Below are positions 1 to 64,000 of a stretch of DNA of 64,000 bases, one piece after another. The notes below the pieces were generated by a model. That model searched no databases, was not told the DNA's origin, and worked only from the letters and a program-made list of their open reading frames with translations. Location of the stretch: NCBI GenBank assembly GCA_001914235.1, contig MQUF01000003.1, positions 448,225 to 512,224 of the forward strand. Direction: 5' to 3'. The translations under genes and the position numbers were made by a program. How positions within the stretch are numbered: the first letter of the stretch is position 1; each line of letters begins with the position of its first letter. This DNA is from Desulfobulbaceae bacterium DB1. Its GTDB lineage: Bacteria > Desulfobacterota > Desulfobulbia > Desulfobulbales > SURF-16.

Positions 1-46
1 CCTGGTGCAGGAAAAGGAAAATGCAAAAAAAGGAGGCGCGGCATGA
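1..46 (+). CDS. 3' end of an upstream gene (partial); possibly the ATPase partner of the following ABC-2 permease
   Basis: An open frame enters the window (..LVQEKENAKKGGAA*). Its TGA (44-46) overlaps the ATG (43-45) of the next gene in an ATGA junction. The product is inferred from context only. Confidence 0.3.
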   Translation, partial: LVQEKENAKKGGAA

Positions 47-783
47 AACGGTGGATCGCTTTCTGGAACATTGTGCTCAAGGATATGCGGGCCTATTATC
101 TGAAGCCGCCGAACATCAGCTGGGGGCTGATCTTTCCACTGGCCTGGACCGGCATGTTTTTCATCAAATCCGGCGGGGAAGTCGAAAACGTGCTGTCACT
201 GCTGCCCGGCGTGGTGGCAATTTCCATTCTGTTCGGCACCACTTCCATGCTGGCCGTCACAGTAACTTTCGAGAAGAAAAATCGCTCTTTTGAACGGCTG
301 CTGCTCGCCCCCATTTCCCTTGAGCTGCTGATGCTGGCCAAGACGGCAGGGGCGATTTTTTTCGGCATGGTCAATGCTTTTGTGCCGGTGGTCATGGCGC
401 TCTTTCTGACTGATCTGTCACAGGTGGCCTGGGATACGGTTGTTCCAGCTATCATCTTGATCGCCTTCACCTCAACCTTTCAGGGCTTGTTTATTGCGGT
501 GTCGGTGAACGAGGTTTTCGAAGCTCAGACCTTTTCCAATTTTTTCCGTTTTCCCATGATCTTTCTCTGCGGGCTCTTTTTTCCCATCTCGCAGCTGCCG
601 GTATTTTTGCGGCCCCTGTCGTACGTGCTTCCCTTGACCTACGGTGCCGACATTCTGCACGGCGGCTTTGTCGGCGGCGGAAGCCGGATGCCGATGCCGC
701 TGGATTTCGGCATGCTGTTTATTTTCTGCTCCGCACTTTTCCTAATTAGTCTGCGCAACATCCGGAAACGCTGGATTGCCTGA
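43..783 (+). CDS. ABC-2 type transporter permease
   Basis: 246 aa with about 6 hydrophobic segments. The N-terminus (WNIVLKDMRAYYLKPPNISWGLIFP) and overall pattern are typical of ABC-2 family exporter permeases. Confidence 0.8.
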   Translation: MKRWIAFWNIVLKDMRAYYLKPPNISWGLIFPLAWTGMFFIKSGGEVENVLSLLPGVVAISILFGTTSMLAVTVTFEKKNRSFERLLLAPISLELLMLAKTAGAIFFGMVNAFVPVVMALFLTDLSQVAWDTVVPAIILIAFTSTFQGLFIAVSVNEVFEAQTFSNFFRFPMIFLCGLFFPISQLPVFLRPLSYVLPLTYGADILHGGFVGGGSRMPMPLDFGMLFIFCSALFLISLRNIRKRWIA

Positions 784-883
784 CAAGAGCCCGGGACGAC
801 CGGCATCTTGACGGGCTACCATTTCAATAAAACGGCATGCTTTCTACAAACCTTTTTTCACCAAGCGGCGCAAAGGATAAAAA

Positions 884-1195
884 ATGATGGAATTACGAAA
901 TATTACCAAATCATACCGGGATCAACGGATCCTGGCTGATGTCAGTCTCGAAATACGGGAACGGGAAATGGTCAGCATCATGGGCAAATCCGGGCCAGGC
1001 AAAAGCACTCTGCTCGCCGTTATGGCAGGGCTGGTCAAGCCCGACTCCGGGCAGGTGCTCCTCTGTGTCTCCATTCTTTTCGACTTTTTAATCTTCATCC
1101 TTGGTGCGGCTTGTTTTTTTCTGCTCTTCCTGGCGGTGAGCTTTTTTTGTTTCCGTCGGATAAAGAAAATAAAACCGGATGAGTTTGCGGCGTAA
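884..1195 (+). pseudogene. Truncated ABC transporter ATP-binding protein (N-terminal ~60 aa only)
   Basis: [60 protein letters not shown] carries an intact Walker A. After about nt 1063 the frame becomes a non-homologous hydrophobic tail. No Q-loop, signature motif or Walker B is found in any frame downstream. Confidence 0.6.
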
Positions 1196-1527
1196 CCAAG
1201 CCGCGTGCCGCTTCTACACCTCAAATCATCCGGACTCTCAAGTGGTTTCCCTTTATTGGGGCTTCTCTCGTTTGCCAAAGGGGAGTATTCCATGCTGACA
1301 GCCGACGGAACGGCAATCTATTCCGTTGTTTCCGGCGCATGCACCAGGCCGAAGCCTCCCTGCACTCTGCTCATCCGCCATTATCGCCTCGGTTGTGCCC
1401 ATCGACTCGCATTCCCGTCGTTGCGCTCTTTTTGAGCGATTTTTCTGTTTTTGCGCTAAAATGAAAAAAACCGCCCCCCCGAACCTTTGCTCGGCGGCAG
1501 TGTCTTAAGGTGATAATGGAGAACAAT

Positions 1528-3651
1528 ATGAAAACACTTACAAGTATTCTTGTCTTTTTTTGGTTGTTGAGCCTCGGGCTTCCTGCTGCTTCCCATGCCG
1601 CCGATCTCGGCGAATTACGGCTCAGCCTTATTGAAGGGGATGTCCAGCAATGGAATATTGAGACAAATGAATGGATACCGGTTACCATCAACATGCCCCT
1701 TTACGAAGGGGACCGCCTTTGGATTCCCGAAGGAGGCAAAGCGGAAATCCAGGTCAGAAACGGATCATTTGTCCGCCTCAACGCCTATAGCTCCCTTGAA
1801 ATCCTGCGCTCCGACGGCAATTCACTCCAGGCATATCTGTCCGAGGGACAGGCATATCTCAACTTCAGCGGCCGCAAGGACACCATGCTGCAGCTTGATA
1901 CGCCGTTTTCTTCGACGCGTGCCTATGAAGGGACAAAGTTCCTGGCCGATGTGAACCGCACGGGTGAAACGAATATCGCTGTTTTAAGCGGCAAGGTCTT
2001 TATCGACAGCAGCCAGGGAAACGCTGAATTGATCAGCGGCCAGGAATTTTCCTTGGGTGATAAATATGCCAACATCGCTCCAATCGGCAGGCAGGGTGCC
2101 TGGGAACAATGGAACAGGGAGCGGGATTGGAAAATTGCCGACCGCCGGTACAACGATGAGTATCTGCCTGAGGAACTGAGTCCCTACGCCTCGGATTTCG
2201 ACCAGTACGGCAGGTGGGTGCACGTCAATGAATACGGCCATGTCTGGACGCCGACCCTTGCCGTGTCCTCCGGCTGGTCACCATACAGCCAGGGCCGCTG
2301 GATCTGGCGCGGCGGCGATTACGTCTGGATTTCCTACGAACCGTGGGGATGGGCCCCCTATCATTATGGACGCTGGTCGTTTGTTTCGTCAATCGGCTGG
2401 TGCTGGATTCCCCCCCCGCGAGGAGCCGTTTACTGGGGTCCCGGTTATGTCGGCTGGGTCTCGACCCCGAATTATGTCGCCTGGGTCCCGCTCGCCCCCG
2501 GAGATACCTACTACGGGTACGGCGATTACGGGCCTTCCAGCATAAACATCATCAACATCAATGTCCATAAACACTATCCAAGACGTTCCTACAGGAATCT
2601 GCGGGCAAGAAACGCGGTGACCGTCATCCATCATGACACCTTTTTGCATGGCAGGCGTCATGACCTGAAGGTGAAGGAAAACCCTTTTCTCAAGGATGTC
2701 CCCCATGTCGGCCGACCGACAATTCGCCCGGCAAAGGAAACCTATGCCCCGGTTCAGCGAAACATTGACGAATCAAAACGCCCGCCCGAATACATCCGCA
2801 AAACCAAGGTGACAACGATTCAGCAAGAGCGCCCCCTGGTGAAAGACAGAAACCTGCGGGTGCTTCAAACCGAGAGCTTCGAAAGGAGCGGCCGGGAATG
2901 GAAACGCGAACGCGGCCTGCCGTTTGACGAGGCGAAACAGGGGCAGGAAATAAAGAAACGCGGTGATTCGGGGAAACAGCAGGAAACAATCAAAAATCGT
3001 GAAATGACGGCGCCTTCGCCCTTACAGCAGCAAGAACGAACCAGGGAAGAACAGCGCACCGGCGGCGAACCAATTCGTCGCGAGCCCGATTATTCCAAGC
3101 AGCAACAGCTGAAACAAGGCGACAGCCCCACCCGGGATAACGCTTTGCGAGATCAACCGGGAAACGGCAAGAAGAAAGGACCAGGCCCTGAACTAAAAAA
3201 ACAGGATACCCCTGTCGTTGCGCCACAGACTTCCGGCAAGGCGCGAACTCCGGAAAGAGCGGAAAAGGCACCTGCTCCGGCTGTCGGCAAACCGATCACC
3301 GAGAGCAAACCGGCTCCGCTTCCCCCTCGTGTGCGCCAGGAGGAGAACCAAGGCGGAAAACAGGACCCAGCTCCTCATGGACAAGGCAGTCCGGATTGGA
3401 ACACTCATCCTCAACGAGGCCGGCAACCGATACCACCAGAGGTCAGACAAAATTCCGGTCGTGAGCGACCCTCCGACAACGCGATAACGGCCCCGGCACC
3501 ACGGCCGGGGCAAGCTCCCCAACCAGGTCAGGGAGACGCAAAACGGGGGAAACAGCCCTTCGGCAAAAACAAAAAAATTCCCCAGACTGAAGAAGGGACC
3601 GAGGCACAGGAAAATCTTCTCCTGTACCCGGCAGGCCCACCGATTCAATAG
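1528..3651 (+). CDS. Secreted FecR-domain / DUF6600-like protein with a long Pro/Gln/Lys/Arg-rich tail
   Basis: GGAG lies 6 nt before the ATG at 1528 and a signal peptide is present (LVFFWLLSLGLPAASHA). The Trp/Tyr/Gly-rich core (YGRWVHVNEYGHVWTP..WGWAPYHYGRWSF..GWCWIPP) is typical of the family. The C-terminal ~350 aa are low complexity. Confidence 0.7.
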   Translation: MKTLTSILVFFWLLSLGLPAASHAADLGELRLSLIEGDVQQWNIETNEWIPVTINMPLYEGDRLWIPEGGKAEIQVRNGSFVRLNAYSSLEILRSDGNSLQAYLSEGQAYLNFSGRKDTMLQLDTPFSSTRAYEGTKFLADVNRTGETNIAVLSGKVFIDSSQGNAELISGQEFSLGDKYANIAPIGRQGAWEQWNRERDWKIADRRYNDEYLPEELSPYASDFDQYGRWVHVNEYGHVWTPTLAVSSGWSPYSQGRWIWRGGDYVWISYEPWGWAPYHYGRWSFVSSIGWCWIPPPRGAVYWGPGYVGWVSTPNYVAWVPLAPGDTYYGYGDYGPSSINIININVHKHYPRRSYRNLRARNAVTVIHHDTFLHGRRHDLKVKENPFLKDVPHVGRPTIRPAKETYAPVQRNIDESKRPPEYIRKTKVTTIQQERPLVKDRNLRVLQTESFERSGREWKRERGLPFDEAKQGQEIKKRGDSGKQQETIKNREMTAPSPLQQQERTREEQRTGGEPIRREPDYSKQQQLKQGDSPTRDNALRDQPGNGKKKGPGPELKKQDTPVVAPQTSGKARTPERAEKAPAPAVGKPITESKPAPLPPRVRQEENQGGKQDPAPHGQGSPDWNTHPQRGRQPIPPEVRQNSGRERPSDNAITAPAPRPGQAPQPGQGDAKRGKQPFGKNKKIPQTEEGTEAQENLLLYPAGPPIQ

Positions 3652-3702
3652 TAGAATTCAGTTCGCGCCAAAGAACCCGGTGAAAAATTAAAAATTTCCG
3701 GC

Positions 3703-3737
3703 AAAAAAAAAGCCCCGTTGTGAAACGGGGCTTTTTG
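3703..3737. terminator. Bidirectional intrinsic terminator between convergent genes
   Basis: An A-run, the hairpin AGCCCCGT/ACGGGGCT with a 6-nt loop, then a T-run. It sits between the stop at 3651 (+) and the stop at 3755 (-). Confidence 0.75.
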
Positions 3738-3754
3738 CATTCGCGGGTCAGAAA

Positions 3755-3958
3755 TTACTTTTTCTGAACAACATTTGCGGCAGAGGGACCTTTGGGCCCG
3801 TCAACAACATCGAAGGAAACCCGGGCGCCTTCCTGCAGGGATTTGAAGCCATCGGCCTTAATTGCGGAGTGATGCACGAAAACATCCTTGCCACCATCCT
3901 GTTCAATGAAACCAAAACCCTTTGAATCGTTAAACCACTTCACTGTACCTTCAGCCAT
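3755..3958 (-). CDS. cspA: Cold-shock protein, CspA family
   Basis: [33 protein letters not shown] contains the RNP1 (KGFGFI) and RNP2 (VFVHH) motifs. Length is 67 aa. Confidence 0.95.
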
Positions 3959-4065
3959 CTTGTACCACTCCTTTGTGCTCGGTTCCTGGGCGGAACCTCT
4001 TTGTTAAAGAGCCGAGGCATCATTTGATACTTCGACTAGAAGTCTGGGTGTCCAGACAAAAACTG

Positions 4066-5337
4066 TTATCGCTGCGCAGTTTTGCTCATGCCGAAAACAG
4101 AGGAAGGCCCCCTGCCGGTTCGGCTTTTGCCGCGACTGACCGGGGCGGCCGCTTTCTTTCTTCTCGGCACGTCCCGTGAAAATCTTTCTCTTTTTTCTTC
4201 CCGGACATCATCTTCCGCGCCACAGGCACAAACAAAGGCCCCCTCCCGGTCCATTTTTTTGCCGAGATTGTTCTCAATGAGAGAAATCATTTTGCGGTCC
4301 TCGCTGGTGGCAAAGGTAAGAGCCGTTCCCGTGCGTGAAGCGCGCCCCGTGCGGCCGGTGCGATGGGTGTAGGTTTCCGCCGTGCTCGGGACATCGAAAT
4401 TAATCACATGGGAAATCCCGGAAACATCAATACCGCGTGCCGCAATGTCGGTGGCTACGAGAATAGTATACTTGCCGCTTTTAAATCCATCAAGAGCAAG
4501 TTGACGTTTCTGCTGGGACATGTTGCCCTGAAGGGAAACGGATCTGCAGCCCGTTTTTTCCAATTGCAGGGCCAAAGTCTTGGCTTTGTGCTTGGTTCTG
4601 GTAAAAACGATGGTTGAAGTCGGCTGTTTTTCCTGCAGAATTTTTCGCAGGAGAGCGGTTTTGGAACTTTGCTCCACAGGATAAAGCAGGTGCGTAATAG
4701 TGGTTGCCGGACGGTCATGATCGATCTGCACGGTTTCCGGATTGGTAAGGATATCCTCGGCAAGGTGACGGATCTCGGCCGGCATGGTTGCTGAAAAGAT
4801 CAGTGTCTGCCGTTTTCTGGGCAACTGTTTCATGATTTTGCGGATATCGGGCAAAAAGCCCTTGTCAAACATATGGTCCGCTTCGTCAAGGATGAGAATC
4901 TCAACCATTTTCAGGTCAATGGACCCATCATTGACAAGATCGAGCAGGCGGCCGGGGCAGGCCACAATGATTTCAACGCCCTCGCGAATCCGCTTGGCCT
5001 GTGCGTATTTACTGACCCCGCCATAAATAACGGCGCTTTCAAGATCGATGCCTTGGGCCATCTTGCCGAAATACTGGTGAGTCTGCTCGGCAAGTTCTCT
5101 GGTCGGTGCCACAATAAGGGCGCGGACTCTTTTTCGCGGACCGTTCATGAGGCGTTCCAGGGTGGGCAGCACAAAGGCCGCTGTTTTGCCGGTACCGGTC
5201 TGAGCCAGGCCAAGCATATCCTTGCCGGCGAGAACCGGGCCGATAGCCTTTTCCTGGATAGGGGTGGGGATGGTGTAGCCGCAATTTTCAACTGCGGCCT
5301 GAATCTTCGGGTGAAAATTAAACTTTGTAAAACTCAT
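4066..5337 (-). CDS. DEAD-box ATP-dependent RNA helicase (RhlE-like)
   Basis: Motifs AQTGTGKT, DEAD (ILILDEADHMFD), SAT and HRTGRTGRA, plus a basic C-terminal tail. The start is moved to ATG 5337 (MSFTKFNF), which is preceded by AAAGGAG. Confidence 0.92.
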   Translation of the reverse strand: MSFTKFNFHPKIQAAVENCGYTIPTPIQEKAIGPVLAGKDMLGLAQTGTGKTAAFVLPTLERLMNGPRKRVRALIVAPTRELAEQTHQYFGKMAQGIDLESAVIYGGVSKYAQAKRIREGVEIIVACPGRLLDLVNDGSIDLKMVEILILDEADHMFDKGFLPDIRKIMKQLPRKRQTLIFSATMPAEIRHLAEDILTNPETVQIDHDRPATTITHLLYPVEQSSKTALLRKILQEKQPTSTIVFTRTKHKAKTLALQLEKTGCRSVSLQGNMSQQKRQLALDGFKSGKYTILVATDIAARGIDVSGISHVINFDVPSTAETYTHRTGRTGRASRTGTALTFATSEDRKMISLIENNLGKKMDREGAFVCACGAEDDVREEKRERFSRDVPRRKKAAAPVSRGKSRTGRGPSSVFGMSKTAQR

Positions 5338-6183
5338 GTAACTCCTTTGGGTTAAAAAATGATGCGCCGGGATTGTTCCCGAAAAGGTGCACCTTGTCAC
5401 GCGGCAGTCTCTGCCGCGTTAATCTGTTTATTATTTATTTAATCAGGATTTTCAGTCGGTTGTGGGAAAAAGATGAAAAGTGCCAGACAACTTCAGGGAG
5501 GATTTCAATATCCTCGGTGAGGAATGCTTCGGACTTCTCCGTGAATGTTTTTTAGCCTGACGCTCATTTTTCAACCCGGTCCGGGTCGTTTGCCCCGGAT
5601 ACAGGGTGCTTGTTGCCATGAGCCGCCTGTCGCGAATCCCGTCATTCAGTGTTGCACCGGCGTTGTGGCCAACGGTACGTTTTACCATTCCTGCAAAACC
5701 AAAACATTTTGACTGCTTGGCAAAATAATCGATGTATTTCGGCGATTTATCAACACGCGACAAGGGATGCGAAGAATGATTCCAGCTGGGGTCTCGATCA
5801 TATAGTGAACCTGGTTCGGGCATACAGCCGCAATATGCTCTCCTTTGTAAGTGGTCGGCAGACGACTTTAACGATAGCAAACCAGGCAAATGCAACAACG
5901 TGGCGGGAATATAACGTGAAAGGAATATGCTTTTACTCCAAATATTATTTCCAGCATTTATAACTCGATAATTTCATAATGGCAACAGAATAATTTTACA
6001 TAATAATTTCACGAACACGTTTCCCGCCCTCAAAAGGCTCGCCTTGCCGGCTCATGAAATATATCTGGCTTTTTCCTGGATTTCATATTAAATAAAGAGG
6101 TTCGTCTTTATGGGAGTGGTTTCCAGAATGCCGCCCAGGCGGAGACTATTATTTAACGTACTCACTGAAAGGAGAATCTCCCT

Positions 6184-6639
6184 GTGACAACCAGCAATGA
6201 AACTTCAGCCGGCGACGATATTGATTCCCGTTGCTTGAAATGCAAGGCCGTCACCAATCATACCATCATCGCCATGATCGCCGGGCAGGTTGCAAAGGTG
6301 CAATGCAACACCTGCGGCAGTCGCCACAACTACCGTCCACCCATTGTCGAAAAGGCCACGACCCTGCGCCGCTCCGCGGGGAAAATCGTTGCCGGCGGTC
6401 GAATCGCCAAGCCCCGCATGACCAAAGGAATGACGGCTGCGGCCCTGTTTGATGAAATTCTGGCCGGCCAAGACATCGCCACGGCCAAACCCTACAGCAT
6501 GAGTGGCGATTTCAACTCCAACGACCTGCTCAATCATCCCACCTTCGGATTCGGGGTGGTGACCAAAAAAATAAATTCCACCAGAATAGAAGTCACCTTT
6601 AAAGAGGGAAGCAAGATTCTGGTCTGCAGCACAAGTTAG
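6184..6639 (+). CDS. Hypothetical Zn-ribbon protein
   Basis: GTG start preceded by AAGGAGA. A CxxC..CxxC pair is present (CLKCKAVTNH..CNTCGSRHNY). No family recognised. Confidence 0.55.
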   Translation: MTTSNETSAGDDIDSRCLKCKAVTNHTIIAMIAGQVAKVQCNTCGSRHNYRPPIVEKATTLRRSAGKIVAGGRIAKPRMTKGMTAAALFDEILAGQDIATAKPYSMSGDFNSNDLLNHPTFGFGVVTKKINSTRIEVTFKEGSKILVCSTS

Positions 6640-6894
6640 CTCCATGGCCCCTGCCCCTGTGACGCCGGGAGGGCATCTCTGTTTTCTTTGCAAAAAAGCG
6701 TCCTTTTTTTTTCCACCTGTGTTATCGTAAAATTTTTATTGAATTTTCCCTCTTGTCCTCCCTGACATGGGGCGAGTTCTTTTTACATATTTCATATTGA
6801 AGAGTCCCTGTACTCTGTGCCGCTGTCGATCATTTTTGTGCGTTTGGGGGGATGGCGTTAGTGCAATGAACGTACCTTACCGAGGAAAAAACAA

Positions 6895-7170
6895 ATGAAT
6901 ATTTATGTCAGCAACCTGCCCGTTTCAGTGAATGAAGATGAGCTGAAGGTAATGTTTTCACAATACGGCGAGGTTGCAAGTATCAACCTTATCAAGGACA
7001 GATTCTCCGGTCAGTCAAAGGGGTTCGGTTTCATCGACATGCCGAACAATTCAGAGGCTGACGTGGTTATCAAGTCCCTGAACAAAAGCACCCTTCACGG
7101 CCGTGTCATCAAAGTCATCCAGGCCGAACCGCAACGCAAGAAACCTACCCGACGGGGCCGCCGATTCTAG
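6895..7170 (+). CDS. RRM-type RNA-binding protein
   Basis: RNP2 NIYVSNL and RNP1 KGFGFIDM, with a basic tail (RKKPTRRGRRF). Length is 91 aa. Confidence 0.9.
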   Translation: MNIYVSNLPVSVNEDELKVMFSQYGEVASINLIKDRFSGQSKGFGFIDMPNNSEADVVIKSLNKSTLHGRVIKVIQAEPQRKKPTRRGRRF

Positions 7171-7246
7171 CGGGAAAGCATCCCCGGAAATTCCGGCAGA
7201 TTTTTTCCAAAATTCGACATGACGTGGCGCGACCGCAGGTTCGCGC

Positions 7247-7903
7247 CTACTCACCGTAATAAGCCGCAGCCAGATCCCGTCCGAGCTTCCTGAGAGCCGC
7301 CACGGTTTCCGGATTTTGCTCCAGGGTGTTTATGCCCACGTTCTCCGCCGCGGCATCCGGGCCGTGAATCATCTTGACGCCTGAAACCCGGCATTGGCTG
7401 CCGCTTTTGCATTTAACGCAGGGCACATTCCCAAGCACGGAAACTCCCCCCACGTAACGCATCCCCTCCTCCATCATACAAAACCGAATGGCCTGAAGGC
7501 CGTTTTCACCGGCGGGCGGCATGCCTTCCCTGCCCGGCGGAACAGCGCAGGTGACAACCGCGGCTCCCGGCTTGCCGGCCATCAACCCATGGCGATGCCG
7601 CAGGGCATAAAGCCGCTCCATGAAGGCCTTGGTGCGACTGTCCAGCGAGGAATACGGCGTATAGCCGCCGACAATGACAATATCCGCCTTGAATGCCTTT
7701 TCCGCCAGCATGACACCATCATCAGCAATGATGCAACGATTGGTTTTTACACAGCCCAGGCAGGCATTGCAGGGACTTATCGTATAATCGCTCAGCTTAT
7801 AAAACCACTGTTTGCCGGCCATGGTTGCCTCCATGACCATCCTGACCGCGCGATCCGTGTTACTGTTTTTGACGGGTGATCCTGATATTCCGAGCACTAT
7901 CAT
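7247..7903 (-). CDS. Iron-sulfur flavoprotein / NADPH-dependent FMN reductase family
   Basis: MIVLGISGSPVKNSNT flavodoxin-like N-terminus and a compact CNACLGCVKTNRC (CxxCxxCx5C) cluster motif. The start is trimmed to ATG 7903. Confidence 0.8.
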   Translation of the reverse strand: MIVLGISGSPVKNSNTDRAVRMVMEATMAGKQWFYKLSDYTISPCNACLGCVKTNRCIIADDGVMLAEKAFKADIVIVGGYTPYSSLDSRTKAFMERLYALRHRHGLMAGKPGAAVVTCAVPPGREGMPPAGENGLQAIRFCMMEEGMRYVGGVSVLGNVPCVKCKSGSQCRVSGVKMIHGPDAAAENVGINTLEQNPETVAALRKLGRDLAAAYYGE

Positions 7904-7956
7904 ACTGACACTCCGTGAGGGGAAAAAAGATTGAACCAGGGGTATTTCCAATAAAT

Positions 7957-7971
7957 GGCGGAGAGGGTGGC
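7957..7971 (-). repeat. Distal att-like copy of the tRNA-Ser 3' end
   Basis: Exact 15-nt match to 9184-9198 in the same orientation. It is intergenic, upstream of the trimmed flavoprotein start. Confidence 0.7.
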
Positions 7972-8187
7972 TGTCCAATCCGCAGCGCAACACCTTTAAA
8001 TTAATGCATTTTTATGTTTTGTTTAAAATTTCTACCCGTTATCCTACCCGTTTGTGTCGCCGGTGAATGGGTTGACCTTATTCGCTCTTTCCATACCAAC
8101 GGTTATTTTTTCACGCAAGAACTTTATCCAAAGATGCGGGAAGCAGAAAGGGTCTGCACTGAATGCAGGCCCTTTTGAGTAGTAAAA

Positions 8188-8715
8188 TCATGCGGGGCAA
8201 AAATCCGGAAAGGCGTTCAGCCACTCTTGCGGATTGAACTCAAGCCCCCTCGCCCGTTTGATCTTTTTCCTTTTGGCGGGAAGTTCCTTGAACATATCCA
8301 GGACACCGCCGCAAATCATGTGCTGTGCCTGCTCCGAAGCATACATCATATAGACGGACCGGAAAAGCCGGTCGTGGGCCTCGCCTATTTCCTTTTTCCC
8401 GTTCTCCCATCGCGAAACGGTCGCGGCGGTCACGCCAAGCAGAGCCGCCAATTCTTTGGCTTTCAAGTGCAAATCCTTTCGTAAAAATTTTATCTCTTCA
8501 GGTTGCAGCAGTGCTTTTCTCTTCTGGCAGATATACGCGCCTATGAGCCTATGCAGTTTTTGCATCTTCGGGATTGAGGCGTATCCTTCACCGCATGACG
8601 GGCAAGAATATTGCGTTATGCCGTGCAAGACGACATCAAGCCCGCACTCCTCGTAATGGTATGGCTTGTCTTTAATTACCTTTAGTTCCCCGCCGCATGA
8701 GTAGCATTTATTCAT
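8188..8715 (-). CDS. MqsA/YgiT-type antitoxin (Zn-ribbon plus XRE-family HTH)
   Basis: N-terminal CYSCGG..CPSCGE zinc ribbon, then an HTH (LKAKELAALLGVTAATVSRWENGK). The start lies 12 nt downstream of the toxin-like gene's stop. Confidence 0.8.
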   Translation of the reverse strand: MNKCYSCGGELKVIKDKPYHYEECGLDVVLHGITQYSCPSCGEGYASIPKMQKLHRLIGAYICQKRKALLQPEEIKFLRKDLHLKAKELAALLGVTAATVSRWENGKKEIGEAHDRLFRSVYMMYASEQAQHMICGGVLDMFKELPAKRKKIKRARGLEFNPQEWLNAFPDFCPA

Positions 8716-8727
8716 CGTGTCCGCCTT

Positions 8728-9033
8728 TCAGCCCAAAACGGTTATTATGGCGCAAGCCTGACGGCTGACAATGACAGTAACAACTCCGCCCTCGTCGCCT
8801 TCAAGATCATCGCCTTTTATCGTGTAGGCCCAACTGTGTGTCGTATCTTTCAATTCCTTTCTCGTAATTTTCCCCCGCGTCAAGATATGCTCAACATCCT
8901 GCATTGAATATCGGCGCTCTATCATCCTTTTCTTGGCGTGGCTACTGACAATAACCTCGCCGCCGGAAACAATATCCCGGATGATGGAGTGTGCTTTTTC
9001 GTTGTCGATTTCTTCTGCCGGGTTGAATGTCAT
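8728..9033 (-). CDS. DUF4258-like toxin component
   Basis: 101 aa. SHAKKRMIERRYSMQDVEHILTRGKI is characteristic of the DUF4258 family. The longer track ORF (to 9363) was trimmed because it runs through the tRNA gene. Confidence 0.7.
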   Translation of the reverse strand: MTFNPAEEIDNEKAHSIIRDIVSGGEVIVSSHAKKRMIERRYSMQDVEHILTRGKITRKELKDTTHSWAYTIKGDDLEGDEGGVVTVIVSRQACAIITVLG

Positions 9034-9113
9034 ATTCCCATAATAAACAAAAAGTTGACTTTGGCGCAAGTTTTTTGCGTTTGAGCTAATGGCTTTCTTC
9101 GGACTGCACAGGA

Positions 9114-9150
9114 AACAAAAAACCCGCTTTCCTTTTCTGGAAGCGGGTTT
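9114..9150 (-). terminator. Intrinsic terminator downstream of tRNA-Ser
   Basis: On the minus strand: AACCCGCTTCC-AGAAAA-GGAAAGCGGGTT followed by a T-run. Confidence 0.65.
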
Positions 9151-9183
9151 CTGTGTGTTGCTGGGTCTTGTTGGATGCTGATT

Positions 9184-9273
9184 TGGCGGAGAGGGTGGGA
9201 TTTGAACCCACGGTACCCTCACGGGTACACCGGATTTCGAATCCGGCTCATTCGGCCGCTCTGACACCTCTCC
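9184..9273 (-). tRNA. tRNA-Ser (anticodon CGA), class II with long variable arm, CCA encoded
   Basis: Reverse complement is GGAGAGGTGTCAGAGCGGCCGAATGAGCCGGATTCGAAATCCGGTGTACCCGTGAGGGTACCGTGGGTTCAAATCCCACCCTCTCCGCCA. It has a 7-bp acceptor stem, anticodon stem CCGGA/TCCGG with loop TTCGAAA, and T-arm GTGGG-TTCAAAT-CCCAC. Confidence 0.92.
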
Positions 9274-9546
9274 ATTGACCGGGGGCGCCGCCCTGCGGAT
9301 TGGTTCAACCATTGCTGAGCACCATCCGCAATGCAACTCTTCCGACACGCCCGTTTCCTCCATGATTAAAACAAATCCGCCTGAAAAACAACATGCATTA
9401 ACGATCCGCCGGTGAAAAAATTCAAATCAGGGGCAAGAAAAAAAGCAAACCCGTGCGGATATTTCCTGAATTGTCCGAGCAAATAAGGTATTCTCCCACC
9501 AATATAAAAAAACCGGCCGGATCGTCACTTCTCATACCGTAAAAAC

Positions 9547-10578
9547 ATGAATTTCCCGAGATCATTGCTTCTTTTGCTGTCAGGCTGCCTGTTGTGGGCC
9601 TGCGCGCCGCATTTCACAATTCCGGGGAAAACAATGACGGAACCGCGACTGACAGACACCCTTTTCATCAGCTTCGACGGCACCGAACTGCCGCTCAAAA
9701 CCTGGCTGCCGTCCGCTTCTCCCAAGGCAATCATGGTCGCCCTGCACGGCTACAATGATTATTCCAATTTTATCAAGGATGCCGCCGCGTTTTTCAATGA
9801 CAGGGGTATCGGTGTTTATGCTTATGACCAGCGGGGATTCGGCAGCGCTCCCCACCCCGGCAAATGGCACGGCCACGAAGCCATGGTCCGGGATCTCCGA
9901 ACCATTCTCCAACTCGCCCAAAATCGCCATCCGGATATCCCGCTCTATCTGCTTGGCGACAGCATGGGCGGCGCGCTGATCATGGCGGCGGACAGACCGG
10001 AAAATCCCCTGCCCGGGGACGGTGTGATCCTGGTGGCCCCGGCGGTCTGGTCGCGTGACACCATGCCCTTTTATCAACGCTGGGCGCTGTGGCTGGGGGT
10101 CCGGATCATGCCCTGGCTGCGGTTGTCAGGAAAAGGGCTCGACATCACTCCTTCCGACAACAAGGAAATGCTCCTCGCCCTGGGCCGCGATCCGCTGGTC
10201 ATCAAGGAGTCACGCATCGATGCGATATACGGCCTGGCGAATCTGATGGACGCGGCTTACGCGGCAGCATCCCGGTTTGACAGGAAGGTTCTTTTTCTTT
10301 ATGGCGCCAGGGATGAGATCATCCCGCCAAAACCGATGACGGATGTTTTCTCCCAAAGGCTGCACGGGCGTTTTGCAAACCGTCAGCGCCTCCTAGTGTA
10401 CCCAAAGGGCTACCACATGCTGCTGCGGGATCTGCAGGCGGAGGTTGTCTGGAACGACATCCTCTGCTGGCTGGGTTCCCCTGGTGAGACGTTCCCTTCG
10501 GTCCGGGAAAAGTCGGCCGTCGAAATAACCAATGAAAACGATTTGCAGGATGTCCTGAACCGGAAAAAAGCAAACTGA
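9547..10578 (+). CDS. Alpha/beta hydrolase (lysophospholipase / monoacylglycerol lipase-like) lipoprotein
   Basis: Lipobox LLLLSGC, an HG oxyanion motif (VALHGYNDY) and a nucleophile elbow GDSMGG. Confidence 0.85.
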   Translation: MNFPRSLLLLLSGCLLWACAPHFTIPGKTMTEPRLTDTLFISFDGTELPLKTWLPSASPKAIMVALHGYNDYSNFIKDAAAFFNDRGIGVYAYDQRGFGSAPHPGKWHGHEAMVRDLRTILQLAQNRHPDIPLYLLGDSMGGALIMAADRPENPLPGDGVILVAPAVWSRDTMPFYQRWALWLGVRIMPWLRLSGKGLDITPSDNKEMLLALGRDPLVIKESRIDAIYGLANLMDAAYAAASRFDRKVLFLYGARDEIIPPKPMTDVFSQRLHGRFANRQRLLVYPKGYHMLLRDLQAEVVWNDILCWLGSPGETFPSVREKSAVEITNENDLQDVLNRKKAN

Positions 10579-10755
10579 CCGGATTGCCGGCAAGGATAGC
10601 TGGCTTTTCTTTTTCCTTGCCGCCGCATCGTGAATTTTTTTTGAACTTAATCAGGAAAAAAGAGTCACAAAAAAGGAGATATGCATTATTTTTTTTGTTA
10701 CATAAACAAATCACGTTCCTCGAATTTCTTTTTCTGCCTCCCTGTGCGATTCACA

Positions 10756-11193
10756 ATGAAGCAATTTGGCTTGAAAACACTGACGCTGATCATTTCGCTT
10801 ACTGCGTATCTCTGCAGCTTTCCCGGTCTGGGAAATGCGGGCATTGTTTGCATCGGCGAGGATGGGCACGTCGCCATTGAGTCAACCGCGACCCCTTCTC
10901 TGCCGGTTCACAGCGCAACAGAAACCAGCCATGGTCCCGGGATCGAGCAGGAGAACCACTGCGAGGAAGAGTGCCGCTCCTGCATTGATTTTCCCCTGTC
11001 TTTCACCACGGCAGTCCAGCACATCTGCCAAAACAAATTCGAATTTACCCTCGAAAAAAACCCTTTGTACCGCTCACAGTCAGACATGCCGCACATTGCT
11101 GCCGCATATTCCGACCATCCATCTCCCCCTGCAAAAAAACCGGTCATCGACCAAAGCATCACCTCCCTGCGGACAACTGTTCTGCTTATTTGA
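10756..11193 (+). CDS. Hypothetical secreted Cys/His-containing protein at the head of the czc cluster
   Basis: Signal-like N-terminus MKQFGLKTLTLIISLTAYLC. Contains GIVCIGEDGHVAIES and HCEEECRSC. The start is trimmed to ATG 10756. No family recognised. Confidence 0.5.
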   Translation: MKQFGLKTLTLIISLTAYLCSFPGLGNAGIVCIGEDGHVAIESTATPSLPVHSATETSHGPGIEQENHCEEECRSCIDFPLSFTTAVQHICQNKFEFTLEKNPLYRSQSDMPHIAAAYSDHPSPPAKKPVIDQSITSLRTTVLLI

Positions 11194-11409
11194 TTCCTCT
11201 CGTTTTTCTCAAAAAAATCAATTTTCGTTGCCCAAACACACTTCATCCAACCCGCTGAAGTGAAACAAAAGATCCCTGCGGCTCTCTTTCCCTGCAAAGA
11301 TCGCGTGATGCAAATGCAGGCGAGCTCGTCTTGCCGCACGCCCCAAGGCAACGAAATGGCCGGTTATTAACACACCCGAAATTTTGAAAACGACAAGAGA
11401 GGTTTCATC

Positions 11410-11835
11410 ATGGCAATTCCCTATATCTACAAAAGCATTTCATTGCTCGCCGCTCTCGGCATGGCACTCTCGACCGGCGGTTGCAGTCCTCTTGGCCGCA
11501 ATTTGGTGCAAGAAGATACCGCGAAACTGGAATTCCGCACGGCGAGCAACAGCATTGTTGTCGGCTCAGCGAACGTTTACGAGAAAAACGACAAACTTAT
11601 CGTGTCCGGATCAGTCAACCGCGCATCAGGCAGCCGCGGCAGAATACGAGGCCATGTCGACATCAACGTCATCGATCCGGACGGCAAACTTCTTACAAGG
11701 CAAACAACAGCCCTTCTGCTCCCCGCAAATTCCCATTCAAACGGCAGGTCGTCCCGCTTTCTCGCATACCTCGACAGCGTCCCGCCTCCCGGCTCCGTTA
11801 TCCAGGTTGCCGCACATAAGGGAAGTCATCAGTAG
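11410..11835 (+). CDS. Hypothetical lipoprotein
   Basis: Lipobox LSTGGC after a signal peptide. Length is 141 aa. Confidence 0.55.
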   Translation: MAIPYIYKSISLLAALGMALSTGGCSPLGRNLVQEDTAKLEFRTASNSIVVGSANVYEKNDKLIVSGSVNRASGSRGRIRGHVDINVIDPDGKLLTRQTTALLLPANSHSNGRSSRFLAYLDSVPPPGSVIQVAAHKGSHQ

Positions 11836-11909
11836 GCAGCCCAGCCCTTCACCACGGATGGGCGCAACTCGTTGTCTTGCACCAATCACATGAGAAAGGA
11901 GAGTCCATT

Positions 11910-13229
11910 GTGAAACCGGATACAATCCATATAGTCTTCATTTTAATTTTATCCTGCCTTTCGCCATTTACCGCGGCCATGGCCGATACCGCGGCAAAAG
12001 AGCAAAGAAAATTCATCGAGCCGACCGGCAAAATCACCCTGGCTGATGCCATTGCAGCGGCGTTGGCCAACAATCCGGACATTGCCGCGGCATCCCACGA
12101 AATCAGTGCGCGTCACAACGCGCAGCTCCAGGAAGGAGTGTTCGCCAACCCGACATTTTTCAGTGAGTTCGAGGAATTCGGCGGATCGGGAAACTTCTCG
12201 GACGCTGATGCCCTCGGGGCCAGCGCCGGCATCAGCCAGGAAATACCATTGGCCGGCAAACGGGCCAAACGTGTCCGCATCGCCGAATATGAAACAACTA
12301 TCGCCGGCTTGCAAATGCAGGCAAAAATGCTGGCACTGACACGTGATGTGAAGAAAAAATTTCAGCGCGTCCACTCCCTTGAACAGCAGCTCCTCCTGGA
12401 AAATGAAAACATCGCACTGCTTCAGGATATCCAGGATGTCATTATCAGGCAAATTGCCCTGGGGGATATCCCGCCGCTTGATGAAAGAAAAGCGACTGTT
12501 GAACTCGCCTTGGCGAAATCCGCCCTGGCCCGGGCCGCGAGAGAGCTTGCAGTGGCCCGTATCGAGCTGGCTTCCAGCTGGGGCAGCAGGGAGGTCCATT
12601 TCGATCAAGTTGAACCCGTTGGTCGTGCAATACAGCCTCTCCCAACTGAAGACGAACTCTGGCGGGCGGCGCAGGGACATCCTGAAATGGAAATCAACCG
12701 TATCCGGGTCGAACGGTTCAAGGCATCACTGGCCTTAGCCCAGGCAAAGGCCGTTCCCGACCTGGAAATCGAAGGGGGCGTCAAATATTTTAATGAGTCC
12801 TCCGACCACGCCTATTTCATAGGATTCAGCATACCCATTCCGGTTTTTGACCGCAACCAGGGCGGCATTCGTGAAGCCTCGGAACATATCCGGGCAGGCA
12901 AAAAAGAACTCGACGGCACTGCCAATCGCCTGAGAGCGGAACTGGCTGTCCTGCGTGAACGCCTGCAAATTATCACGGCGGAATTAGAAACAACGGCAAC
13001 GACGATTCTCCCCGCCGCCCAGGAAGCATATGAAGCTCTCGCAAAGGCTTATCAAGCCGGAGAAAAGGATTACCTCGAGCTTCTTGATTCGCAGCGAACC
13101 CTGATTGAGGTCAAACGGCAAAATCTGCTTTTGCAGACTGAACACCAAGAACTGTTGGCCGATCTCGAAGCGATCACGGGAAAAGCTGCCGAATCATTTC
13201 CCCGGAACCATCCGACCCTTTCAGAGTAA
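11910..13229 (+). CDS. czcC: TolC-family outer-membrane efflux protein (CzcC-like)
   Basis: GTG start after AAAGGAGAG and a signal peptide. Two-repeat OEP architecture. It sits first in a C-B-A efflux operon. Confidence 0.85.
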   Translation: MKPDTIHIVFILILSCLSPFTAAMADTAAKEQRKFIEPTGKITLADAIAAALANNPDIAAASHEISARHNAQLQEGVFANPTFFSEFEEFGGSGNFSDADALGASAGISQEIPLAGKRAKRVRIAEYETTIAGLQMQAKMLALTRDVKKKFQRVHSLEQQLLLENENIALLQDIQDVIIRQIALGDIPPLDERKATVELALAKSALARAARELAVARIELASSWGSREVHFDQVEPVGRAIQPLPTEDELWRAAQGHPEMEINRIRVERFKASLALAQAKAVPDLEIEGGVKYFNESSDHAYFIGFSIPIPVFDRNQGGIREASEHIRAGKKELDGTANRLRAELAVLRERLQIITAELETTATTILPAAQEAYEALAKAYQAGEKDYLELLDSQRTLIEVKRQNLLLQTEHQELLADLEAITGKAAESFPRNHPTLSE

Positions 13230-13239
13230 GGAATATCTC

Positions 13240-14574
13240 ATGCGAAACAAAATTATTGTTTTCTTAAGCATCGTATTTTTTGCCGGTGTGCTCGTATCAT
13301 TGCCGCTGGCTTCCCAGGAAGAACGACATGATCATCCCGCTGATCGTGAGGAAATTTCCGACAATCATGCAACCCCACACGGCACTGCCGCAGAACCCCA
13401 TGACGACCATGACGGCCGTGTTGACCAGGAAGAGGACACTCACGCGGAACCTGTCGATAAATCCGACGGGGAAGCCGAACACGAGGAAGAAGAGTTGCTG
13501 CTCACCGATGAGCAAAAAAAAGAAATAGGCATTGCAACCGCACCGGCATCCTCGGGGAAACTCCACTCGGAGCTTACCTTGACCGGAGAATTGATGCTGA
13601 ATGAGGATGCCGTCGCCCATATCGTTCCCCGGGTAAGCGGTGTGGCCGTGCAGGTCGATTTCACCTTTGGGGACACGGTGAAAAAAGGAGATGTCCTGGC
13701 TGTGCTTGAAAGCGCGGAACTGGGCAAATCCATATCCGAATACATGGTAAGCCGTAAAATATATGAAAGAAAACGGAAACTGTATGAAGAAAAAATCGCC
13801 GGCCAGAACGATTACCTTGAAGCCCTCAATCGCTTTGAACAGGTAACCGCGGATCTCTACATGAAGCTGGGCAAAGAAAAATATCTTCAGGCAGCAAGGA
13901 TGTTTGAATCGCGTTACCTTCCCGCAACCGATGAACAGGCACATCCCCAGCCTCTCGCCGACAGCCTTGCCTTTGTCGAAAGGACAACCCGATACGAAAT
14001 TACCGCGCCGATAAGCGGCACGATCATTGAAAAACATCTTACTCGCGGCGAAAAAGTGGGAGAAGACGTCTCCGTCTTCACCATTGCCGATCTAAGTACG
14101 GTCTGGGTCGATCTGCAGGTGCCGACCCGCGATATCTCAAGCATTCAGCAGGGAATGAGTGTCGCCATTGAATCGCAGGACGGGCTGAAAACAGAGGGAA
14201 AGGTCGCCGCAATCAGTCCTGTCGTCGATGCCGAAACCCGTACCGCAACAGCAAGGATTGCCGTGGAAAATCACCGGGGCGACTGGATGCCGGGCTCTTT
14301 TGTCACCGGATCCATCCGTGTTTCCGACGAAAACCTGCCGCTTGTCATACCGCGTAATGCCGTCCAGGGCTTTGAAGGAAAAGAGATCGTTTTTCTGGCC
14401 GATGATCATGGCTTTCGCCATGTTCCGGTTGTCAGCGGCCGCCATGACCGTGACAACGTGGAAATTCTGTCAGGACTCCAGGTCGGCCGGCGCATTGTGA
14501 CAAAGGGTGCCTTTGAGCTGAAAGCCATACTCCAGACCAACGACATGGATTCCCATGCCGGACACGGCCATTAA
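13240..14574 (+). CDS. czcB: RND efflux periplasmic adaptor (CzcB-like) with His/Asp/Glu-rich insert
   Basis: Membrane fusion protein core (ITAPISGTIIEKHL..VWVDLQV). His-rich N-terminal region (HDHPADRE..HATPHG..HDDHDGR..) and C-terminal HAGHGH. Confidence 0.9.
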   Translation: MRNKIIVFLSIVFFAGVLVSLPLASQEERHDHPADREEISDNHATPHGTAAEPHDDHDGRVDQEEDTHAEPVDKSDGEAEHEEEELLLTDEQKKEIGIATAPASSGKLHSELTLTGELMLNEDAVAHIVPRVSGVAVQVDFTFGDTVKKGDVLAVLESAELGKSISEYMVSRKIYERKRKLYEEKIAGQNDYLEALNRFEQVTADLYMKLGKEKYLQAARMFESRYLPATDEQAHPQPLADSLAFVERTTRYEITAPISGTIIEKHLTRGEKVGEDVSVFTIADLSTVWVDLQVPTRDISSIQQGMSVAIESQDGLKTEGKVAAISPVVDAETRTATARIAVENHRGDWMPGSFVTGSIRVSDENLPLVIPRNAVQGFEGKEIVFLADDHGFRHVPVVSGRHDRDNVEILSGLQVGRRIVTKGAFELKAILQTNDMDSHAGHGH

Positions 14575-14585
14575 GGGAGGACGGC

Positions 14586-17500
14586 ATGATCAATAAACTT
14601 GTCGAGTTTGCCCTCAAATTTCCCGGCCTGGTCGTCGTCGGACTCATCGCCGTTCTTTCCCTCGGCATCTATAAATACCAGCATATGCCGGTGGACGCCT
14701 TTCCGGACATCTCCCCTGTCATGGTGCCGGTATTTGCCGAAGGACACGGCATGGCGCCGGAGGAAATCGAACGCCTGATTACCTATCCCATTGAATCGGC
14801 CATGAACGGTCTGCCCAAAGTCACGCAGATAAAGTCGACCTCCGCCTTTGGCATGGCTGTTGTCTATGTCTATTTCGAGGACGATGTTGATATCTATTTT
14901 GCCCGTCAGCTTGTTTCGGAACGTCTGACCAGCGCCATGGCGGAATTACCGGAAATGGACGAACCTCCCGCCCTGGGCCCTATTTCCACAGGTCTTGGGC
15001 AAATATTCATATATTATCTCAAGGCGGATCACGACAAAGTCAGGACAGACGGCAAGGATGTCAACACCTGGCTGCGGGAGTTGAATGACTGGGTTGTGAA
15101 ATTTCAACTGCAGACGGTTCCCGGGGTTACAGAGGTCCTTTCGATGGGTGGCCATGTCCTGCAATACCAGGTGAAAGCAAACCCGAATTCCCTCCGGCGC
15201 TATGGGTTGTCCCTGCAAGACGTGGTGGCCGCCATCAAGGAAAACAACCGCAATGTCGGCGGCCAGTTTCTGGTGCTCGGCTCGGAGGAGCATCTGGTGC
15301 GCGGCGTTGGACTGATTGAGCAGCTTGAGGAATTGCAGAATATACCGGTCAAAGTCAGCAACGGCACACCGGTTTTACTCAAGGATGTGGCTGATGTCGA
15401 TTACGGCAACGAAATCCGTCGAGGCGCCGTGACACTTGACGGCCGCCAGGAAGTCGTTTCCGGCATCGTCATGAAACTCTATGGGGAAAACACCTCCGAT
15501 GTCATCAAAAGACTGCATGCCAAGGTGGCCGAGGTGACAAAGGCGCTGCCCGAGGGTGTGGAACTCGTTCCCTATTACGAGCAGTCCGAACTTGTTGAAA
15601 ACGCCACAGGCACCGTCAAGTCGGCCCTCCTGCAGGGAGGAATCCTGGTTTTGTTCGTCCTGCTGCTTTTCCTCGGGAACTGGCGGACAGCATTCATAGT
15701 TGCCCTGTCCCTTCCCGTATGCGCCCTTTTGGCGGTCATCTTCATGGATTTGCAGGATATTTCAGCCAACCTGATGTCGCTGGGCGGCATTGCAATTGCC
15801 ATCGGCATGCTTGGTGACGGCGCCATTGTCATGGTGGAAAACATTTATCGCCACATGGGTGAACGCAATGAGCTGAATGAACCCAAACTCACGATTATCC
15901 GGAAAGCGGCACGCGAAGTGAGCAGGCCCATCGTCTTTTCCATTGCAATTATTATCGTTGTTTTTCTGCCGATTTTTACCCTGGAAGGCGTTGAAGGAAA
16001 AATGTTTTCCCCGCTGGCGTTTACCGTGTCCTTTGCCCTGTTGGGATCGATATTCGCCGCTCTTCTTCTTGCGCCTGTTCTTTCCCTTTTCCTTCTGCAA
16101 CACCGTGAGAAGAAAGAGTTCCGCCTCATCGTCCTGCTGAAAAACGCATACAGACCCCTGCTTGCCATGGCACTCCGTTTCAAAAAAACAGTGGTGGCCT
16201 TTTCCGCCGGTTGCTTTCTCCTCAGCCTTGCCTCCCTGCAATACCTGGGAACGGAATTTATCCCGACCCTGGAAGAGGGATCCATCTTGATAGGTGTTGC
16301 CATGGCGCCGTCCATTTCCCTGGAAAAGGGCACTGAAACCGTCATGGAAATCGAGCGTAAAATCCTGAAGTATCCCGAGGTGCTGGAAACGGTATCACGC
16401 GTCGGACGCCCGGAAGCAGGCAGTCATCCACACCCCGTCAATTACGCGGAGGTCCATATCACCCTGAAACCACATGACGAATGGAAGCGGTTCAGCAGCA
16501 AGGAAGAGCTTATCGCGGCCCTGGATAAGGAACTGCGGAAAGTACCGGGCGTCCAATTGAACTTTACCCAGCCCATCCAGAACGCTTTTGACGAACTTCT
16601 GTCCGGAATCAAGGCACAGCTTGCCGTAAAGCTGTACGGCGAAGATCTGCACATCCTCCGATCAAAAGCGGATGAAATCAAAAAAGCCATAGACAATATC
16701 CCGGGGCTTGTCGATCTGTCCGTTGAGCAGAGCTTTGGACAGCCCCAGGTTCAGGTTGTCGCGGACCGCGCCGCCTGTGCCCGATACGGCGTCAGCGTCA
16801 GCCGGATTCTTGAGATGGTGGAGATGGCGGTTGGAGGAGAGGTCATCGACAATATTTATCTCAACACGCGACGCTTCGGCATCCATTTACGGTATCAGGA
16901 GAAGTTTCGCGACAACCCCCAGGAAATACGAAACATTTTGCTGTCAACGGCGGACAATAACCTTATCCCTCTCGGGCAGGTTGCGGAAGTGCTTCAGGTG
17001 ACAGGCCCCATTCAGATCAACCGGGAAAAAAATCAGCGCCGCTGGATTATTCAGGGAAATATTCGCGGTCGGGACATGGGAAGCGTTGTCGAGGACATCC
17101 AACAGAGGATTGCGGAAACGATAACTCTGCCGCCCGGATACACCATCGAATATGGCGGGCAATTTGAAAATCAGCAGCGGGCAATGTCCCGGCTGGCCCT
17201 CATTGTACCCATTGTCATCGGCAGCGTTTTTCTCATGCTGTGGATGACATTCGGCACATTCCGCCATGCCTTCATCATCATCTTCAATGTCCCCCTTTCC
17301 CTTATCGGCGGCATAATCGGGCTCTTTCTCATGAAAGAATATCTCTCTGTTCCCGCTTCTGTCGGATTCATCGCCCTTTTCGGCATCGCCGTGCAGAACG
17401 GCATGGTCCTGGTGAGCTATTTCAACGACTTGCGAGACCGAGGAAAAGCGATCCACGAGGCGGTGATGGATGGCGCATTGCTTCGTTTGCGGCCGGTGCT

Positions 17501-17696
17501 GATGACTGCGGCCACAACAGTTCTCGGCCTGCTGCCGCTGCTTGCCGCCCAAGGCATCGGTGCTGAAATCCAGCGTCCGCTGGCCTCTGTTGTTATCTTT
17601 GGGCTCACCACCTCCACCATGCTCACCCTTTTTGTCATACCTGCCGTGTACAGCTGGATAGAAGACTACAATGAAAAAAGGAGGGAAATCCGATGA
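14586..17696 (+). CDS. czcA: Heavy-metal efflux RND transporter, CzcA/CusA family
   Basis: 1036 aa with 12-TM RND topology and family-typical N-terminus MINKLVEFALKFPGLVVV..AFPDISPVMV. Confidence 0.95.
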   Translation: MINKLVEFALKFPGLVVVGLIAVLSLGIYKYQHMPVDAFPDISPVMVPVFAEGHGMAPEEIERLITYPIESAMNGLPKVTQIKSTSAFGMAVVYVYFEDDVDIYFARQLVSERLTSAMAELPEMDEPPALGPISTGLGQIFIYYLKADHDKVRTDGKDVNTWLRELNDWVVKFQLQTVPGVTEVLSMGGHVLQYQVKANPNSLRRYGLSLQDVVAAIKENNRNVGGQFLVLGSEEHLVRGVGLIEQLEELQNIPVKVSNGTPVLLKDVADVDYGNEIRRGAVTLDGRQEVVSGIVMKLYGENTSDVIKRLHAKVAEVTKALPEGVELVPYYEQSELVENATGTVKSALLQGGILVLFVLLLFLGNWRTAFIVALSLPVCALLAVIFMDLQDISANLMSLGGIAIAIGMLGDGAIVMVENIYRHMGERNELNEPKLTIIRKAAREVSRPIVFSIAIIIVVFLPIFTLEGVEGKMFSPLAFTVSFALLGSIFAALLLAPVLSLFLLQHREKKEFRLIVLLKNAYRPLLAMALRFKKTVVAFSAGCFLLSLASLQYLGTEFIPTLEEGSILIGVAMAPSISLEKGTETVMEIERKILKYPEVLETVSRVGRPEAGSHPHPVNYAEVHITLKPHDEWKRFSSKEELIAALDKELRKVPGVQLNFTQPIQNAFDELLSGIKAQLAVKLYGEDLHILRSKADEIKKAIDNIPGLVDLSVEQSFGQPQVQVVADRAACARYGVSVSRILEMVEMAVGGEVIDNIYLNTRRFGIHLRYQEKFRDNPQEIRNILLSTADNNLIPLGQVAEVLQVTGPIQINREKNQRRWIIQGNIRGRDMGSVVEDIQQRIAETITLPPGYTIEYGGQFENQQRAMSRLALIVPIVIGSVFLMLWMTFGTFRHAFIIIFNVPLSLIGGIIGLFLMKEYLSVPASVGFIALFGIAVQNGMVLVSYFNDLRDRGKAIHEAVMDGALLRLRPVLMTAATTVLGLLPLLAAQGIGAEIQRPLASVVIFGLTTSTMLTLFVIPAVYSWIEDYNEKRREIR

Positions 17697-18034
17697 AAAG
17701 AATTGTTGCCGTCATCAAGCCCATTATGCTGGATGACGTTATTTTTGCCCTGCATCAGATTAAGGATTTTCCCGGCGCCACCATGACGGAAGTCCGTGGA
17801 ATGGGACGGGGATTTCAACGGTATGTTCAGCAAAACAGTCCGGATTTTGCATTCGGGTATCCGGCGCAAGTGCGCATCGAAATTATTTGCCGGGAAAATC
17901 AAACAGAGGCGATTGTCAATACTCTTGAGCAAAGCGCCCGCACGGGAAAATCCGGAGACGGTAAAATTTTTATTTCCCCTGTGGATGAGGCTGTCCGTAT
18001 ACGAACAGGCGAACGTGGCGATGGGGTGATCTGA
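17693..18034 (+). CDS. P-II (GlnB-like) family protein coupled to czcA
   Basis: MKRIVAVIKPIMLDDVIFAL..GDGKIFISPVDEAVRIRTGERG matches the P-II fold signature. Its ATG overlaps the czcA stop (ATGA). Confidence 0.85.
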   Translation: MKRIVAVIKPIMLDDVIFALHQIKDFPGATMTEVRGMGRGFQRYVQQNSPDFAFGYPAQVRIEIICRENQTEAIVNTLEQSARTGKSGDGKIFISPVDEAVRIRTGERGDGVI

Positions 18035-18149
18035 CGTTATTTTGAGCCGTCGTTGAAAATCAGGGGGCGGAAGCCGGAATGAAGAATCATCAAATCAACC
18101 ATTCCGCCTCCAGCCTCCTGAATTCTCGCAAAAAGCCGCGGGAAAAAAA

Positions 18150-18566
18150 CTATTCGCTCGAAGCGCTGCGGCAGGCCTCATCAAGACGGGTTTCAACGTA
18201 GCGGACAAGTTCATCATCCCGCTGTTCAATATCAAAGCAGACGGCATCCTCACCGAGCAGACCACCGGGAACAAAAGCACCTTTTTCTTCCGGGTCGGTT
18301 ATCATTTCGCTGTAAAAACACACGGAAAGCCAGCGCGGGCTGTCTTCAATCACATCGACCATGACAAAAAGCCCTTTTTTTTTCTGCGCGGCATGGACAG
18401 CCCGGAGTGAATAGGTGAGGCCCGGCCTGGGGACGAATGCCAGGGAGACTCCCTCTTTTCGACCGAGGTATTCCCTGAAACGCCAAAAGACATCTCGGTT
18501 TCCTTCAGGCGTTTCCTGCCACTCCTTCATAAAAGCAATAAGCTCTGAATCCGTTTCTTTTCCCAC
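18150..18566 (-). CDS. Hypothetical protein
   Basis: 138-aa ORF with coding-like composition. No motif recognised. Confidence 0.45.
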   Translation of the reverse strand: MGKETDSELIAFMKEWQETPEGNRDVFWRFREYLGRKEGVSLAFVPRPGLTYSLRAVHAAQKKKGLFVMVDVIEDSPRWLSVCFYSEMITDPEEKGAFVPGGLLGEDAVCFDIEQRDDELVRYVETRLDEACRSASSE

Positions 18567-18643
18567 ATCAAACTCCTCAGTAATTCATTTTTATATTTTT
18601 AATTTCTTTTGTGACGCAACACAAAAAAACAAATGTACCCAGC

Positions 18644-21100
18644 CTAAAAACGAATGATCGCCCCGGCCCCCCAGCCGAAATCGGAATGCCATTGGCCGAT
18701 CAGGGAAAAACTTTTCGACAGCATGTACGTGAGGCCCGCCTTGCCTTCCCATTGTGCGGCATGGGTATCATATTCGGCTTCACCGATCAGGGCCAGGCGC
18801 GGGGTCAGGGCGAATTCCTTGTCAAAGGAAAAACGACCGCCGCCGTCGCTGTCCAGCCAATAGCGGGACTCAATCAGCAGCGGCAGCAGCCAGGTGACAC
18901 CCACAACTCCACGGGAATGTTCCGTATCGCTGCCCTGCCCCAGCATATCGAACCCGGCAAACACGGTGAAAAAACGATTGATATACCTGTCCCAGGACAG
19001 AAATCCTTCCCACTCATTTTTATCGACACGCTGCCAGCCCGACTCCCATTCCGCTGAAAGGGTGTTGCGGGTGCCGGCAGCCGTTAAAAAAACCTCGGCC
19101 ATGTTGCTTGTCAACGCAGCCTCGCCCCAGGAGTGCCACATATCAATGTAAAGTTGCGGACGGATGGCGGCAACCTCGTCCGGCATCACAAAATTATCGT
19201 AGTGAAGCAGGCGGGCCATGCCGCTTTCCATGTGGTAAAGGAGATGGCAGTGAAAAAACCAGTCTCCGGTTTCGTTGGCGTCAAATTCGATAACCGTGGT
19301 GGACATGGGAGCGACATTGACCGTGTGTTTCAGCGGCGCATGATCGCCCTGTCCATTGACAACCCGGAAAAAATGGCCGTGCAGATGCATGGGATGATGC
19401 ATCATGGTGCGGTTGATCATAATGAAACGGACAATCTCGCCCTGGCTCACCGGAATGACGTCGGTCTCGGAAAGCGCCTGGTTGTTCATAAACCAGACAT
19501 AGCGTTCCATATCCCCGTCCAGGGTTAGCCGGATTTCCCGCACCGGCCTGTTGCCGGCAAAGGCGGTTGCGGAGACGGCCCGCAATTTTTCATAAGGCGG
19601 CCATGGACGGCTCTGATCCATGCCGTCCATGGCAAGACTGCCGGCCGAGGAAACATCGGAAGCCATCGGCCGGAAATCAGCGCCGTATTTTTTGCCGTTC
19701 CGTTCACCCCGGTCTCTTGTCCTTTGCTGTTGCGGCGCCATGTCCCCCATGTCATGACCGGCGTGGCTGACAACAGGTTGCGCCGCTTCACCTTCCCCCC
19801 TGCTTTCCGTGGTCGGGGCGGCATGACTCTCCATACCATGCCCCGTATGCGGGGAACCCGCGCCATGATCCATGCCGGGCATAACCGGTTTCTCCATCAT
19901 CTCCATCCGGTCCATGCCATGCCCCACATGACCCATGTCACCCATGTCATCCATGCCGCCCATTGCCGTCATGCCGGGTTTGTCGAACATGCCGGCGGAG
20001 ACCGCATCATCATCCATGCCCATTGAGGCCGCCGGGTTCAAAGCGAACAGGGTGCCCAGGCTGAGATCGCCCATGGCATGATAGAGATTCGGTTTCGGCA
20101 CATCGGGCGCGGGACGGGAATCACCAGTGCCGAGCCACACCGAGGTGAAACCCGACCCATCGTGGGCGGTTGCCCGCAATTCGCAAGCGCCTTTTTGCGG
20201 AACCGTGATGAGCACGTCATAGGTCTCCGCAACGCCGATGAGCAAACGTTCCGTTTCCACCGGTTCCACATCGATACCGTCGGCCGCGATGATCCGCATG
20301 GGGCCGCCGGCGAATTCAAGGTGAAAAAAGGTGGTGGAGGAGCCATCAATGATTCGCAACCGGATTGTTTCTCCCGGTTGGGCGTCAAGATGCATTTCCG
20401 TGCTGCCGTTGGCAAGAAAACGGTCATAGGCGACATCGGCGATGTCCATGGCCGGCATGCGCCCCAGCTCGCGCTTGAAATAATCGGCAAGCATGCCGAG
20501 ACGAATGGCGCCGACTATACTTTGCGCGCTGCCCTTTTCAACGGCAAACCACTCGCTGCCGCGTTTCAGGGTGCGGATAATCTGGTGCGGGTCTTCATCG
20601 GCCCAGTCGGAAAGCAGGATCACATAATCACGGTCAGCCGGGAAACGGGGAACAGTGGGCTCGATGACAATGGCGCCGTACACGCCGCGTTGCTCCTGCA
20701 GACCGGTATGGGAGTGATACCAGTAGGTTCCGCTCTGCCGAATGGGAAACTCATAGGTAAAAGTAGTACCCGGGGCGATTGGCGGAAAGCTGACATACGG
20801 AACCCCGTCCATGCCGGGGGGCACCAGGATGCCGTGCCAATGAAGAGAGGTTTCGACAGCCATTCTGTTGCTGACGTGAATACGGGCGAGATCCCCCTCC
20901 CGGAACCGTAATACCGGACCGGGAATGGAGCCGTTGATGGTCATCGCCGTGGTCGGCGTGCCGGTGATATCGACAGCCTGAGAGGCAATTTCAAGGTGGT
21001 ACTGACTGGTTTTCGCATGCACCGTTGCCAGACCGAGCAGGACCATGATGACGGTGATCACGGGTTGCCATAAAAAGAATATGCGTTTTTCCCGGGGCAT
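18644..21100 (-). CDS. Multicopper oxidase (CopA-like) fused to a C-terminal CopB-like outer-membrane domain
   Basis: Cu-site motifs HWHG, YWYHSH, HPMHLHGH and HCHLLYHMESGM, plus a Met/His-rich linker. The last ~190 aa resemble the CopB barrel (..GVVGVTWLLPLLIESRYWLDSDGGGRFSFDKEFALTPRLALIGEAEYD..) and end in a terminal Phe. The start is set to ATG 21100, after AAAAAGGAGA. Confidence 0.85.
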   Translation of the reverse strand: MPREKRIFFLWQPVITVIMVLLGLATVHAKTSQYHLEIASQAVDITGTPTTAMTINGSIPGPVLRFREGDLARIHVSNRMAVETSLHWHGILVPPGMDGVPYVSFPPIAPGTTFTYEFPIRQSGTYWYHSHTGLQEQRGVYGAIVIEPTVPRFPADRDYVILLSDWADEDPHQIIRTLKRGSEWFAVEKGSAQSIVGAIRLGMLADYFKRELGRMPAMDIADVAYDRFLANGSTEMHLDAQPGETIRLRIIDGSSTTFFHLEFAGGPMRIIAADGIDVEPVETERLLIGVAETYDVLITVPQKGACELRATAHDGSGFTSVWLGTGDSRPAPDVPKPNLYHAMGDLSLGTLFALNPAASMGMDDDAVSAGMFDKPGMTAMGGMDDMGDMGHVGHGMDRMEMMEKPVMPGMDHGAGSPHTGHGMESHAAPTTESRGEGEAAQPVVSHAGHDMGDMAPQQQRTRDRGERNGKKYGADFRPMASDVSSAGSLAMDGMDQSRPWPPYEKLRAVSATAFAGNRPVREIRLTLDGDMERYVWFMNNQALSETDVIPVSQGEIVRFIMINRTMMHHPMHLHGHFFRVVNGQGDHAPLKHTVNVAPMSTTVIEFDANETGDWFFHCHLLYHMESGMARLLHYDNFVMPDEVAAIRPQLYIDMWHSWGEAALTSNMAEVFLTAAGTRNTLSAEWESGWQRVDKNEWEGFLSWDRYINRFFTVFAGFDMLGQGSDTEHSRGVVGVTWLLPLLIESRYWLDSDGGGRFSFDKEFALTPRLALIGEAEYDTHAAQWEGKAGLTYMLSKSFSLIGQWHSDFGWGAGAIIRF

Positions 21101-21174
21101 TGGCGTCTCCTTTTTTGCCGGTCGCGCTTCCACAGACATGATGAATCAATCCTACATATTCACCGGGCAAAAAG

Positions 21175-21804
21175 TCAAAAAAATTCCCGGCCGGATTTCC
21201 CATGGGCATCAAAACGCTCCATGGACTGCCCTCGGGCAATGATACTTTCCAGCTCGGAAACCTTTTTCGCGCAGATACCGACAATGTCCGCCATCATTTC
21301 GGAAACCTGATCATCCTCGCCCAGAAGAGTTTGCGCTTTGCGCAGCAAGTTTTCCCCTTGGGCCAGGTAGCTCTCCATATCTTTATGCAACAAGGCCCGG
21401 TTCTTCTGCTTCTGCTGCTCCGCATCTATCACCGGCAGCAGCCGCTGAATGGAAACCTCCACCAGCACATCCCGCGGAATGTTCCGTTGCCGGGCAACCA
21501 GGTCCAGCACCTCCAGGGAGCGCCTGCTGAGCACAAAGGTCTTCTGCCGCCGCTCCCCGTTTTCCGGGCTGTACTCATGGGCCTTTTTCGCAACTTTATC
21601 AAGCACGCTCACATCCTCGACAAGCTGATCGAACAGGGATTTCTGCTTGAGATTAAGATGCGCGGCAACGATGCCCAGAAGGTCAATGATATGGATCGGC
21701 AACCTGAAGGTGGCCCGCACCGACTGCTTTCCCTTGAGCCCTTCCGCGGAAATAAACAATCCCGCATATTCGGAAGAATTTTCCCCGTCTTTTGTTTTTC
21801 CCAT
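21175..21804 (-). CDS. Hypothetical protein, predicted helical/coiled
   Basis: GAGGGAGG precedes ATG 21804. Length is 209 aa. No family recognised. It lies 74 nt upstream of the oxidase gene on the same strand. Confidence 0.55.
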   Translation of the reverse strand: MGKTKDGENSSEYAGLFISAEGLKGKQSVRATFRLPIHIIDLLGIVAAHLNLKQKSLFDQLVEDVSVLDKVAKKAHEYSPENGERRQKTFVLSRRSLEVLDLVARQRNIPRDVLVEVSIQRLLPVIDAEQQKQKNRALLHKDMESYLAQGENLLRKAQTLLGEDDQVSEMMADIVGICAKKVSELESIIARGQSMERFDAHGKSGREFF

Positions 21805-22000
21805 AATGACCTCCCTCACAGGACCAGTTATCTTATATTACTATATTTATTTTTACATAAAAAGTAATTAATGAGAAAAAATCATAAAAAATAAATATGC
21901 GACATTGACAACACTCTTGATGTAATTATTTTTTTATCAAAGAAAAGCGCAGCAAAAAAAGTCTGATCCCAAAAATGAAAATAAAAAAAGGAGGTACACT

Positions 22001-22447
22001 ATGTGGACACGGTGGAATGACATTGATCGCATGTTTACTGCCATGGATCTGCTGCAATCCAGAATGAACCGGATTTTCCCTGATTACGACAGATTCCGGG
22101 TAATGCCGGCCGGCTGGGGCGTGACGGAAAGCGGACCCAGGACAAATCTCTACGATGCCGGTGACCATTTTGAAGTCAAGGTCGAAGTTGCGGGTCTTGC
22201 CAAAGAGGACCTCAACATCAAGATTCAGGGCAACTATCTTGAGATAAGCGGCACCAGAAAAGCGGATGCGCCGGAAGGATACACCGCCCACCGGGTGGAA
22301 CGTGGCACCACGTCCTTCACCCGCAGTTTCACCCTGCCTGCGGATGTCAATGCGGACAAGGTGAAGGCAACGCTGCTGAATGGACTGCTGACTCTGGCAT
22401 TACCGAAATCAGAGGCGGCAAAACCGAAACAGATCACCGTCAACTGA
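22001..22447 (+). CDS. Hsp20/alpha-crystallin small heat-shock protein
   Basis: AGGAGG RBS. Alpha-crystallin domain (FEVKVEVAGLAKEDLNIKIQGNYLEISG..FTRSFTLP..GLLTLALPK). Confidence 0.9.
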   Translation: MWTRWNDIDRMFTAMDLLQSRMNRIFPDYDRFRVMPAGWGVTESGPRTNLYDAGDHFEVKVEVAGLAKEDLNIKIQGNYLEISGTRKADAPEGYTAHRVERGTTSFTRSFTLPADVNADKVKATLLNGLLTLALPKSEAAKPKQITVN

Positions 22448-22477
22448 TATCCCGGACGAAACAAAAGGAGAATTGCC

Positions 22478-22864
22478 ATGACCGATAGAAACGATATTGT
22501 GAAAAGAGAAGAAACCATGCCGGAAAGAAGCCGTGAGTTGCCGGCAGTTGTGCCTCTTGTCGACATATATGAAAATGAGGATGAAATTCTGCTTTACGCC
22601 GATATGCCGGGCGTGGAAAAAAACAACATCACCATCAATATAGAAAACGGCAAACTCGCCCTCTCCGCCATCCGCAAAATTACGGCAAGCGGCGCTGCGG
22701 GCTGGGAGGAGTTCAGCGACGTGGAGTATCAACGAACCTTTTCCGTGCCCCAGGCCATTGATGTCGGCAAAGTCAATGCGGAATTAAAAGACGGCGTCCT
22801 GCGTCTCCACCTGCCGAAATCAGAGGCGGCAAAACCGCGGCAGATCGAAATAAAAGCCGGCTGA
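22478..22864 (+). CDS. Hsp20/alpha-crystallin small heat-shock protein (second paralogue)
   Basis: ILLYADMPGVEKNNITINIENGKLAL..YQRTFSVP..GVLRLHLPKSEAAKPRQIEI. Confidence 0.9.
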   Translation: MTDRNDIVKREETMPERSRELPAVVPLVDIYENEDEILLYADMPGVEKNNITINIENGKLALSAIRKITASGAAGWEEFSDVEYQRTFSVPQAIDVGKVNAELKDGVLRLHLPKSEAAKPRQIEIKAG

Positions 22865-22936
22865 TACAGCTGCACTTGCGGCAGGAAAACAAAAACACAA
22901 CCTGACTTCCGCTAAAAACGGGGCAGGCGTACTGAA

Positions 22937-22972
22937 AACGGGAAATCATCAGGGCATGGTTTCCCGTTTTTT
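22937..22972 (+). terminator. Intrinsic terminator after the hsp20 pair
   Basis: AACGGGAAA / TTTCCCGTT stem followed by a T-run. Confidence 0.7.
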
Positions 22973-23106
22973 ATTGCGGGCAAACCGCAAGCAGACAAGA
23001 CGATGTGACACGAGACCGTTGATATTTTGTCAAAATAGTGTTGTTATGATAATGGAAATCACGACAATTTTCTTCCCTTGCAGCAAGAAGCTTTTTTTAC
23101 GGAATC

Positions 23107-23835
23107 ATGCGACTGGCCATTATTTCCGACATCCACGGCAATTACCGGGCCCTGCAGGCTGTCTTGCGGGATATCGACGCCATCGGCGTGGATGATATCA
23201 TCTCGCTGGGTGACAATATCGGCTATGGACCGGAACCGGAAGAGGTGGTGCAGACCCTGCTGCAACGAAAAATCGATTCGGTCATGGGCAATCACGAGCT
23301 CGGCCTGGCCAGCGCCAGCGCCTTGCAACGACTCAATGCGAGTCCACGCCTTTCCCTTGAACTCACCCGGCAACTGATGACAAAAGAGTCCCTGCAATTC
23401 TCCATATCCCTGCCGCCCTTTCTGGTCCGCCACAAGACCCGTTTTGTCCACGGCTGCCCACCCGCATCAATTACCGCCTATCTCTGGAACCCCACCGAAA
23501 CGCGACTGTCGCGGCTCTTTGCCGGTTATGCCGAAACCATCTGTTTTTTCGGCCATACCCACAATCTCTCCCGCTTTCAAAGGCGAGCGGAACGCTGCTT
23601 CACGGAAAACGCCGGCCTGGGGGAATTTGCATTGCTGCCGGATGCCCGATACATCATCAACCCCGGCAGCGTCGGGCAACCCAGGGATACAATCAACAAC
23701 AAGGCCAAATACGGCATCTGGCATATGGATACGATGCTTTTTGAACAGCGGGCCGTGAGCTATGATGTGCAAGCCACGGTTGCCCTGCTCGCGGAACGCG
23801 AATTCCCCTCATCGAACGCGATCAGGCTTCTTTGA
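23107..23835 (+). CDS. Metallophosphoesterase with PPP-like motifs (possible Ser/Thr phosphatase partner)
   Basis: Motifs ISDIHGN (DxHG), SLGDNIGYG (GDxx..G), MGNHE (GNHE) and GHTH. Confidence 0.85.
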   Translation: MRLAIISDIHGNYRALQAVLRDIDAIGVDDIISLGDNIGYGPEPEEVVQTLLQRKIDSVMGNHELGLASASALQRLNASPRLSLELTRQLMTKESLQFSISLPPFLVRHKTRFVHGCPPASITAYLWNPTETRLSRLFAGYAETICFFGHTHNLSRFQRRAERCFTENAGLGEFALLPDARYIINPGSVGQPRDTINNKAKYGIWHMDTMLFEQRAVSYDVQATVALLAEREFPSSNAIRLL

Positions 23836-23848
23836 GCGAAATCAGGTC

Positions 23849-25172
23849 ATGGAAAAAATAGGTCGCTATCACATTCTACGCAAGCTCGGCAGAGGAGGAA
23901 TGGGCTCGGTCTACAAGGCCGTCGTACCGGTCATCAACAAGGTGGTGGCGATAAAAGTCCTGGACCCCTTTGAAACGCTCGTCGCCCTCCTTGGAAATGA
24001 AAGGTTGCGGGAAATTTTCACATTCGAGGCGGTGACGATGGCCGGCCTCCACCATCCCGGGGTGGTCGATGTCTGGGACTTTGGAGAAGACGAACAGGGA
24101 CGGCCTTATTTTGTCATGGAGTTCTTCTGCAATAACCTGGGCAATATGACGGGCGAGAGCTTCCAGATGGAAAAGGCCTGCCGCCGCATCAACCCGGACA
24201 AGGTCCTCAGCTATGGCAGGCAGATTCTCGATGGTCTTGCCTGCCTGCACCACAACCAGATTATCCACCGGGATATCAAGCCGTTCAACATCCTGATAAC
24301 AGATGAAGACCGGGCCAAGATCTGCGATTTCGGCATGGCGCTTTCAAAAGGATTTTCTTTTTCCGAACCAAAAAAAAATGCAGATCGGGTCACCTTACTA
24401 TGCAGCCCCCGAACAGGCGAGTCATCCGGACAGGGTTGACGGCCGGGCCGACCTCTATTCAGCCGGGGTGCTGCTTTACCGCATGCTGACCGGAGAACTG
24501 CCGAGCATGCGCAGTTTTTCCCTGAGCCGGGTGAATCCCCTCTATGATAATGCCTGGGACGATTTTTTTTCAAGGTCGCTGAGCCTCCATCCCGACAATC
24601 GTTTCCAGACGGCTGACGACATGGCGGAGGGTTTGAATCGACTCCATGTCCACTGGCAGACCGTCACCAGGCAGCAGACGTTGCAAAACCCAAAAAAGAA
24701 AAACGAGAAAAGGATCATCCTGCGCAAGGAGCCGAAAAACGTCTGCGGGAAAAAGGCCCGGATCCTTTTCGGCCTGAACGAAATGCACCGCCCTGACAAC
24801 GCCGTTCCAAACCACTTCATCAATGCGGAAAAAGACATCATCCTTGACGAGGCAACCGGGCTTTTCTGGCAGCATGACTGCAACCAATACAGCCTGTCCT
24901 GGCAGGCAGCCGTGGACTATGTCGCAACCCTCAACAGTCAAGCGTTTGCCGGCAAAAACAACTGGCGGCTGCCCACGGTAAACGAACTCGTCTCATTATT
25001 GCGCGAAGAGGCCTGGCAATCCGCAACAACCCCCTTTGCCGATCGGGGAAAATGGTTGTGGAGCTGCGATCGCCATGGCGAAAGAGATGCCTGGTATGTC
25101 AACATGGATATGGGTTTTGCCGACTGGCAGGATATCACCTGCCGCAACTTTGCCCGGGCGGTCTCCGGCTAA
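23849..25172 (+). pseudogene. Ser/Thr protein kinase with C-terminal DUF1566-like domain, reading frame broken in an A9 run
   Basis: The first frame carries GRGGMGSVYKA, VAIKVL, HRDIKPFN and DFG. The next frame carries SPYYAAPEQ and the rest of the kinase. The DUF1566-like end is NNWRLPTVNELVSL..WSCD. The switch occurs at A9 (24370-24378); A8 would give one continuous frame. Confidence 0.8.
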
Positions 25173-25911
25173 CCCCCATCCCCGTGGACGGGAACAACGA
25201 AGCATGAAACTTTAAAAGAAATAGGCCATAGTTATCTTCTTAATTTTTCTCGACAAAAAAAGAAGGAGGATAACCATGTGATCAACGGCAATTATTTTCC
25301 CCGTTCCCGCGACAATTAAAATTCCAAAAATCGGATTTAAGCTGCCCACTGTGACCGAATAAGGACAAATCAGGTGAAGCTATTATTTTTTTGTGCTATT
25401 ATAAAAATTGTTCACTATCTTCACCAGCTTCGTCTTTTAGAGGGGGTTTTCTCAGAAACACTCACAGATGTCGAATCCGCGTTTTTCATCACTTTGTGAG
25501 TTTCCGCCCTTCATGAGGATATACCCCGATTTATCCGAATCTTCCGACGGTCGCTTAACCGCGAACTGATCTCTTTATATACCCCGAGGGAATTTCTTTG
25601 GGGAAATTTATCATTCAAAGTGCATCTCCGCACCGGCACTTTCTCGCTTACAGGACTGGAGCAATTTTCATTTCCGGCTGCAACCCTGCGAAAGCAATGT
25701 ACTCCACGGTTTCCGGAAGACGGATTACTCTTCCTTGACGTTTGTTGTCCCGCAAATCTTCGCCAGGCGATGGCTCTTTAGTCGCATCACGGATTTCGGC
25801 GCGTCAAGAGTCATGGCAGAACAGTTTTCATCCGGGCATCACCAATCAGACTCGACGCCGAGGTCCGGCCGCCGGCCTGAAGAACATTCATCTCTTATGA
25901 GGAGCAAAACC

Positions 25912-26040
25912 ATGAGTAAAGAACAAAAAAACATAAAGGCGGATAAAAAAAAACCGGCTATGAGTCCAAAAGAAAAGAAAGCTGCGAAGAAATCCAAGAA
26001 GGAATCGAAGAAGCTTTTTGCCTTTGACAAGACGAGCTGA
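25912..26040 (+). CDS. Hypothetical 42-aa Lys-rich small protein
   Basis: AGGAG lies 7 nt upstream of the ATG. Sequence is MSKEQKNIKADKKKPAMSPKEKKAAKKSKKESKKLFAFDKTS. Only context and RBS support it. Confidence 0.4.
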   Translation: MSKEQKNIKADKKKPAMSPKEKKAAKKSKKESKKLFAFDKTS

Positions 26041-26186
26041 ATTTGACTCACTCCGGGACTCTGCCTTTTTTTACCCTGATGACCATCAATACCCGCCGAA
26101 ACAGCTCATCAGGGTAAAATTATGCCCGACAGAGAATTGACTGATGGCGCTGAAAGCGGGCGGTATAAATTCCCCGAGTCTCACAG

Positions 26187-26498
26187 GTGAGCCGTTCCGC
26201 CGACTTCCTCGGATTTAAGCCGGGAGTATGTCATCGTCATAAAAAAATTGGATTTTCAGAACGCACACGGAATGTGCTGCGTAACGACCGGGATACCGAG
26301 CTCCTGCGTTCGGAACTGTTCAGCATCGAACAGCTGAAGCGTCACGCGGTAACCTTGGCCGGCCGGCATAGAATCAACCCACGTTCAGGTCCGGACAGGT
26401 TGCAGCCACGCCTGGCGGACAATCCGCGCGTCCTGCTGACAGCCTATGAAATTGTGACAGCTGCCGCAGCCACGCCGGACCGCCCCGCAGATCGATAG
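26187..26498 (+). pseudogene. N-terminal relic of a cyclic beta-1,2-glucan synthase / GH94-type giant protein
   Basis: LRSELFSIEQLKRHAVTLAGRH..GPDRLQPRLADNPRVLLTAYEIV resembles, from memory, the conserved N-terminal segment of NdvB-like proteins. The ORF stops after about 100 aa and abuts the next gene. Confidence 0.45.
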
Positions 26499-26505
26499 AA
26501 ACGGT

Positions 26506-26853
26506 TCATTTATCAAAACAACCGGCAAGCAATTTACTAAAAACAATGTTTGAGTCCTCGAGAATATGGGAGTGAAGTTTTTTGAACTGCTCCATCAATT
26601 CTTGGGCAAAAGGCGTCAACCGTGACCCTTTTCCTTCCCGCACCACCAAGGTTTTTCCCAATCTCTCCTCCGAGGCCTTGATGCGGCCCCAAAGGGCCCG
26701 GTAGCCCATCTTCAGCTCCTTGGCCGCCGCCTGCAGTGATGAATGGCGGGCCACCGCATCGAGAATCCGGTAACGCCCAAGTCCAAATACCACCTTCCCT
26801 TTTTCATCCTCGATCCAGATTTTTGACCGTATGATAAACTGCTCACCTGCCAT
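26506..26853 (-). CDS. ModE N-terminal-like winged-helix regulator (LysR-type HTH, molybdate-regulator family)
   Basis: FGLGRYRILDAVARHSSLQAAAKELKMGYRALWGRIKASEERLGKTLV matches the ModE/MopA N-domain pattern. It is divergent from the formate dehydrogenase gene. Confidence 0.75.
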   Translation of the reverse strand: MAGEQFIIRSKIWIEDEKGKVVFGLGRYRILDAVARHSSLQAAAKELKMGYRALWGRIKASEERLGKTLVVREGKGSRLTPFAQELMEQFKKLHSHILEDSNIVFSKLLAGCFDK

Positions 26854-27099
26854 AAATTCCCCCACCGTTTTAATTTTTTTTCCCGCATCAGCCGTGATAT
26901 TGCACGTCCTTTTACCCTGTTTATCAATACTTTTCCAGCGGACCGTGATTTACCATAGGTACATATGCCAATATTGACATAATAAACAATGAAAGGTAAG
27001 AGTAGATCCGGGTCAGATGTCTCTGAACGACCGCACCAGCAGCAAGCGCAAGAAGAATAACCAACCAGAATCGATACAACCAAACTGAAACCGTGTGCA

Positions 27100-30000
27100 A
27101 TGAAACTAATTACCTTTTCCATTAATGCAGTCGAATTGACGGTAGCCGGCGGCACCACCATTCTGGACGCCGCGGAAAAAATCGGCATACCCATACCAAC
27201 CCTTTGCCGTGTAGCGGACAAATCCGAGGCAGACTGCGGCATCTGCGCAGTGGAATGCGAAGGCAGCGAAGAATTGCTTCGGGCATGCAGCACGCAGGCT
27301 GCAGCCGGCATGGTCATCCGCACGGACACCGAAACGGTGAAGAAATACCGGCAAAAGCAACTGACTCGCCTCGCGGCAACCCATTTCGGCGACTGCAAGG
27401 CTCCCTGCAATCTGACCTGCCCCGGCCAGATTAATGTCCAGGGTTATATCGCCCATGTCGCAAAAGGACAGTATGAAGAGGCGGTTCGCCTGATCATGGA
27501 ACGCAACCCCTTTCCCTTTTCAGTGGGGCGTGTCTGCCCCCGTTTCTGCGAAACCCGCTGCCGGCGCATTCTGGTTGATGAGCCTGTTTCCATCAACCAC
27601 CTGAAACGATTTGTCGCGGACTGGTGCATGGCGAACAAGATTGATCTCAAAATCCGCCGCCGATCGCTGACCGGAAAAAAAGTGGCGGTGGTGGGCGGCG
27701 GCCCGGCGGGGCTCACCGCCGCCTACTTTCTGGCCGAAAAAGGTCACGCGGTTACGGTGTTTGAGGCCAATGACAAACTTGGCGGCATGCTGCGCTATGG
27801 CCTGCCGGAATACAAGATTCCCAAAAAGATCCTGGATTACGAAATCAGCAGCATTCTGCGCCTTGGAATCTCAGTACAGCTCAACCAGCACTGGGGGAGA
27901 GACTTTACCCTGGCAAGCCTGAATGAGCAAGGTTTTGACTCGGTGCTGCTGACCATCGGCACCACCGTTGACCAGCCTCTTGAAATTCCGGGTGCAACCC
28001 TGAACAATGTGCTGCCGGCTACCCGGTTTCTCCACATGGTCAATGAAGAGGTGGGAAGGGATTACGGCCGAAGAGCCGCTGTGATAGGCGGCAACAATGT
28101 GGCCATGGAAACGGCCCGCTGCCTGCTCCGCAACAATGTGGACCAGGTGACCATCATCTATCCCCGGGCGCAGCTCGAGATGCCGGCCAACCAGCGAAAC
28201 ATCCGTGAGGCGGAAAGGGAAGGAGTTCAGTTTCTACTCATGGCCTCCCCCATTCAGATCATGGAAAAAGACGGCGGTCTCGAGCTGGAACTGATCCGCA
28301 TGAAACTGGGAGAGGCTGACGCCAGAGGAATCCGCCTGCCGGTGGCCATCCCCGGATCCGCCAATATTCTCAAGGTGGATACGGTAATCTATGCATTGGG
28401 ACAGTCGGCCTGCGGGGAAGAGGGCATTCCCGGTGACCGGCAGGCGGACGACCTTGAATTCACCCCCGGCAACATTATCAAGGCCAACCCGAGAACCTCG
28501 CTTACCAATCTTGCTGATGTTTATGCCGCAGGCGATGCGACAAGCGGCCCCCGATCCGTCATCCAAGCCGTTGTTTCAGCCCGGCGAGCCGCGGAAAACA
28601 TCCACGCCGCACTTATGGCGGTGAGTAAAGAACCGGCCGACAGCCGTTTTAATTTTTCCCGCGGCCGATCATTTGATGACGTTGACATGCGCAACTTCGA
28701 CGGGGTCAAGGTGCGATTGCGGGAAAAAATGCCGTCACGGCCGCCGGAGCGATGCATCCAGGATTTCGACGAGGTCAAACTCGGTTTCACTGAACAGATG
28801 GCCAGGCGGGAGGCGGCACGATGCCTTTCCTGCGGCTGCACCGCTTTTGACCGGTGCGATTTCAAGCGACTGTGCATCGAAAATTTCGTTGATCCGAACA
28901 AAACCGGCATGGGGACGTCCCCGCGCTACAAAAAGGATCTGTCCCATCCTGTCATTGCGGTTGATCTCGACAAGTGCGTCTTCTGCCGGCGCTGCGTCAA
29001 TTCCTGCCAATACGGGGCCCTGGAGATGTCAGCCGCCTCCCTTGACAACGAAGGCCGGCCCCAGGAAATACGTCTTCGTTTCAATGAAAAATGCACCCAC
29101 TGCGGCCAATGCGTCGACAGCTGCTCAACCGGCGCCCTGAACAAAAAAGACATGTCCGTGCCGATCACGGGCGAAGCGACACGGGAGATACGCACCACCT
29201 GCCCTTACTGCGGGGCCGGCTGCCAGATGCTGCTCAAGGTGAAGGGCAATACCATCATGGAGGTGGAGTCGGAGCCTGATCTGGCACCCAATTACGGCGC
29301 GCTCTGCGTTAAGGGACGCTTTGCCTTTAACTTCATTCATCATCCGGACCGTCTGACTCGCCCGTTGATCAGGCGGAACGGCCAGCTGGTGGAGACCTCC
29401 TGGGAAGAGGCCTTAAATCATGCGGCAAAACGTTTTTTTGATATCAAGGCGATGTATGGCGCGGACGCCATTGCCGGATTTTCCTGCGCCCGGGCAACCA
29501 ACGAAGAAAATTATCTGATGCAGAAATTCATGCGTACAGCGATCGGCACCAACAATATCGATCATTGTGCACGACTTTGACACGCGCCAACCGTGGCCAG
29601 TCTGGCCATCACTTTCGGCAGCGGCGCAATGACAAACTCCATTGCCGATGCAGTCAACGGCAAAACCGATCTCTTTCTGATGATCGGCAGCAATCCCGAC
29701 ACCAGCCATCCCACCATCGGCCTGCGCATCCACCAGGCCGTTGATCGAGGAGCCAAGCTGATCGTCATCGATCCGCGCAAAACAAAACTTGCCGAGCGGG
29801 CCGATCATTGGCTGCGCATTCTTCCCGGTACCGATGTGGCAATGCTGAACGGACTGATGCACATCATCATCGAGGAGGACCTCTGGGACAAGGAGTTTGT
29901 CGCGGAGCGTACCGAAGATTTCGATGAGCTGCGCACCCTGGTGAAAAAATATCCGCCGGAGATGGTGGCCCGCATCACCGGCATCACCGCTGAGCAACTG

Positions 30001-31236
30001 CGCCGTGTGGCCCGCATGTATGCCGCTCCGGGCCGGCACGCCATATACCACGGGATGGGAATCACCCATTACACCACCGGCACCGATCGAGTTAAATCCA
30101 TCGCCAACCTGGCGATGCTCTGCGGCAAGGTCGGGATGGAGGGCGGCGGCTGCAACCCCCTGCGCGGACAGAACAACGTCCAGGGCGCCTGCGACATGGG
30201 CGCCCTGTTCAACACCCTGCCGGGCTACGGCGGGCTGGATGACGACGACCTGTTCGATTGCTACGAAAAACTCTGGAATGTCAAACTGCCGCGGCGTCCC
30301 GGCAAACCCGCCACCGAGGTGTGGGACAACATCATGAAGGGAGACATCCGCGCCCTCTACATCTTCGGGGAGGATCCGGCCATTGCCGACGCCAATATCG
30401 GTCATGTGCGTCAGGCACTGGAGGAAGTCGATTTCCTGGTGGTGCAGGATATTTTTCTCACTGAAACCGCCAAGGCAGCGGACGTGGTGTTTCCTGCCGC
30501 CTGTTTCGCCGAGAAAGACGGCACCTTTGCCTCCACCGAACGGAGGGTGCAGCGGGTGCGCAAAGCGGTGGATCCACCCGGTGATGCGAAACCGGACTGG
30601 CGGATCTTCTGCGAACTGTCCCGTAAGATGGGTTATCCCCTCGAGTACGAAAGCGTTGAGCATATATTTCAGGAAATCGCTTCCATTCTCCCCCAATACC
30701 GGGGTATAAGCTATAAACGGCTTGATACCGTCGGTCTGCAGTGGCCGGTGCCTGATGCGGACCATCCAGGCACCCCGGTGTTGCATATCGGCAATTTCAC
30801 CCGGGGCAAGGGCTTATTTGTTGCCGAGGACTATATCCCGCCGCAGGAACCGGTAAACGATGAGTACCCGTTGCTCTTTACCACCGGCCGCCATTATGCC
30901 CGGTACAACTTCAGCAGCATGACCGGCAAAACCCTGGAGATCGATGATATCGCGCCCGAGGCACTGGCTGAGATCAACCCGAAAGACGCCGAACAGATGG
31001 GAATCAACGAAGGCGACATATTGCGCCTGACATCGCGGCGCGGCGCAGTCACCATCAAGGCGACCATTACCGATCGAACCCAGCAGGGCACCGTTTTCAC
31101 CACCTACAACTACCATGACACGCCGGTCAACCTTCTTACCCTGGATGCACTGGATCGTTTGTCCCGTACCCCGGAATACAAGCTCTGCGCAATCAGAGTA
31201 GAGGTGGTTGAGAAAAAAACATCTTGTGAGAGATAA
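27100..31236 (+). CDS. fdhA: Selenocysteine-containing formate dehydrogenase alpha subunit fused to 2Fe-2S ferredoxin, GltD-like NAD(P)H-FAD oxidoreductase and 4Fe-4S domains (TGA 29578-29580 read as Sec)
   Basis: Track ORFs 27100-29580 and 29593-31236 are in the same frame and are joined by ..[32 protein letters not shown], the FdhF/FdhA Sec motif. N-terminal 2Fe-2S region (CRVADKSEADCGICAVEC). GltD-like dinucleotide folds (VAVVGGGPAGLTAAYFLA, AAVIGGGNVAME). Two CxxCxxCxxxC ferredoxin motifs, then the MopB cluster CPYCGAGC. Confidence 0.9.
29578..29620 (+). promoter_or_regulatory. SECIS element for the FdhA selenocysteine codon
   Basis: Hairpin TGGCC-AGTCT-GGCCA begins 16 nt after the U of UGA. 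G and U sit at positions 23 and 24 from the UGA, the same positions as the SelB-contacted G23/U24 in the E. coli fdhF apical loop. Confidence 0.75.
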
Positions 31237-31283
31237 GTTCCCGCTCATAGCACGAAGCATTTTTTTAACGTGGAGGAAATCAC

Positions 31284-31967
31284 ATGCTGATTCATGACTG
31301 GATGGCAAAGCAGGTTGTCACTGTTGATGAAAACACATCACTGATGCTGGCAACCCGGACAATGAAGGAAAATTCGATACGCCGCCTGCCGGTTGTCTCG
31401 AACGGCAATCTTGTCGGCATCATCACCGACCGGGACGTGAAGGATGCTTCCCCAGCCAAAACAACGACGCTTGATGTGCATGAACTGTACTATCTGATGT
31501 CGGAAATGAAGGTCAAGGACATCATGACGTCCAATCCCATTGTCCTGCACGGACATGAATCATTGGAAAAAGCGGCGGTCATCATGCTTGAGTGCAAAAT
31601 TTCAGGGATACCGGTTGTCGACAACGCAGGACAGATCATCGGTCTGCTCAGTGAAACCGATGTCTTGCGCGGTTTTATCCACAGCACGGGTATCAAGGAC
31701 GGCGCCATGCAGTATGTCTTTGACCTGAAGGATGAACCGGGCGCCGTCACCCATGTGGTCAAGATCCTGCGCGAAAATAATGCCAGGGTCATCAGTGTTC
31801 TGACCTCCTTTGAAGATGCCCCGGAAGGCATTAAAAGGGTGGCTGTCAGGGTTTTGCCGGAAAATATCAATGCCGTCGAAAGTTTATCAAAAATACTCGC
31901 CGAGAAATTTACCGTTGTTTTTCAAGGCAAGGATGAGCTGAAAGACATGCCGACCAGAAAAGCCTAA
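31284..31967 (+). CDS. CBS-pair plus ACT-domain protein (AcuB-like)
   Basis: Two CBS repeats (VVTVDENTSL..RRLPVV..LVGIITDRDV and IVLHGHESL..GIPVVD..IIGLLSETDV), followed by an ACT-like C-terminus. Confidence 0.85.
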   Translation: MLIHDWMAKQVVTVDENTSLMLATRTMKENSIRRLPVVSNGNLVGIITDRDVKDASPAKTTTLDVHELYYLMSEMKVKDIMTSNPIVLHGHESLEKAAVIMLECKISGIPVVDNAGQIIGLLSETDVLRGFIHSTGIKDGAMQYVFDLKDEPGAVTHVVKILRENNARVISVLTSFEDAPEGIKRVAVRVLPENINAVESLSKILAEKFTVVFQGKDELKDMPTRKA

Positions 31968-32223
31968 CACCATCGGTGAAAACAAGGGCCGCGCAACGAT
32001 CAGCCGGCGGCCCCTCAGCTCCTTCCACGCAAACAAGACCGACAATACGGACTGCCTTCCAAGAGACAGCAATTCGCCGCTGCAACATTTCCCTTCTCCT
32101 TGCTGTTTTTTCTCTGCCCGGCAGTGCCGCGGATCTTGACATTTTTCACCTTTTCGACGCACCATGAAAAGAGTGCGAAACAAACACCCAACGCCTGGAA
32201 ATTTCACCCAAAAGGAGAAAACG

Positions 32224-32814
32224 ATGCTGGAAACCGGAATTTTACTCCTCCTGCTTGCCTCAGCCGTTCTCATGGTTATCGTCTTCTACAACCGTCTGAT
32301 AACCTTACGAAACCGCTACAAAAACGCATTTTCCCAGATCGACGTGCAACTGCAGCGCCGTTATGACCTGATCCCCAATCTGGTCGAAACCGCCAAGGTC
32401 TACATGAAGCATGAACGAGAAACGCTGGAGGCTGTCATTACCGCCCGCAACAATGCCTCCTCGGCCGTTCGCCGGGCATCTGCCGACCCGGCCGACGCCA
32501 CGTCAATGCAGGGCCTGTCTTCCGCCGACAACCTGCTGACCGGAGCGTTGAGCAGGCTTTTTGCCCTGGTGGAATCCTATCCCGACCTCAAGGCCAACCA
32601 GAACATGATGCAGCTTCATGAAGAGCTCAGCTCCACGGAAAACAGGGTTGCCTTTGCCCGTCAGGCATTCAACGATTCGGTCATGCAGTACAACACGGCG
32701 CGAGAACAGATTCCGGTGAATATCATTGCCATCCTGTTCGGCTTTGCCGAAGCGCCGCTGTTTGCAGCAGATGAGCCGGAAACCAGGAAAGCCCCGAAAG
32801 TCTCCTTCACCTGA
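32224..32814 (+). CDS. lemA: LemA family protein
   Basis: AAAAGGAGA RBS and one N-terminal TM. YNRLITLRNRYKNAFSQIDVQLQRRYDLIPNLVETAK is the LemA signature. Confidence 0.9.
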   Translation: MLETGILLLLLASAVLMVIVFYNRLITLRNRYKNAFSQIDVQLQRRYDLIPNLVETAKVYMKHERETLEAVITARNNASSAVRRASADPADATSMQGLSSADNLLTGALSRLFALVESYPDLKANQNMMQLHEELSSTENRVAFARQAFNDSVMQYNTAREQIPVNIIAILFGFAEAPLFAADEPETRKAPKVSFT

Positions 32815-32833
32815 GGCAAACCGATTCACGTCC

Positions 32834-34822
32834 ATGCTTGATTTTTTTGAACGCCAGGAGTCCGCGCGCCGCAATACCTTTCTTCTGCTTTTTCTTTTCT
32901 TTCTGGCAGTGGTGGTGATCGTCGGCGTCGTTCACTGGAGCGTCGCGCTTTTTCTGCTCTTTACCCCGCGCTATGCCATGACCGCACAGTCATTCGGCAG
33001 CCTGTTGACTGACCCGGACATCTCTCTTGTCACCATACCATCCGTCCTGCTCCTGATCTTTATCGGCAATGCCTATAAGTTCTTCACCCTGCGCCGGGGT
33101 GGAAGCGATATCGCCCTGCGCCTCGGCGGCCGGCTCGTCCTGCCGGACACAAGGGATCAACGGGAACAACGGTTGCTGCATGTGGTCGAGGAAATGGCCC
33201 TGGCCTCAGGACTTCCGGTTCCCCTTGTTTATGTGCTTGACCGGGAAAGCGGCATCAATGCCTTTGCCGCGGGCTTTACTCCGGCCGATGCGGTCATTGC
33301 CGTCACCGACGGCGCGCTGGCCCTGCTCAACCGCGATGAACTGCAAGGGGTCGTGGCCCATGAATTCAGCCATATCCGCAACGGCGACATGCTGCTCAAT
33401 ATTCGACTCATCGGCATCGTGCACGGCATCCTGCTTCTTCATCTTGCCGGCGGGTTTATCCTGCGGAGCTTTGAAACAAACCTTTTTAACAAACGAAGGC
33501 AAAACGGGGCAATCATTATGGCGGTCGGGTTTCTCCTCTATGCTCTCGGCTTCATCGGCGGGCTGCTGGCCAAACTGATCAAAATGGCCGTATCACGCCA
33601 GCGGGAATACCTGAGCGATGCCTCGGCGGTCCAGTTTACCAGAAATCCCCTCGGCCTTGCCTCGGCGCTGAAAAAGATCGGCGGCCTGACGCTTGGATCA
33701 AACCTGCGCCATCCCTTGGCTGAAGAGGCAAGCCACATGTTTTTCGGCAACGGCCTGGGCGACAGCCTGCTCGATATTTTCTCCACCCACCCGCCTCTTG
33801 CCAAAAGAATCCTTTTGCTTGATCCCGCCTTTGACGGCACATTTCCCCGAGTCAAACGGATTGTCGAGGAGATACCCGTTGCCGTGAAAAGGGCCGCGCC
33901 TCCGCCGCCGATGGCGCAGTCGGCAATTGCGTCCGCGGGAAACCTTGCCGGGGCCGCGGTTCCCGCCAATGTTTCAGCCGCGGCGGAACCGCATTCTCAA
34001 TCGCCAAACCACACCCCGGAACAGGTGATCGACCATCACATGCGGGAACGACGAAAAATGCTTGCGACCATACCGGAAATTGTCCGCAAGGCCTGCCGTG
34101 ACAACTACGGTGCCCAGGCAGTGGTGCTGAACCTCCTCTTCAGCCCGGAAGAAACGGTGCGGACTGCGCAATGGGAACTCGTCAGAAACTTTGCCGACCT
34201 TAAACTCGTCAAGGAAACGGAAAGACTCTTCCCCCTATTAACCACTGTTTCCAGATCAACACGGCTGCCGCTGATCGATCTCTCGCTGCCTGCCCTCAGA
34301 CTGCTCGACGAAAAGCAATACCGGGAATTCAGAAAACTTGAAAAGCACCTTGCCGACGCCGACCAGAAAACCGATCTTTTTGAATACATGCTGCATCGTG
34401 TCCTGGTGAGCCACCTGGAGCAGAATTTCGCCGCGCACCAGCCAAATGATGGGCAAAACGAACCAAAGGGGAATTTTGCCTGGGCATGCTCGATCGTCTT
34501 TACCCTCCTGGCGAAACACAGTTATAATAATGACGGGCAAGAAGCACGGGCCGCCTTTGACAGGACCGTATCTCGCATTGCCGCAGGCAAGCGGGACGGA
34601 ATTATTTTTCTGGCCGATCCCCGCTTGCATCCCCTCCGGGATTTTGATCGTGCCCTGCGGATCCTGGCGGAAACGGGACTAAGCAGCCGAAAAAATCTGC
34701 TTGCCGCCTGCCTGGAATGTATCACCAGGGACGGCCGAATCAGTTCGCAAGAGGCGGAACTGTTTCGCGCCATCGGCGAAGGACTGCATTGTCCGATACC
34801 AGCGCAACTCATTGCCTGCTGA
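32834..34822 (+). CDS. M48-family Zn metallopeptidase (HtpX-like) with a long C-terminal extension
   Basis: N-terminal TM segments and HEFSHIRNGD (HExxH). The ~330-aa C-terminal region is of unknown function. It directly follows lemA. Confidence 0.85.
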   Translation: MLDFFERQESARRNTFLLLFLFFLAVVVIVGVVHWSVALFLLFTPRYAMTAQSFGSLLTDPDISLVTIPSVLLLIFIGNAYKFFTLRRGGSDIALRLGGRLVLPDTRDQREQRLLHVVEEMALASGLPVPLVYVLDRESGINAFAAGFTPADAVIAVTDGALALLNRDELQGVVAHEFSHIRNGDMLLNIRLIGIVHGILLLHLAGGFILRSFETNLFNKRRQNGAIIMAVGFLLYALGFIGGLLAKLIKMAVSRQREYLSDASAVQFTRNPLGLASALKKIGGLTLGSNLRHPLAEEASHMFFGNGLGDSLLDIFSTHPPLAKRILLLDPAFDGTFPRVKRIVEEIPVAVKRAAPPPPMAQSAIASAGNLAGAAVPANVSAAAEPHSQSPNHTPEQVIDHHMRERRKMLATIPEIVRKACRDNYGAQAVVLNLLFSPEETVRTAQWELVRNFADLKLVKETERLFPLLTTVSRSTRLPLIDLSLPALRLLDEKQYREFRKLEKHLADADQKTDLFEYMLHRVLVSHLEQNFAAHQPNDGQNEPKGNFAWACSIVFTLLAKHSYNNDGQEARAAFDRTVSRIAAGKRDGIIFLADPRLHPLRDFDRALRILAETGLSSRKNLLAACLECITRDGRISSQEAELFRAIGEGLHCPIPAQLIAC

Positions 34823-34845
34823 CAAAAAACAAGAAGGAACATGGT

Positions 34846-35334
34846 ATGAAAAAATACTCGGCAATCTTTTTCCTGCTGTACACGCTTCTTTTCCAGGCAG
34901 CGCCCCTTTTCGCGGCAAGCGAAAATTCCGTTGAGCCGGAGCCGGAGCCGCCCTCTGCGCCCCTGCAACAGATCCTGCCGCCAACCATTGATGCCGACAA
35001 AGAAAAATTGCGGCAAGACGCACGGGAACTCAGCCGGAACTTCCGCCAACTGTTTACCAACCTTTCATCCCTCAGCATGAAACTGGCCAAATCCGTGGTG
35101 GACTATATTGCGGAGTGGATAGAAATCAATTATGAAAAACTGACCGAGGAAAAACAGGAAAAACTGCGGCAATTTCTGAAAAAAATGCAAAACGAATACA
35201 GCAGTATGAAAGACATGTCGGCTCAGACCATGCAGAAATTCCTGGAAGATTTTCGCGACTTGCTCGAACAGCTCGAAACGCCGGACGACCCTCTTCCTGC
35301 CGGTAATGGACCGGAAAACATGGAGCGCATATAA
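34846..35334 (+). CDS. Hypothetical secreted helical protein
   Basis: Signal peptide MKKYSAIFFLLYTLLFQAAPLFAASE, followed by a charged, helical sequence. Confidence 0.55.
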   Translation: MKKYSAIFFLLYTLLFQAAPLFAASENSVEPEPEPPSAPLQQILPPTIDADKEKLRQDARELSRNFRQLFTNLSSLSMKLAKSVVDYIAEWIEINYEKLTEEKQEKLRQFLKKMQNEYSSMKDMSAQTMQKFLEDFRDLLEQLETPDDPLPAGNGPENMERI

Positions 35335-35393
35335 ATCCGACTCCTTTCGCCGGTTGTCTGCCCGCCCGGCCACTGACGCCCCAAAAAAAACGC

Positions 35394-36170
35394 ATGAAAT
35401 CGCCCGCCATGAAAAATCCGGCCTTGCCGCTTCGAGTTCTGCTCCTGCAGGCACTCTTCATCCTTGCTTTCCCGACCCTATCCAGCACCGCGCCACCCCC
35501 TTTTTTTCCCCATGGAGAAAAACTCACCTTTCAGATACGCTGGAGTTTTCTGCTGGCCGGGCACGCCACCCTTGAGGTGCGGCAAGGAGAAATAATAGAC
35601 GGAGAAACGGCCAGCCACTTTGTCATGACGACCCGCACAACCCCTTTTATCGACACCTTTTACAAGGTGCGCGACGTGATTGAATCCTACACCAGCCAGG
35701 ATATGCACCACTCCCTGCGCTACATCAAGAAACAACAGGGCAAAACAAAACGGGATATCATCGTCACCTTTGACTGGAAAAAAAACCAGGCCCGCTATGC
35801 AAACTTCGGCAAGCCGAAAACACCCATTCCCATTCCTCCGGGCACCATCGACCCCCTGGCCGCTCTTTATTTCATTCGCCAGTCGGATTTCAACCACGGG
35901 CCACTGATCGAGCGTCCCGTGACAGACGGAAAATACAACGAAATCGGCAAAGCAAAGATCCTGCGCCGCGAAGAAGTCCATGTTCCCGCCGGAATCTTTC
36001 AAACTATCGTCGTTCAACCAAACCTCGCCAAGGTGCGTGGCGTTTTCGAAAAAGACAAGAATTCAAGCATGTTGCTCTGGATTACCGATGACCGGAGCCG
36101 CCGGCTGGTCAAGGTAGCAAGCAAGGTTAAGGTGGGAAGTTTCGTGGCGGAACTGATCGCTTCAGAATAA
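35394..36170 (+). CDS. DUF3108 domain protein
   Basis: Signal peptide, then FPHGEKLTFQIRWSFLLAGHATLEV.. and the ..FYKVRDVIESY.. pattern typical of DUF3108. Confidence 0.7.
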   Translation: MKSPAMKNPALPLRVLLLQALFILAFPTLSSTAPPPFFPHGEKLTFQIRWSFLLAGHATLEVRQGEIIDGETASHFVMTTRTTPFIDTFYKVRDVIESYTSQDMHHSLRYIKKQQGKTKRDIIVTFDWKKNQARYANFGKPKTPIPIPPGTIDPLAALYFIRQSDFNHGPLIERPVTDGKYNEIGKAKILRREEVHVPAGIFQTIVVQPNLAKVRGVFEKDKNSSMLLWITDDRSRRLVKVASKVKVGSFVAELIASE

Positions 36171-36260
36171 ATTTGACTCTGATTGACATTTTCCCCCTGA
36201 ATCATTAAAATAGTAAATATAGTAATTTTTCTTCATGTTTTTCCATTCAGGGAGGCGGTT

Positions 36261-36866
36261 ATGCAGGTCAACAACAAGCCATCCAATATTCCTTTCAAAA
36301 CTCCCGCCGAGGTTGACGGACAGAACAGGCTGCAAACACGTCAGGCTGCGGCAGGACAAACGCAGCAGACTCAAATCCTTGCCTCCGGGGACAAGCTGTC
36401 CATTTCCGGCGAGGCAAAGGCATTAAGCAACAACCAGAATGCCGCCTATGACGCAACCACCCCGGCACGGAACCAGACGCAGGTGCGGGCGCGGACAAAT
36501 GCGGCGGATGTTGCCGATAACAGCAGCAACACCGCAGCCCAGCTCCGAACCGCGCAAGAGCAGACAATGCGGATGAATCAGCCCCCTGCGCCACCCGAAC
36601 AGCCCTCGGAAACGGCGGCAAGCCGACCGGAACCGACCAGCAACGGCCAAACCGCCCCGTCGGCGCCGCCAAATACCTTAGCGCCCTCCGCCCCGGAGAG
36701 CACGGCACCTGCAACCGCAACCCAGCGCCCGGAGCCCGCTGCTCCCCCGATCCAGACCCTGCCCCCGCAGAGCATGAATACGGCCCAGAAAGCGGCGCAG
36801 GAAAGCCCGATATCCGCTGCGGGCGGTATGGCTGCAGGACCATATAATATCAACCTCACGGTTTAG
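36261..36866 (+). CDS. Hypothetical low-complexity (Ala/Pro/Gln/Thr-rich) protein
   Basis: GGAGG RBS before the ATG. 201 aa, largely low complexity. Followed by a strong terminator. Confidence 0.45.
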   Translation: MQVNNKPSNIPFKTPAEVDGQNRLQTRQAAAGQTQQTQILASGDKLSISGEAKALSNNQNAAYDATTPARNQTQVRARTNAADVADNSSNTAAQLRTAQEQTMRMNQPPAPPEQPSETAASRPEPTSNGQTAPSAPPNTLAPSAPESTAPATATQRPEPAAPPIQTLPPQSMNTAQKAAQESPISAAGGMAAGPYNINLTV

Positions 36867-36890
36867 ATTTAATCGCTCCTCTTTCCGACG

Positions 36891-36931
36891 GCAGCAGCCT
36901 CCAGCATGATGGACGGCTGCTGTTTTTTTTT
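36891..36931 (+). terminator. Intrinsic terminator
   Basis: CAGCAGCC / GGCTGCTG stem followed by T9. Confidence 0.8.
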
Positions 36932-37265
36932 GCCCTCCCAGCCCCATGCGATAATTTATCCTATGGCAAGACGTTTCGAGTCAATGATTGCCGACCAGGC
37001 CCTTTATTCGGCCAAATACAAGGGGAGAAACCAGGTAGTTTCATTTTCGAGTGCAAGCCGGCCTTCGAAGTGAAGCGCACTTGAAGCACTTCCCGCCTTT
37101 TTCCATCTCCTCCCTCGGCTATCATGCCGCTTCTCCTCAAACCGAACAAAATTGTTCGCGCCGAACTCGTTTTGCCGAAAAAGAAATGGGACAAACGACC
37201 ACCCCGTGGTACAATCCCGGCGACAAACGGTCTTTCTGCAAACAACCCCATGAACACACTGTAAA

Positions 37266-38864
37266 ATGAAAAAGAAACTGAGCAGCTATATTGCCGGCGC
37301 GTTTATCATCAATGTTTTCGCCATCCTCAGTGTAGGCGGCATCTGTACCTTGATGGTCAAAGACATGGTGACGAATATCGCCCGTCTGGAAAAGGAAAGC
37401 GGGAATGTCTCCACAATTTACCGACTGAACAACAAAATCCAGCATGCCGTCTTCATGGTTCACAATTCCATCGTTGATTATGATGAAACAGCGGAAAATG
37501 AAATCATGGCCACCATGGCCAAGGCGGAAAAAGACCTGCTCGACTATATGGGAAGTGAAAAGAGCGGGCACAATCTTCATACGCAGGAGGAATTCATTCT
37601 CCTGGAGAAACTTCACGACAATATCAGCGGCATCAAAACCCTTCTGCCCGAAATTTACCGCAACCTCACCCTTGCCGAGCCCCAGGATGAGAACGGGTTC
37701 AAACTGCTGGAAAAATATGCCTTTCACGCCCGGAACCTGACCCAGTCCATCAACGATGTTCATTTCAAAGTCGTGTCAGGCCTGGTCAAGGAATCTTACA
37801 ACAAGATGTTTTTCATCCTGCTGCTCTACCTGACCTGTTCGGTGGTGGGGATCCTCGCCTCCTGCGTCGGCTATGTGGTGTTAAGCCGTCATACGATCAA
37901 GCCGATCATCAATCTTGCCACCGCGACCCGCAGAATTTCCGGCGGCGATCTCGGTATCCGGGTTGCAACCGATTCCGAAACCGAAATCGGCACTCTGTAT
38001 CAATCATTCAATGCAATGACGGAAAAGCTGCAGGAACATCAGCGAAAACGGGAAGATTTCAACCGGATGCTGGAAAAACTGGTAAAGGAAAGGACCCGGG
38101 AACTGCTCGAATCAAATGAGTCTTTGTCCCGTACCCAGTCGGAACTGGTCAGGATGGAAAAAATCGCCACCCTGGGCCAGATCGCCACCTCGGTCAACCA
38201 CGAAATCAAAACACCGCTGAATGTCCTGTACATGAATCTGCAACTGCTCATTCGCAAGATAAACCAGTGCCCCATGGAAGGGGACTCGCTGAAACAGGGC
38301 ATGCTCGGTCTGACCGAGATCATCAATAATGAAATCGGCAGAATCAATGAAATAATTGAAGAATTCGTCAAATATGCCCGTTTCCCCGCCCCGAAAATCA
38401 AAGAAAGCGATATCAACAAAATACTTACCGACATCGCGGAGATGGTCACCCAGAATGCACGGGAGGCGGACATCAGCATCGATCTTCAGCTTGATGACAA
38501 TTTACAGACCTGCCCGGTTGATGCTAAGATGATGATTCAGGCTCTGCTCAATCTCTGCATGAATGCCATCCAGGCCATGCCCTACGGCGGATCCTTGAAA
38601 ATTGAAAGCAAAAAACTGGAATCATGCACGAAAATATCGATCATCGATACCGGACAGGGCATTGAAGCGGCCGACCTTGACCGCATCTTCGATCCCTTTT
38701 TCACCAAAAAAGACGGAGGCCTGGGTTTTGGGCTTGCAATTGTCCAGCGAATCATCGAAGATCACCGTGGTTCCATTTCCTGCCGGAGCGAGGTGGAAAA
38801 AGGGACCGAATTCACCATCATTCTTCCGACAACGACAAAGGCAATCTGTCAGGATATCATATAA
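37266..38864 (+). CDS. Sensor histidine kinase (periplasmic sensor, HAMP, HisKA, HATPase_c)
   Basis: Two TM segments flank a ~150-aa loop, followed by a HAMP domain. H-box SVNHEIKTPLN, and N/G boxes (LNLCMNAIQA, DTGQGI, GGLGFGL). Confidence 0.9.
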   Translation: MKKKLSSYIAGAFIINVFAILSVGGICTLMVKDMVTNIARLEKESGNVSTIYRLNNKIQHAVFMVHNSIVDYDETAENEIMATMAKAEKDLLDYMGSEKSGHNLHTQEEFILLEKLHDNISGIKTLLPEIYRNLTLAEPQDENGFKLLEKYAFHARNLTQSINDVHFKVVSGLVKESYNKMFFILLLYLTCSVVGILASCVGYVVLSRHTIKPIINLATATRRISGGDLGIRVATDSETEIGTLYQSFNAMTEKLQEHQRKREDFNRMLEKLVKERTRELLESNESLSRTQSELVRMEKIATLGQIATSVNHEIKTPLNVLYMNLQLLIRKINQCPMEGDSLKQGMLGLTEIINNEIGRINEIIEEFVKYARFPAPKIKESDINKILTDIAEMVTQNAREADISIDLQLDDNLQTCPVDAKMMIQALLNLCMNAIQAMPYGGSLKIESKKLESCTKISIIDTGQGIEAADLDRIFDPFFTKKDGGLGFGLAIVQRIIEDHRGSISCRSEVEKGTEFTIILPTTTKAICQDII

Positions 38865-38873
38865 GGTGCACCC

Positions 38874-40214
38874 ATGCCGCAGACCACCATACTGATTGTC
38901 GATGATGACAAAATGACACGGCAGACGCTTTCCCTGGCTCTTGAGGATCATTATCAGACCATGACGGCCAAGGACGGGAAAACCGCCCTGGAAACGCTCA
39001 GGGAGCAGGAAATCGACATCGTCCTTTCCGATCTTTTCATGCCGGGGATGAACGGCATTGAGCTGCTTGAGCAAATCAATCAGTTGCCGGAAAAGCCGCC
39101 GGTCATTTTCATAACCGGCCAGGGCACGGTCGAAACCGCCGTGCAGGCCATGAAACTGGGCGCCTATGACTATGTCACCAAGCCGATCAACATCGACCGC
39201 CTGTGTCTTATCATCGAAAAAACCCTGGAAAATAAACGACTCAAGGAAGAAAACATCCTGCTGAAGGAAAAGATAAAGGAAAACTATCCCGACCTTTCCC
39301 TTATCGGCGATTCCCCGGTCATGCAAAAGGTCAAGGCACTGGCCCATCAGGTGGCCTCCACCACCGCAACCGTGCTCATTGAAGGGGAAAGCGGCACCGG
39401 CAAGGAACTGATCACCAACATCATCCACTACAACAGCCCGGTGGCCCACGGTCCGTTCATCAAAGTCAACTGCGCGGCCTTTGCCGAAGGCGTGCTGGAA
39501 TCGGAACTTTTCGGTCATGAAAAAGGTGCCTTTACCGGCGCCGTGGCCGCGAAGAAAGGCCGTTTCGAGCTGGCCGACAACGGCACCCTTTTTCTCGATG
39601 AAATCGGAGAAATGCCCCAGTCGATCCAGGTCAAGCTGCTGCGCTTTCTCCAGGAGCAGACCTTTGAGCGGGTCGGCGGCACAAAAACCCTGAAGGTGCA
39701 AGTGCGGATTATCTCCGCCACCAACAGAAACCTGACGGAAATGATCAAGGAAGGGACCTTCCGGGAAGACCTTTATTACCGCCTCCGGGTGGTCAAGATC
39801 GAGATGCCCCCTTTACGGGACAGACGGGAAGACATTCCTCCCCTGGTGGACAATTTTCTGAAGAAATTCTCCCACCGGCACGGCAAACCGATTCAGCGGG
39901 TGTCGAACGAGGTTATGAACCTGATCAAACAGTATAACTGGCCGGGCAACATTCGGGAATTGATGAACTGTATAGAGAGCTCGGTGGTCATGGCGCGGGG
40001 CGACACGCTGACCATCGATTCCATACCGGAATACCTGACCTATACCGAAAATGGTTCGGAACCGGAAAGCAAGGAAGGGGCGCTGCATGAAATGGAGCGT
40101 CAGCTTATCACCGATGTGCTCAACAAAACGGCAGGCGACAAGGTGCGGGCGGCGAAAATTCTCGGCATCGGCCTGCGCACCCTGTACCGCAAACTGGACA
40201 GATGGGAGATGTGA
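38874..40214 (+). CDS. Sigma54-dependent response regulator (NtrC family enhancer-binding protein)
   Basis: Receiver domain (ILIVDDD..DIVLSDLFMPGMNG). AAA+ domain with GESGTGKE and the GAFTGA loop. C-terminal Fis-type HTH (AAKILGIGLRTLYRKL). Confidence 0.95.
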   Translation: MPQTTILIVDDDKMTRQTLSLALEDHYQTMTAKDGKTALETLREQEIDIVLSDLFMPGMNGIELLEQINQLPEKPPVIFITGQGTVETAVQAMKLGAYDYVTKPINIDRLCLIIEKTLENKRLKEENILLKEKIKENYPDLSLIGDSPVMQKVKALAHQVASTTATVLIEGESGTGKELITNIIHYNSPVAHGPFIKVNCAAFAEGVLESELFGHEKGAFTGAVAAKKGRFELADNGTLFLDEIGEMPQSIQVKLLRFLQEQTFERVGGTKTLKVQVRIISATNRNLTEMIKEGTFREDLYYRLRVVKIEMPPLRDRREDIPPLVDNFLKKFSHRHGKPIQRVSNEVMNLIKQYNWPGNIRELMNCIESSVVMARGDTLTIDSIPEYLTYTENGSEPESKEGALHEMERQLITDVLNKTAGDKVRAAKILGIGLRTLYRKLDRWEM

Positions 40215-40251
40215 TCAGCCAATCATCCCGATTCGGTGCAACGCCGCCTGA

Positions 40252-42141
40252 TCATCCATTTTTCTCCGCCGGGGAAAACAACGCGTGCGCGGCCTTGATT
40301 GCGGCGCAAGCCGGCCCGTCGTCAGGCGCGAGGGCGGAATCCCCGGCTATCCTCTTTTTCGAGGTGCATTCATAGACGATCTCCATTTCCTCCCGATCCA
40401 GGGTCTCATTAAGCAGCAGCATATCGGCCAGATAAATGACAAAGTCCTTTTCCGCTGTTAATATTTCCCGCGCCTCCTGGTAGCAGGATTCAACCAGTCT
40501 TTTCACCTCCCGGTCTATCCGCTGTCCCGTTTCTTCACTGTAGGCGGACCTGTTCAGCTGTTCCCCGAGAAAGCCCCCATCGTTCTGCAGATAGGCCAGC
40601 GGTCCGATTGCCTCACTCATGCCCCACTGGCACACCATCTTGGTGGCAAGACTGATGGCCTGACGGAAATCGTCCTCCGCACCGGTGGTCTGCTGTGACA
40701 GGCAAATCTCCTCCGCCACACGACCGCCCATGAGAATCTTGATGCGGCTGAGCAGGTATTCCCTTGAATAGGCGTGGCGATCAGTCAACGGCAATTGCTG
40801 GGTATGACCAAGCGCCTTTCCCCTGGGGATGATGGTAATCTTATGGACAGGATCGGTTTCCGGCAGGTGGCGGGCGAGCACCGCATGGCCTGATTCATGG
40901 TAGGCCATGGTCTTGCGATCCTTCTCGCTGATGACAAGCCCTTTTCGTTCAACCCCCATCAGGATCCGGTCCTTGGCCTTTTCCATATGCTCCGGCCGGA
41001 TGGCGCTGTCGCCCATGCGTCCGGCAATAAGAGCCGCTTCGTTCATCAGGCTTGCAAGCTCGGCGCCGGTGAATCCCGGGGTGCTGCGCGCCACATTTTC
41101 AAGATCCATGTTCTCGGCAAGCGCCAGTTTCTGGGCATAAACCCGGAGAATCTGCAGCCTGCCTTTGACATCGGGTGGGAGAATACTGATCTGCCGGTCA
41201 AAACGGCCCGGCCGCAGCAGGGCCGGATCAAGGATATCCGGCCGGTTGGTGGCGGCGAGAATAATGATCGTCTCTTCAGTGGAAAAACCATCCATTTCAA
41301 CCAGCAGGGCGTTGAGCGTCTGGCCGCGCTCATCCTGCCCGCCGGTCATGCTGCCCGCACCTCGGTGCCCTCCCACCGCATCGATCTCATCAATAAAAAC
41401 AATGCAGGGCGTATTTTTTTTCGCCTCCTTGAAGAGATCCCGCACCCTGGAGGCGCCGACGCCGACAAACATCTCGACAAAATCCGAACCGCTGATGGAA
41501 AAAAAGGGGACGCCGGATTCTCCGGCGATGGCGCGGGCCAGCAACGTCTTGCCTGTGCCCGGCGGGCCCTGAAACAGGATGCCGCGCGGGATGACCGCCC
41601 CGAGTTTGCTGTATTTTTTGGGCCGCTGAAGAAAATCAATCACCTCCAGCAATTCCTCCTTGGCCTCCGGTACCCCGGCGACATCACGAAACGTCACCTG
41701 TTTATACTTTTTCTGGGGAGTAAAATGGGCAAGCTTCTCCCTGCCGAAATCCGCCTCGTTTTCCCCGGTCCCATGATTGCGCAGCAGGGAAAACCAGACA
41801 ATGAGAATAAGCATCATCGGCACGGCGAGTTCGGCAACCTGCCACAGCATTGCCGCCTTTTTCTCCGCCGGCAGAACAACAACATTCTTGGCAAGCAGCC
41901 TGGGCAAGAGGGAAGGGACATCCGGGGCAAACGAGGAAAACTCGCGGCCAAATGTATCGGTAAGGGAAATTTGCCCCTGATCAAGGCGGACCTCGGCTAT
42001 TTCGCCTCTTTCCAGGGTCTCAAGGAATTCGTTGTAACTGATTGGCGGAAGACGGTTTTCAATAGTCCAGAAGACGGCAACGATCCCGCCGACGACAATC
42101 AAGGCCACAACGGCAAACAACGTACGAATAAAAAGGGTCAA
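40252..42141 (-). CDS. ftsH: ATP-dependent zinc metalloprotease FtsH
   Basis: GPPGTGKT Walker A, the SRH region and HESGHA zinc site. The track ORF uses a TTG start with GGAG upstream. Confidence 0.93.
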
Positions 42142-42297
42142 CTCGGCAGACTCCGTTAAGGTGGATTGACGGTCACGACATCATCGACACAAAAATATAC
42201 TATATAATGGCAACGTATTGCTTGCAAAAGTTATTCCGTAAATCTCCGCCCGCCGAACAGCCCAAACAAGGGCATCCAGCCCTTTCCGGAATCTCCC

Positions 42298-42334
42298 TTT
42301 TGTCAAAATGACAAAACAGCATGCCATTTTGACA
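42298..42334. promoter_or_regulatory. Candidate enhancer (UAS): overlapping dyads TTTTGTCA-AAA-TGACAAAA and TGTCAAAAT-N16-ATTTTGACA
   Basis: A perfect 8-3-8 palindrome at 42298-42316. A further inverted 9-mer lies at 42326-42334. The centre is about 85 nt upstream of the sigma54-type promoter. Confidence 0.45.
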
Positions 42335-42388
42335 ACAAAAAAGACCGCCATTTCTCACAACATGTCGGAACAACACAAAAAATACCTT

Positions 42389-42404
42389 TGGCACGATAAT
42401 GGCA
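42389..42404 (+). promoter_or_regulatory. Candidate sigma54 (-24/-12) promoter
   Basis: TGGCACGATAATGGCA has a perfect -24 TGGCAC and correct GG-N10-GC spacing. The -12 element is TGGCA rather than TTGCA. It lies about 72 nt upstream of ATG 42477. Confidence 0.55.
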
Positions 42405-42476
42405 ATAAAACACAAGCAAGAGACACAACAAACAAATAATCCAAAACAGAAAGCATCAGCACCATGGAGGAAGCAA

Positions 42477-42710
42477 ATGAAAGCAACGAACCCCGAAGCC
42501 AAGGCCCAGGTAAAAAAACGCTCCACCGTTTCAAGTTCGGAAAACATCCAGGCCAAGGTTGAAGTTTCCAAGGGCGTTGTCATTGCGCTGGGCACAGCTC
42601 CGGCGCTGATCGGCATCTGGGCGGCCGCCTGTTTTGTCGGAGGTCTCGTTGCAAGCGGCGGTCCCATCGGCATGGTGAAAAGCTGGTTTTCGGCAATAAG
42701 CGGCATGTAA
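42477..42710 (+). CDS. Small (77-aa) C-terminally membrane-anchored protein, paralogue 1
   Basis: GGAGGAAGCAA precedes the ATG. A polar N-terminus is followed by ALIGIWAAACFVGGLVASG..WFSAISGM. Confidence 0.6.
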   Translation: MKATNPEAKAQVKKRSTVSSSENIQAKVEVSKGVVIALGTAPALIGIWAAACFVGGLVASGGPIGMVKSWFSAISGM

Positions 42711-42771
42711 GGATCCTTAAGCAATTTATTCCGAATGTAATCGACGACAACTGATGCAACGGAGGTGCCCC

Positions 42772-42996
42772 ATGAAAGAAGCAACATTGACAAAAAAACA
42801 AAACAAGGCACGGACAGGTGAACATATTCAGGCACAGACGGGTCTTGACACGTTTGCCACAGGCACCATCTCCGTCATGGGCGGCATTTCCGCCATCATC
42901 GGCATCTGGGCTGCAGCCTGCTTCATCGGCGGTCTTCTCAGCAGCGGCCCGGTTGAATTGGCTTACGGATGGTTCAGGGCGATAACCGGCCTGTAA
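42772..42996 (+). CDS. Small (74-aa) C-terminally membrane-anchored protein, paralogue 2
   Basis: GGAGGTGCCCC precedes the ATG. AIIGIWAAACFIGGLLSSG..WFRAITGL shares an almost identical core with the preceding gene. Confidence 0.6.
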   Translation: MKEATLTKKQNKARTGEHIQAQTGLDTFATGTISVMGGISAIIGIWAAACFIGGLLSSGPVELAYGWFRAITGL

Positions 42997-43163
42997 AACC
43001 CGCCCCGAGAGTGAGCATGCTGCACAGACAAACAATCCCTCCCCCTGAGTCCCGCCAACGAATGGACAAGAAAAGCACGCGGCAGAGCCGCGTGCTTTTC
43101 CCTGTTTGCGACGCAAATCACCTTCGTCTCAGCCGCCACTGTTGAGCCGAGGAAACCAAAGAA

Positions 43164-44627
43164 ATGAGCAAATCGTCTCCCAGCTTCATGAAAGCGGCGG
43201 TCAATCGAATTTCCCGCAGCAAACTTTCCGTTATCGGCGCGGTTCTCCTCATCTTCGTCAGCCCGATTCTCAGCCTCTCCGTTTTTCTCGACATTCAGGG
43301 CATCGTCAATAATCCCTATTTCGGCTTTCTTATTTATCTTGTTCTCGGACCGCTGTTTCTTTTAGGCATTATCCTGCTTTTTATCGGCATCATTACCTCC
43401 AGGGGCAAGGAGGACATCGGCCTCTTCACCTTTGAATACATCGAAGAACAACTCGCCCGTCCCGGCCGTTACAGCCGTATCCGGCGGCATCTTTACTTCA
43501 GCGTCACCCTCACCCTGGTGACCCTGTTCCTGGTCGCCCTTGTTTCCTATACCGGCTTTCACTATACGGAATCAAATGCATTCTGCGGCCAGTTCTGCCA
43601 TACGGTCATGGAGCCGGCTTTCACCTCGCACTCCAATTCCCCGCACTCTCGGATTTCCTGCGTCAATTGCCATATGGGCAAAGGTTCCCGGTGGATGACC
43701 AAAACCAAGTTCTCCGGTGTCAAGCAGCTTTTTGCCGTCATGTTCGACACCTATCACCGCCCCATCCGTCAGCCCATCGACACCCTGCGCCCGACACGGG
43801 CTACCTGTGAGGAATGTCACCGTCCAGACATGTTTCACGGCGACAAACTCTATATCAAGGACCGTTTTTTACCTGACAAAGACAACACCCACGTCCAGAC
43901 GGCGCTGCTTATGCGGATAGGATCGGGCGGCTACCTCGGCAGAAAAGCCCACGGTATCCACTGGCATGTTTCCGAGGACAACCAGGTTTTCTACAAATAC
44001 AGCGATCTGCATCAGGAGGAAATCGCCCAGGTCTGGCTGCAGAACGGAAACAAGAAAACCATTTACAGCAAAACCGCCTTGCAGCAGCAGGTACCGGCAA
44101 CCCTGTTGAGTGGCACTGTCCGGAAAATGGACTGCATGGACTGCCATAACCGGCCCACCCACGTTTTTCTCAGCGCGGAAGAGGCATTGGACGAAAAAAT
44201 TCTCATGGGGGTTATTCCCCGCACCATCCCCTTTATCAAGAAAAACGGGGTTGAAATCGTCAGCCGGCACTATGATTCGGTGGAACAGGCACTGGAAGCC
44301 ATTTCACAAGATCTGTTCCAATGGTACGAAAAGAATTATCCGGATTTCACCTCAAGCAAAAAACATCTGCTTGACAAGGCGGTCGCTGGAATCCAGCAGG
44401 CCTACCGGGAAAACGTCTTTCCCGATATGGAGGTGGGCTGGAATACCTATGACAATTTTATCGGCCACAAGGACGGAAACGGCTGTTTCCGTTGTCACAA
44501 GGGAGAGCACGTCAGTGAAGAGGGCAAGGTGATCAGCCATGATTGCGACAGTTGCCATGTGATTCTGGCGGAAAACGAACCCCAGCCCGATGTTCTGCGC
44601 ATTCTCAAGGAAGAAGCCGCCAAGTAA
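43164..44627 (+). CDS. Membrane-anchored multihaem c-type cytochrome (NapC/NirT-like N-terminal module; 5 CXXCH plus 1 CX3CH)
   Basis: N-terminal TM segments. Haem sites are CGQFCH (CX3CH), CVNCH, CEECH, CMDCH, CFRCH and CDSCH. Confidence 0.85.
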   Translation: MSKSSPSFMKAAVNRISRSKLSVIGAVLLIFVSPILSLSVFLDIQGIVNNPYFGFLIYLVLGPLFLLGIILLFIGIITSRGKEDIGLFTFEYIEEQLARPGRYSRIRRHLYFSVTLTLVTLFLVALVSYTGFHYTESNAFCGQFCHTVMEPAFTSHSNSPHSRISCVNCHMGKGSRWMTKTKFSGVKQLFAVMFDTYHRPIRQPIDTLRPTRATCEECHRPDMFHGDKLYIKDRFLPDKDNTHVQTALLMRIGSGGYLGRKAHGIHWHVSEDNQVFYKYSDLHQEEIAQVWLQNGNKKTIYSKTALQQQVPATLLSGTVRKMDCMDCHNRPTHVFLSAEEALDEKILMGVIPRTIPFIKKNGVEIVSRHYDSVEQALEAISQDLFQWYEKNYPDFTSSKKHLLDKAVAGIQQAYRENVFPDMEVGWNTYDNFIGHKDGNGCFRCHKGEHVSEEGKVISHDCDSCHVILAENEPQPDVLRILKEEAAK

Positions 44628-44681
44628 ACGCCGGCAGGCTTGATTCAAAACAATAACGACATACCGACGGAGTAGTTTGCA

Positions 44682-46124
44682 ATGAAAGATGATGAGCCAA
44701 ATAACGACCAGGAAAACGACTATCCAAAAAATTATGACCACGAGGGAGCCTTTGACCGCCTGCTGAAGGGGCTATGGCGCTCACCCCTGGGCGTTTTCGG
44801 TGTGGCGCTGACCACTATCAGCATCACCCTGATGATGATCGGCACCATCATCGACATGACCGGCCTGATCGACAACCCATACGCATCCCTGGTGACATAC
44901 ACCATTCTGCCGGTGGGCATGCTGATAGGCCTTGCCCTGATCCCCCTTGCCGCTTTCCTGCGCAGACGGAAATGGCATAAATACGGTGTCGACCGCGACC
45001 ATCTGCAGCTCAACCTGAGTAACCCCAAACACCGTCTGGCCCTGATCGGCTTCATCGTTCTTTCCGTGACCAACGTGGCTATTCTCGCGGTCATCGGTTA
45101 TGAAGGCTATCATTTCACCGATTCGTCCTATTTCTGCGGTGTCGTCTGCCACCAGGTGATGGAACCGGAATATGTGGCCTATAAGCGTTCCCCCCACTCC
45201 AGGGTGGCCTGCGTCGAATGTCACATCGGACCGGGAGCGGAATGGTACGCCCGCGCCAAGCTTTCCGGATTGCGCCAGGTGGCGGCCGTTATGCGCAATA
45301 CCTACAGCCGGCCCATTCCCGCCCCGGTCCATGAGCTGCGTCCGGCCAGGGATACCTGCGAACAGTGCCACTGGCCGGATAAATTTCACGGCAAAAGGAT
45401 AAAAAGATTTGTTTCCTTCAGCAACAATGACCAAACAAATCCGGAAATCACCGAAGTTGCCCTGCATATCGGCGGCCACAACCCCGAAACGAACGTCTTT
45501 GAAGGAATCCACTGGCATGTCAGCCATGAGGTGGAAGTAAGCTATCTGGCGGCGGACGAAAAACGCACGCAAATCGCCAAGGTCAGGGTGAAACGACCGG
45601 ACGGGACCGCGGATGAATTTATCAAGGGCGACATTGAAGTCCCGGCAACCGAGGAAGAAAACTGGCGGGTAATGGACTGCATCGACTGCCATAACCGCCC
45701 CACCCACATTTACAATATGCCGGAAGAAAGGGTTGATTTCGGTCTGCTCAGTAAAAAAATCAACCCTGAAATCCCCGGCATCCGCGAGGACAGCCTCAAG
45801 GTAATCACCAAGGAGTATGCATCCCGCGAGGAGGCAAAGGCTTCCATGACCAACGACCTGATTTCCCTGCAAAAACAACGGGATGCCGGGATGGCGGAAA
45901 CAAACAAAAATGATCTGCTCAAGGCCGGCGATTTCCTGCTGGAAGCATACCTCGGCAACGTCTGGCCGGAAATGAAGGTTGCCTGGGGTACCTATCGCGA
46001 TCATCTCGGCCACCAATGGGCTGATGACGGATACGGCTGCTGGCGCTGCCACGACGAAGAGCACGTCAACAGCGCAGGGGAAACCATTTCCCAGGATTGC
46101 TCCATCTGCCATGATGAACCCTGA
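44682..46124 (+). CDS. Membrane-anchored multihaem c-type cytochrome, paralogue of the preceding gene
   Basis: Same architecture and motif order: CGVVCH (CX3CH), CVECH, CEQCH, CIDCH, CWRCH, CSICH. Shared blocks include SPHSR..C.ECH.G, MDC.DCHNRPTH and GC.RCH. Confidence 0.85.
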   Translation: MKDDEPNNDQENDYPKNYDHEGAFDRLLKGLWRSPLGVFGVALTTISITLMMIGTIIDMTGLIDNPYASLVTYTILPVGMLIGLALIPLAAFLRRRKWHKYGVDRDHLQLNLSNPKHRLALIGFIVLSVTNVAILAVIGYEGYHFTDSSYFCGVVCHQVMEPEYVAYKRSPHSRVACVECHIGPGAEWYARAKLSGLRQVAAVMRNTYSRPIPAPVHELRPARDTCEQCHWPDKFHGKRIKRFVSFSNNDQTNPEITEVALHIGGHNPETNVFEGIHWHVSHEVEVSYLAADEKRTQIAKVRVKRPDGTADEFIKGDIEVPATEEENWRVMDCIDCHNRPTHIYNMPEERVDFGLLSKKINPEIPGIREDSLKVITKEYASREEAKASMTNDLISLQKQRDAGMAETNKNDLLKAGDFLLEAYLGNVWPEMKVAWGTYRDHLGHQWADDGYGCWRCHDEEHVNSAGETISQDCSICHDEP

Positions 46125-46209
46125 TCATTCCGCTTGATGATTGACCGGCCCGGTTCCTTTCCGCTCTCGTCAGGGGGGGAACCGGGACGGCAATTTATGA
46201 AAAAAAATA

Positions 46210-46326
46210 CTCATCACCGGCGGACGGGTCAGCGACGAGGAAATCCGTGTGCAGGTCTCTGCCCTGCACACGGAAAAAGATATTGATTTTGTGCTCCATG
46301 TGTTACAAGGGTTGAAAAAGTCATAA
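46210..46326 (+). pseudogene. C-terminal relic of a class-II PLP-dependent acyltransferase/aminotransferase (BioF/Kbl-like)
   Basis: LITGGRVSDEEIRVQVSALHTEKDIDFVLHVLQGLKKS* resembles the family's conserved C-terminus (R.. .SA.HT..DID). Nothing upstream of it is in frame. Confidence 0.45.
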
Positions 46327-46394
46327 TCGGCCCAGGCCGGCAAAACCCAACCCTTTTCGTGACGCCAGTGCACTCAGAAACAGACGCAAATCAC

Positions 46395-47501
46395 ATGAAT
46401 GGGCGCAGACGCGCCTGGCTGCTGCAACTTTACCGGGAACACCGGCAGATCAGCCTGCTGCACCGGCTGCATCTTTCGACGCCGATCATTGAAATCAGCG
46501 CGGCCTCGACATACTGGGGAAGCTGGCAGTCGGCGGGCGGCGCCATCCGGATCTCTTCCCGGCTCATCGAACTCCACACCTGGGACGTGGTGATCAATGT
46601 CCTCAAACACGAGATGGCCCATCAGGCGGTAAGCGAGCTTTTCCACAGCCGGGAAGGCCACGGCGACCTTTTTGCCAGGGCCTGCGACATGCTGGGAGTC
46701 CCGGACGGTTTCAGGGAAGCCGGCGGCGATCTGCCCCGTTCCCTGCCGACCATCCACGAAAAAGCACAAAAGAGTCCGCAACACGCCCTGCTGCTGAAAA
46801 TAGAAAAAATCCTGGCCCTGGCCCGCTCAAGCAATGAACATGAAGCGCAGCTCGCCATGGAAAAGGCCAACCAGCTCATCACCCGCTACAACCTTGCCCG
46901 GGTCACCACGGAAAATGACACCGGTTACGACTGCATCATCATCAATCACAAGAAGAAACGGATCGAAAATTACCAGCGGAGAATCTGCGCCGTCTTGAGC
47001 CGCCATTTCTTTGTCCGTATCGTGCTGGCCGATCTTTATGATCCGGATCTCTGCTGCAGCCACAAAACCATCGAAATCCTGGGCGCCCGGGAAAACGTGC
47101 TGACCGCCGAATACGTCTATCATTTTCTTCTTTCCCGCATGGAGTCCTTCTGGGAAGAGTTCCGGCGCCGCAACCAAACCGGCGGCAACAGGAAACGATC
47201 CTACTGCCTGGGACTGCTGGATGGATTTGACGCGAAACTTACGGCCGGGGAGCAGGAAAACGCCGTTACTCCAAAGGCAGCCGCCGGTCAAAACATTTCC
47301 GCCCTGGTCTGCGAAGCCGACAGAGGGCTGAGCCTTTTCATCCGCAGGCGCCATCCCCGCCTGGCGCGCAGGAGCCATGCCGGGGCCGGCGTTTCCCGCC
47401 GGGAGTATGAAGCCGGCAGGCAGGACGGTGACAAACTGGTGCTGCACAAGGTGATGGAAAACCATGACGGCAACCGGGGCAAAATGCTGCCTTGTCGGTA
47501 A
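46395..47501 (+). CDS. SprT-like Zn-metalloprotease domain fused to a DUF2786-like domain
   Basis: Contains HEMAH. The later segment LLLKIEKILALARSSNEHEAQLAMEKANQLITRYNL is typical of DUF2786. Confidence 0.7.
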   Translation: MNGRRRAWLLQLYREHRQISLLHRLHLSTPIIEISAASTYWGSWQSAGGAIRISSRLIELHTWDVVINVLKHEMAHQAVSELFHSREGHGDLFARACDMLGVPDGFREAGGDLPRSLPTIHEKAQKSPQHALLLKIEKILALARSSNEHEAQLAMEKANQLITRYNLARVTTENDTGYDCIIINHKKKRIENYQRRICAVLSRHFFVRIVLADLYDPDLCCSHKTIEILGARENVLTAEYVYHFLLSRMESFWEEFRRRNQTGGNRKRSYCLGLLDGFDAKLTAGEQENAVTPKAAAGQNISALVCEADRGLSLFIRRRHPRLARRSHAGAGVSRREYEAGRQDGDKLVLHKVMENHDGNRGKMLPCR

Positions 47502-47524
47502 TTCAAGAAAAATCACCGCTTCCC

Positions 47525-47851
47525 ATGAAACCGAAAAATATTTTTGCCGATATCCCCGCGAAACTTCAGGATGAACATTTTGAGGCCGTTCTCCAAACCA
47601 ACGCACTCCTGCTGGAACGGATCATCTCCAGGGGGCATGCCACTCCTCCCGGCCAGTGGTATGATCAGGATCGGGATGAGTGGGTCTTGCTGCTTGCCGG
47701 AGGTGCGGCGTTACGCATTGATGGGCAACAAGAACTCATTGTCCTGCGTCCCGGGGATCACACTCTCCTGCCCGCCCGTTGCCGCCACCGGGTCGAGTGG
47801 ACTGACGGGAAAACGGAAACCATCTGGCTGGCGCTTCATTACAAAAGCTGA
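47525..47851 (+). CDS. Cupin-domain protein
   Basis: 108 aa. EWVLLLAGGAALRIDG..LRPGDHTLLPARCRHRVEW shows a cupin beta-barrel pattern. Confidence 0.7.
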   Translation: MKPKNIFADIPAKLQDEHFEAVLQTNALLLERIISRGHATPPGQWYDQDRDEWVLLLAGGAALRIDGQQELIVLRPGDHTLLPARCRHRVEWTDGKTETIWLALHYKS

Positions 47852-48738
47852 AACAGCAGCGGCAGGGTGACAAAAGAAAGAAAGATCCCCAGTCCCACCA
47901 GGGCGGCGGTCAGCTCCGGGGCAAGCCCCGCCATGATGGCAAGTGCCCCGGCTGAAACCATGGGCGGCATTCCCGCCTCAAAAACGGCTACCCGAGCCGC
48001 CTCGCTATCAAAACCAAAGAGCCGGCAGACGGCAAGAGCCAATAAGGGCGCCAGCACCAGTTTCATCAGCAGCCCGGCTGACATCGGCTTCAGCACCTCC
48101 GGCTTTAAGCGCAGGGTCAGCTGATATCCCACGGCAATCATGACCACCGGCACCAGGGTTGCGGCCAGTGCCTGCAGCAGGGCGGTCACCGCACCCGGAT
48201 AGGAAAAAAAACGCAGGGCAAAGGCAACGAGCAGGGCAAGAAACGCCGGGAAGGTGGCGATTTTTTTGACCACCGAGCTCACGGTGGGCTTGTCCCCTGT
48301 CTGTCCGTAGAGAGCAATGATCAGCGACCCGTAGGTGGCAAGGCAGAGAAAGGAACCGAGCTGATCATACAGCACCGCGTACGGGATCCCCTGCTCCCCG
48401 AAAAAGGCCCGCACCATGGGAATGCCGAGAAACGAGGTGTTGCCGAGGGGTACGAGCAGCAGCAGGGCGCCCAGAGTCCGGTTATCCCAACGGCAGCAGC
48501 GGGAGAACAGGAAAACCAGGGCGGCGGAAGAAACGAGCATGAACCAGGGCATCAGGGCGGTGACGAGGAGCTCCCGGGAAAACACCAGCTCAGGCACCTT
48601 GATCAGCACCAGGGCGGGCAGCGAGACATAAATGACAAACAGGTTCAAAACCTGGGCGGTGTTGTCCGGAAACAGGGGCAGACGCCGCAGACCCATGCCG
48701 ATCAGCAGAAAGGATATGGTGAGAATGAAGTTTTCCAT
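47839..48738 (-). CDS. AEC (auxin efflux carrier) family transporter
   Basis: 299 aa, polytopic. The N-terminus MENFILTISFLLIGMGLRRL..LNLFVIYVSLPALV is typical of the family. Confidence 0.85.
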   Translation of the reverse strand: MENFILTISFLLIGMGLRRLPLFPDNTAQVLNLFVIYVSLPALVLIKVPELVFSRELLVTALMPWFMLVSSAALVFLFSRCCRWDNRTLGALLLLVPLGNTSFLGIPMVRAFFGEQGIPYAVLYDQLGSFLCLATYGSLIIALYGQTGDKPTVSSVVKKIATFPAFLALLVAFALRFFSYPGAVTALLQALAATLVPVVMIAVGYQLTLRLKPEVLKPMSAGLLMKLVLAPLLALAVCRLFGFDSEAARVAVFEAGMPPMVSAGALAIMAGLAPELTAALVGLGIFLSFVTLPLLFQLL

Positions 48739-48756
48739 GAATGCGGGGAATGCCGG

Positions 48757-49227
48757 CTATTTCCCTTCCTGCTCCTGGAGAAGATCCCCCAGGTATTGGG
48801 CGGACTCGCCCACCAGTTCAACGCAGATCCGGCGGCGGCCCTCGGGGTCGGCATAGTATTTTTTGACCTCTTCCCTGTTTCTCCAGTCCACCCGGGCAAT
48901 ATCGCAGCAATTGACGCTGCCGTGGTCTCTTGTCAATTCATCGAATTTTTTCATAAACTTATGACTGAGGAGCCACATGCGGGGATCTTCCTTTTCCTCC
49001 AGACTGCTCCTGCTGTAAAGCGAAGAGATCATCGCCACGGCGCCGAGCAAAATACCGCAGGCACCGCCCGAACCGGCGATGCCGCCGCCGAAAGCGCCCA
49101 CCGCCTTGACGGACTGTTCGTCCACTCGCCCTGCTTTTTCCTGGCCCACGGCAAGGATCGCCTGGCTTCAATGAAACCGTTTTGTAAAAAGTTCCACGGC
49201 CTTCAGCCGCATCTCTTCCGAATTCAT
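48757..49227 (-). CDS. C_GCAxxG_C_C family redox protein, candidate selenoprotein (in-frame TGA 49168-49170 at the first conserved Cys position)
   Basis: The track ORF (48757-49149) lacks the family N-terminus. Extending the same frame upstream gives ATG 49227, preceded by GAGGTG. The extension reads MNSEEMRLKAVELFTKRFH-TGA-SQAILAVGQEKAG... The family pattern here is F..G..C(S/A)(Q/E)(A/S)(I/V)L. GGACGILLGA and the later Cys residues follow. Sec decoding is independently evident in this window (fdhA). Confidence 0.6.
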
Positions 49228-49311
49228 ACTTCGCACCTCGGATATGTGTTGACGGGAGATTGGTTCATTGCAAACCGGCCAATGTACCGCATTCCCATCA
49301 TTCTGCCCAGC

Positions 49312-49827
49312 TTAAAAATCATCTCCGGGCGGGCCGTTTTTTTCCGGATCAGCAAATCTTCCATCCGACTTGTGCCGCCTCACGGCTTGCACCGCTTCTT
49401 CAAGCCATCCGGTACGGATGTCCGCCTGCCCGTCAAATTCCGGCACATGGGGTTTGATATCGAGCAGCGGCGTGCCGTCAAGAATATCAACATTCTCTAT
49501 TTCAAGCACACATCCCGCAACCCGGAGAAGCTTGACCACGGACATGCCGATGGGGTTGGGACGACGTGGGGCGCGGGTGGCAAAGACCCCGCGCGGCACG
49601 GTATCGAGAAAGGGAACAACCGTCAGCTGGAAACCCGAACTCCGGTGAAAATGGTAAAGGAGGACAATATGGGAAAAGCCCTCAAGGTCCTGCAACCCTG
49701 CCGCGTACTCAGGAAACACCACCACCCGGCCCTTGATGCCGGATGCACCGGCGGGTTGAATGGGCATGTCCTGCCGCGATGCGTGGGGGGAATGGATAAT
49801 TCCTATCGGCACATATTCGATTTTCAT
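49312..49827 (-). CDS. trmO: tRNA (N6-threonylcarbamoyladenosine(37)-N6)-methyltransferase TrmO (YaeB/TsaA family)
   Basis: PIGIIHSP..FSHIVLLYHFH..RAPRRPNPIGMSVVKLL..LDGTPLLDIKP. Confidence 0.85.
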   Translation of the reverse strand: MKIEYVPIGIIHSPHASRQDMPIQPAGASGIKGRVVVFPEYAAGLQDLEGFSHIVLLYHFHRSSGFQLTVVPFLDTVPRGVFATRAPRRPNPIGMSVVKLLRVAGCVLEIENVDILDGTPLLDIKPHVPEFDGQADIRTGWLEEAVQAVRRHKSDGRFADPEKNGPPGDDF

Positions 49828-50051
49828 AATGGCTCAAACCTCCCTGAGATTACATGCATGGGAAACACAAAAAACAACGAAGTGAAGCAGCAATCCGTCC
49901 ATTCCTTCTTCCCTGTTAAAAGGCTGCATTGTCCAAGGATTGTCAAGTTTTTTCCCCCAGACAAGGGGTATGTCCTCTTTCCACCGGGCTGTTGCCTTGC
50001 ATTTTCACAAACCTGATTTTTATCATTTGACCTCTGCAACCTGCCGGGCTT

Positions 50052-50852
50052 ATGATCAAAGAAACAGCGCGCAGCAAACGCAAAAGGATCAAGCCAACCA
50101 CGCGAGAAATTCATTTGATATTATTACATATTTTTTCAATTATCCTGTTATCGTCCTTTGTGCCCGCCCCACTGGCCGCAGGCGGCATGGAAACCATGGA
50201 TGCCGGCAAATTCTCCGGTGCAACAGCCGACGAGCAGCTGCCCGCGGGATGGGAGCCCCTCCATTTCAAGGACATCCCCAGCCATACCGAATACAGCCTG
50301 ATCCAGGACAACGGCACCACCGTGGTTCAGGCCGTAAGCCGGGCATCCTCATCCGGGTTGACCCGTAAAATCAACATCGATCCACAAGAATATCCAACCC
50401 TTTCCTGGAGCTGGAAGGTGTCGAACATCTATGATAAAGGAGATGTCACCCGCAAGGACGGCGACGATTACCCGGCCAGAATCTATATCACCTTTGCCTA
50501 TGATGCCGATAAGGTCGGGTTCTGGGAGCGGGTGAAATTCAACACGGTCAAATTCATCTACGGAGAATATCCGCCCATCAATGCCATCAATTATATCTGG
50601 GCGAGCAAGGCGCCGCAGGAGCTGATCACCCCCAACCCCTTTACCGACCGGGTCAAGATGATCGTCATTGAAAGCGGCGCGGGAAAAATCAATCAGTGGA
50701 TCCATGAAAAACGCGATATTGTCAGCGATTATCGGCAGGCATTCGGCGAAGAGCCGCCGCTTATTTCCGGCATCGCCATCATGACCGACTCCGACAACAC
50801 CAGGGAAAGCGCCACCGCCTGGTACGGCGACATCGCCTTCTCCCGAAAGTAA
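50052..50852 (+). CDS. DUF3047 domain protein (secreted)
   Basis: Hydrophobic N-terminus. ..PAGWEPLHFKDIPSHTEYSL..PTLSWSWKVSN..GDDYPARIYITF matches the DUF3047 pattern. Confidence 0.7.
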   Translation: MIKETARSKRKRIKPTTREIHLILLHIFSIILLSSFVPAPLAAGGMETMDAGKFSGATADEQLPAGWEPLHFKDIPSHTEYSLIQDNGTTVVQAVSRASSSGLTRKINIDPQEYPTLSWSWKVSNIYDKGDVTRKDGDDYPARIYITFAYDADKVGFWERVKFNTVKFIYGEYPPINAINYIWASKAPQELITPNPFTDRVKMIVIESGAGKINQWIHEKRDIVSDYRQAFGEEPPLISGIAIMTDSDNTRESATAWYGDIAFSRK

Positions 50853-50872
50853 CGACCCTTCGAGACCGCGCC

Positions 50873-51595
50873 ATGGGACACAAATCCCGTCATCATCATG
50901 AAAAACATGCCGAACTTCCCCGCCGAGCCGAGCGGCTGGAGGAAAAACCATTGACTCTTGCCCTGGTGGTCAAGGGTGATACCGACGGCTGCGAAGAAGC
51001 GGTTTGCAGCACCCTGTCGGCAAACCTCGTGCCGGGGGTTGACATGGAAATTCTGCACAAAGGCGTGGGCGACATCTGCAAAAACGATGTCCTGACCGCG
51101 GCAAGCGGCAGCCGCCTGGTGGTGGGTTTCAATGTGGGCGTTCATCCCAGAATAGACGAACTCTGCCGGGAGCTTGATGTCGAAATCCGCCTTTACTCGG
51201 TCATCTATCAACTGCAGAAGGATATTACCGAGATTGCCGAAAGCCTCCTTCCCCGCGAAGAAGAGGAAAAAATCCTCGGCAGCGCCAGGGTCATCGCCCT
51301 GTTCAAAAGCAGCCGTAAAGGCATCATTCTCGGCTGCCAGGTACAGCAGGGACGTCTGCAAACCGGCGACCGTTTCCGGATCATCGCCGCCATGGGGCCC
51401 ATCTACTCCGGGGTCATCGAGTCACTGCATATTGAACAAAATGTGGTCACCAGGGCGACACCCGGTCAGCAGGTGGGTCTGAAAATAAGGGATTTCAAGG
51501 CGGCCAAACTGGATGACTATGTTGAATGTTATCAACCCATTCGCCCTTCGACAAAGGCCAGGTGGCAACCCAGTGGAAAAATTCTTTATCTGTAA
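50873..51595 (+). CDS. Stand-alone paralogue of the IF2 C-terminal domains (C1/C2), no GTPase domain
   Basis: LALVVKGDTDGCEEAV..ILHKGVGDICKNDVLTAASGSRLVVGFNV..VEIRLYSVIYQLQKDI..LGSARVIALFKSSRKGIILGCQV..G is collinear with the E. coli IF2 segment [58 protein letters not shown].. Confidence 0.7.
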   Translation: MGHKSRHHHEKHAELPRRAERLEEKPLTLALVVKGDTDGCEEAVCSTLSANLVPGVDMEILHKGVGDICKNDVLTAASGSRLVVGFNVGVHPRIDELCRELDVEIRLYSVIYQLQKDITEIAESLLPREEEEKILGSARVIALFKSSRKGIILGCQVQQGRLQTGDRFRIIAAMGPIYSGVIESLHIEQNVVTRATPGQQVGLKIRDFKAAKLDDYVECYQPIRPSTKARWQPSGKILYL

Positions 51596-51854
51596 CGCCA
51601 TTTTTCTCGCCCGCCGCAAAAAAAATGAAACCTTTTCCCTTCTCCGTTGTCTCATGAATTTCAAATACCGGACACGCATTTTTTTCGCGTCAACCTTGAT
51701 GGATTCGTAAAAAGTCTTTTTTTCAGCACTGAGGGCGCAGACGACACAGAGAAAATATCTTGAATTACAGTCAGTTATCTCCGTGCACTCCGTGGTCTCC
51801 GTGGTTGTTTTTTTAGTTTTTACGAGACCATCAACCTTTTCAATTTCTTTCGCC

Positions 51855-52784
51855 ATGATTGAAGTAAACAATTTAAGCAAAAATTACGATGAGGTCGCCG
51901 CCCTGTCCGACGTGACGTTTTCCGTGCGGGACGGCGAGGTGATCGGCCTGCTCGGGCCTAACGGCGCCGGGAAAACCACCCTGATGAAAATTCTCACCGG
52001 CTATCTTCAGCCCGATGCCGGATCTGCCAGGATCGGCGGCCATGATGTGCTGGAAGAAAGCGGCGCCGTCCAGCAAATGATCGGTTATCTGCCGGAAAAT
52101 GCGCCGCTTTATCCGGAATTGACCGTGCAGTCATACCTCAGGATGATGGCCGACCTGCGCCGGATTCCCGAACAGGACCAGCCGGCGCGACTCTCCGAGG
52201 CCATTCGCGGCGTCGGCCTTGAAGAACGGCTTACCCTGCCCATCGGCACCCTGAGCAAAGGATACCGGCAGCGGGTGGGACTGGCCCAGGCCATGCTCCA
52301 TCATCCCCGCCTGCTCATTCTCGATGAACCGACCAACGGACTTGACCCGACCCAGATCGCCCTGGTGCGCAACCTGATTAAAAAACTGGCCCGCACCAGC
52401 ACGGTGATGATTTCCACCCACATTCTCTCCGAAGTGGAAGCCACCTGCGACAGGGCGATTATCATCATCAAGGGCGAAGTCAAGGCCGATGCCCGACTCT
52501 CCGACCTTGCGGCAACGAGCAGCGCCCGTTTGATTCTGGCGACTGCTGACTCGCAAGGCCCCCTGAAGGAACTCGGCCGCCTGGAGCAGGTGCGGGAAGT
52601 GAGCTGCACCAGCCTGCCGAACGGCCGCAGCTCCTATCTCATCAAGACGGTGGGCGACACGGATATTTGTCCCGATCTGTACCGGCTTGCCCGGGAAAAG
52701 GATTGGCCCCTTTGCGAACTGCACCGGCAGACCCGCACCCTGGAGTCGGTTTTTAACGAGCTTGCCGCCGGAGGTGTCCAATGA
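51855..52784 (+). CDS. ABC transporter ATP-binding protein (GldA-like)
   Basis: Walker A GPNGAGKTT, signature LSKGYRQR and Walker B LLILDEPTNGLD. The start is trimmed to ATG 51855. Confidence 0.9.
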   Translation: MIEVNNLSKNYDEVAALSDVTFSVRDGEVIGLLGPNGAGKTTLMKILTGYLQPDAGSARIGGHDVLEESGAVQQMIGYLPENAPLYPELTVQSYLRMMADLRRIPEQDQPARLSEAIRGVGLEERLTLPIGTLSKGYRQRVGLAQAMLHHPRLLILDEPTNGLDPTQIALVRNLIKKLARTSTVMISTHILSEVEATCDRAIIIIKGEVKADARLSDLAATSSARLILATADSQGPLKELGRLEQVREVSCTSLPNGRSSYLIKTVGDTDICPDLYRLAREKDWPLCELHRQTRTLESVFNELAAGGVQ

Positions 52785-55702
52785 AGCAGATTCTCGCCAT
52801 CACCGGAAAGGAGCTGCAGACCTCTTTCGGCACGCCGATGGCCTCCATCTTCATCGGCTTTTTCCTCCTCTGCTCTCTTTTTTCCTTTTTTTGGCTGGAA
52901 ACATTTTTTGCCAGAAATATTGCCGACATACGGCCGCTGTTTTCCTGGATGCCGTTGCTCATGATCTTTCTTGCCGCCGCGCTCACCATGCGCCAGTGGA
53001 GCGAAGAGCAGAAAATGGGCACCCTGGAGGTGCTGTTGACCCTGCCGGTGCGCATCCATCAGCTTGTCATCGGCAAATTTCTTGCCGTGCTGCTGCTCAC
53101 CGCCTGCGCCCTGTTTCTCACCGTCGGCCTGCCAATCACGGTATCAATGATGGGCAATCTTGACTGGGGCCCTGTGATCGGCGGTTACCTCGGCGCCCTG
53201 CTCATGGCGGCTGCCTACATCAGCATCGGTCTTTTCGTCTCCTCCCGCACGGACAGCCAGATCATCTCCCTCATGCTCACCGTGCTGCTGGCCGGTTTTT
53301 TCTATCTGATCGGTTCAACCGGCATTACCGATTTTTTCGGCAACCGCGCCTCGGATTTCCTGCGCGCACTCGGAACCGGCAGCCGTTTCACCAGCATCGA
53401 ACGGGGAATCATCGATCTGCGCGACATCGTCTATTACCTGAGCATCGCCCTTTTCTTTCTCTGCCTGAATATCTTCTTTCTTGACCGAACCAGATGGAGC
53501 TTCGGCGCCACCACCGCCGCCTACCGCAAAAAGGCGCTTGCCGCCGTTCTGCTGATCAGCGCAAACCTTCTGGCCGCCAACATCTGGCTGGCCCAGGTCA
53601 ACACGATCCGGGTCGACCTGACCGGCCAGAAGATATACTCCCTGTCGCCGGCTACCCGGGATATTATCGCCAATCTGCCGGAACCGCTTGTGCTGCGCGG
53701 CTACTTCAGCGCCAAGACCCACCCCCTGCTTTCCCCTCTGGTTCCCCGCATCAAGGATCTGATGAGCGAATACCAGCACGCTTCCAAGGGCACGGTGCAG
53801 GTCTCTTTTGCGGACCCGAAATTTGACGAGGAACTTGAAAGCGAAGCAAACCAGCTCTACGGCATCAAACCTGTTCCCTTTCAGGTTGCCGGACGCTATG
53901 AGGCATCGGTGGTCAATTCCTATTTCCACATCCTGATCAAATACGGCGACCAGCATGCGGTGCTGGGTTTTAATGACCTGATCGAAGTCAAACCCCAGGC
54001 CGACGGCACCCTCGATGTCGCTTTGCGCAATCTGGAATACGACCTGACGAAATCCATCAAGAAAGTAGTCTACGGTTTTCAGTCCCTGGCCTCGGTTCTC
54101 GCTGAAAACCCGGACAAATTCAACCTTGTTTCCATTGTTACCCCGGATTCCCTGCCCGAACCTTTCCGGCAACTGCCGGCCACAATCAGCACCGTGCTGG
54201 AAAAACTGGAAAAAGAGTCCGGCACCCGACTTCACGTCGAGGAAATCAACCTGGACGGCCAGACCGAGGAAGCCCGGGCCGCTGTTGCCGGCAAATACGG
54301 AATCGAGCCGATCACGGTATCTTTCTTCTCGGATGATACATTTTTTCTTCACCTGATGCTGACAACGGCTGACACCATGGAACGCATCTATCTCACTCCG
54401 GATATGGGCGAGGCAGAGGTGCGCCGGGAAATCGAAGGGGCAATCAAACGAAACGGCACCGGTTTCACCAAAACCGTGGGTGTCTGGACCCCGGCGAATG
54501 CGGAAAATCAGCCCATGCTGCAGCACGGCCCCGAGGACAGTTACCAGATCCTTCAGCAGCTGCTGAAGGAAAATTACAACCTGAAAAAAGTGGAGCTCGC
54601 CGCTGGACGGGTGCCGGGGGACATCGACGTTCTGCTCCTGGCCGCGCCCCGGGAAATGAAGGCAATCGACCTGCTGGCCGTTGACCAGTTCATGATGCAG
54701 GGTGGCGCGGTGGTGGCCCTGGCCGGGAATTACCTGCTTGACCTGTCTCCTTCCGCCCAGACCCTGCAAGTCAAAAAGGTCAAGGACGGCCTGACGGAAC
54801 TGCTCGCATTTCACGGCATTACGGTGGATGAAACGCTGGTCATGGACAAGCAGAACGAGCCGTTCCCCATTCCGGTCACCCGCGATCTCGGCGGGCTGGT
54901 CATCCAGGAAATCCAGCGCCTCGACTACCCTTTTTTCGTCGATGTCCGGCCGGAAAACATGGCGCAGACCAACCCGATAACCGCAAGTCTTCCCGCGGTC
55001 ACCATGAACTGGGCTTCCCCCGTGCTGATCGACGACACGAAGCTTGCGGGCAGGCAGGTCGCCGTGCTGCTCAAGTCAAGCCCGGAATCCTGGCTTCATG
55101 AAGGAACGTCCATCGAGCCTGATTTCAATCGTTATCCGAACAGCGGCTTTGCTCCGGGCGCTGATTTTACGCAGCAGAATCTCGCGGTGGCGGTCAGTGG
55201 AGCCTTCACCAGCTTCTTTGCCGATCGTCCCGACCCCAGACTGGAAAAGCCGGCGGAGAAGATGGAAGAGGATGAGTCCGAAGCAATCAAAGAATCGCCG
55301 CTGACACTTGAAGGCGAGGAGGATCAGGAGATCAAAGCGGCGCCCATCCCCCTGCTCCGCAAATCACCCGGGACCGCCCGGCTGGTGGTGGTCGGTTCAT
55401 CCGAATTCGTCAACGACACGGTGCTCAGCATGTCCCAGGGTATGGGAATGGACCGCTTTCTCAACAGTCTTGAGTTCGTCCAGAACATCATCGACTGGTC
55501 GGTGGCGGATGAGGATCTCTTGACCATCCGCTCCCGCGGCTCCCACGCCAGGCTGCTGAAACCCATGAGCCGGCAGGAACAGACCTTCTGGGAGTGGCTG
55601 AACTACGGCCTCGCCATGGCAGCCCTTGTCGGACTTGGCATGTACGGCGCCGGGAGACGAAGAAAGGAACAACCCATGCGGCTGGTGGGGGAAAAATCAT
55701 GA
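52781..55702 (+). CDS. Fusion of an ABC-2 permease (GldF-like) with a GldG-like large extracytoplasmic domain
   Basis: ATGA overlap with the ATPase gene. The first ~250 aa form a polytopic permease. A ~700-aa soluble region follows, ending in a terminal TM (FWEWLNYGLAMAALVGLGMYG). Confidence 0.8.
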   Translation: MKQILAITGKELQTSFGTPMASIFIGFFLLCSLFSFFWLETFFARNIADIRPLFSWMPLLMIFLAAALTMRQWSEEQKMGTLEVLLTLPVRIHQLVIGKFLAVLLLTACALFLTVGLPITVSMMGNLDWGPVIGGYLGALLMAAAYISIGLFVSSRTDSQIISLMLTVLLAGFFYLIGSTGITDFFGNRASDFLRALGTGSRFTSIERGIIDLRDIVYYLSIALFFLCLNIFFLDRTRWSFGATTAAYRKKALAAVLLISANLLAANIWLAQVNTIRVDLTGQKIYSLSPATRDIIANLPEPLVLRGYFSAKTHPLLSPLVPRIKDLMSEYQHASKGTVQVSFADPKFDEELESEANQLYGIKPVPFQVAGRYEASVVNSYFHILIKYGDQHAVLGFNDLIEVKPQADGTLDVALRNLEYDLTKSIKKVVYGFQSLASVLAENPDKFNLVSIVTPDSLPEPFRQLPATISTVLEKLEKESGTRLHVEEINLDGQTEEARAAVAGKYGIEPITVSFFSDDTFFLHLMLTTADTMERIYLTPDMGEAEVRREIEGAIKRNGTGFTKTVGVWTPANAENQPMLQHGPEDSYQILQQLLKENYNLKKVELAAGRVPGDIDVLLLAAPREMKAIDLLAVDQFMMQGGAVVALAGNYLLDLSPSAQTLQVKKVKDGLTELLAFHGITVDETLVMDKQNEPFPIPVTRDLGGLVIQEIQRLDYPFFVDVRPENMAQTNPITASLPAVTMNWASPVLIDDTKLAGRQVAVLLKSSPESWLHEGTSIEPDFNRYPNSGFAPGADFTQQNLAVAVSGAFTSFFADRPDPRLEKPAEKMEEDESEAIKESPLTLEGEEDQEIKAAPIPLLRKSPGTARLVVVGSSEFVNDTVLSMSQGMGMDRFLNSLEFVQNIIDWSVADEDLLTIRSRGSHARLLKPMSRQEQTFWEWLNYGLAMAALVGLGMYGAGRRRKEQPMRLVGEKS

Positions 55703-56658
55703 AAAAGAACATAAATCGCATCCTTTCCATCCTGCTGATCGGCCAGCTGGCGCTGATCGCCATTTTCTACTGGCCCGGCAAGGAAAAGAAAACGGCGCCA
55801 ACCGAACTTGTCACGGGCCTCAACGCCGAATCGGTGCGGGAACTGACCATTACCGACGACGAGGGGAAAACCCTTGCATTGGCAAAGGATAATGCCGGAC
55901 AATGGCAGGTGACCAGCGCGACGCCTTTGCCGCTGCCCGCCGACGGGAAACAGATGGAACGCACCATCGCCTCGCTCACCTCCCTTCAGTCGCAGCGGCT
56001 GGTGACCCGCACCAGGGCAAGCCATGTCCGTCTGCAGGTGGATGACCGCGTTTTCTCCCGCAAGATCACCCTGCGCGGCGAAAAGGATAAAAGCAGCACC
56101 CTCTTTCTCGGCACCACCCCCGGCCAGCAGACGACCCATGTTCGGGCGCAAGGTTCCGATGATGTGTATCTGGCCAGGGGAATTTCCGCCTGGGAGCTGA
56201 TTACCGAGCAGGATTCCTGGATCGCCAAGGAATATGTGGCGATTGACCGGGAAAAATTACAGGAAGTACGGCTGACAAACGGACATGGCTCCTTGACCCT
56301 GATACGGGAGCAAGGCAACTGGAGGCTGGCCGGTGCCGACGAAGCGAGCTCCGCCGTTGCTGAGGATGCGGTTGACGCCCTGCTGCAAAGGGCGACTCGC
56401 CTTACCCTGCATGAATACCTGGGCAAGGACAAACCAACGGACGCCCTTGACGCGGCCACCCTGACCCTGGTCGCGGAAGGCCAAACCGTCACCGTTGATA
56501 TCGGCAGCGGCCGGAAGGATTACGACAATTTTCATGTCATCAAGTCGTCGGCCTCGCCTTTTTATGTCACGGTCAGCGACTACCAGATCAAACCGCTCCT
56601 TGACATGACCAAGGAAGGTCTGGCCGCTCCGAAGAAGCCTGAGCCGGAACAGAAATAA
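55699..56658 (+). CDS. DUF4340 domain protein (GldG-system accessory)
   Basis: ATGA overlap with the upstream gene. An N-terminal anchor MKKNINRILSILLIGQLALIAIFYW is followed by repeated beta-rich modules. Confidence 0.7.
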   Translation: MKKNINRILSILLIGQLALIAIFYWPGKEKKTAPTELVTGLNAESVRELTITDDEGKTLALAKDNAGQWQVTSATPLPLPADGKQMERTIASLTSLQSQRLVTRTRASHVRLQVDDRVFSRKITLRGEKDKSSTLFLGTTPGQQTTHVRAQGSDDVYLARGISAWELITEQDSWIAKEYVAIDREKLQEVRLTNGHGSLTLIREQGNWRLAGADEASSAVAEDAVDALLQRATRLTLHEYLGKDKPTDALDAATLTLVAEGQTVTVDIGSGRKDYDNFHVIKSSASPFYVTVSDYQIKPLLDMTKEGLAAPKKPEPEQK

Positions 56659-56784
56659 TCGCCCCTCGCAACCTCCCCAAACCAGACACGAACGGGGCAG
56701 GAAAAAACACAGGGAATTGCGCTTTCCTGAAAAACAGAGCAATGCACAATTCCCCGTTCAGCCCTTCAAACCCGAACCGCTTCC

Positions 56785-58665
56785 TCAGGGCAAGGTCACC
56801 TGCAGATCCGCATCCTCGCTGAGGGTGTAATCCACCTTGTTGTAGGCGGCGTCGATGGTCTGCACCCGGATATTGTAGGTTCTGCCGGCAAGGGTATAGA
56901 CATGACTCATGACGGCAGCGGCCGGGTTGCTGTACACAGTGCTGCGGCGATCACCCCAGTAGACATAGGCCCTTTGCACATTCTCCGGGAAAGCCGCATT
57001 CAGGCTTACCGTCCTGCCGTTGACCGCGGTGGTGAAATCGATGACCGGGGCCTGCGATTCCACCAAGACCGCGGCGGCATTGACCACGGCGGTCGCGCTT
57101 TTGCCGCTCACCGATTCACGCATGGTCAGTGTCGCGCTATAGGTCCCCTCGCTGTCATACTGGTAAACGATACTCTCATTGCCGTTGCCGCCCGTGATGC
57201 TGCCGGTTCCCCCGAAGTCCCAGGTGTAGCTGCAGGTGCGCGCTAGCGCCACGCCATTGACGGTTTCGTAGCAGGCGGAACGGCTGGCGTCAAAACTCAC
57301 CGTCCGGTCCGTGTCAAGGGAAGAAAGGGCTGAGACATGCGGCACAACGCTTATCTCAACATAGTTCTCCCATCTGACCGGGTCTGAATATCCCCAGTAT
57401 GCATGGCAGGAGTTGGACGAACAGCTGCCGCCGCCCTCGGCCGGGGTATAGGTGAATGACAGAGCCTGATCACCGTCTCCGTTTCGCCCCGGAAAAGTCG
57501 GGCCAGGCGCGACATTGACCGTGCCGTTGTTATGGCTGGCGCTGATGTTTGATCCATCCGTGGTCGTCTCATAATGGCAGGTCTGGCAGCCATAGCCGAT
57601 CTGGGTGTGGCGCCCGTGCCGGTCATTTTCCCCTTGTGCCGGTGGATAGTCATGGCAGGAATTGCAGCTGGGAAGAAAACCGTTCTTGTGCTCATGACAG
57701 GCCAGACAATCCTGACCCGCATTATGCTCAATACCGGAACCATCTGCCCGCCAGTAATTGGTCGTGGTGTGACAGACCTGACAAATGCCGTCCGGGGTGG
57801 AATCCGTCCCTCCTGCCCCGAGCCCGTCGTTTTTAGCCGCATCCTGACGGCCGAGAAAACGCACGGGAGAGCTGGTCCAGCTGGATGGAGCCGTCGTATC
57901 GGTATAGATTCGGGACAAAATTTCCTGGCCGTAAAAAACCCTGAGCACACCAGGAGGGTACGGCTCGAAAACATCATTTCTCAATTGTCCCTTGATCACA
58001 ATCGTGCTGGTGCCGTCAGGGTTGGTGGCGGCATCGAGAATTTCGCCGTACCAGACACGGGGGCGATTGCCTGGGTCACGAATAATCTCCAGCATCAGCC
58101 CGCGTTCCGGTCCTGTTTTCTTATTCCAGCTGCCGAGATCGTTCCACTGTACCGCATTGACCGTCATCTGCACCCCGGAGAAGGTTGTCGTATCCATGGC
58201 CGGATCCCAAACCCCGGCGCTGGTATATGTCCCCTCGGCAATTGCCGGGGTAAGGAGCGGGTTGACATGACCAATCTGCGGCGGATGAAATTCGGCATTC
58301 TGGCTGGGGCCGTGATGGCAGGAACCGCAGCCCCGGATCAAGGTCCCCCTGGGGTCGCTGCCGAGTGCGGCGGCGGAATGCGATTCCATGGCCGGTGCGG
58401 AATGCAGGCTGTAGGGAGGCCCGTTTTCATTGACATGACAGCTTGCGCAAAGAAAACGATTGGAATAAAAGGACCAGCTTCCCGTGACCCCGTCATCCGT
58501 ATGGCAGTTCCCGCAGTCGCGGAAACTGAAACCATCCGAGTTCATATAACTGGTTGCGTTATGAGGCGACTGCTCATAAAAACTGTAGGTCAACTGGGCC
58601 GCGGCCGCCCCAGGCATGGCCAGAACCACCAGCAGGGGCAGACTCTTCATCATTTTTTTCTTCAT
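56785..58665 (-). CDS. Secreted multihaem c-type cytochrome (7 CXXCH plus 1 CX4CH) with two C-terminal PKD/Ig-like domains
   Basis: Signal peptide present. Haem sites are CGNCH, CASCH, CGSCH, CQVCH, CLACH, CNSCH, CQTCH and GGGSCSSNSCH. The PKD-like segment is CSYTWDFGGTGSITGGNGNESIVYQYDSEGTYSATL. Confidence 0.85.
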   Translation of the reverse strand: MKKKMMKSLPLLVVLAMPGAAAAQLTYSFYEQSPHNATSYMNSDGFSFRDCGNCHTDDGVTGSWSFYSNRFLCASCHVNENGPPYSLHSAPAMESHSAAALGSDPRGTLIRGCGSCHHGPSQNAEFHPPQIGHVNPLLTPAIAEGTYTSAGVWDPAMDTTTFSGVQMTVNAVQWNDLGSWNKKTGPERGLMLEIIRDPGNRPRVWYGEILDAATNPDGTSTIVIKGQLRNDVFEPYPPGVLRVFYGQEILSRIYTDTTAPSSWTSSPVRFLGRQDAAKNDGLGAGGTDSTPDGICQVCHTTTNYWRADGSGIEHNAGQDCLACHEHKNGFLPSCNSCHDYPPAQGENDRHGRHTQIGYGCQTCHYETTTDGSNISASHNNGTVNVAPGPTFPGRNGDGDQALSFTYTPAEGGGSCSSNSCHAYWGYSDPVRWENYVEISVVPHVSALSSLDTDRTVSFDASRSACYETVNGVALARTCSYTWDFGGTGSITGGNGNESIVYQYDSEGTYSATLTMRESVSGKSATAVVNAAAVLVESQAPVIDFTTAVNGRTVSLNAAFPENVQRAYVYWGDRRSTVYSNPAAAVMSHVYTLAGRTYNIRVQTIDAAYNKVDYTLSEDADLQVTLP

Positions 58666-59007
58666 TTTTTTCCCTTTTCTTCATCTGAGCCGGGCCGGCG
58701 CAGCATAACCGGGCATTGACTGTTTCGTTATACCGGGATGTGCTGCGCCCCCGGATCCTCAACCAAGATTGCATGCAAGAAAAAATCCACCATACCACGA
58801 TGTGGTAAATATTTTTTTCGTAATAATATCCGCATTTTCGAAACAAACACCGGGCGCAACAACGCCGGGATCGGGATTATTGCGTCCTTTCCCCCCAAAA
58901 AACAGGGCCACAGGGTTATTTACCCCAACGCTTGGGTAAACTTACGGAATCGATAGGGATATGATGCGGACAACAACAGAAAAGGAGAGGTGCGTGAGGG
59001 AAGGTTT

Positions 59008-59053
59008 AAAAAGGCTGCGGCAGCTTCCTGCAATACAAGAAGCTGCCGCAGCC
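59008..59053 (-). terminator. Intrinsic terminator after purC
   Basis: 15-bp stem GGCTGCGGCAGCTTC / GAAGCTGCCGCAGCC, followed by a T-run on the minus strand. Confidence 0.75.
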
Positions 59054-59105
59054 GGACTTACGGGGGAGAAGCCCTTTCATTTTATTGAGGTTTCTCCCGC
59101 ATCTT

Positions 59106-60005
59106 TCATCCGGCCAGGGTTTTGCCGGTAATTCTCTCCAGTGCCTCAAGGTAGCGGGCGCTGGTTTTATTGATGATATCCGCCGGAAGTTTCGGTGCCG
59201 GCGGCGTTTTCGGCCAGTCAAGGGAAGACAGATAATCCCGGAGAAACTGCTTGTCGAAACTGGCCTGGCCCCGGCCGATCTGATAGTCGTCTTCCGGCCA
59301 GAAACGGGACGAATCCGGCGTCAGCACCTCATCGATGAGCATCAGCCTGCCCTCATGCCAGCCCAGCTCGAATTTCGTGTCGGCAATGATGATCCCCCGG
59401 CTGCGCGCATAATCGGCCGCCTTGCGATACAGCTCGACGCATACCCGGGAAATCTCCGCTGTTTCCTGTCTGCCGACGATCTCCTCCATTTTCTCCAAAG
59501 AAATGTTTTCATCGTGGAGCCCCAGCTCCGCCTTGGTGGAAGGGGTAAAGAGCACCTCGGGCAACTTCTCCGACTCCCGCAACCCATCAGGCAGTTTGAA
59601 ACCGCAAACCGTGGTGTTTTCTTTATATGCGCTCCAGAAAGAGCCGGAAATATAACCGCGGACAATGCATTCCACCGGCAGGGGTTTGGCCTTTTTCACC
59701 AGCATGCTGCGTCCCCTGAGTTGATCGGCGTAAGGGGCGCAGACCGCCGGATATTCGGCGGGATCGGCGGAAATGAGATGGTTCGGGATAATGTCGGCCA
59801 GATAGTCGAACCAGAAAAGAGAGACCTGGGTCAGCACTTCGCCTTTATGGGCAATGGGATCTTCCATGACAACATCAAAGGCGGATATTCTGTCGGTTGC
59901 TACCATGAGGAGCTTGTCCTCAACCTCGTAGAGATCGCGAACCTTACCGCGATGGATTAATTTCAGATCCGGGAAATTGGTTTTGGTAACCGGGGATGCA
60001 CTCAT
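59106..60005 (-). CDS. purC: Phosphoribosylaminoimidazole-succinocarboxamide synthase
   Basis: [26 protein letters not shown]..; 299 aa, long-form SAICAR synthetase. Confidence 0.95.
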
Positions 60006-60103
60006 CGTTAAACCTCAGCTTGCTGGAATATTATTTTGATTTAGAAATTGCAGAAAACAGCACGAACCACTCCTGATGCCGCAAACTCACTTTACCGTTT
60101 CTT

Positions 60104-61957
60104 TCATCGAAAAAACCATTTTTTTATGTCGGCTTCGCTAAAAAATTTCACCACCGGCCGTCCGTGCGGGCAATGGGAAAAAATACCCGCTTCCTCCATC
60201 CTCCGGACAAGCTCTTCTCCCTCTTGGGGCAGCAACGGATCATTGGCCTTGACCGCCGCCTTGCATGCCATCAGGGCAAGAATATCATCAATCCGCCGGG
60301 CGGTCACTTTTTCTTTGCCTTCGCGGTTGAGGAAACAGTCAAAAATACCGTTGATGATTTCAAGCGGGCCGAGATGGCCAAGTATGGCAGGCACCGCCTT
60401 GACGGCATAACTCTGACCGCCGAATTCCTGGATGTTCACGCCGAGCCGCCTGATTTCCTCGGCATGGGCAGTCAAGACCTCGATCTGGGCCGGAGTACAT
60501 TCGATGATCTCCGGGAACAACAGCGACCGGCCAGGCAACCGCATGTCATGATACTGATTTTTCAGCTTCTCGAAAAGCAGTCGTTCATGGGCGGCATGCT
60601 GGTCGATCACCGCGATGCCCCCATCGGTTTCACAGAGAAGATACGACTGAAAAAACTGCCCGACATAGCGAAGTCGTCGACCTGTCGTTTTTTCCGGTTG
60701 CACGCTTTTGTCCTCCGCGTCCATCGCCTGCGATGGTGGAGGATGAACGCCGGGCGGTGGAGGTTCGGCAACGGTCAAAACGGCCGGCGCGTTCACCGGA
60801 ACGGACGGCCGGGTCGTCTCAACAAAAAGCTTTACCGCCGGGACGGACAAGGAATCGGGCGTATCCCGGCGCCGGGGTGTTGCCGGAGAACTTGCGGCCA
60901 GGCCTGAGAATGGTTGCTTTTCACTTTTTTCAGGCCTGCCGAAGAGAGAAAACCGGACCTCGTTCTGATAATTTTCCATTGCCCGGCCCACGGCATAAAC
61001 CACCATGCGGTGGACATGCTGGGAATCGCGGAAGCGGATTTCCTGCTTGGTGGGATGGACATTGACATCAACCAGCCGCGGATCAAGGGCAAGAAAGACG
61101 GCGCCGCCGGGCTTCCGGCCCTTCATGAGAAAATTATGCATCCCTTCGGCAACCGCATGGCTGATCACACGATCCCGCACCGGCCGCCGGTTGACGAAAA
61201 TTTTCAGGCGCGCCGCAGGGGCCGCACCCTCATCCGGGGGCAGCAGAAAACCGGAAAGTGCCATTTCCCCTTCCCGCCCCTCGACAGGGATCAGATTTTT
61301 TTTCAGATGGGGGGCCATAATCTCGCGAACCCGCCACTCCAAGCTCTCACACCCGGCGGCAAAGGAAAGCACCTCTTTGTTGTCAACCGCACAGGTAAAG
61401 CCGATGGCCGGATAGGCAAGCGCACTGTTGATGACGATTTCGTCAATATGGGAAAGCTCGGTGCGGGTTGTTTTGAGAAATTTCCTGCGGGCCGGGACGT
61501 TGCCGAAAAGATCATGAACCTCCATGATGGTCCCTGGACCGCAACCCATTTCATGAACCTTATGGAGCTGCCCGAAACGAACCTCGGCCCGGTTGCCCAA
61601 CGGCGCGTCGACGAGCCGGGACGTGATGGTCAGCCGCGACACCGAAGCGATGCTCGGGATGGCCTCACCCCTGAAACCAAGGGTATTGATCGCGGCAAGC
61701 TGTTCGGCGTTCCACAGTTTGCTGGTGGCGTGGCGTTCAAGGCAAAGGAGCATGTCGTCCTGGTCCATGCCGGAACCGTCGTCAATAACCCGGATCAGCC
61801 GGCTGCCTCCCCCTTCCACCTCGACCCGGATCCTGCCGGCCCCGGCATCAATGCTGTTTTCCACAAACTCCTTGACCACGGAGGCCGGTCTTTCCACAAC
61901 CTCGCCCGCGGCAATCTGATTGGCCAGATTTTCCGGCAGAATTCTGATCTTGGACAT
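60104..61957 (-). CDS. mutL: DNA mismatch repair protein MutL
   Basis: MSKIRILPENLANQIAAGEVVERPASVVKEFVENSIDAG (GHKL ATPase N-terminus) and the conserved C-terminal dimerisation domain. Confidence 0.95.
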   Translation of the reverse strand: MSKIRILPENLANQIAAGEVVERPASVVKEFVENSIDAGAGRIRVEVEGGGSRLIRVIDDGSGMDQDDMLLCLERHATSKLWNAEQLAAINTLGFRGEAIPSIASVSRLTITSRLVDAPLGNRAEVRFGQLHKVHEMGCGPGTIMEVHDLFGNVPARRKFLKTTRTELSHIDEIVINSALAYPAIGFTCAVDNKEVLSFAAGCESLEWRVREIMAPHLKKNLIPVEGREGEMALSGFLLPPDEGAAPAARLKIFVNRRPVRDRVISHAVAEGMHNFLMKGRKPGGAVFLALDPRLVDVNVHPTKQEIRFRDSQHVHRMVVYAVGRAMENYQNEVRFSLFGRPEKSEKQPFSGLAASSPATPRRRDTPDSLSVPAVKLFVETTRPSVPVNAPAVLTVAEPPPPGVHPPPSQAMDAEDKSVQPEKTTGRRLRYVGQFFQSYLLCETDGGIAVIDQHAAHERLLFEKLKNQYHDMRLPGRSLLFPEIIECTPAQIEVLTAHAEEIRRLGVNIQEFGGQSYAVKAVPAILGHLGPLEIINGIFDCFLNREGKEKVTARRIDDILALMACKAAVKANDPLLPQEGEELVRRMEEAGIFSHCPHGRPVVKFFSEADIKKWFFR

Positions 61958-62082
61958 GGTTCATCAACTTTCTGAGTTGGTTGCGTTCTGAAAATACAAT
62001 ATACGGCGCACGCGCAAACGGTTACCCACGAAGCCGCTGATCCGATTTCCTTGGATCTCTGCAGCACCCGCCTTTGCCTGTC

Positions 62083-63447
62083 TTATTTCAAATACGCATG
62101 TATATAGAGATCCATCCAGCTTTGATCCCACCACTCAATGGGATTTACCAGAATACCGTTTACCAGCATGCTGAAATGGAGATGGTCGCCGCCCGCCATT
62201 CCCGTTGTGCCGGTGGCGCCTATCACCGCATTTTTTTCCACCATGTCGCCGACCGCCACATTAATCGAACTGAGATGCGAATAAAGACTGGACACCCCCA
62301 GACCGTGATCGAGAATGACCATATTCCCGTAAATGCCGAGATAATCGGCAAAGAGCACTTTGCCCCGGTTGGCGGCCTGCACCGGATAACGCTCAGTGGC
62401 GGCAAGATCGATTCCCAGATGCACCTGCTTGTCCACCTCCTGGTCCTGATAATAATAGGTGCGATGATCGGCATAGCCGGCACGGTTGCTGCCCTCCATC
62501 CGCCCGAAACGACCATCCCACAGTTTCTCGGGCACCGATGCCCGGCACAGTTCCATTATTTTCTGATTATTGTCGAAACGAACCTTGTTATTGACAAACA
62601 GATACTGTTCCAGTTTGCTGCCGGTCATCTCGGGGTAATGCTGGGAAAATTCCGGAATCTTTGCATCCAGGAAACCGTCAGATACACTGATTTTATCGTG
62701 CTTGAAATTGACTTTTTTAAACACCATGCCGAACGGTGAACTGCCGACATTCCCCGCCTGATCAACCGCCTCAATCCGCGCCTGACGGATTTCGTCCGCA
62801 TCAAACGCCAAGGCGACTATTGCCCCATAAAGCCCTTCCTTGGCCGGAATGGGGAATCCGGGATGGTAGGAATCGTTGAGAAATACGCCATGCTTGGCAA
62901 CCGGTTCGCTGATCCTGTAGGTAATCATTCCGGCTCCGCCCGGCTTGATATAACGGGAGGAATCAACCAAACTCACCTGGGGTGGCCGGGTATCGAGGGT
63001 CACCGGGAAAATCAGCTGCACAACATTGCCGCGGGCAAAATTCCAGAAAGAAAAATCCCGTGCGGTGAAAACAATTTCCGCCGGGCCGTCCTTCAGTCCC
63101 AACACCTTGCTGTCAACGGTCACCTCTGTCTTGACGGTATGTTGCCCGGCGGACCTGAAATACCCCTGCCTTTCATAATCTTGCGCCAGAAGCTGTTTTT
63201 CCACGCCTCCCTGACGCACAACAGTACCAATATGGCGTATGCCGCTTTTTTCATCGTTGACCTCAAAGGCAATCCGCCGTTGACTGCTGATGAGATCAAT
63301 ATTTCCGGCAATATCGATGCGGGGTTTTTCCCACTCAAGCAGCAGAAAAAGAAGAACTGCCGCCGCAACCAGCAAAAGAAAAGGAATAAAAAGGAAAAAA
63401 GTCGATTTCCTGTTGATTGCCCGATCCACACCTAAGGATTTTGACAT
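62083..63447 (-). CDS. M23 family metallopeptidase (membrane-anchored)
   Basis: N-terminal TM. LytM motifs HLGIDLAA and GGDHLHFSMLVNG. The start is trimmed to ATG 63447, after AGGAG. Confidence 0.85.
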   Translation of the reverse strand: MSKSLGVDRAINRKSTFFLFIPFLLLVAAAVLLFLLLEWEKPRIDIAGNIDLISSQRRIAFEVNDEKSGIRHIGTVVRQGGVEKQLLAQDYERQGYFRSAGQHTVKTEVTVDSKVLGLKDGPAEIVFTARDFSFWNFARGNVVQLIFPVTLDTRPPQVSLVDSSRYIKPGGAGMITYRISEPVAKHGVFLNDSYHPGFPIPAKEGLYGAIVALAFDADEIRQARIEAVDQAGNVGSSPFGMVFKKVNFKHDKISVSDGFLDAKIPEFSQHYPEMTGSKLEQYLFVNNKVRFDNNQKIMELCRASVPEKLWDGRFGRMEGSNRAGYADHRTYYYQDQEVDKQVHLGIDLAATERYPVQAANRGKVLFADYLGIYGNMVILDHGLGVSSLYSHLSSINVAVGDMVEKNAVIGATGTTGMAGGDHLHFSMLVNGILVNPIEWWDQSWMDLYIHAYLK

Positions 63448-63753
63448 GATAAAAGCTCCTGAACCTTCATTTAGCGAGTAGTAACGTAAAAAAAAGATGG
63501 GCCGCCCATTCCCGTTGTTCCACTGCGTGGCGGCAAAAAGAATCGCCTGCGAGACAGACACTGAACACGAATTTGCAAAACCCGGTCAACATACCATGTT
63601 CTCCATCAAAATAAAACCTTTGCGTCTCTGTTTCTTTAACGTTACATTACTCGTTACATTCAGTCCGGCATCCGGAGATGCACCCCCTTTCGAGCATCCT
63701 GTCCGGCGTTCCGGCGCACCTGCGTGGATTCAGCTTCAACCTTATCCGTAGGC

Positions 63754-64000
63754 ATGAAAACTCATTTTCACACGATCATCATCGGCGCCGGCCCCGGAGG
63801 GCTTTGCTGCGCGGAAAAACTCGGCAGGCAAGGCGCCGAAGTTCTTCTGCTTGAGCGCCGCAAATCCATCGGCCCCAAAGTGTGCGCCGGAGGAGTAACC
63901 TGGTCGGGGCTTGCCCGCCATCTCCCGCCGCATCTCATCGAAAAGGAATTTCATTGCCAGCATGTGCGCTCGGCCCGGCAACAAACCGTTGTCAGTGCTC
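63754..64000 (+). CDS. FAD-dependent oxidoreductase, geranylgeranyl-reductase family (5' partial, runs off the window)
   Basis: MKTHFHTIIIGAGPGGLCCAEKLGRQGAEVLLLERRKSIGPKVCAGGVT contains a GxGxxG FAD fold. No stop occurs before the window end. Confidence 0.7.
   Translation, partial: MKTHFHTIIIGAGPGGLCCAEKLGRQGAEVLLLERRKSIGPKVCAGGVTWSGLARHLPPHLIEKEFHCQHVRSARQQTVVSA

Follow-up and report, generated by a model that had tools for sequence, protein, structure and literature searches.

The locus studied here, in a window of 64 kb from Desulfobulbaceae bacterium DB1, represents one form of a membrane module that is conserved across Desulfobulbia (Thermodesulfobacteriota). Its parts are mostly familiar, and it is their combination and the tiny membrane proteins that are undescribed. 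All genes that the original prediction had placed in the window, i.e. a sensor histidine kinase (HK), an NtrC-type response regulator (RR), ftsH, two small open reading frames and two cytochrome genes, were confirmed to be present. We somewhat favour a reading in which the small proteins, FtsH and ImcH-type cytochromes form a module under kinase/sigma-54 control, with the small proteins most likely serving as modulators or adaptors of FtsH. The synteny comparison covers 33 non-redundant small-gene arrays and, in a cytochrome-anchored sampling, seven loci; the compared loci are all MAGs, except possibly Thiovibrio sp. JS02.

The small proteins define an unannotated membrane protein family

The two small proteins are real genes and define an unannotated family. 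Small membrane protein 1 (77 aa; positions 42477..42710, + strand) is 100% identical to GenBank BM485_04645. As the promoter described below overlaps the ATG at 42399, the gene starts at 42477, a start that is preceded by a GGAGGA Shine-Dalgarno sequence. Small membrane protein 2 (74 aa; 42772..42996, + strand) is a paralogue of distinct subtype, which shares 42% identity with protein 1 (E 2e-18), carries the subtype motif 'GLDTFA...GPVELAYGWF' and has orthologues that are kept beside type-1 genes in other genomes. Protein 1 comprises a basic N-terminal tail, one transmembrane (TM) helix with GIWAAACFVGG, a GGP break and a short amphipathic helix at the C-terminus. Its AF2 model, which is of low confidence (pLDDT 57), places a helix at residues 11-59 and, after a break, a second helix at 63-75.

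A family search yielded 241 matches and, at 50% identity, some 270 clusters. The members are without exception stand-alone proteins of 64-114 aa, their genes are nearly always found as tandem arrays, and conservation is highest on one face of the TM helix. The dN/dS values of the small genes (0.12-0.40) indicate purifying selection. Together with the family alignment and the identity to BM485_04645, these values bear out the earlier view that the small reading frames are conserved and look translated. Protein 1 has no match in Pfam, NCBIfam or PDB, in agreement with the original statement that the small proteins belong to no recognised family.

Both cytochromes resemble ImcH

The proteins encoded by cyt1 (type 1, 487 aa; 43164..44627, + strand) and cyt2 (type 2, 480 aa; 44682..46124, + strand) are inner-membrane cytochromes c which, judged by their sequences, carry the published ImcH-family signature and fall into its six-haem class. 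They are 35% identical (E 1e-103), so that, with the two small proteins, both internal duplications proposed earlier are recovered; across Desulfobulbia each of the two types is conserved in its own right. Both have three N-terminal TM helices, instead of the single membrane anchor that had been predicted, and carry six haem motifs each, of which one is a CX3CH and the other five are CXXCH (in cyt1 the CX3CH at 141 and the CXXCH motifs at 166, 215, 324, 441 and 461). The CX3CH of both adjoins TM3. A NapC/NirT-like first module, as originally suggested, is supported by the matches of cyt1 to PF03264 (E 1e-7) and to NrfH 2j7a (E 6.5e-7).

These features are shared with ImcH (GSU3259), whose family of inner-membrane multihaem quinol dehydrogenases occurs in extracellular-electron-transfer bacteria including Geobacter and likewise has three N-terminal TM helices, a CX3CH beside TM3 and a NapC/NirT/NrfH-like first module. 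The haem spacing is near-identical (24, 49, 109, 117, 20 here vs 24, 49, 106, 117, 20 in GSU3259). Residues E136, K182, Q188 and Y197 of cyt1 correspond to ImcH positions shifted by +9, and D147, K193, Q199 and Y208 of cyt2 to those shifted by +20. The offset is constant for the distal Gln of haem 1 and for the Glu/Lys/Tyr residues of ImcH, all of which show no or almost no variation among 32 relatives. Given this published signature (helices, CX3CH, spacing and haem-1 residues), the idea of an uncharacterised cytochrome type was rejected. Six-haem ImcH homologues of 450-490 aa, one of them from Desulfocapsa, are already in the literature. The N-terminal cytoplasmic tail of cyt2, of ~33 residues, is acidic, and such an acidic tail is also present in at least six type-2 sequences from five other loci.

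Several differences to Geobacter are apparent. ImcH of Geobacter has seven haems, with haem 7 proposed as the exit site, whereas the DB1 proteins have six and lack this C-terminal haem 7. The Geobacter gene is monocistronic and reported to be constitutive, while here two ancient tandem paralogues in a Desulfobulbaceae MAG are linked to ftsH and a small-protein family and, in the DB1 clade, to a sigma-54 two-component switch.

Regulator, enhancer and sigma-54 promoter are conserved together

The sensor histidine kinase (532 aa; 37266..38864, + strand; Pfam HAMP, HisKA and HATPase_c) consists of TM1, a helical periplasmic region of ~150 aa, TM2, HAMP, HisKA and HATPase. The NtrC-type sigma-54 activator response regulator (446 aa; 38874..40214, + strand; Pfam, NCBIfam) combines a receiver, an AAA+ Sigma54_activat domain (GAFTGA) and a Fis-type HTH (HTH_8). 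No other ORF of the 64 kb carries GAFTGA, in line with its first description as the window's only sigma-54 activator. The pair shares with ZraSR and AtoSC the domain architecture and tandem inverted repeats ~100 bp upstream of a -24/-12 promoter, but it differs in binding motif and regulon and scores below the AtoC, ZraR and NtrC and, for the kinase, the AtoS and ZraS equivalog cut-offs.

Within the window, TGGCAY-N5-TDGCA is matched exactly at one site, the sigma-54 -24/-12 promoter TGGCACgataaTGGCA (42389..42404, + strand). On its own this match is not beyond chance, as at least one occurs in 24 of 100 shuffles. Across genomes, 28 of the 33 arrays with upstream sequence have a GG-N10-GC promoter ~60-90 nt before their first small gene. 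The enhancer (UAS; 42301..42334, + strand) is formed by the inverted repeats TGTCAAAATGACA and TGCCATTTTGACA, 21 bp apart. These TGYCA-N3-TGRCA palindromes begin 88 and 67 nt before the -24 element, and the pair is unique in the window and matched in none of 100 shuffles. It recurs at -88/-67 (+/-2 nt) in 20 further promoters of other genomes, i.e. in 21 arrays in total. The promoter and enhancer that had been predicted are therefore real and conserved.

Sixteen loci have an orthologue of the kinase (535-990 bits) next to a small-gene array. The palindrome pair is present at all 16 loci with an orthologous regulator, and regulator orthologues of at least 650 bits always co-occur with the TGYCA-N3-TGRCA enhancer. 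The pair is absent beside a different sigma-54 regulator (L028, L032), and no sigma-54 site is found at L034, L036 and L037. The regulatory link to the kinase and regulator had been drawn from proximity; conserved synteny in several gene orders and the perfect co-occurrence of regulator and enhancer indicate a stronger connection of the regulator with the small-gene promoter, where we infer the DNA binding itself.

A related mode of control is known from the cbcBA operon of Geobacter sulfurreducens, which is under sigma-54/BccR control and whose first genes encode two hypothetical proteins. Common to both systems are a sigma-54 promoter, a receiver-domain enhancer-binding protein and an inner-membrane quinol-oxidising cytochrome. 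The cbcBA operon differs in encoding a b-type membrane subunit with the seven-haem CbcA and in lacking FtsH.

FtsH is a conserved member of the module

The ftsH gene (40252..42141, - strand) codes for a membrane AAA+ zinc protease of 629 aa with Walker A/B, pore loop and HEXXH (TIGR01241 734 bits, cut-off 600; E. coli FtsH 7vhp 574 bits). A weak sigma-70-like promoter candidate, TTGCAA-17-TATAGT (42199..42228, - strand), derives from a consensus scan only, and the count of sigma-70-like matches in the region is not above shuffle expectation. While the gene had been regarded as unrelated and merely 'in between', in other genomes it is the most constant neighbour of small genes and cytochromes. 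FtsH is encoded within 1 kb of 20 and within 5 kb of 22 of the 33 small-gene arrays, a cytochrome within 5 kb of 21 and the orthologous regulator within 5 kb of 15. In the cytochrome-anchored sampling ftsH is directly upstream of a cytochrome gene in six of the seven loci (L034, L036-L040), and the small family is present in four.

The usual order elsewhere is small, (stem-loop), ftsH, cyt1, cyt2, and the gene orders carrying the association are independent: HK-RR-sm-sm-cyt-sm-sm-FtsH in L007, HK-RR-sm-FtsH-cyt-cyt in L021 and L038, and two tandem RR-small-FtsH units in L028. Thus, ftsH is a conserved module member that is inverted in the DB1 lineage. The same-strand set of four genes does exist in DB1, yet it is a lineage-specific rearrangement, with ftsH usually intervening elsewhere.

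The association is not strict. Neither FtsH nor a cytochrome is found within 10 kb of the arrays in L022, L024, L029 and L030, and in L005 and L026 the HK/RR pair is the only partner of the array. FtsH-cyt pairs without small genes occur in L039 and L040, a small-cyt pair without FtsH in L031 and a cytochrome alone in L035; hence none of the three parts strictly requires another. As the arrays also occur alone, the small proteins are not obligate subunits of the cytochromes, at variance with the 'dedicated' subunits of the original prediction. In L012, ftsH is reduced to a C-terminal remnant, so that FtsH looks dispensable there, which suggests a non-essential paralogue. Downstream of cyt2, a gene for a SprT-like/DUF2786/DUF7168 protein (46359..47501, + strand; Pfam) is found at this position in 9 related GTDB loci and is absent from the more distant loci examined; its module membership is uncertain, since it is a conserved neighbour in the close clade only.

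A stem-loop separates small genes and cytochromes

A 14-bp perfect stem-loop, GAAAAGCACGCGGC-aga-GCCGCGTGCTTTTC (43070..43100, + strand), with flanking A and T tracts sits between small gene 2 and cyt1 and is followed by a T-rich tail. The RNA fold of this intergenic region has a z of -3.8; a simple terminator scanner did not list the stem-loop. Among 26 loci, a strong hairpin (-17 to -37 kcal/mol) lies 3' of the small array in nearly all, often accompanied by a T run. The DB1 stem-loop is a candidate terminator or attenuator. Because this conserved element separates the small genes from the cytochromes, the simple co-transcription of all four genes that had been assumed is doubtful.

Discussion

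In the module that we propose, a new single-pass membrane protein of 65-80 aa, encoded in one to three tandem copies, would act together with the FtsH protease and one or two six-haem ImcH-type cytochromes of the NapC/NirT superfamily, which would transfer electrons from menaquinol to the periplasm. The periplasm-sensing kinase would phosphorylate the NtrC-type regulator, which may bind both palindromes on the same helix face and activate the sigma-54 promoter. Most transcripts would stop at the stem-loop after small gene 2, so that the small proteins would be made in excess, and the cytochrome genes may be transcribed by read-through or from a promoter that escaped notice. In the DB1 clade, the inversion of ftsH has brought the small genes directly before the cytochromes. 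The small proteins are predicted to have their N terminus inside and C terminus outside, with a basic cytoplasmic tail of ~30 residues; type 1 probably pairs with type 2 via the small-residue helix face, and both may act in the membrane on the FtsH/ImcH machinery.

The layout in DB1 itself, with two small genes and two cytochrome genes on the same strand downstream of the promoter and kept in 11 related GTDB loci, could be read as a self-contained co-transcribed operon for a new inner-membrane electron-transfer unit to which ftsH is unrelated. This is highly improbable and already contradicted by the synteny data: the layout is restricted to one clade, and ftsH lies between small genes and cytochromes elsewhere. 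The conserved stem-loop also parts the two gene pairs, and both cytochromes fall within the ImcH family, which is already described. Also rather improbable is a sigma-54 response to envelope or membrane stress with the small proteins as its chief product, acting independently of the cytochromes and comparable to ZraSR-ZraP, PspF-Psp or an MgrB-like kinase feedback. In several genomes sigma-54 promoter, array and terminator do stand alone as a unit, at least four arrays occur in one MAG, with L026 and L029, for which upstream sequence is available, sharing the same enhancer, the HK/RR pair is the only module partner within ~1-3 kb of the arrays in L005, L023 and L026, and kinase and regulator are most similar to AtoSC and ZraSR. 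However, the frequencies of FtsH and cytochrome genes within 5 kb of the arrays (22/33 and 21/33) are far beyond chance for unrelated genes, and the association outlasts changes of regulator and promoter type, as in L034, L036 and L037, which have no sigma-54 site.

TorE and NapE are small proteins that bind the membrane anchors of NapC/NirT cytochromes and form homo- and hetero-dimers. By analogy, the small proteins could be 'crutch' subunits, binding to the TM helices of ImcH-type cytochromes so that these are better anchored and oligomerise more readily, the adjacency of ftsH reflecting only general quality control or inherited order. We regard this as possible but unlikely. TorE and NapE are likewise single-pass proteins, in 4:4 complexes with anchors of this family, encoded beside TorC and NapC, and conservation is concentrated on one helix face in both cases; moreover, the small genes stand directly before a cytochrome in the DB1 clade, in L007 (first array) and in L031, the latter without FtsH. 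Yet no sequence relation to NapE/TorE was found, with no Pfam match even at E 5. At 65-80 aa, the present family exceeds TorE and NapE in length. It also has a basic N-tail and conserves a Trp/Cys/Gly-Gly/Gly-Pro/Trp-Phe pattern, and its genes form tandem arrays, often beside ftsH or alone. In co-directional loci the small genes abut ftsH and not the cytochrome (L004, L020/21, L028, L034, L036-L038), their copy number does not follow cytochrome number, orphan arrays exist, and the second unit of L028 has FtsH without a nearby cytochrome.

Modulation of FtsH by small membrane proteins has precedents, as MgtR, SpoVM and YccA are small membrane-protein modulators or substrates of FtsH, and a cytoplasmic tail of ~30 residues suffices for FtsH to engage a protein. 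The family described here, proposed to resemble these short hydrophobic proteins in acting with FtsH in the membrane, has no sequence relation to them, and unlike it they are not known to be encoded as arrays beside ftsH. For the small proteins we infer the biochemical role and all protein-protein contacts within the module: most likely they would be modulators or adaptors that determine the assembly or turnover of ImcH-type quinol dehydrogenases by FtsH. If this is true, it would mean that a respiratory branch is adjusted in response to the signal of the kinase.

Results

Genes of the module

The module consists of an array of small genes, ftsH and one or two six-haem cytochrome genes, often together with a two-component system and a sigma-54 promoter. 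In the window it opens with a sensor kinase containing HAMP, HisKA and HATPase domains (37266-38864, + strand) and an NtrC-type regulator with receiver, Sigma54_activat and HTH_8 domains (38874-40214, +), followed on the opposite strand by FtsH (40252-42141, -), which scores 734 bits with TIGR01241 against a cut-off of 600. Small gene 1 (42477-42710, +; 77 amino acids) has its start, which agrees with the GenBank call, behind a GGAGGA Shine-Dalgarno sequence; we placed it at 42477 because the promoter overlaps the ATG at 42399. Its product and BM485_04645 of the MAG 'Desulfobulbaceae bacterium DB1' have the same sequence (100% identity). Small gene 2 (+; 74 amino acids) starts at 42772 behind GGAGG. 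The type-1 and type-2 cytochromes, cyt1 (43164-44627, +) and cyt2 (44682-46124, +), have about 480 residues each according to the ORF listing and the Pfam and NCBIfam searches. The two internal duplications proposed from the sequence hold, with cyt1 and cyt2 sharing 35% identity over 454 residues (E 1e-103) and the small proteins 42% (E 2e-18).

A six-frame scan found GAFTGA and ESGTGKE in the regulator only, which is therefore the sole sigma-54 activator of the window, as originally predicted. As orthologues of AtoSC, ZraSR or NtrBC, regulator and kinase all fall under the NCBIfam equivalog cut-offs (AtoC 504 vs 714, NtrC 448 vs 559, ZraR 396 vs 760, AtoS 200 vs 646). The features of an NtrC-family sigma-54 two-component system are all present, i.e. 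the receiver/AAA+ (GAFTGA)/HTH_8 regulator, the kinase, a GG-N10-GC promoter and an upstream enhancer, and activation of this type is predicted.

Several neighbouring genes were also recorded. Only the last ~35 residues of a HAMP-GGDEF protein remain at 36954-37049 (+, in the ORF 36906-37073); in the sister genome L001 the HAMP-GGDEF gene directly upstream of the kinase is intact (413 aa), and DB1 has in its place a low-complexity ORF rich in Pro/Ala/Gln (36261-36866; 201 aa) that matches no family. A membrane protease of 698 residues, in which a putative N-terminal sensor domain is joined to an M48 peptidase domain, is encoded a few kb upstream of the module (32726-34822, +). Downstream, a putative SprT-like/DUF2786/DUF7168 metalloprotease gene (46359-47501, +; Pfam/NCBIfam) follows cyt2 in the window and in nine related GTDB loci; in the more distant loci L004 and L034-L037 a MerR-family gene replaces it. 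About 10 kb from the cytochrome genes, 56785-58665 (-) encodes a 626-residue protein with seven CXXCH motifs and a PKD domain. One stretch of it resembles cytochrome c7, it matches MtrC/MtrF weakly, and it is possibly a periplasmic or outer electron carrier.

The cytochromes carry the ImcH signature

In the definition of Levar et al., ImcH (GSU3259) has three putative transmembrane helices, a NapC/NirT-like region and seven haem motifs, the first being CX3CH. In a genomic survey ImcH homologues have three transmembrane helices, an atypical CX3CH beside the membrane domain and 5-9 further CXXCH motifs, and the published range of the family is 6-10 haem motifs. According to Table S3 of the survey, GSU3259 has its helices at 13-35, 45-67 and 100-122 and its haem motifs at 132, 156, 205, 311, 428, 448 and 486.

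In line with this architecture, cyt1 and cyt2 each contain one CX3CH and five CXXCH motifs. The N-terminal membrane anchor seen in the original prediction is correct as far as membrane attachment goes; it is not a single anchor, as each protein has three N-terminal hydrophobic helices (hydropathy segments 18-48, 51-82 and 108-133 in cyt1 and about 34-63, 67-94 and 117-142 in cyt2; 20-44, 51-78 and 103-134 in the AF2 model of cyt1). The CX3CH motif directly follows the third helix (CGQFCH at residue 141 in cyt1, CGVVCH at 152 in cyt2). With haem motifs at 141/142, 166, 215, 324, 441 and 461, the spacing in cyt1 is 24, 49, 109, 117 and 20, compared to 24, 49, 106, 117 and 20 in GSU3259. In contrast to GSU3259, both chains end about 20 residues past haem 6 and lack the seventh haem, which in the Geobacter type is solvent-exposed and the proposed exit site. 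Given the family range of 6-10 motifs, this rules out the Geobacter ImcH subtype only. Six-haem homologues of 450-490 residues with the same motif pattern as cyt1 are listed in Table S3 of the survey for Anaeromyxobacter, Geothrix, Geoalkalibacter and Desulfocapsa sulfexigens.

The proposed NapC/NirT-like first module was confirmed by PF03264 (E 1.2e-7 and 1.5e-7) and by the NrfH model TIGR03153 (E 1e-11 and 4e-12, under its own cut-off). NrfH (2j7a) is the only solved relative found by sequence, with E 6.5e-7 over residues 117-220, i.e. the third helix and first-haem module. Pimenta et al. identified H137 and Q179 as haem-1 ligands of ImcH and E127, K173 and Y188 as conserved residues. Mapped by a constant offset from the CX3CH histidine rather than by alignment, the corresponding positions are E136, K182, Q188 and Y197 in cyt1 and D147, K193, Q199 and Y208 in cyt2. 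In an alignment of 32 relatives the haem-1 glutamine is invariant and the lysine and tyrosine are at least 90% conserved. The family is large (more than 4,170 matches at E <1e-5), and the members named in their source are mostly called 'NapC/NirT family cytochrome c'. Foldseek comparison of the AF2 model of cyt1 with the PDB returned noise only (best E 0.35, spliceosome helicases), as expected for a model without haems.

By the published signature, of which every testable element is present except the Geobacter-specific seventh haem, cyt1 and cyt2 are assigned to the ImcH family. They had been put forward as part of a candidate uncharacterised respiratory module; by their helices, CX3CH motif, haem spacing and haem-1 residues, the cytochromes themselves are not of an uncharacterised type. 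Menaquinol oxidation and electron delivery to periplasmic carriers have been demonstrated biochemically for G. sulfurreducens ImcH only.

The two types differ at their cytoplasmic ends. Among the type-2 sequences listed, which are part of the type-2 set, the N-terminal tail is Asn/Asp/Glu-rich and acidic, with ~33 residues and a net charge of 0 to -6 (44682-44780 in cyt2, and its orthologues). Type-1 tails comprise 14-21 residues and are basic, except for a probably over-extended 53-residue ORF in L035.

A family of small, predicted single-pass membrane proteins

A first search with the small protein returned ten relatives, nine of them exactly 77 residues long, and a profile search gave 241 matches. 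An exhaustive HMMER search of 1.84 billion representatives extended the family to 270 clusters at E <=0.001. The matches listed (150 of the 270 clusters) are all short (41-114 residues), nearly all are matched over most of their length, and none contains the family as a domain of a larger protein. The original statement that the small proteins belong to no recognised family is borne out by Pfam (32 members searched individually, even at E 5), NCBIfam and the PDB.

The consensus begins with a basic N-terminal stretch of ~30 residues (MKxTxxxxKxR...), continues with a helix containing G-I-W-A-A-A-C-F-V-G-G-L, in which the tryptophan and cysteine are invariant or nearly so, and ends with a G-G-P break and a short terminal segment, SWFxAVxGM. 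A low-confidence AF2 model (pLDDT 57) likewise shows a long helix that the GGP break separates from a short one. For small gene 1, orthologues from nine other genomes give dN/dS values of 0.12-0.40 (dS saturated), and 70 of 77 third codon positions vary compared to 34 of 77 second positions. The low dN/dS and the excess of third-position variation demonstrate that the small ORFs are conserved and protein-coding in the + frame, as had been assumed. A 211-aa opposite-strand ORF (42200-42835) was discarded, as the third-position variation tracks the + frame instead.

Two subtypes match small genes 1 and 2 of the window, each with its own orthologue group, and they lie side by side in many genomes. 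This joint retention suggests that the subtypes may form a heteromeric pair. The short alignment does not separate them according to whether FtsH or a cytochrome lies next to them. That the small ORFs encode signal peptides or RiPP precursors was considered and rejected, since the hydrophobic segment of ~25 residues is the best-conserved part and no modification or export genes lie beside the arrays. Type IV pilins were rejected as well, the proteins having no N-terminal pilin leader and their hydrophobic segment lying in the C-terminal half.

Small genes, ftsH and cytochromes are associated across genomes

We collected loci from the small-protein side, from a scan of GTDB species genomes and from the cytochrome side, each locus carrying an L number, and scored every ORF with the small-family HMM and the HK, RR, FtsH and cytochromes of the window. 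The GTDB scan contributed 25 loci, all from Thermodesulfobacteriota MAGs, with a narrower alignment (A1) as query that biases it to closer relatives. The small genes are nearly always in tandem, two or three per array. Among 33 non-redundant arrays, FtsH is found within 1 kb of 20 and within 5 kb of 22, and an ImcH-type cytochrome within 1 kb of 15 and within 5 kb of 21. An orthologous regulator (>=600 bits) lies within 5 kb of 15 arrays, and any sigma-54 regulator within 5 kb of 20.

The gene order varies. Eleven GTDB loci of the DB1 clade, the close relatives that share the window layout, have HK-RR-(FtsH, inverted)-sm-sm-cyt1-cyt2-SprT (sm, small gene). The order is HK-RR-sm-sm-cyt-sm-sm-FtsH in the Desulfurivibrionaceae MAG locus L007, HK-RR-sm-FtsH-cyt1-cyt2 in L021 and L038, sm-sm-FtsH-cyt-MerR in L004 and L037, and sm-FtsH-cyt-cyt in L034 (Thiovibrio sp. 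JS02) and L036, while L028 has two tandem RR-sm(2-3)-FtsH units and a divergent cytochrome. These differences in gene order among the loci speak for a functional link rather than inherited order. At the cytochrome-anchored loci, FtsH is immediately upstream on the same strand in six of seven, with gaps down to 33-79 nt (L034, L036-L040), and the small family is present in four of seven.

The original prediction placed ftsH in between, on the opposite strand. It is no unrelated neighbour: its recurrent adjacency both to small arrays and to cytochromes makes it a core member of the module, and the window layout is a local inversion. Co-occurrence of the small family with the cytochromes was recovered, with exceptions in every direction. 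Arrays stand alone in L022, L024, L029 and L030, are accompanied by HK/RR only in L005 and L026, and in L023 by HK/RR and a cytochrome 6.5 kb off; L039 and L040 have FtsH-cyt without small genes, L035 a lone cytochrome, and L031, from a Desulfuromonas MAG, a small-cyt pair without FtsH. Convergent to two of these orphan arrays is a gene (L024 10479-10880, -; L029 10661-11068, -) for a ~135-aa protein with a PilZ-like RxxxR...D/NxSxxG pattern, as judged by eye.

The FtsH of the window is canonical, with intact Walker, pore-loop and HEXXH (HESGH) motifs, two N-terminal transmembrane helices and the Pfam domains FtsH_ext, AAA and Peptidase_M41. The two module ftsH genes of L028 are 57% identical to each other. 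In L012 the module ftsH is cut to the protease domain (8993-9709; residues 388-620), with the rest of the module intact, which suggests that the module FtsH is dispensable and would not be the only FtsH of the cell. The same locus has a second cyt1-cyt2 pair (295-3250) ~7 kb upstream of the first.

A regular sigma-54 enhancer-promoter precedes the small genes

TGGCAY-N5-TDGCA is matched exactly at a single site of the window, the -24/-12 element TGGCACgataaTGGCA (42389-42404). It had been described as the best such promoter of the window; the match alone does not exceed chance, as at least one occurs in 24 of 100 shuffles. The upstream element TGTCAAAATGACA-N8-TGCCATTTTGACA (42301-42334) is unique in the window and appeared in none of 100 shuffles with two mismatches allowed. 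A further sigma-54 site (42755-42770, -), within small gene 2 but on the wrong strand, was taken as chance. In the window, neither the enhancer motif nor a sigma-54 promoter precedes the cytochrome genes.

This arrangement is rigid across loci. In 28 of 33 arrays with upstream sequence, a GG-N10-GC promoter, TGGCAY-N5-T(A/G/T)GCA, precedes the first small gene by ~60-90 nt, and at 20 promoters two TGYCA-N3-TGRCA inverted repeats upstream of it start at -88 and -67 (+/-2 nt), counted from where the -24 element begins. In L023 the pair is shifted by ~22 nt to -111/-89, and two other promoters have a single repeat. The sequence between the repeats and promoter elements is not conserved.

The enhancer is tied to the regulator, a link that previously rested on proximity. 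All 16 loci with an orthologous regulator (>=650 bits) carry the double palindrome, whereas the three arrays beside a different sigma-54 regulator (~300 bits; two in L028, one in L032) have the sigma-54 promoter and lack the motif. Where no sigma-54 site is present (L004, L031, L034, L036 and L037) the motif is also missing. Most likely, we infer, the window-type regulator binds the TGYCA-N3-TGRCA palindromes. The MAG Modern_marine_rock_biofilm.mb.12 has at least four small-gene arrays (L025, L026, L027 and L029). Two of them, L026 and L029, include upstream sequence and have the identical sigma-54 promoter TGGCACGGTTCTGGCA and the double palindrome, with HK/RR beside L026 only, which fits a small regulon. 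Upstream of small-FtsH-cyt units without a sigma-54 promoter, a PilS-like 6TM kinase and a short receiver/HTH_8 regulator are encoded (L004 925-2858, L036 3361-5268, L037 582-1583) and may serve as an alternative regulator.

A conserved hairpin follows the small genes

The intergenic region that separates small gene 2 from cyt1 folds with a z-score of -3.8. It holds a stem-loop of 14 perfectly paired bp (43070-43100), with an A tract on one side and a T-rich tail on the other, only ~60 nt short of cyt1. Nearly all of 26 loci have a strong hairpin (-17 to -37 kcal/mol) behind the last small gene, often with the A-tract/stem/T-run form of an intrinsic terminator, and independent of whether a cytochrome, ftsH or a convergent gene comes next. 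The window hairpin is among the best of the set, and a simple terminator scanner did not list it. A search of 42100-43250 against Rfam matched no RNA family. The small genes thus probably form a strongly expressed unit of their own, and the downstream genes would be transcribed by attenuated read-through or from unseen promoters. Of the four-gene unit originally proposed, the single-strand layout stands; co-transcription, though possible, is made doubtful by the conserved hairpin.

Discussion

The conserved module is well supported and testable, and it bears on the control of quinol-oxidising cytochromes; the function of the small proteins has to be deduced from their context. In the mechanism that we propose, the kinase would sense a periplasmic or membrane signal via its helical periplasmic region of ~150 residues, and the phosphorylated regulator would bind the two palindromes on the same helix face and activate sigma-54. 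The small proteins would then be made in excess, inserted N-in/C-out, and act within the membrane on the FtsH/ImcH pair. The regulation has its closest analogue in the Geobacter cbcBA operon, which is sigma-54/BccR-dependent and likewise opens with two hypothetical proteins. Beside the small-small-FtsH-cyt genes of L004, a stretch (4001-7353, -) encoding a Ni_hydr_CYTB b-type cytochrome, a multihaem c-type cytochrome and a PAS-containing sigma-54 activator resembles Geobacter cbcBA/bccR in its layout.

We favour a role in which the small proteins modulate the FtsH-dependent assembly or turnover of the quinol dehydrogenases or serve as adaptors in it, because the small genes abut ftsH and not the cytochrome in co-directional operons, because their copy number does not track cytochrome number, and because the proteins carry ~30-residue cytoplasmic tails. 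The main rival explanation by analogy is that they act as a TorE/NapE-like 'crutch' for the cytochromes. Such a role has direct experimental precedent in the same cytochrome superfamily and would account for L031, where small gene and cytochrome occur without FtsH; yet the NapE/TorE profile, with its nine conserved helix residues, has no Pfam match in 32 small-family members (E 5) and no NCBIfam match. The orphan arrays agree with a further reading, in which the small proteins are an output of a stress response. Within the favoured modulator or adaptor role, one specific form appears rather unlikely to us: that the small proteins represent a new type of inducible FtsH adaptor or protector, embedded in the membrane, which decides whether ImcH-type quinol dehydrogenases are kept or degraded. 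This would be a proteolytic switch of a respiratory branch, set by a periplasm-sensing kinase via sigma-54, with the basic small-protein tails and the conserved acidic 33-residue type-2 tail as its cytoplasmic handles.

Parts of the system are familiar: cyt1 and cyt2 add new members to a known family, and control by a two-component system with sigma-54 is of an ordinary kind. What is new is the small-protein family, the conserved linkage of FtsH with ImcH and the very regular enhancer, and our literature search found no description of any of these or of the whole module. The enhancer motif and its regulator define a clean, testable regulon, and Thiovibrio sp. JS02, whose complete genome has a small-ftsH-cyt-cyt operon, may be a starting point for experiments.

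Only three families are known to draw electrons from the quinone pool for extracellular electron transfer, and the ImcH-type cytochromes are one of them. Work on them has so far dealt with Geobacter, where the genes are lone and constitutive. In the Desulfobulbia, a class that includes sulfur disproportionators and relatives of cable bacteria, an ancient ImcH paralogue pair is tied to FtsH and an undescribed small-protein family, often under a regular sigma-54 enhancer-promoter. If the link is functional, the module would point to control over how a quinol dehydrogenase is assembled or turned over, and the ~270 clusters would join the few small membrane proteins to which a respiratory or protease-related role is ascribed.

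Follow-up and report, generated by a model that had tools for sequence, protein, structure and literature searches.

A predicted sigma-54 promoter with tandem upstream dyads ahead of two small membrane-protein genes in Desulfobulbaceae bacterium DB1

The intergenic segment at positions 42298-42404 of a 64,000-nt stretch of DNA from Desulfobulbaceae bacterium DB1 (this whole stretch is referred to here as the window) raises the question of whether it carries a sigma-54 promoter with an upstream enhancer and, if so, which activator would act there and which genes would respond. Our analysis makes it very likely that the segment is a sigma-54 promoter equipped with an enhancer for an enhancer-binding protein (EBP), and quite likely that it controls a sigma-54 unit in which the regulator of a neighbouring two-component system activates two small-protein genes. 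The features on which these readings draw are listed with their coordinates in Table 1.

The promoter element, TGGCACGATAATGGCA, has the GG of its -24 box at 42390-91 and the GC of its -12 box at 42402-03 with exactly 10 nt between them, and it agrees with TGGCACG-N4-TTGCW at 15 of the 16 consensus positions, the sole mismatch being a G in place of T at -14. The original prediction had described a perfect -24 box, GG-N10-GC spacing and one mismatch in the -12 box, and this description is borne out at 42389-42404. The -14 position is G or A in every Desulfobulbia instance that we recovered, which departs from TTGCA and makes the apparent mismatch a trait of the family. The element occupies a 335-bp gap (42142-42476) between a divergent ftsH paralog and the two small-protein genes, and it faces the next gene; with the C at 42403 set as -12, the predicted start falls at about 42415, which would give a leader of 62 nt up to the ATG at 42477. 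No ORF with an RpoN box was found in the 64-kb window, and the presence there of an EBP that bears GAFTGA implies that the genome encodes RpoN. Another one-mismatch match to the sigma-54 consensus, GGGCACCTCCGTTGCA at 42755-42770 on the (-) strand, was judged to be a chance occurrence, as it lies antisense between the two small genes; the T of TGGCAC is also missing from it, and it overlaps the small gene 2 ribosome-binding site read in reverse complement.

Upstream of the promoter, the perfect palindrome claimed in the original prediction was found as described (TTTTGTCA-AAA-TGACAAAA, 42298-42316). The string of the further inverted 9-mer is likewise present (ATTTTGACA at 42327-35, with TGTCAAAAT at 42301-09), but the gap between the 9-mers is 17 nt and not 16 nt, and the whole is better described as two copies of one 13-bp dyad, TGYCAAAATGRCA, than as a palindrome with an extra 9-mer. 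Specifically, site A, contained in the extended palindrome, is a perfect TGTCA-AAA-TGACA, and site B is TGCCA-TTT-TGACA with one mismatch; site B reads as the reverse complement of TGTCAAAATGGCA, a sequence that differs from the first dyad copy at one position. The centres of the two dyads are 21 bp apart, i.e., two helical turns, which places both on one face of the DNA. The alignments of related loci revealed a third conserved block centred near -50, the usual place of an IHF site or an intrinsic bend, and a role as a bending or IHF-like site is possible. This block is degenerate in the window and matches the IHF consensus YAANNNNTTGATW only with two to three mismatches, a weak match on which we rejected a strong IHF site. 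The locus alignments contained no further conserved upstream dyad that could act as an enhancer, and no dyad within two mismatches was detected upstream of the kinase gene, where it might have served autoregulation. The sequence TGACAAAATGACA, located inside the regulator gene (38906-38918), was taken as a chance match, being a direct repeat rather than a dyad and encoding D-K-M-T.

Table 1. Features in and around the predicted sigma-54 unit (window positions)
Feature	Position	Strand	Basis or remark
Sensor histidine kinase	37266..38864	+	Pfam HAMP, HisKA, HATPase_c; two TM segments by eye
NtrC-family sigma-54-dependent response regulator	38874..40214	+	Pfam REC, AAA+ Sigma54_activat, AAA lid, HTH_8
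FtsH paralog (AAA + peptidase M41)	40252..42141	-	Pfam; divergent from sigma-54 unit
Sigma-70-like ftsH promoter TTGCAA-17-TATAGT	42199..42228	-	Consensus match only
Enhancer site A (predicted), TGTCAAAATGACA	42301..42313	.	Perfect dyad, centre about -108
Enhancer site B (predicted), TGCCATTTTGACA	42322..42334	.	One-mismatch dyad, centre about -87
Third conserved block, consensus AAYATNYTGAAATTAC	42358..42374	.	Centred near -50; from alignments; role inferred
Sigma-54 promoter (predicted), TGGCACGATAATGGCA	42389-42404	+	Predicted start about 42415
Ribosome-binding site GGAGGA of first small gene	42466..42471	+	Sequence; invariant in intergenic alignment A1
Small protein 1, 77 aa	42477..42710	+	First gene of predicted sigma-54 unit
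Small protein 2, 74 aa	42772..42996	+	Paralog of small protein 1, 44% identity
GC-rich hairpin AAAAGCACGCGGC-AGA-GCCGCGTGCTTTT then CCCTGTTT	43071..43099	+	RNA fold and alignment
Membrane-anchored multihaem c-type cytochrome, ~480 aa	43164..44627	+	NrfH/NapC-like N-terminal part; 6 CxxCH by eye
Second multihaem cytochrome	44682..46124	+	Paralog, ~35% identical to first

Motif counts in the window were compared with expectation. The window holds two matches to the sigma-54 consensus with at most one mismatch (3.08 expected from shuffles), one match to the family-specific pattern TGGCAY-N5-TNGCW (0.76 expected) and four perfect 8-3-8 palindromes (1.35 expected). Since single-motif counts were at chance level, we dropped counting motifs in the window and used conservation instead. 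The composite arrangement, that is, two TGYCAWWWTGRCA sites 21 bp apart with a promoter 52-54 nt further on, is expected 1.7e-13 times per 64 kb, and the TGYCAWWWTGRCA pattern has only two matches in the 64 kb, namely sites A and B. Another of the perfect 8-3-8 palindromes, CGCGGCAG-TCT-CTGCCGCG at 5400-5418 of the window, is followed by a T-rich stretch and looks like an ordinary intrinsic terminator.

For a phylogenetic footprint, we retrieved 10 syntenic loci by homology to the small protein and aligned their intergenic regions (alignment A1); because these loci were found by protein similarity, they were not selected by the DNA motif. Small protein 1, which is 100% identical to a protein of the DB1 MAG, has only nine other close homologs among 5.8 billion proteins, and the contigs that carry homologs (L001-L010) show the same gene order wherever the contig is long enough. 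Across the 10 loci, the mean pairwise identity was 0.90 for site A, 0.89 for site B, 0.97 for the -24 box, 0.89 for the -12 box and 0.93 for the ribosome-binding site. In comparison, it was 0.39 for the 8-nt spacer between the dyads, 0.48 for the 5-nt promoter spacer, 0.54 for the interval between enhancer and promoter, 0.49 for the leader and 0.44 for the upstream flank. The 21-bp spacing of the dyads is free of gaps in all 10 of these homology-derived loci, and little or no variation affects TGGCAC in the -24 box or GCA in the -12 box. This footprint supports the layout put forward in the original prediction, a putative sigma-54 promoter with an upstream palindromic enhancer, and we regard conservation in related loci as the decisive evidence for the predicted promoter and dyads.

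The survey was extended by a genome scan for TGYCAWAATGRCA-N8-TGYCAWWWTGRCA across 185,579 species, with one genome each, which returned 47 loci against about 0.07 expected (an estimate that assumes uniform base composition). When the scan loci were pooled with L001-L010 and the window, the set contained 30 distinct instances with TGGCAY-N5-TNGCW downstream of site B. From site B to the beginning of the promoter there are 52-54 nt in 29 of these 30 and 65 nt in the remaining one, a Nitrospirota locus. A gene of the small-protein family lies directly downstream in 26 instances, beginning about 24-95 nt past the promoter. The exceptions are L026 and L033 (both Nitrospirota), which have other genes downstream; L047, the contig of which ends 151 nt past the promoter at an apparent small-protein N-terminus; and L027, where no recognisable small gene was seen after the promoter. 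In the two Nitrospirota loci, the tandem dyads are followed by the predicted sigma-54 promoters TGGCACGTCATTTGCA at 65 nt (L026, 3635-3750) and TGGCATCAAGATTGCT at 53 nt (L033, 4173-4275), and the fetched flanks contain neither a small-protein gene nor a regulator homolog. The association with the small proteins may be younger than the dyad-promoter module itself.

Tandem-dyad matches in Gemmatimonadota, Bacteroidota and other phyla outside Desulfobulbia were left out of this count since they come without the promoter. Several loci of Gemmatimonadota / Longimicrobiales (L013, L024, L035, L037, L050 and L052) carry CTGCCAAAATGGCAG arrays of two to four copies, which have a periodicity of about 21-22 bp, lie in GC-rich intergenic DNA and have no sigma-54 promoter nearby; these arrays probably serve an unrelated regulator that uses a similar dyad. 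As for distant homologs of the small protein, no sigma-54 promoter was seen at L059 (E 1.4e-08), and L058 has the promoter and the -50 block on a contig that ends before the enhancer.

The candidate activator is encoded 2 kb from the promoter and dyads. This response regulator has strong Pfam matches (Sigma54_activat, 9.3e-73; Response_reg, 5.5e-32; HTH_8, 4e-13), a Walker A motif at residue 171, GAFTGA at residue 218, a Fis-type HTH and, within DLFMPG, a candidate phospho-acceptor Asp at residue 53. The histidine kinase (37266-38864), the gene of which is syntenic with the regulator gene in related loci, is presumed to be the sensor of the same two-component system. Of the 30 site-bearing loci, 18 also encode a homolog of this regulator, with 63-93% identity. 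The order in L025, L038 and L054 is regulator, enhancer, promoter, small gene and ftsH, all on the same strand, with the regulator gene ending just before the enhancer, and the linkage of regulator and site thus survives rearrangement in at least two different gene orders. On these grounds, we consider it fairly probable that the neighbouring regulator (38874-40214) is the activator of this promoter.

This linkage is frequent rather than universal, since in L029, L042 and L048, all of one clade, the 3-4 kb preceding the site contain no regulator gene. Additional copies of the enhancer-promoter-small gene arrangement, two in one genome (L015 and L040) and one in the closest relative of DB1 (L051), also have no regulator gene in the fetched flank. 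Both observations would suit a model in which the promoter and enhancer are real and the activator is another EBP encoded elsewhere, with the neighbour controlling a different target such as ftsH; the extra copies without a regulator are, at the same time, the pattern expected of a trans-acting regulator with a small regulon. The DNA-binding domain leaves room for such a model as well. The HTH segment AAK-LGIGLRTLYRK is invariant among the regulator orthologs, but similar HTH sequences are common across the whole NtrC family; the segment is therefore not distinctive, and we dropped its invariance as proof that regulator and site are paired. Nevertheless, an activator encoded elsewhere appears unlikely, as the regulator stays beside the site in at least two gene orders and ends directly before the enhancer in L025, L038 and L054, and no alternative EBP is consistently present (a second EBP, 41% identical, occurs in L045 only). 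The neighbouring regulator accordingly remains our candidate for the protein that would bind the dyads.

A different assignment of the dyads themselves would make them operators for a dimeric factor that is not an EBP, either repressing or activating the divergent sigma-70 promoter of ftsH or providing a second input to the sigma-54 promoter, with the enhancer located elsewhere or absent. No more than about 75 bp separates the dyads from the -35 element of the sigma-70-like ftsH promoter, at about the corresponding place of which alignment A1 shows conserved blocks, and the tandem TGCCAAAATGGCA arrays of Gemmatimonadota and other phyla, which lack a sigma-54 promoter, indicate that this type of dyad is not exclusive to EBPs. 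However, 29 of the 30 instances keep the same distance between dyads and promoter to within 2 nt, the dyads track the promoter and small gene rather than ftsH where ftsH has moved downstream or is missing (L025, L038, L054, L015, L040 and L051), and no other conserved enhancer-like dyad lies upstream, so that we hold the operator model to be very improbable and retain the dyads as the putative enhancer of the sigma-54 promoter. Finally, the idea that A/T-rich intergenic DNA merely happens to hold GG-N10-GC and a palindrome without any regulatory role agrees with single-motif counts that do not exceed shuffled expectation, but with 1.7e-13 composites expected in the window, a strong footprint and 30 independent instances of fixed geometry, it is extremely improbable and effectively already refuted by the conservation data.

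The genes downstream of the promoter encode proteins with no Pfam or NCBIfam family. Both small proteins have a basic N-terminus and one hydrophobic segment, which in small protein 1 carries an invariant W-A-x-A-C-F-x-G-G; the invariant residues are W48, A49, A51, C52, F53, G55, G56, P63, W70 and F71. A profile search (E<=1e-3) collected 267 clusters at 50% identity; among the best 150 of these 267, nearly all are 64-105 aa in length. The genes often occur in tandem pairs or triplets (L058). The FtsH paralog is always part of the cluster; in most loci its gene diverges from the small genes, and in L025, L038, L045 and L054 it comes immediately after the small gene, in the same orientation.

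The hairpin of 43071-43099 separates small gene 2 from the first cytochrome gene. It has a 13-bp stem followed by a T-rich stretch, and L001, L003, L006 and L008 have hairpins of differing sequence in the corresponding position. A simple terminator scan did not list this hairpin, and none of the known RNA families of the Rfam type was found in 41900-43300. The hairpin may end or attenuate the transcript before the cytochrome genes, and its position after small gene 2 means that the primary transcript may comprise just the two small genes; the extra loci contain small genes only, which fits such a transcript. The cytochrome genes may be reached by read-through or from a promoter of their own. 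The first cytochrome matches Pfam Cytochrom_NNT (1.2e-07), the NrfH structure PDB 2j7a (6.5e-07) and the NrfH model (1.3e-11, which is below the cut-off of that model). This gene neighbourhood suggests that the FtsH protease, the small membrane proteins and the cytochromes are functionally tied. A SprT-like / DUF2786 / DUF7168 gene (46359-47501, + strand) directly follows the cytochrome pair; this gene is also found after the pair in L001, L002, L003 and L006, and in those relatives it is followed by a small cupin gene.

Taken in sequence, the proposed mechanism would run as follows. Sigma-54 RNA polymerase would bind TGGCAC-N5-TGGCA (42389-42404) as a closed complex unable to open on its own, and dimers of the response regulator (38874-40214) would occupy both 13-bp dyads, centred near -108 and -87 relative to the start. 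Phosphorylation of the receiver domain by the partner kinase (37266-38864) would lead to assembly of the AAA+ ring, and the DNA between enhancer and promoter would loop, perhaps aided by the conserved A/T-rich block near -50, so that the GAFTGA loops could touch sigma-54 and ATP hydrolysis could open the promoter for a start near 42415. The resulting transcript would encode two paralogous membrane proteins of ~75 aa (42477-42996), and the hairpin at 43071-43099 would probably stop or attenuate it ahead of the NrfH-like cytochrome gene pair. From the sequence and its conservation we infer the dependence on sigma-54, which protein binds, control by phosphorylation, looping, where transcription starts and how far the operon extends.

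The predicted arrangement resembles several known systems. In the enteric glnAp2/NtrC system, strong NtrC dyads at about -140 and -108 precede a sigma-54 promoter, and NtrC is phosphorylated by a partner kinase. Our locus shares with it the -24/-12 promoter, the tandem dyads on one helix face about 100 bp upstream and a regulator of REC-AAA+-HTH architecture. It differs in the dyad (TGCACC-N5-GGTGCA at glnAp2, TGYCA-N3-TGRCA here), in the closer sites (-108 and -87) and in its unrelated targets. ZraSR-zraP and AtoSC of E. coli are also sigma-54 two-component systems, and ZraSR responds to envelope stress and drives a small periplasmic protein. As in ZraSR, a small envelope-protein gene near the regulator genes is the predicted target; unlike in ZraSR, no relation of the small proteins to ZraP was detectable, Pfam and NCBIfam both giving no match. 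The best NCBIfam matches are AtoS and ZraS for the kinase and AtoC for the regulator, with ZraR ranking fifth for the latter. For the regulator, the scores and cut-offs are 504.1 versus 714 for AtoC, 395.9 versus 760 for ZraR and 447.9 versus 558.6 bits for the NtrC model; for the kinase, they are 200.1 versus 646 for AtoS and 176.5 versus 479 for ZraS. Because all of these scores fall well below the equivalog cut-offs, we ruled out that the system is an ortholog of AtoSC, ZraSR or NtrBC.

The targets of E. coli PspF are small inner-membrane stress proteins. The pspA gene has a sigma-54 promoter with two upstream activating sequences (UAS) and an IHF site (ref 32 in PMC7175178). The two upstream sites, a possible bending site before the promoter and the small membrane-protein targets are shared with our locus, where the IHF-like block is weakly supported in comparison with the IHF site of pspA. 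PspF differs in that it lacks a receiver domain and is regulated through the binding of PspA, whereas the regulator here is a response regulator that could be phosphorylated. In the textbook arrangement of group-1 bEBPs, pairs of D domains bind tandem UAS dyads and IHF assists looping; phosphorylation relieves inhibition, GAFTGA contacts sigma-54 and ATP drives opening (PMC7175178). This scheme fits the locus as predicted from its sequence.

Desulfovibrio and DB1 belong to the same broad lineage of sulfur-cycling bacteria, which is rich in EBPs. [quoted passage not shown] We relied, as that study did, on a co-localised EBP gene, a conserved sigma-54 promoter and an upstream palindrome as the method. 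The order (Desulfobulbia), the motif and the target genes are different from those of the D. vulgaris EBP regulons, and the cytochromes here have only a possible place in the sigma-54 transcript because the hairpin intervenes. The closest solved full-length structure for the regulator is NtrC4 of Aquifex aeolicus (PDB 4l4u; E 2.4e-113 over residues 5-443), which comes from a distant organism and shares the three-domain architecture. A literature search on the DB1 MAG or on sigma-54 in Desulfobulbaceae returned nothing specific.

The predicted switch is of an ordinary textbook type, which leaves the understanding of sigma-54 control unchanged, and it is notable only for its uncharacterised targets. 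It flags a family of tiny, unannotated membrane proteins as a tightly regulated output linked to an FtsH paralog and membrane cytochromes, and this link offers a testable starting point for studying how these bacteria adapt their membrane or respiration. More tentatively, the module might mark an undescribed regulon widespread in Desulfobulbia, in which an orphan NtrC-type two-component system would switch on single-pass proteins of ~75 aa, genetically tied to a dedicated FtsH paralog and to the pair of NrfH-like hexahaem cytochromes of quinol-dehydrogenase type, in membrane or respiratory-chain stress or remodelling, although we would not yet favour this broader reading. If true, such a regulon would be analogous in logic to Psp or Zra and built from unrelated parts. 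The lineage is hard to grow and known mostly from metagenomes, and it includes relatives of Desulfurivibrio and of cable bacteria. For these organisms, the analysis yields a clean conserved motif, a pair of TGYCA-N3-TGRCA dyads spaced by 21 bp, and, for a two-component system not yet characterised, a probable regulator; the motif can be used to annotate the regulon in new genomes.

The half-sites of this motif produce one further pattern. In L003, L005, L007, L031 and others, TGGCACGGATTTTTGCC spans the right half of site A and the left half of site B. It resembles a sigma-54 promoter but has 11 nt, not 10, between GG and GC, and it is absent from the window, where site A ends in TGACA; TGGCACGGATTTTTGCC is probably a by-product of the TGGCA/TGCCA half-sites.

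Follow-up and report, generated by a model that had tools for sequence, protein, structure and literature searches.

The tandem genes smallA and smallB of Desulfobulbaceae bacterium DB1 are shown in silico to be real, conserved coding genes under purifying selection, and, judging from sequence, they are members of an undescribed family of small membrane proteins that is predicted to be the main target of a neighbouring sigma-54 two-component switch. Across distant lineages, this family co-travels with a dedicated FtsH paralogue and a quinone module, which is either an ImcH-type cytochrome or an Hmc-like cytochrome/HmcB/HmcC module. On this basis we tentatively suggest, with rather less than even confidence, that smallA and smallB may be induced in large amounts as accessory membrane partners of quinol dehydrogenase modules that face the periplasm.

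A tandem pair of small genes and its family

Within the window, that is, the whole stretch of 64,000 nucleotides that was analysed, smallA (42477..42710, plus strand) is an ATG ORF of 77 aa and smallB (42772..42996, plus strand) an ATG ORF of 74 aa that encodes its paralogue (42% identity over 69 residues, E 2e-18, BLASTP). Both are preceded by a GGAGG ribosome-binding site, at 42466-42470 and 42761-42765, respectively. The original prediction had described tandem paralogues of about 75 aa with strong GGAGG sites, almost identical hydrophobic segments and W-F-x-A-I-(S/T)-G-(M/L) endings, and this description is fully borne out: the segments ALIGIWAAACFVGGLVASG and AIIGIWAAACFIGGLLSSG are found as quoted in the pair, and the translations end in SWFSAISGM and GWFRAITGL. 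The ORFs listed from 42399 and 42754 are upstream-extended versions of the same two genes, orthologues of which begin MK(A/G/E/D), and the antisense ORFs 42200..42835 and 42580..43116 (both minus strand) were taken to be non-coding, as shadows of the conserved genes on the opposite strand.

Comparison of orthologues (dS ~1) gave dN/dS values of 0.19 for smallA and 0.205 for smallB, with purifying selection spanning the full length of both. As had been proposed, the membrane core is more constrained than the N-terminus, with values of 0.145 (smallA) and 0.13 (smallB) for the C-terminal core versus 0.35 and 0.33 for the N-terminus (dS again ~1). smallB forms an orthologous group separate from that of smallA, and the two are kept adjacent as a pair in loci L001-L011.

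Homologues also exist outside the window. An exhaustive profile search recovered at least 267 clusters (50% identity) at E<=1e-3 and 53 at E<=1e-10, nearly all members being 65-80 aa long, and the distribution is so far almost restricted to Desulfobulbales-like genomes. Arrays contain one to five small genes, and in a single MAG nine copies are spread over at least four arrays (L015-L018). The earlier statement that no described family can be assigned holds: smallA and smallB matched nothing in Pfam or NCBIfam, a Pfam scan of 126 family members yielded scattered chance-level matches alone (e.g., Podoplanin and a holin family), the best match of the family profile to PDB sequences had an E of 0.58, Foldseek returned 0 matches of the AF2 model to the PDB, and neither the family nor the module was found described in the literature searched.

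Among 372 family sequences, G46, W48, G62, A73 and G76 are near-invariant, and G46/A50/G55/G56 make up a conserved small-residue face. The core Cys, which had been counted among the strongly conserved residues, is less constant than supposed: its position is occupied by C in 80%, by S in 10% and by A in 4% of the sequences. Its replacement by Ser or Ala in ~14% of the members argues against an obligatory cofactor-binding thiol, and an obligatory haem- or metal-binding Cys was rejected accordingly.

The hydrophobic segment of smallA comprises residues 33-62 of 77. In the AF2 model, a helix at 21-60 is followed by a turn and a second helix at 63-75; the pLDDT is 80-93 in the core and below 50 at residues 10-22, the N-terminus being predicted as disordered. 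The predicted layout is a disordered basic stretch (1-20), a helix (21-60) that includes the TM core, a GG turn and an amphipathic helix (63-75). With a single TM segment that ends no more than ~30 residues from the C-terminus and an N-terminal region predicted on the cytoplasmic side, smallA falls into the topological class of tail-anchored (C-terminally anchored) inner-membrane proteins. The N-terminus is net basic (7 K+R vs 3 D+E), and from the positive-inside rule alone we infer that it is cytoplasmic.

Predicted sigma-54 control of the array

A sensor histidine kinase (37266..38864, plus strand) with HAMP, HisKA and HATPase_c domains (Pfam) carries a ~145-aa periplasmic domain between two TM segments (TM-like residues 5-32 and 178-207). 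Its best NCBIfam matches are of the AtoS/ZraS type, below cut-off, and it is syntenic in L001-L008 and other loci. The adjacent sigma-54-dependent response regulator (38874..40214, plus strand) is NtrC/ZraR/AtoC-like and combines a receiver, an AAA+ Sigma54_activat domain (Pfam E 9e-73), a GAFTGA loop and a Fis-type HTH; orthologues with 70-90% identity adjoin small-gene arrays even in the absence of FtsH and cytochrome (L016, L078).

The presumed counterpart on the DNA is a sigma-54-type promoter, TGGCACGATAATGGCA (42389..42404, plus strand), which is located ~73 nt 5' of the smallA start, has its GG at 42390-91 and its GC at 42402-03 (GG-N10-GC), and matches the Desulfovibrio sigma-54 consensus tGGcacg / tTGCt (PMC4641369). 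Farther upstream are two inverted repeats on the plus strand, the predicted enhancer-binding-protein site UAS1 (42301..42313; TGTCA-AAA-TGACA) and UAS2 (42322..42334; TGCCA-TTT-TGACA), spaced by 21 bp, i.e., two helical turns. This architecture recurs throughout the family. When the 280 nt upstream of the small genes were scanned in 68 dereplicated loci, the sigma-54 motif turned up in 53 of them versus ~1.7 expected. A TG[TC]CA-N3-TG[AG]CA pair, positioned at -88 and -67 relative to that element, is present in 31 of 52 loci (background 0.12 per kb), some of them arrays that have no regulator in the vicinity, and the spacing is kept in free arrays as well (e.g., L018, L020, L053, L082, L101). 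Across 2.2 Mb, 50 of the 55 composite inverted-repeat plus sigma-54 sites are situated directly 5' of a small gene, and at L035, L055 and L067, where the regulator has no AAA+ domain, the sigma-54 motif is also absent. With its GG/GC element, upstream sites and adjacent GAFTGA regulator, the window thus presents in silico the features of a sigma-54 regulon, and the promoter together with the two 21-bp-spaced repeats points to the small genes as the principal direct predicted target of the adjacent kinase and regulator.

Between smallB and the first cytochrome gene, a terminator- or attenuator-like hairpin (43070..43100, plus strand) consists of a 14-bp stem and a 3-nt loop followed by UUUUCCCUGUUUG. 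It was missed by a simple terminator scan and a hairpin script and detected by direct folding (dG -28.5 kcal/mol, z -4.66; equalled by 0 of 200 shuffled sequences); similar hairpins with T-rich tails occur 3' of the arrays in many other loci. Since the ~60-nt gap after the hairpin contains neither a sigma-54 motif nor an inverted repeat, read-through at a reduced level is the simplest way in which the cytochrome genes could be transcribed, and the separate sigma-54 promoter in combination with the hairpin suggests that the small proteins are probably made in excess of the cytochromes.

Genomic neighbours and redox modules

Divergent from the small genes, an FtsH-family membrane AAA+ zinc protease is encoded at 40252..42141 (minus strand). 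Walker A/B, the second region of homology and HESGH are all present, and it passes the equivalog cut-off (NCBIfam TIGR01241, 734 bits; cut-off 600). On the other side, as had been pointed out in the original prediction, the small genes precede two paralogous cytochromes; these share ~35% identity. cyt1 (43164..44627, plus strand; 487 aa) is an ImcH-type inner-membrane multihaem cytochrome (Pfam Cytochrom_NNT, NrfH-like region) with TM-like segments at 18-48, 51-82 and 108-133, a CX3CH motif (CGQFCH) at residue 141 and five CX2CH motifs, and its paralogue cyt2 (44682..46124, plus strand; 480 aa) has the CX3CH at residue 152 and again five CX2CH. NapC/NirT/NrfH-like homology is evident from matches to PF03264 (E 1e-7) and TIGR03153 (E 1e-11). 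ImcH homologues are characterized by three N-terminal TM helices, a membrane-adjacent CX3CH and 5-9 CX2CH motifs, and both cytochromes show this architecture (PMC6295460). Placed by architecture and family-profile matches, their closest known family is ImcH of Geobacter sulfurreducens (GSU3259). A SprT-like gene is located downstream at 46359..47501; it is syntenic in close relatives only and was therefore left out of the module.

Within 4 kb of the small genes, FtsH is encoded at 43 loci, the sigma-54 regulator at 39 and an ImcH-like cytochrome at 34, which makes FtsH the most frequent neighbour of the family, usually directly 3' of the array at 100-300 bp. In the well-flanked set (28 dereplicated loci that extend for 3 kb or more on each side), the corresponding figures within 4 kb are 16/28, 16/28 and 13/28, and none of the three is present in 8/28. 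The linkage to the cytochrome recurs in lineages whose small proteins are 32-55% identical to smallA; gene order is variable across the linked loci, and neighbour identities go down to ~50%. The proposal that the small proteins are cognate subunits or assembly factors of the cytochromes hence survives in part: recurrent linkage speaks for it, but a one-to-one pairing with cyt1 and cyt2 was rejected, as gene counts vary between loci, with small genes and cytochromes in ratios of 2:2 in the window, 1:2 in L012 and L013, 2:1 in L024, L073 and L076, and 3:2 in L032. Nor is the proposal as originally worded supported by FtsH and the regulator being the commoner neighbours, by the 8/28 well-flanked loci with none of the three genes, or by other lineages that have an Hmc-like module instead. 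Free arrays without FtsH within 8-10 kb were encountered at L018, L020, L028, L030, L082 and L101, and L016, L072 and L078 consist of the regulator pair and the array only.

An Hmc-like cytochrome/HmcB/HmcC module takes the place of ImcH-like cytochromes beside the family in Desulfobulbus, Desulfocapsa and related lineages. In Desulfobulbus rhabdoformis (L117), for example, the gene of the sigma-54 regulator is followed by those of FtsH, a c7-like cytochrome, a Tat 4Fe-4S protein and an HmcC-like protein (NCBIfam HmcC, E 4e-105) and then by a small gene and par99, each of which is repeated once in the same order; the same NrfC/NrfD-like pair is also found in L021, L022, L089, L090 and L094. 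HmcB/HmcC-like genes directly before the small genes were thus seen for other family members, in these six loci; in the window, no such NrfC/NrfD-type gene lies directly before smallA/B, the neighbours of which are ImcH-type cytochromes. The Hmc-like linkage in other Desulfobulbales suggests that the family is linked to quinone-interacting modules generally and not to ImcH-like cytochromes specifically.

The par99 proteins are ~100-residue relatives of smallA/B and belong to a related family of 100-aa proteins, for which over 1,700 matches were obtained. By hhalign, the small-protein family and par99 align across the core (probability 95.9%, E 5.7e-9), the homologous part being the N-terminal half of par99. 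Precomputed annotation assigns PF28260 ('DVU_0533') matches to par99 proteins, and it is on these matches that their connection to HmcD is based, DVU0533 being Hmc operon protein 4, the hydrophobic peptide HmcD. According to peptide fragments deduced from published primers, the HmcD-like segment is probably a C-terminal extension that is absent from smallA/B, in which case the latter would not themselves be HmcD homologues; the precomputed Pfam field of P0001 (identical to smallA) and of all close and distant members is empty, with no PF28260 match. The JGI label 'bacteriocin exporter' on two par99 proteins is a clear mis-annotation.

Possible functions and comparison with known systems

In the accessory-partner scenario, a periplasmic signal would be perceived by the kinase and lead to activation of the sigma-54 regulator, which would then bring about the synthesis of large amounts of the A and B peptides. 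With a basic, disordered cytoplasmic N-terminus of ~30 residues, one Gly/Ala-rich TM helix and a periplasmic Trp/Phe amphipathic helix, these would pack against the membrane domain of the quinol dehydrogenase induced together with them, probably in the form of A/B hetero-oligomers. Without taking part in catalysis, they would assist its assembly or accompany it as accessory partners, comparable to HmcD in Hmc, while the co-encoded FtsH might clear unassembled or surplus components. Several observations are difficult to reconcile with this scenario: in 8/28 well-flanked loci the arrays are far from a quinone module or FtsH, one MAG maintains nine copies in at least four arrays (L015-L018), copy number (1-5) does not follow cytochrome number, and an array with a promoter and terminator of its own should be expressed in excess, whereas stoichiometric subunits usually are not. 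In addition, smallA/B match the N-terminal half of par99 and not its probable HmcD-like part, and the accessible portion of the work on G. sulfurreducens ImcH describes no small partner (bioRxiv 10.1101/2023.05.03.539133). The tighter association with FtsH than with the cytochrome is accommodated equally well by an explanation centred on the protease.

In such an explanation, which we consider rather unlikely, the peptides would modulate the co-encoded FtsH paralogue or serve it as substrates or adaptors, with the disordered N-terminus as a handle, and by competing for or recruiting FtsH they could tune the turnover of the quinol dehydrogenase or other membrane proteins. FtsH-linked analogues in other bacteria include YccA, MgtR/MgtS-type small proteins and SpoVM. 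The status of FtsH as the single commonest neighbour (43 loci), mostly directly 3' of the array, its linkage in both ImcH-like and Hmc-like module types, the intact catalytic motifs and equivalog score of the window FtsH, and an N-terminus that is predicted disordered and evolves faster than the core all fit this idea; yet there are free arrays with no FtsH within 8-10 kb, constraint is strongest in the membrane core and the periplasmic helix and not in the cytoplasmic tail to which FtsH would bind, and the HmcD-like fusion suggests redox complexes, not a protease. A further possibility, in our estimate an unlikely one, is that the peptides act on their own: the two-component system would sense a periplasmic or membrane insult (metal, oxidant or redox imbalance), and the peptides, made in bulk, would stabilise the membrane, seal it anew or exert feedback on the kinase, similar to PspB/PspG, LiaI or MgrB, with FtsH and the quinol dehydrogenase as parallel response arms and not as physical partners. 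It draws on the small genes being almost the sole local carriers of the composite inverted-repeat plus sigma-54 site, on the loci with the regulator pair and array alone (L016, L072, L078), on the terminator and the amplification in tandem (2-5 copies, with several arrays in a genome), both suggestive of a need for bulk protein, on the resemblance of kinase and regulator to ZraS/ZraR and AtoS/AtoC types, and on metal-related neighbours (CzcB/OEP efflux in L032, NosL in L035, MerR-type regulators in L024 and L035), although the latter occur in a minority of lineages. It would, however, reduce to coincidence both the HmcD-like fusion and the recurrence, beside the family, of two quinone modules that are not homologous to each other, and there is no similarity to PspB, PspG or Pfam stress families, the PspB/PspG models matching neither smallA/smallB at E<=0.1 (Pfam, NCBIfam) nor any of 126 members at E<=1.

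Exported or toxic peptides, i.e., double-glycine bacteriocin/RiPP precursors, type I toxin- or holin-like proteins or pilin-like subunits, are suggested by small size, tandem duplication, hydrophobicity and a GG motif at 61-62, as well as by weak holin-family Pfam matches (3/126 members, best E 0.0095) and the 'bacteriocin exporter' label on the two par99 proteins. This explanation is highly improbable, as conservation peaks across and after the GG and in the hydrophobic core instead of a leader, the recurrent neighbours include no peptidase-ABC exporter, maturase or immunity gene, and class III signals and N-terminal pilin helices are absent. An Rfam scan of 42100-43200 gave no match and hence no antitoxin or antisense RNA family, and sigma-54 control, deep synteny with respiratory genes and full-length purifying selection are likewise at odds with it. 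The bacteriocin, toxin and pilin readings were rejected. Double-glycine bacteriocin/RiPP precursors are at variance with the leader pattern and the lack of an exporter or maturase neighbour, and type IV pilins with a hydrophobic helix that is located at the C-terminal end, behind 30 polar residues; the distinct type IV secretion pilin family was hit by 1/126 members at chance level (E 0.075).

It is also conceivable, if doubtful, that the locus is the core of an inducible system so far unrecognised in the Desulfobulbales, in which peptides and protease jointly constitute a switch for the composition of the respiratory chain and the peptides would be more than passive subunits. The primary output of the periplasm-sensing kinase and the regulator would be a flood of tail-anchored peptides that, in concert with the dedicated FtsH, remodel the menaquinol-oxidising branch by installing, protecting or removing ImcH- or Hmc-type dehydrogenases. 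The Desulfobulbales encompass sulfur disproportionators, sulfide oxidisers and relatives of cable bacteria, and the link of their menaquinone pool to periplasmic and extracellular carriers is poorly known. What is defined here is a widespread, unannotated small-protein family with a precise predicted circuit (kinase, sigma-54 regulator, two inverted repeats and promoter) that accompanies a dedicated FtsH and two unrelated types of quinol dehydrogenase. It offers a testable handle on the inducer of ImcH- and Hmc-type modules, on the role of HmcD and on how small proteins and FtsH shape respiratory complexes, with Desulfocapsa sulfexigens DSM 10523 and Desulfobulbus rhabdoformis as cultured hosts.

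Small single-TM accessory subunits without a cofactor motif that are encoded with their complex are known from cytochrome bd (CydX/CydS) and b6f (PetG/L/M/N). Size, the single TM helix, the lack of a cofactor motif and small-residue packing faces are shared with smallA/B, whereas there is no sequence or fold match, and the enhancer-dependent promoter, terminator, tandem amplification and many unlinked arrays set the present family apart. Envelope-stress outputs, namely PspF with pspABCDE/pspG, ZraSR with zraP and LiaRS with liaIH, resemble it in having a dedicated sensor/regulator pair with small envelope proteins as the main local target, but differ in that the family has no homology to Psp, ZraP or Lia proteins and is linked to FtsH and quinol dehydrogenases. 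On the regulatory side, the sigma-54 two-component regulator DVU0621/DVU0622 of Desulfovibrio vulgaris controls nrfHA, its site typically lying within ~100 nt of the promoter (PMC4641369). This system likewise couples such a regulator to the operon of a NapC/NirT-family membrane cytochrome; here, however, small proteins and not the cytochrome are encoded first, and there is no NrfA-type catalytic partner.

With ImcH, cyt1 and cyt2 have in common the three N-terminal TM segments, a CX3CH beside the membrane domain, CX2CH motifs and the NapC/NirT/NrfH-like homology. Their five CX2CH compare with six in GSU3259 and are within the 5-9 range of its homologues, and they differ from ImcH in being a tandem pair behind a predicted sigma-54-driven small-protein array and near FtsH. 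ImcH of G. sulfurreducens has been isolated and its interaction with quinone demonstrated (bioRxiv 10.1101/2023.05.03.539133), and the accessible parts of the published ImcH accounts mention no small-protein partner, adjacent FtsH or sigma-54 control. HmcD of the Desulfovibrio Hmc complex, finally, is distinguished from smallA/B by PF28260, which they lack, and by their partner in the window being an ImcH-type cytochrome and not Hmc, but resembles them as a small hydrophobic membrane peptide that is encoded together with a periplasm-facing, quinone-interacting redox module.

Two conserved genes for small membrane proteins

The two tandem reading frames lie on the plus strand exactly where the original prediction had placed them (42477-42996): smallA runs from the ATG at 42477 to the stop at 42710 (77 aa) and smallB from the ATG at 42772 to the stop at 42996 (74 aa), each behind a GGAGG site (42466-42470 and 42761-42765, respectively). 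Hypothetical protein BM485_04645 [Desulfobulbaceae bacterium DB1] matches the product of 42477-42707 with 100 % identity. Both proteins indeed share the near-identical IGIWAAACF(V/I)GGL core and the WFxAIxG(M/L) end, with 42 % identity in a pairwise comparison (E 2e-18). A word-indexed search returned 10 relatives; when 1.84 billion representatives were searched exhaustively with a profile, the homologues comprised 267 clusters at E≤1e-3, almost all of them 65-80 aa long. The ribosome-binding sites, as a translation signal, are conserved among relatives. Across eleven syntenic loci, A and B sort into one orthologous group each, with median dN/dS values of 0.19 and 0.205 (dS about 1); in the same sets, the C-terminal core is at 0.145 (A) and 0.13 (B) and the N-terminus at 0.35 and 0.33. 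No Rfam family was found in this region, and comparative evidence of this kind marks smallA and smallB as real genes. Two unsupported antisense frames on the minus strand (42200-42835 and 42580-43116; 211 and 178 aa) overlap them, most likely as shadows cast by the conserved genes on the plus strand.

Among 372 non-identical members of the wider family, the signature comprises G46 (94 %), W48 (95 %), G62 (94 %), P63 (78 %), A73 (95 %), and G76 (98 %), one residue after which the proteins stop, as well as the small residues G55/G56. The purifying selection suspected for the core is borne out. As to the cysteine singled out in it, position 52 is Cys in 80 % of these members and otherwise commonly Ser (10 %) or Ala (4 %), and the residue is therefore frequent but dispensable. 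In an AlphaFold2 model built on a 126-sequence alignment, residues 1-20 are predicted to be disordered, a single long helix spans 21-60, and a GG turn leads into a short helix at 63-75; the core reaches pLDDT 80-93. The N-terminus is net basic, and the proteins are likely tail-anchored, N-in/C-out, which would place the short Trp/Phe helix at the periplasmic side.

Neither protein matched Pfam or NCBIfam, a Pfam scan of 126 members gave no consistent match, and neither PDB sequences nor, for the structural model, Foldseek returned any, in agreement with the earlier remark that they could not be assigned to a described family. Source databases label the members 'hypothetical', one cultured host being Desulfocapsa sulfexigens DSM 10523 (UWK_00529), and no description of the family or its module was found in the searchable literature. 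A new family of small membrane proteins is accordingly well supported.

A predicted sigma-54 circuit and its main target

Upstream of the small genes, the window encodes a histidine kinase (37266-38864, plus strand), a sigma-54 response regulator with a Sigma54_activat domain and GAFTGA (38874-40214, plus strand), and a divergent FtsH (40252-42141, minus strand). A second membrane protease lies close by, a few kb upstream of the kinase (32726-34819; 698 aa, peptidase M48 domain, weak 'Sensor' match). A sigma-54-type element, TGGCACGATAATGGCA (42389-42404, plus strand; GG-N10-GC), is located about 73 nt ahead of the smallA start codon and agrees with the Desulfovibrio consensus tGGcacg/tTGCt (PMC4641369). 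Such elements occur within 280 nt upstream of small genes in 53 of 68 dereplicated loci, where a background of 0.091 matches per kb per strand would yield about 1.7. Paired inverted repeats (TG[TC]CA-N3-TG[AG]CA), exactly 21 bp apart at -88/-67 from the element, accompany it in 31 of 52 loci, the window copies lying at 42301-42313 and 42322-42334 (plus strand). Of the 55 composite repeat-plus-promoter sites in the 2.2 Mb of sequence collected, 50 lie immediately 5' of a small gene. Arrays (tandem runs of small genes) at L018, L020, L053, L082, and L101 keep the repeats without regulator, FtsH, or cytochrome nearby, and in L035, L055, and L067, where the regulator lacks its AAA+ domain, the promoter is missing too. 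Based on these statistics, the AAA+-less loci, and the regulator domains, the small genes are the principal predicted target of this two-component system.

Including L060 and L066, five such variant loci (e. g., L035:1597-9532) carry a regulator of receiver and HTH_8 only and no sigma-54 motif. They have a NosL-like gene between regulator and small gene and a MerR-type gene downstream. A Tat molybdopterin oxidoreductase of about 750 aa and a TorD-like chaperone are encoded upstream in the opposite orientation, a hint that in these loci the ImcH-like cytochrome may supply a periplasmic molybdoenzyme.

SmallB is followed by a strong hairpin (43070-43100, plus strand; -28.5 kcal/mol, z -4.66) with a U-rich tail, and comparable hairpins are found 3' of arrays in many other loci. 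Since the gap between it and cyt1 is only about 60 nt long and contains neither a sigma-54 motif nor an inverted-repeat site, cyt1 and cyt2 would most simply be transcribed by read-through at a lower level. In L005 (~9750) and L038 (~460), a second sigma-54-like element on the minus strand faces the divergent FtsH and shares its repeat pair with the small-gene promoter; FtsH may hence also be enhancer-dependent in that lineage. The window has no such element, only a weak sigma-70-like match ahead of FtsH.

Neighbourhood and two quinone modules

The survey drew on the window itself, 22 genome loci, 80 metagenome loci, and 14 contigs obtained via protein identity, 117 sources in all; a Desulfobulbus rhabdoformis locus, L117, was added later and analysed apart. 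Small genes are usually tandem, with one copy in 28 dereplicated loci, two in 35, three in 10, four in 2, and five in 1. When genes within 4 kb were clustered, the neighbours were FtsH (43 loci), sigma-54 regulator (39), ImcH-like cytochrome (34), kinase (30), the ~100-aa relative par99 (99-100 aa; 16), a 304-aa membrane protein (11), and NrfC-like and NrfD-like proteins (6 each). Among 28 dereplicated loci flanked on either side by 3 kb or more, FtsH was present in 16, the regulator in 16, a cytochrome in 13, and none of these in 8. The gene order seen most often runs kinase, regulator, small gene(s), FtsH, cytochrome(s), from which the window lineage differs by an inverted FtsH upstream of the small genes.

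Several loci deviate further. The MAG JAHJIY01 holds at least four separate arrays (L015, L016, L017, L018; nine small genes in total), of which only L016 adjoins kinase and regulator and none adjoins FtsH or a cytochrome; L016 and L018 share identical sigma-54 elements, TGGCACGGTTCTGGCA, and the upstream regions of L015 and L017 end at contig ends. A ~304-aa two-TM protein with a C-terminal HisKA dimerisation-domain remnant and no ATPase domain (L024:12574-13485, L073:12620-13534, and 9 other loci) sits between FtsH and cytochrome where the regulator contains PAS, and precedes small gene and par99 in L089 and L090. The kinase of L032, a locus whose module has three small genes, two cytochromes, and FtsH, is adjoined by genes for a CzcB/CusB-type RND adaptor and for outer-membrane efflux (1296-4008), which together with the NosL and MerR-type neighbours elsewhere hints at a metal-related signal. 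The window gene directly past cyt2 (46359-47501; SprT-like, DUF2786, and DUF7168 domains) retains its synteny in the closest relatives alone (L001-L008, L010, L011, L038) and is probably not part of the module.

The small genes do lie ahead of two paralogous multihaem cytochromes, cyt1 (43164-44627) and cyt2 (44682-46124), both on the plus strand. Each has three N-terminal TM segments, CX3CH immediately behind, five CX2CH motifs, and NapC/NirT/NrfH-like homology. They share the architecture of ImcH homologues, which have three TM motifs, an atypical CX3CH beside the membrane domain, and 5-9 CX2CH (PMC6295460), a likeness of motif layout and family homology. ImcH is described as an inner-membrane cytochrome oxidising menaquinol (bioRxiv 10.1101/2023.05.03.539133). 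L006 has a second cyt1-like/cyt2-like pair (295-3247; 67 % and 79 % identity) about 3 kb upstream of the kinase, in addition to that behind its small genes.

L117 presents a different module: sigma-54 regulator, IS element, FtsH, c7-like cytochrome, Tat-signal 4Fe-4S protein, a 417-aa protein with HmcC as best NCBIfam match (E 4e-105, below cut-off), a 476-aa protein, and then small (65 aa), par99, small, par99. The same NrfC/NrfD-like pair precedes small gene and par99 in L021, L022, L089, L090, and L094. Thus, as the ImcH-like and Hmc-like loci show, small family, FtsH, and sigma-54 regulator accompany two non-homologous periplasm-facing quinone modules.

Par99, a large family (1,750 matches at E≤0.01 among 8,000 candidates scored; hosts include Desulfobulbus, Desulfocapsa, and a Geobacteraceae MAG), is encoded directly 3' of a small gene (99-101 aa; L023:381-680 and 10237-10536, L117:9001-9303 and 10189-10491, L034:8248-8547) and is mis-named 'ABC-type bacteriocin exporter' in two JGI records. 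By hhalign (probability 95.9 %, E 5.7e-9), the N-terminal half of par99 is a homologue of the smallA/B core, beyond which follows a highly conserved C-terminal extension, HTLVDYYTHIKGIEYLICVAFFVAFPVFFKYVNK. Par99 proteins have precomputed matches to PF28260 'DVU_0533', and DVU0533 corresponds to the hydrophobic peptide HmcD, or Hmc operon protein 4. Because the fragments YTLHEFM and YVGYWLF, deduced from published DVU0533 primers, resemble the extension and not the shared core, we infer that the extension is the HmcD-like part. A low-confidence AlphaFold2 model (pLDDT 58; helices 8-35, 40-51, 68-89) would fit the family core with one TM helix added. By sequence, par99 would accordingly combine this core with an extension matching the family of a known redox-complex peptide.

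Possible roles of the small proteins

It is well supported that a sigma-54 two-component system has this family as its main predicted output and that the family is embedded in a conserved module with dedicated FtsH and quinol dehydrogenase. What it does there admits three main, overlapping readings. We tentatively prefer that the small proteins are accessory or assembly partners of the quinone module, although free arrays, variable copy number, and expression uncoupled by an own promoter and terminator argue against it, and the available text on isolated G. sulfurreducens ImcH describes no small partner (bioRxiv 10.1101/2023.05.03.539133). FtsH and the sigma-54 system are linked to the small proteins no less tightly than are the cytochromes, the special partners of the original prediction. 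With lower probability, the proteins could act as substrates, adaptors, or modulators of FtsH. Slightly less probable again is a role as autonomous envelope-stress or feedback peptides. Exported or toxic peptides are essentially excluded.

The observation itself is thus confirmed, and its interpretation finds partial support. A functional connection with the cytochromes is likely, though neither a Cys-dependent nor a cognate, one-to-one connection; small and cytochrome gene numbers do not match (1 with 2, 2 with 1, 3 with 2, 2 with 2). Small accessory peptides of respiratory complexes and small envelope proteins under sigma-54 control are already known kinds; new here are this particular family, its regulatory circuit, and its triple linkage.

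Follow-up and report, generated by a model that had tools for sequence, protein, structure and literature searches.

Two tandem genes in the 64-kb stretch of DNA analysed here (the window), called A and B below, very likely encode inner-membrane multihaem c-type cytochromes of the ImcH family that would work as menaquinol oxidases. Within the NapC/NirT/NrfH quinol dehydrogenases this family forms an extended branch with three helices. The unusual first haem site of the two proteins, CX3CH instead of CXXCH, is a documented signature of ImcH-type quinol oxidases, and not a new form of haem attachment or maturation.

Architecture of the gene pair

The original prediction described a pair of paralogous, membrane-anchored multihaem cytochromes, and this description holds. 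Its coordinates for A and B coincide exactly with the open reading frames predicted on the plus strand (Table 1). The two proteins share 35% identity from end to end (E 1e-103), each begins with three hydrophobic helices as judged from hydropathy, and each has six haem motifs. The motif scan also confirms the order that had been read from the sequence, CX3CH followed by five CXXCH in both paralogues, and all 12 Cys residues of A, as well as all 12 of B, lie inside these motifs. An identical copy of protein A is found as P0001 on a Logan contig.

In the AlphaFold2 model of A (mean pLDDT 72, pTM 0.62, low confidence near the haem sites), helices span residues 20-44, 51-78 and 103-135, and the CX3CH motif lies about six residues past the end of the third. 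Positive charges at the N-terminus and in the TM2-TM3 loop point to an N-in topology, which would place the haem domain in the periplasm. A Foldseek comparison of the model with the PDB gave no match at E<=0.001, the top hits, Brr2 and pilins, being meaningless. We draw no conclusion from this, because multihaem proteins modelled without their haems come out poorly ordered near these sites. The sequence search of the PDB returned only NrfH (2j7a/2vr0) and a weak c3-like match, 2a3m, and no solved structure of the ImcH family.

Table 1. Features of the gene pair and of the region upstream of it (positions of the window).
Feature	Coordinates	Strand	Description
Histidine kinase	37266..38864		Upstream of control region
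Sigma-54-dependent response regulator	38874..40214		Upstream of control region
Conserved palindrome TTGTCAAAATGACA-N8-TGCCATTTTGACAA	42300..42335	+	
Sigma-54-type -24/-12 element TGGCACGATAATGGCA	42389..42404	+	Candidate promoter
Small ORF 1	42477..42710	+	77 aa; one C-terminal hydrophobic segment; gene call on identical Logan contig
Small ORF 2	42772..42996	+	74 aa; conserved IGIWAAACFIGGL segment; gene call on identical Logan contig
ORF A, imcH-like gene A	43164..44627	+	487 aa; three TM helices, then CX3CH and five CXXCH
Membrane domain of A, aa 1-135	43164..43568	+	TM1 ~20-44, TM2 ~51-78, TM3 ~103-135; hydropathy windows and AlphaFold2
CX3CH haem-1 motif of A (C141 G Q F C145 H146)	43584..43601	+	Followed by invariant M149 and P151
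Predicted haem-1/quinol-pocket residues of A: K182, Q188, Y197	43707..43754	+	E136 upstream, 43569..43571
All motifs of A			C141-GQF-C145-H146; CVNCH 166; CEECH 215; CMDCH 324; CFRCH 441; CDSCH 461
ORF B, imcH-like gene B	44682..46124	+	480 aa; architecture as A
CX3CH haem-1 motif of B (C152 G V V C156 H157)	45135..45152	+	Followed by invariant M160 and P162
All motifs of B			C152-GVV-C156-H157; CVECH 177; CEQCH 226; CIDCH 333; CWRCH 453; CSICH 473

The CX3CH site and the ImcH family

The conservation of the CX3CH pattern goes far beyond chance. It is the first motif in all 120 of the closest homologues and is kept at each of the 82 genome loci examined, and among 223 diverse relatives it is present in 219, the remaining four having CXXCH in the same column. 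The Phe before the motif is invariant (223/223), and the residue after the first Cys is Gly in 206 of the 219 relatives with CX3CH. Both Cys residues and the His are invariant columns of a 29-sequence alignment whose members are 30-62% identical to B. Had the site not bound haem, its first Cys might have been expected to vary, and this is not what is seen. On these alignments the family consensus of motif 1 reads F-C-G-x-x-C-H-x-x-M-x-P, and the extra residue, whose conservation had been noticed from the two copies alone, is by the same comparison a fixed family trait of the predicted quinol-site haem and no local oddity.

The motif had also been placed where NapC/NirT proteins carry their first haem, and the homology searches bear this out. 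Pfam family PF03264 covers residues 110-198 of A (32.1 bits, E 1.2e-7) and 117-208 of B (31.8 bits), with a cutoff of 24.1. The closest relative of known structure, Desulfovibrio vulgaris NrfH, has the membrane-surface quinol-dehydrogenase fold, and its TM helix and motifs 1-3 (chain 2j7a_C) align with residues 117-220 of A at an E value of 6.5e-7. In the HMMER alignment 'FCGQFCHTVMEP' is matched to 'FCT-SCH-IMNP', that is, motif 1 of A falls on C43-x-x-C46-H47-x-M49 of NrfH with a one-residue insertion within the motif. CXXCH-x-M of NrfH thus corresponds to CX3CH-x-x-M in A and B, and Met49, the proximal ligand of haem 1 in NrfH, aligns with the invariant Met149/Met160. NrfH differs in having one TM helix, four CXXCH motifs and ca 160 residues, and in forming a fixed complex with NrfA. 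CymA of Shewanella, NapC and TorC likewise belong to PF03264 and are menaquinol oxidases feeding periplasmic partners, but they have only one TM helix and four or five haems, the first of them at a canonical CXXCH, and their similarity to A and B is confined to the N-terminal part. CX3CH has been reported in two Rhodoferax CymA homologues (Zhong & Shi 2018).

CXXXCH was described as the first ImcH motif in the original ImcH paper (Levar 2014), and all ImcH homologues were later reported to have an atypical CX3CH beside the TM domain together with 5-9 CX2CH motifs (Zhong & Shi 2018). The observation made on A and B is consequently correct but ordinary, as the site has been a hallmark of the ImcH family since 2014. 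The original prediction had not assigned the two proteins to this family. As a proxy for ImcH of Geobacter sulfurreducens (GSU3259) we used a 504-residue orthologue from a Geobacter sp. MAG (L040), which starts with MTLRKT like the N-terminally sequenced G. sulfurreducens protein, agrees with it in residue numbering and motif positions (132, 157, 206, 312, 429, 449 and 487), and has residues E127, H137, K173, Q179 and Y188. Over the full length, A is 36.5% identical to this orthologue (328 bits) and B 38.6% (355 bits). For two ImcH homologues listed in Table S3 of Zhong & Shi (2018), the corresponding values for A and B are 36.5% and 37.6% with the protein of Acidobacteria RIFCSPLOWO2_12_FULL_66_21 (OFW24447.1; L030), and 39.0% and 40.8% with that of Zixibacteria RBG-1 (L017). 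The CXXCH positions in that table are one lower than those used here, as checked on L030, a 455-residue protein in both. Identities between ImcH clades are 31.5-49% (Zhong & Shi 2018).

Geobacter ImcH also resembles A and B in layout. All begin with three TM helices, the NapC/NirT-like region covers TM3 and the first motifs, CX3CH is the first motif and comes straight after TM3, and the first three motifs are spaced by 25 and 49 residues. The putative quinol pocket of Glu/Asp, Lys, Gln and Tyr is found at identical offsets. In B the residues are D147, K193, Q199 and Y208, and the offsets from the motif His in both proteins (-10, +36, +42 and +51) equal those of E127, K173, Q179 and Y188 in Geobacter ImcH. 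Family-wide, the pocket is kept as K in 210, Q in 202, Y/F in 201 and E/D in 209 of the 223 relatives. On the other hand, Geobacter imcH is monocistronic and single-copy, whereas A and B are two divergent tandem paralogues, their host is, by its nearest named relatives, a Desulfobulbales organism, and they are known here from sequence.

Against the ImcH assignment, it should be noted that the identity to Geobacter ImcH is only 36-39%, and that there are six haem motifs compared to seven in the Geobacter protein, the C-terminal seventh CXXCH being absent.

The family as a whole comprises 2941 clusters (50% identity, E<=1e-3). Five CXXCH per protein is the lower end of the published range, and the six-motif layout is the commonest, with 67 of 150 diverse representatives. 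Six-motif homologues in Table S3 include Desulfocapsa sulfexigens UWK_02209, Desulfuromonadales GWC2_61_20, Geoalkalibacter, Anaeromyxobacter and others (Zhong & Shi 2018). They share with A and B the three TM helices and CX3CH plus five CXXCH at near-identical spacing, but were reported as single genes, while A and B are in tandem.

Haem attachment, proposed mechanism and alternatives

Could the CX3CH site be something other than a haem site, for example a disulphide or a metal site, leaving five haems in each protein and only a vestigial resemblance to NapC haem 1? CX3CH is rare among c-type cytochromes, and confidence in the AlphaFold2 model is low in the region of residues 136-180. However, conservation is complete or almost complete in the 223 diverse relatives for the two Cys and the His, for the Phe before them and for the Met and Pro that follow, and four of these relatives have an ordinary CXXCH in that very column. 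In the alignment the motif is matched to the haem-1 site of NrfH, whose structure is solved. Moreover, Geobacter ImcH, with CX3CH and six CXXCH, contains ca 6.6 Fe per protein when expressed in Shewanella oneidensis, and its mass fits seven haems (ImcH characterisation preprint). We therefore regard a non-haem role as highly improbable. The iron content fits seven haems including the one at CX3CH, apparently attached without a dedicated lyase, which also bears on the suggestion that the non-standard spacing needs its own maturation system. Specialised lyases do have precedent for unusual motifs, such as CX15CH in MccA and CXXCK in NrfA, and such a gene could lie elsewhere in the genome, since the visible DNA is 64 kb of it. 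Against this stand the approximately seven haems acquired by Geobacter ImcH in a heterologous host, and the finding that haem-lyase or cytochrome-biogenesis genes (Ccm, Ccs, NrfE-like) are absent both from the window and from the flanks of the gene pair at four related loci (L001, L002, L083 and L084). The Ccm system of E. coli reportedly attaches haem to CX3CH and CX4CH variants. The claim of a dedicated maturation pathway is thus unsupported, and a lyase reserved for this site appears very unlikely.

That the spacing alters the properties of the haem, the other consequence suggested originally, is plausible. Haem 1 of Geobacter ImcH is the predicted quinol-site haem, its unusual His/Gln ligation is predicted from an AlphaFold model, and the protein gives a partial high-spin EPR signal (ImcH preprint). 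The invariant Met three residues past the His of CX3CH, which is aligned with the ligand Met49 of NrfH, might bind haem 1 instead of the predicted His/Gln arrangement.

By homology with Geobacter ImcH and NrfH, the following mechanism can be proposed. The three helices would fix the protein in the membrane so that its haem domain faces the periplasm, and haem 1 would be covalently held at CX3CH right after TM3, at the membrane surface, beside a menaquinol site built from the conserved Glu/Asp, Lys, Gln and Tyr. Menaquinol would be oxidised at haem 1 and the protons released to the periplasm, while the electrons would pass down the chain of haems 2-6, leave it at a terminal haem exposed to solvent and reach soluble cytochromes of the periplasm, or other acceptors. 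Menaquinol oxidation at haem 1 with transfer to periplasmic acceptors is, in our analysis, the most likely function. Menaquinol oxidation, and a requirement for the protein in the reduction of high-potential extracellular acceptors, are known only for G. sulfurreducens ImcH (Levar 2014; ImcH preprint). Since the Desulfobulbales are not known mainly for metal respiration, A and B could have another acceptor, or even carry electrons the other way.

Two other functions were weighed. One is that A and B serve as NrfH/NapC/TorC-like anchors of one periplasmic reductase, for nitrite, nitrate or a sulphur compound, and not as general oxidases linked to extracellular electron transfer. NrfH is the best NCBIfam match and the only solved relative, the tandem pair at locus L083 is adjoined by an NrfD / 4Fe-4S / c3-type cytochrome module, and the host lineage has sulphur disproportionators such as Dissulfurirhabdus and Desulfocapsa. 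The NrfH equivalog (TIGR03153) was nevertheless rejected, as the two proteins score 44.7 and 46.5 bits against a cutoff of 134.2 and have three TM helices and six haem motifs, compared to one and four in NrfH. The full-length similarity is to ImcH proteins, and the genes flanking the pair encode FtsH, the two small ORFs, a SprT-like/DUF2786 protein and a cupin, with no reductase and no nrfA among them, which makes a reductase anchor unlikely. The other is the reverse direction, in which the pair would act as a quinone reductase passing electrons from periplasmic or extracellular donors to the menaquinone pool. The Desulfobulbales include sulphide-oxidising and electron-accepting lifestyles. 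The related CymA and CbcL/MtoC families have been proposed to be bidirectional, but ImcH homologues were found only in Fe(III) reducers and are held to be quinol oxidases (Zhong & Shi 2018). The hemes of Geobacter ImcH titrate from -350 to -150 mV and are partly reduced by menadiol (ImcH preprint), and nothing within the window points to an electron-uptake pathway, so that we consider this direction quite unlikely.

Tandem paralogues and their neighbourhood

A neighbour-joining tree places B with Desulfocapsaceae sequences and A with Desulfuromonadales sequences, and B orthologues of 77-80% identity lie directly downstream of an A-type gene at two other loci (L003 and L007). By tree and gene order, the two genes are paralogues of long standing that belong to separate deep subclades of ImcH and have stayed side by side in several Desulfobulbales; Thiovibrio sp. 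JS02 is a cultured relative with the tandem. Neither a recent duplication nor decay of one copy fits the 35% identity, the different deep clades and the retention of every invariant family residue, and both readings were rejected. The two proteins probably serve different potential windows or partners, or pair together.

The two small ORFs upstream of A are paralogues of each other. Small ORF 1 has no Pfam hit, and members of the small-ORF family occur near ImcH-A/B genes in 10 other loci; the two are possibly associated with the imcH-like pair. The palindrome and the sigma-54-type element that precede them are conserved in L002, L003 and L007, and the element may function as a promoter. Between it and gene A lies a hairpin (ca 43072..43106), which transcription from the element would have to pass to reach the pair. 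It is important to point out that a loose sigma-54 pattern matches the whole window 60 times, compared to 81 expected from shuffled sequence, and the site is credited only because of its conservation in the three other loci. No gene for a periplasmic or outer-membrane cytochrome adjoins the pair, and the only other multihaem ORF in the window (56785..58665), which has a PKD domain, is ca 11 kb away.

Geobacter ImcH is a homodimer in detergent (ImcH preprint). From this comes the idea that, in a subset of the Desulfobulbales, A and B might form a heteromeric quinol dehydrogenase, with the single-helix proteins of ca 75 residues as unrecognised subunits and a sigma-54 two-component switch, a speculative and rather doubtful arrangement.

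The nearest named database entries are labelled only 'NapC/NirT family cytochrome c' or 'cytochrome c3 family protein', and recognition of A and B as ImcH homologues is a useful annotation. The ImcH papers cited here do not describe a conserved A and B tandem or linked small membrane proteins. What is modestly new is the occurrence of old paralogues in tandem in several Desulfobulbales, beside small membrane proteins behind a candidate sigma-54-type promoter. The ImcH relationship suggests that the Desulfobulbales host is able to pass menaquinol electrons on to acceptors in the periplasm or outside the cell, and the tandem, together with the small membrane proteins and the sigma-54-type region, gives a modest starting point for work on extracellular electron transfer in organisms other than Geobacter.

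Two adjacent cytochromes with a CX3CH first motif

The original prediction described two membrane cytochromes, A and B, each with a CX3CH motif followed by five CXXCH motifs, and this is borne out by the reading frames, a motif script and the hydrophobic segments. The two ORFs match the predicted coordinates exactly (see the table) and are separated by 54 bases. In A, the motifs are C141-GQF-C145-H146 and then CXXCH at 166, 215, 324, 441 and 461, and in B C152-GVV-C156-H157 and then CXXCH at 177, 226, 333, 453 and 473. Each protein has 12 cysteines, none of them outside the haem motifs, and three N-terminal hydrophobic segments, which correspond in the AlphaFold2 model of A to helices 20-44, 51-78 and 103-135. 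Since the N-terminus and the TM2-TM3 loop are basic, the haem domain would face the periplasm. End to end, A and B share only 35% identity (E 1e-103), which rules out a recent duplication and makes them old paralogues.

Features of the window, with coordinates on the forward strand
Feature	Coordinates	Strand	Remarks
Efflux operon	11877..17696	+	outer-membrane factor, HlyD-type membrane-fusion, AcrB-type RND
Multicopper oxidase	18644..21139	-	831 aa
Split protein-kinase domain	23762..25172	+	overlapping ORFs 23762..24439 and 24303..25172
Molybdopterin oxidoreductase	27100..31236	+	in-frame TGA at 29578..29580
HAMP histidine kinase	37266..38864		just upstream of palindrome
Sigma-54-dependent response regulator	38874..40214		just upstream of palindrome
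Palindrome	42300..42335	+	TTGTCAAAATGACA-N8-TGCCATTTTGACAA; upstream of small ORF 1
Putative sigma-54-type -24/-12 element	42389..42404	+	TTGGCACGATAATGGCA; about 55 bp after palindrome
Small ORF 1	42477..42710	+	77 aa; paralogue of small ORF 2
Small ORF 2	42772..42996	+	74 aa; paralogue of small ORF 1
Hairpin	43072..43106	+	AAAAGCACGCGG-CAGAG-CCGCGTGCTTTT; strong, T-rich tail; between small ORF 2 and gene A
Gene A	43164..44627	+	487 aa
Gene B	44682..46124	+	480 aa
Multihaem cytochrome	56785..58665	-	626 aa

The CX3CH motif had been placed at the position of the first CXXCH of NapC/NirT proteins, and domain and alignment agree with this. In both proteins, PF03264, the NapC/NirT N-terminal domain, scores above the Pfam gathering threshold and spans TM3 together with the first motifs. 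In the HMMER alignment with the sole solved relative, NrfH of Desulfovibrio vulgaris (2j7a_C, E 6.5e-7), FCGQFCHTVMEP of A lies against 'FCT-SCH-IMNP', so that CX3CH takes the place of haem motif 1 of NrfH (C43-x-x-C46-H47) with one extra residue between the cysteines, and the Met downstream is aligned with Met49.

The extra residue, originally noted as conserved in both copies, is so family-wide. CX3CH is the first motif in 120/120 nearest homologues and in all 82 ImcH-like genes of the fetched genome loci. In a diverse set of 223 sequences, made up of these loci and of cluster representatives at 50% identity, it is present in 219, the remaining four having an ordinary CXXCH in the same alignment column. 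Variation of the first Cys among homologues, which would speak against a haem site, was looked for, and its conservation proved essentially complete. The family consensus is F-C-G-x-x-C-H-x-x-M-x-P (Phe 223/223, Gly 206/219, Met 212/223, Pro 211/223). In the homologues P0152, P0172 and P0226, CSSCH, CGSCH and CASCH replace CX3CH (alignment A1, columns about 170-176), while the downstream x-x-M-x-P is kept; these rare members are natural variants that could serve to test the role of the extra residue.

Assignment to the ImcH family

The earlier interpretation is thus essentially right, although CX3CH is a published hallmark of a known family and already explained in the literature: A and B are uncharacterised members of the ImcH family. 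ImcH proteins are described as having three TM helices, NapC/NirT homology and a CXXXCH motif followed by several CXXCH (Levar et al.; PMC6295460). The exceptions among homologues concern the TM count only, two having a single TM motif, and in Table S3 of that work homologues with six motifs are given for Desulfocapsa sulfexigens, a Desulfobacterales MAG, Desulfuromonadales, Anaeromyxobacter and others.

Scanning species-representative genomes gave 591 confirmed relatives. One of them, the 504-aa Geobacter sp. MAG protein L040, has motifs at 132 (CX3CH), 157, 206, 312, 429, 449 and 487, starts with MTLRKT, as does G. sulfurreducens ImcH by N-terminal sequencing (10.1101/2023.05.03.539133), and has E127, H137, K173, Q179 and Y188 exactly at the published numbering. 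Aligned to it over the full length, A is 36.5% identical (328 bits) and B 38.6% (355 bits). Similar values are obtained for L030 (Acidobacteria bacterium RIFCSPLOWO2_12_FULL_66_21, the 455-aa OFW24447.1 of Table S3) and L017 (Zixibacteria RBG-1, likewise in Table S3), and the identities lie inside the 31.5-49% published between ImcH clades (PMC6295460). The proposed haem-1 and quinol-pocket residues are E136, K182, Q188 and Y197 in A and D147, K193, Q199 and Y208 in B, with the same offsets from the motif His as in ImcH. The alternative that A and B are NrfH proteins was rejected, as they score 45-47 bits with the NrfH equivalog model against a cutoff of 134, and neither nrfA nor another reductase gene is found among the adjacent genes. 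Layout, full-length similarity and pocket residues, set against the poor NrfH score, identify A and B at the sequence level as six-haem representatives of the ImcH family. Their nearest database names are generic, e.g. 'NapC/NirT family cytochrome c'.

The tandem and its surroundings

A neighbour-joining tree separates three groups: an A clade (Desulfobulbales A-type and Desulfuromonadales six-haem proteins), a B clade (Desulfobulbaceae, Desulfurivibrionaceae and Desulfocapsaceae) and the seven-haem Geobacter, Syntrophus and Acidobacteria proteins. The nearest named relatives put the window in Desulfobulbales. The A-then-B tandem recurs in a Logan contig encoding a protein identical to A, in Thiovibrio sp. 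JS02 (L001), in a Thermodesulfobacteriota MAG (L002) and in two more MAGs (L003 and L007). Synteny is partly conserved, with ftsH adjoining the pair in L001, L002 and the Logan contig and a sigma-54-dependent response regulator in the latter two. The Desulfobulbales loci L004-L015 have a B-type gene alone within 5 kb, a lone A-type gene is found in Dissulfurirhabdus thermomarina, and in L083 both genes of the tandem belong to the A clade. After the latter pair, on the opposite strand (9339..11843, -), L083 encodes an NrfD-like membrane protein, a 4Fe-4S protein and a small c3-type cytochrome, a second quinone-interacting module.

Both small ORFs lie upstream of the pair on the same strand. Each has GGAGG as its ribosome-binding site, and towards the C-terminus the two proteins share the conserved hydrophobic segment IGIWAAACF(V/I)GGL...WF.A..G(M/L); Pfam gives no match for either. 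In a local iterative search, members of this family turned up close to ImcH-A/B genes in 10 further loci of Desulfobulbales and Desulfuromonadales, often duplicated, and none near Geobacter or Acidobacteria imcH. The palindrome and the sigma-54-type element are both conserved in L002, L003 and L007. The hairpin ahead of gene A has a counterpart of other sequence at the same place in L003 and L007, i.e. the conservation is structural. It may be a terminator or attenuator, and with its T-rich run it makes co-transcription of the small ORFs with the cytochrome genes uncertain. A heteromeric A/B complex under sigma-54 control, with the small proteins as subunits and, as a related point, haem 1 ligated by Met in the manner of NrfH, seems rather improbable.

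Compared with Geobacter ImcH, the type member, A and B thus have six haems instead of seven, a number already catalogued for other homologues, a conserved tandem of two deep paralogues, which is a modest departure from the norm, and linked small ORFs with a control region. These differences leave the kind of system unchanged.

Elsewhere in the window, two ORFs are connected by the in-frame TGA of 'DHCARL*HAPTV' to give one long oxidoreductase with a 2Fe-2S/GltD-like/4Fe-4S N-terminal part, a putative selenocysteine-containing enzyme of the formate-dehydrogenase type. The multihaem cytochrome (seven CXXCH, one CX4CH and a PKD domain), some 11 kb away from the pair, may serve as an electron carrier in the periplasm or at the surface. 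The multicopper oxidase adjoins the efflux operon. The split kinase domain, with an Lcl C-terminal domain at the end of its second ORF, could reflect a frameshift or sequencing error.

Probable haem loading and menaquinol oxidation

G. sulfurreducens ImcH produced in Shewanella oneidensis contains 6.6 Fe per protein, has a mass consistent with seven haems, is dimeric in detergent, is partly reduced by menadiol and titrates from -350 to -150 mV (preprint, Pimenta and co-workers, 10.1101/2023.05.03.539133). This haem count in a heterologous host argues for loading of CX3CH by a general maturation system. The dedicated maturation considered originally is thus disfavoured, and neither the 64-kb window nor the surroundings of the pair in four relatives contain a Ccm, Ccs or lyase gene.

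In the model of the same authors, haem 1 lies beside TM3, where the menaquinol site would correspond to that of NrfH, its predicted ligands are His137 and Gln179, and an EPR signal at g = 5.99 indicates partly high-spin haem (10.1101/2023.05.03.539133). While the sequences themselves show the architecture, homology and conservation of A and B, we infer by homology their haem occupancy, substrate, direction of electron flow and physiological acceptor. Most likely, haem 1, bound at CX3CH, is where the two proteins oxidise menaquinol, and from there the electrons would go along the five further haems to periplasmic acceptors.
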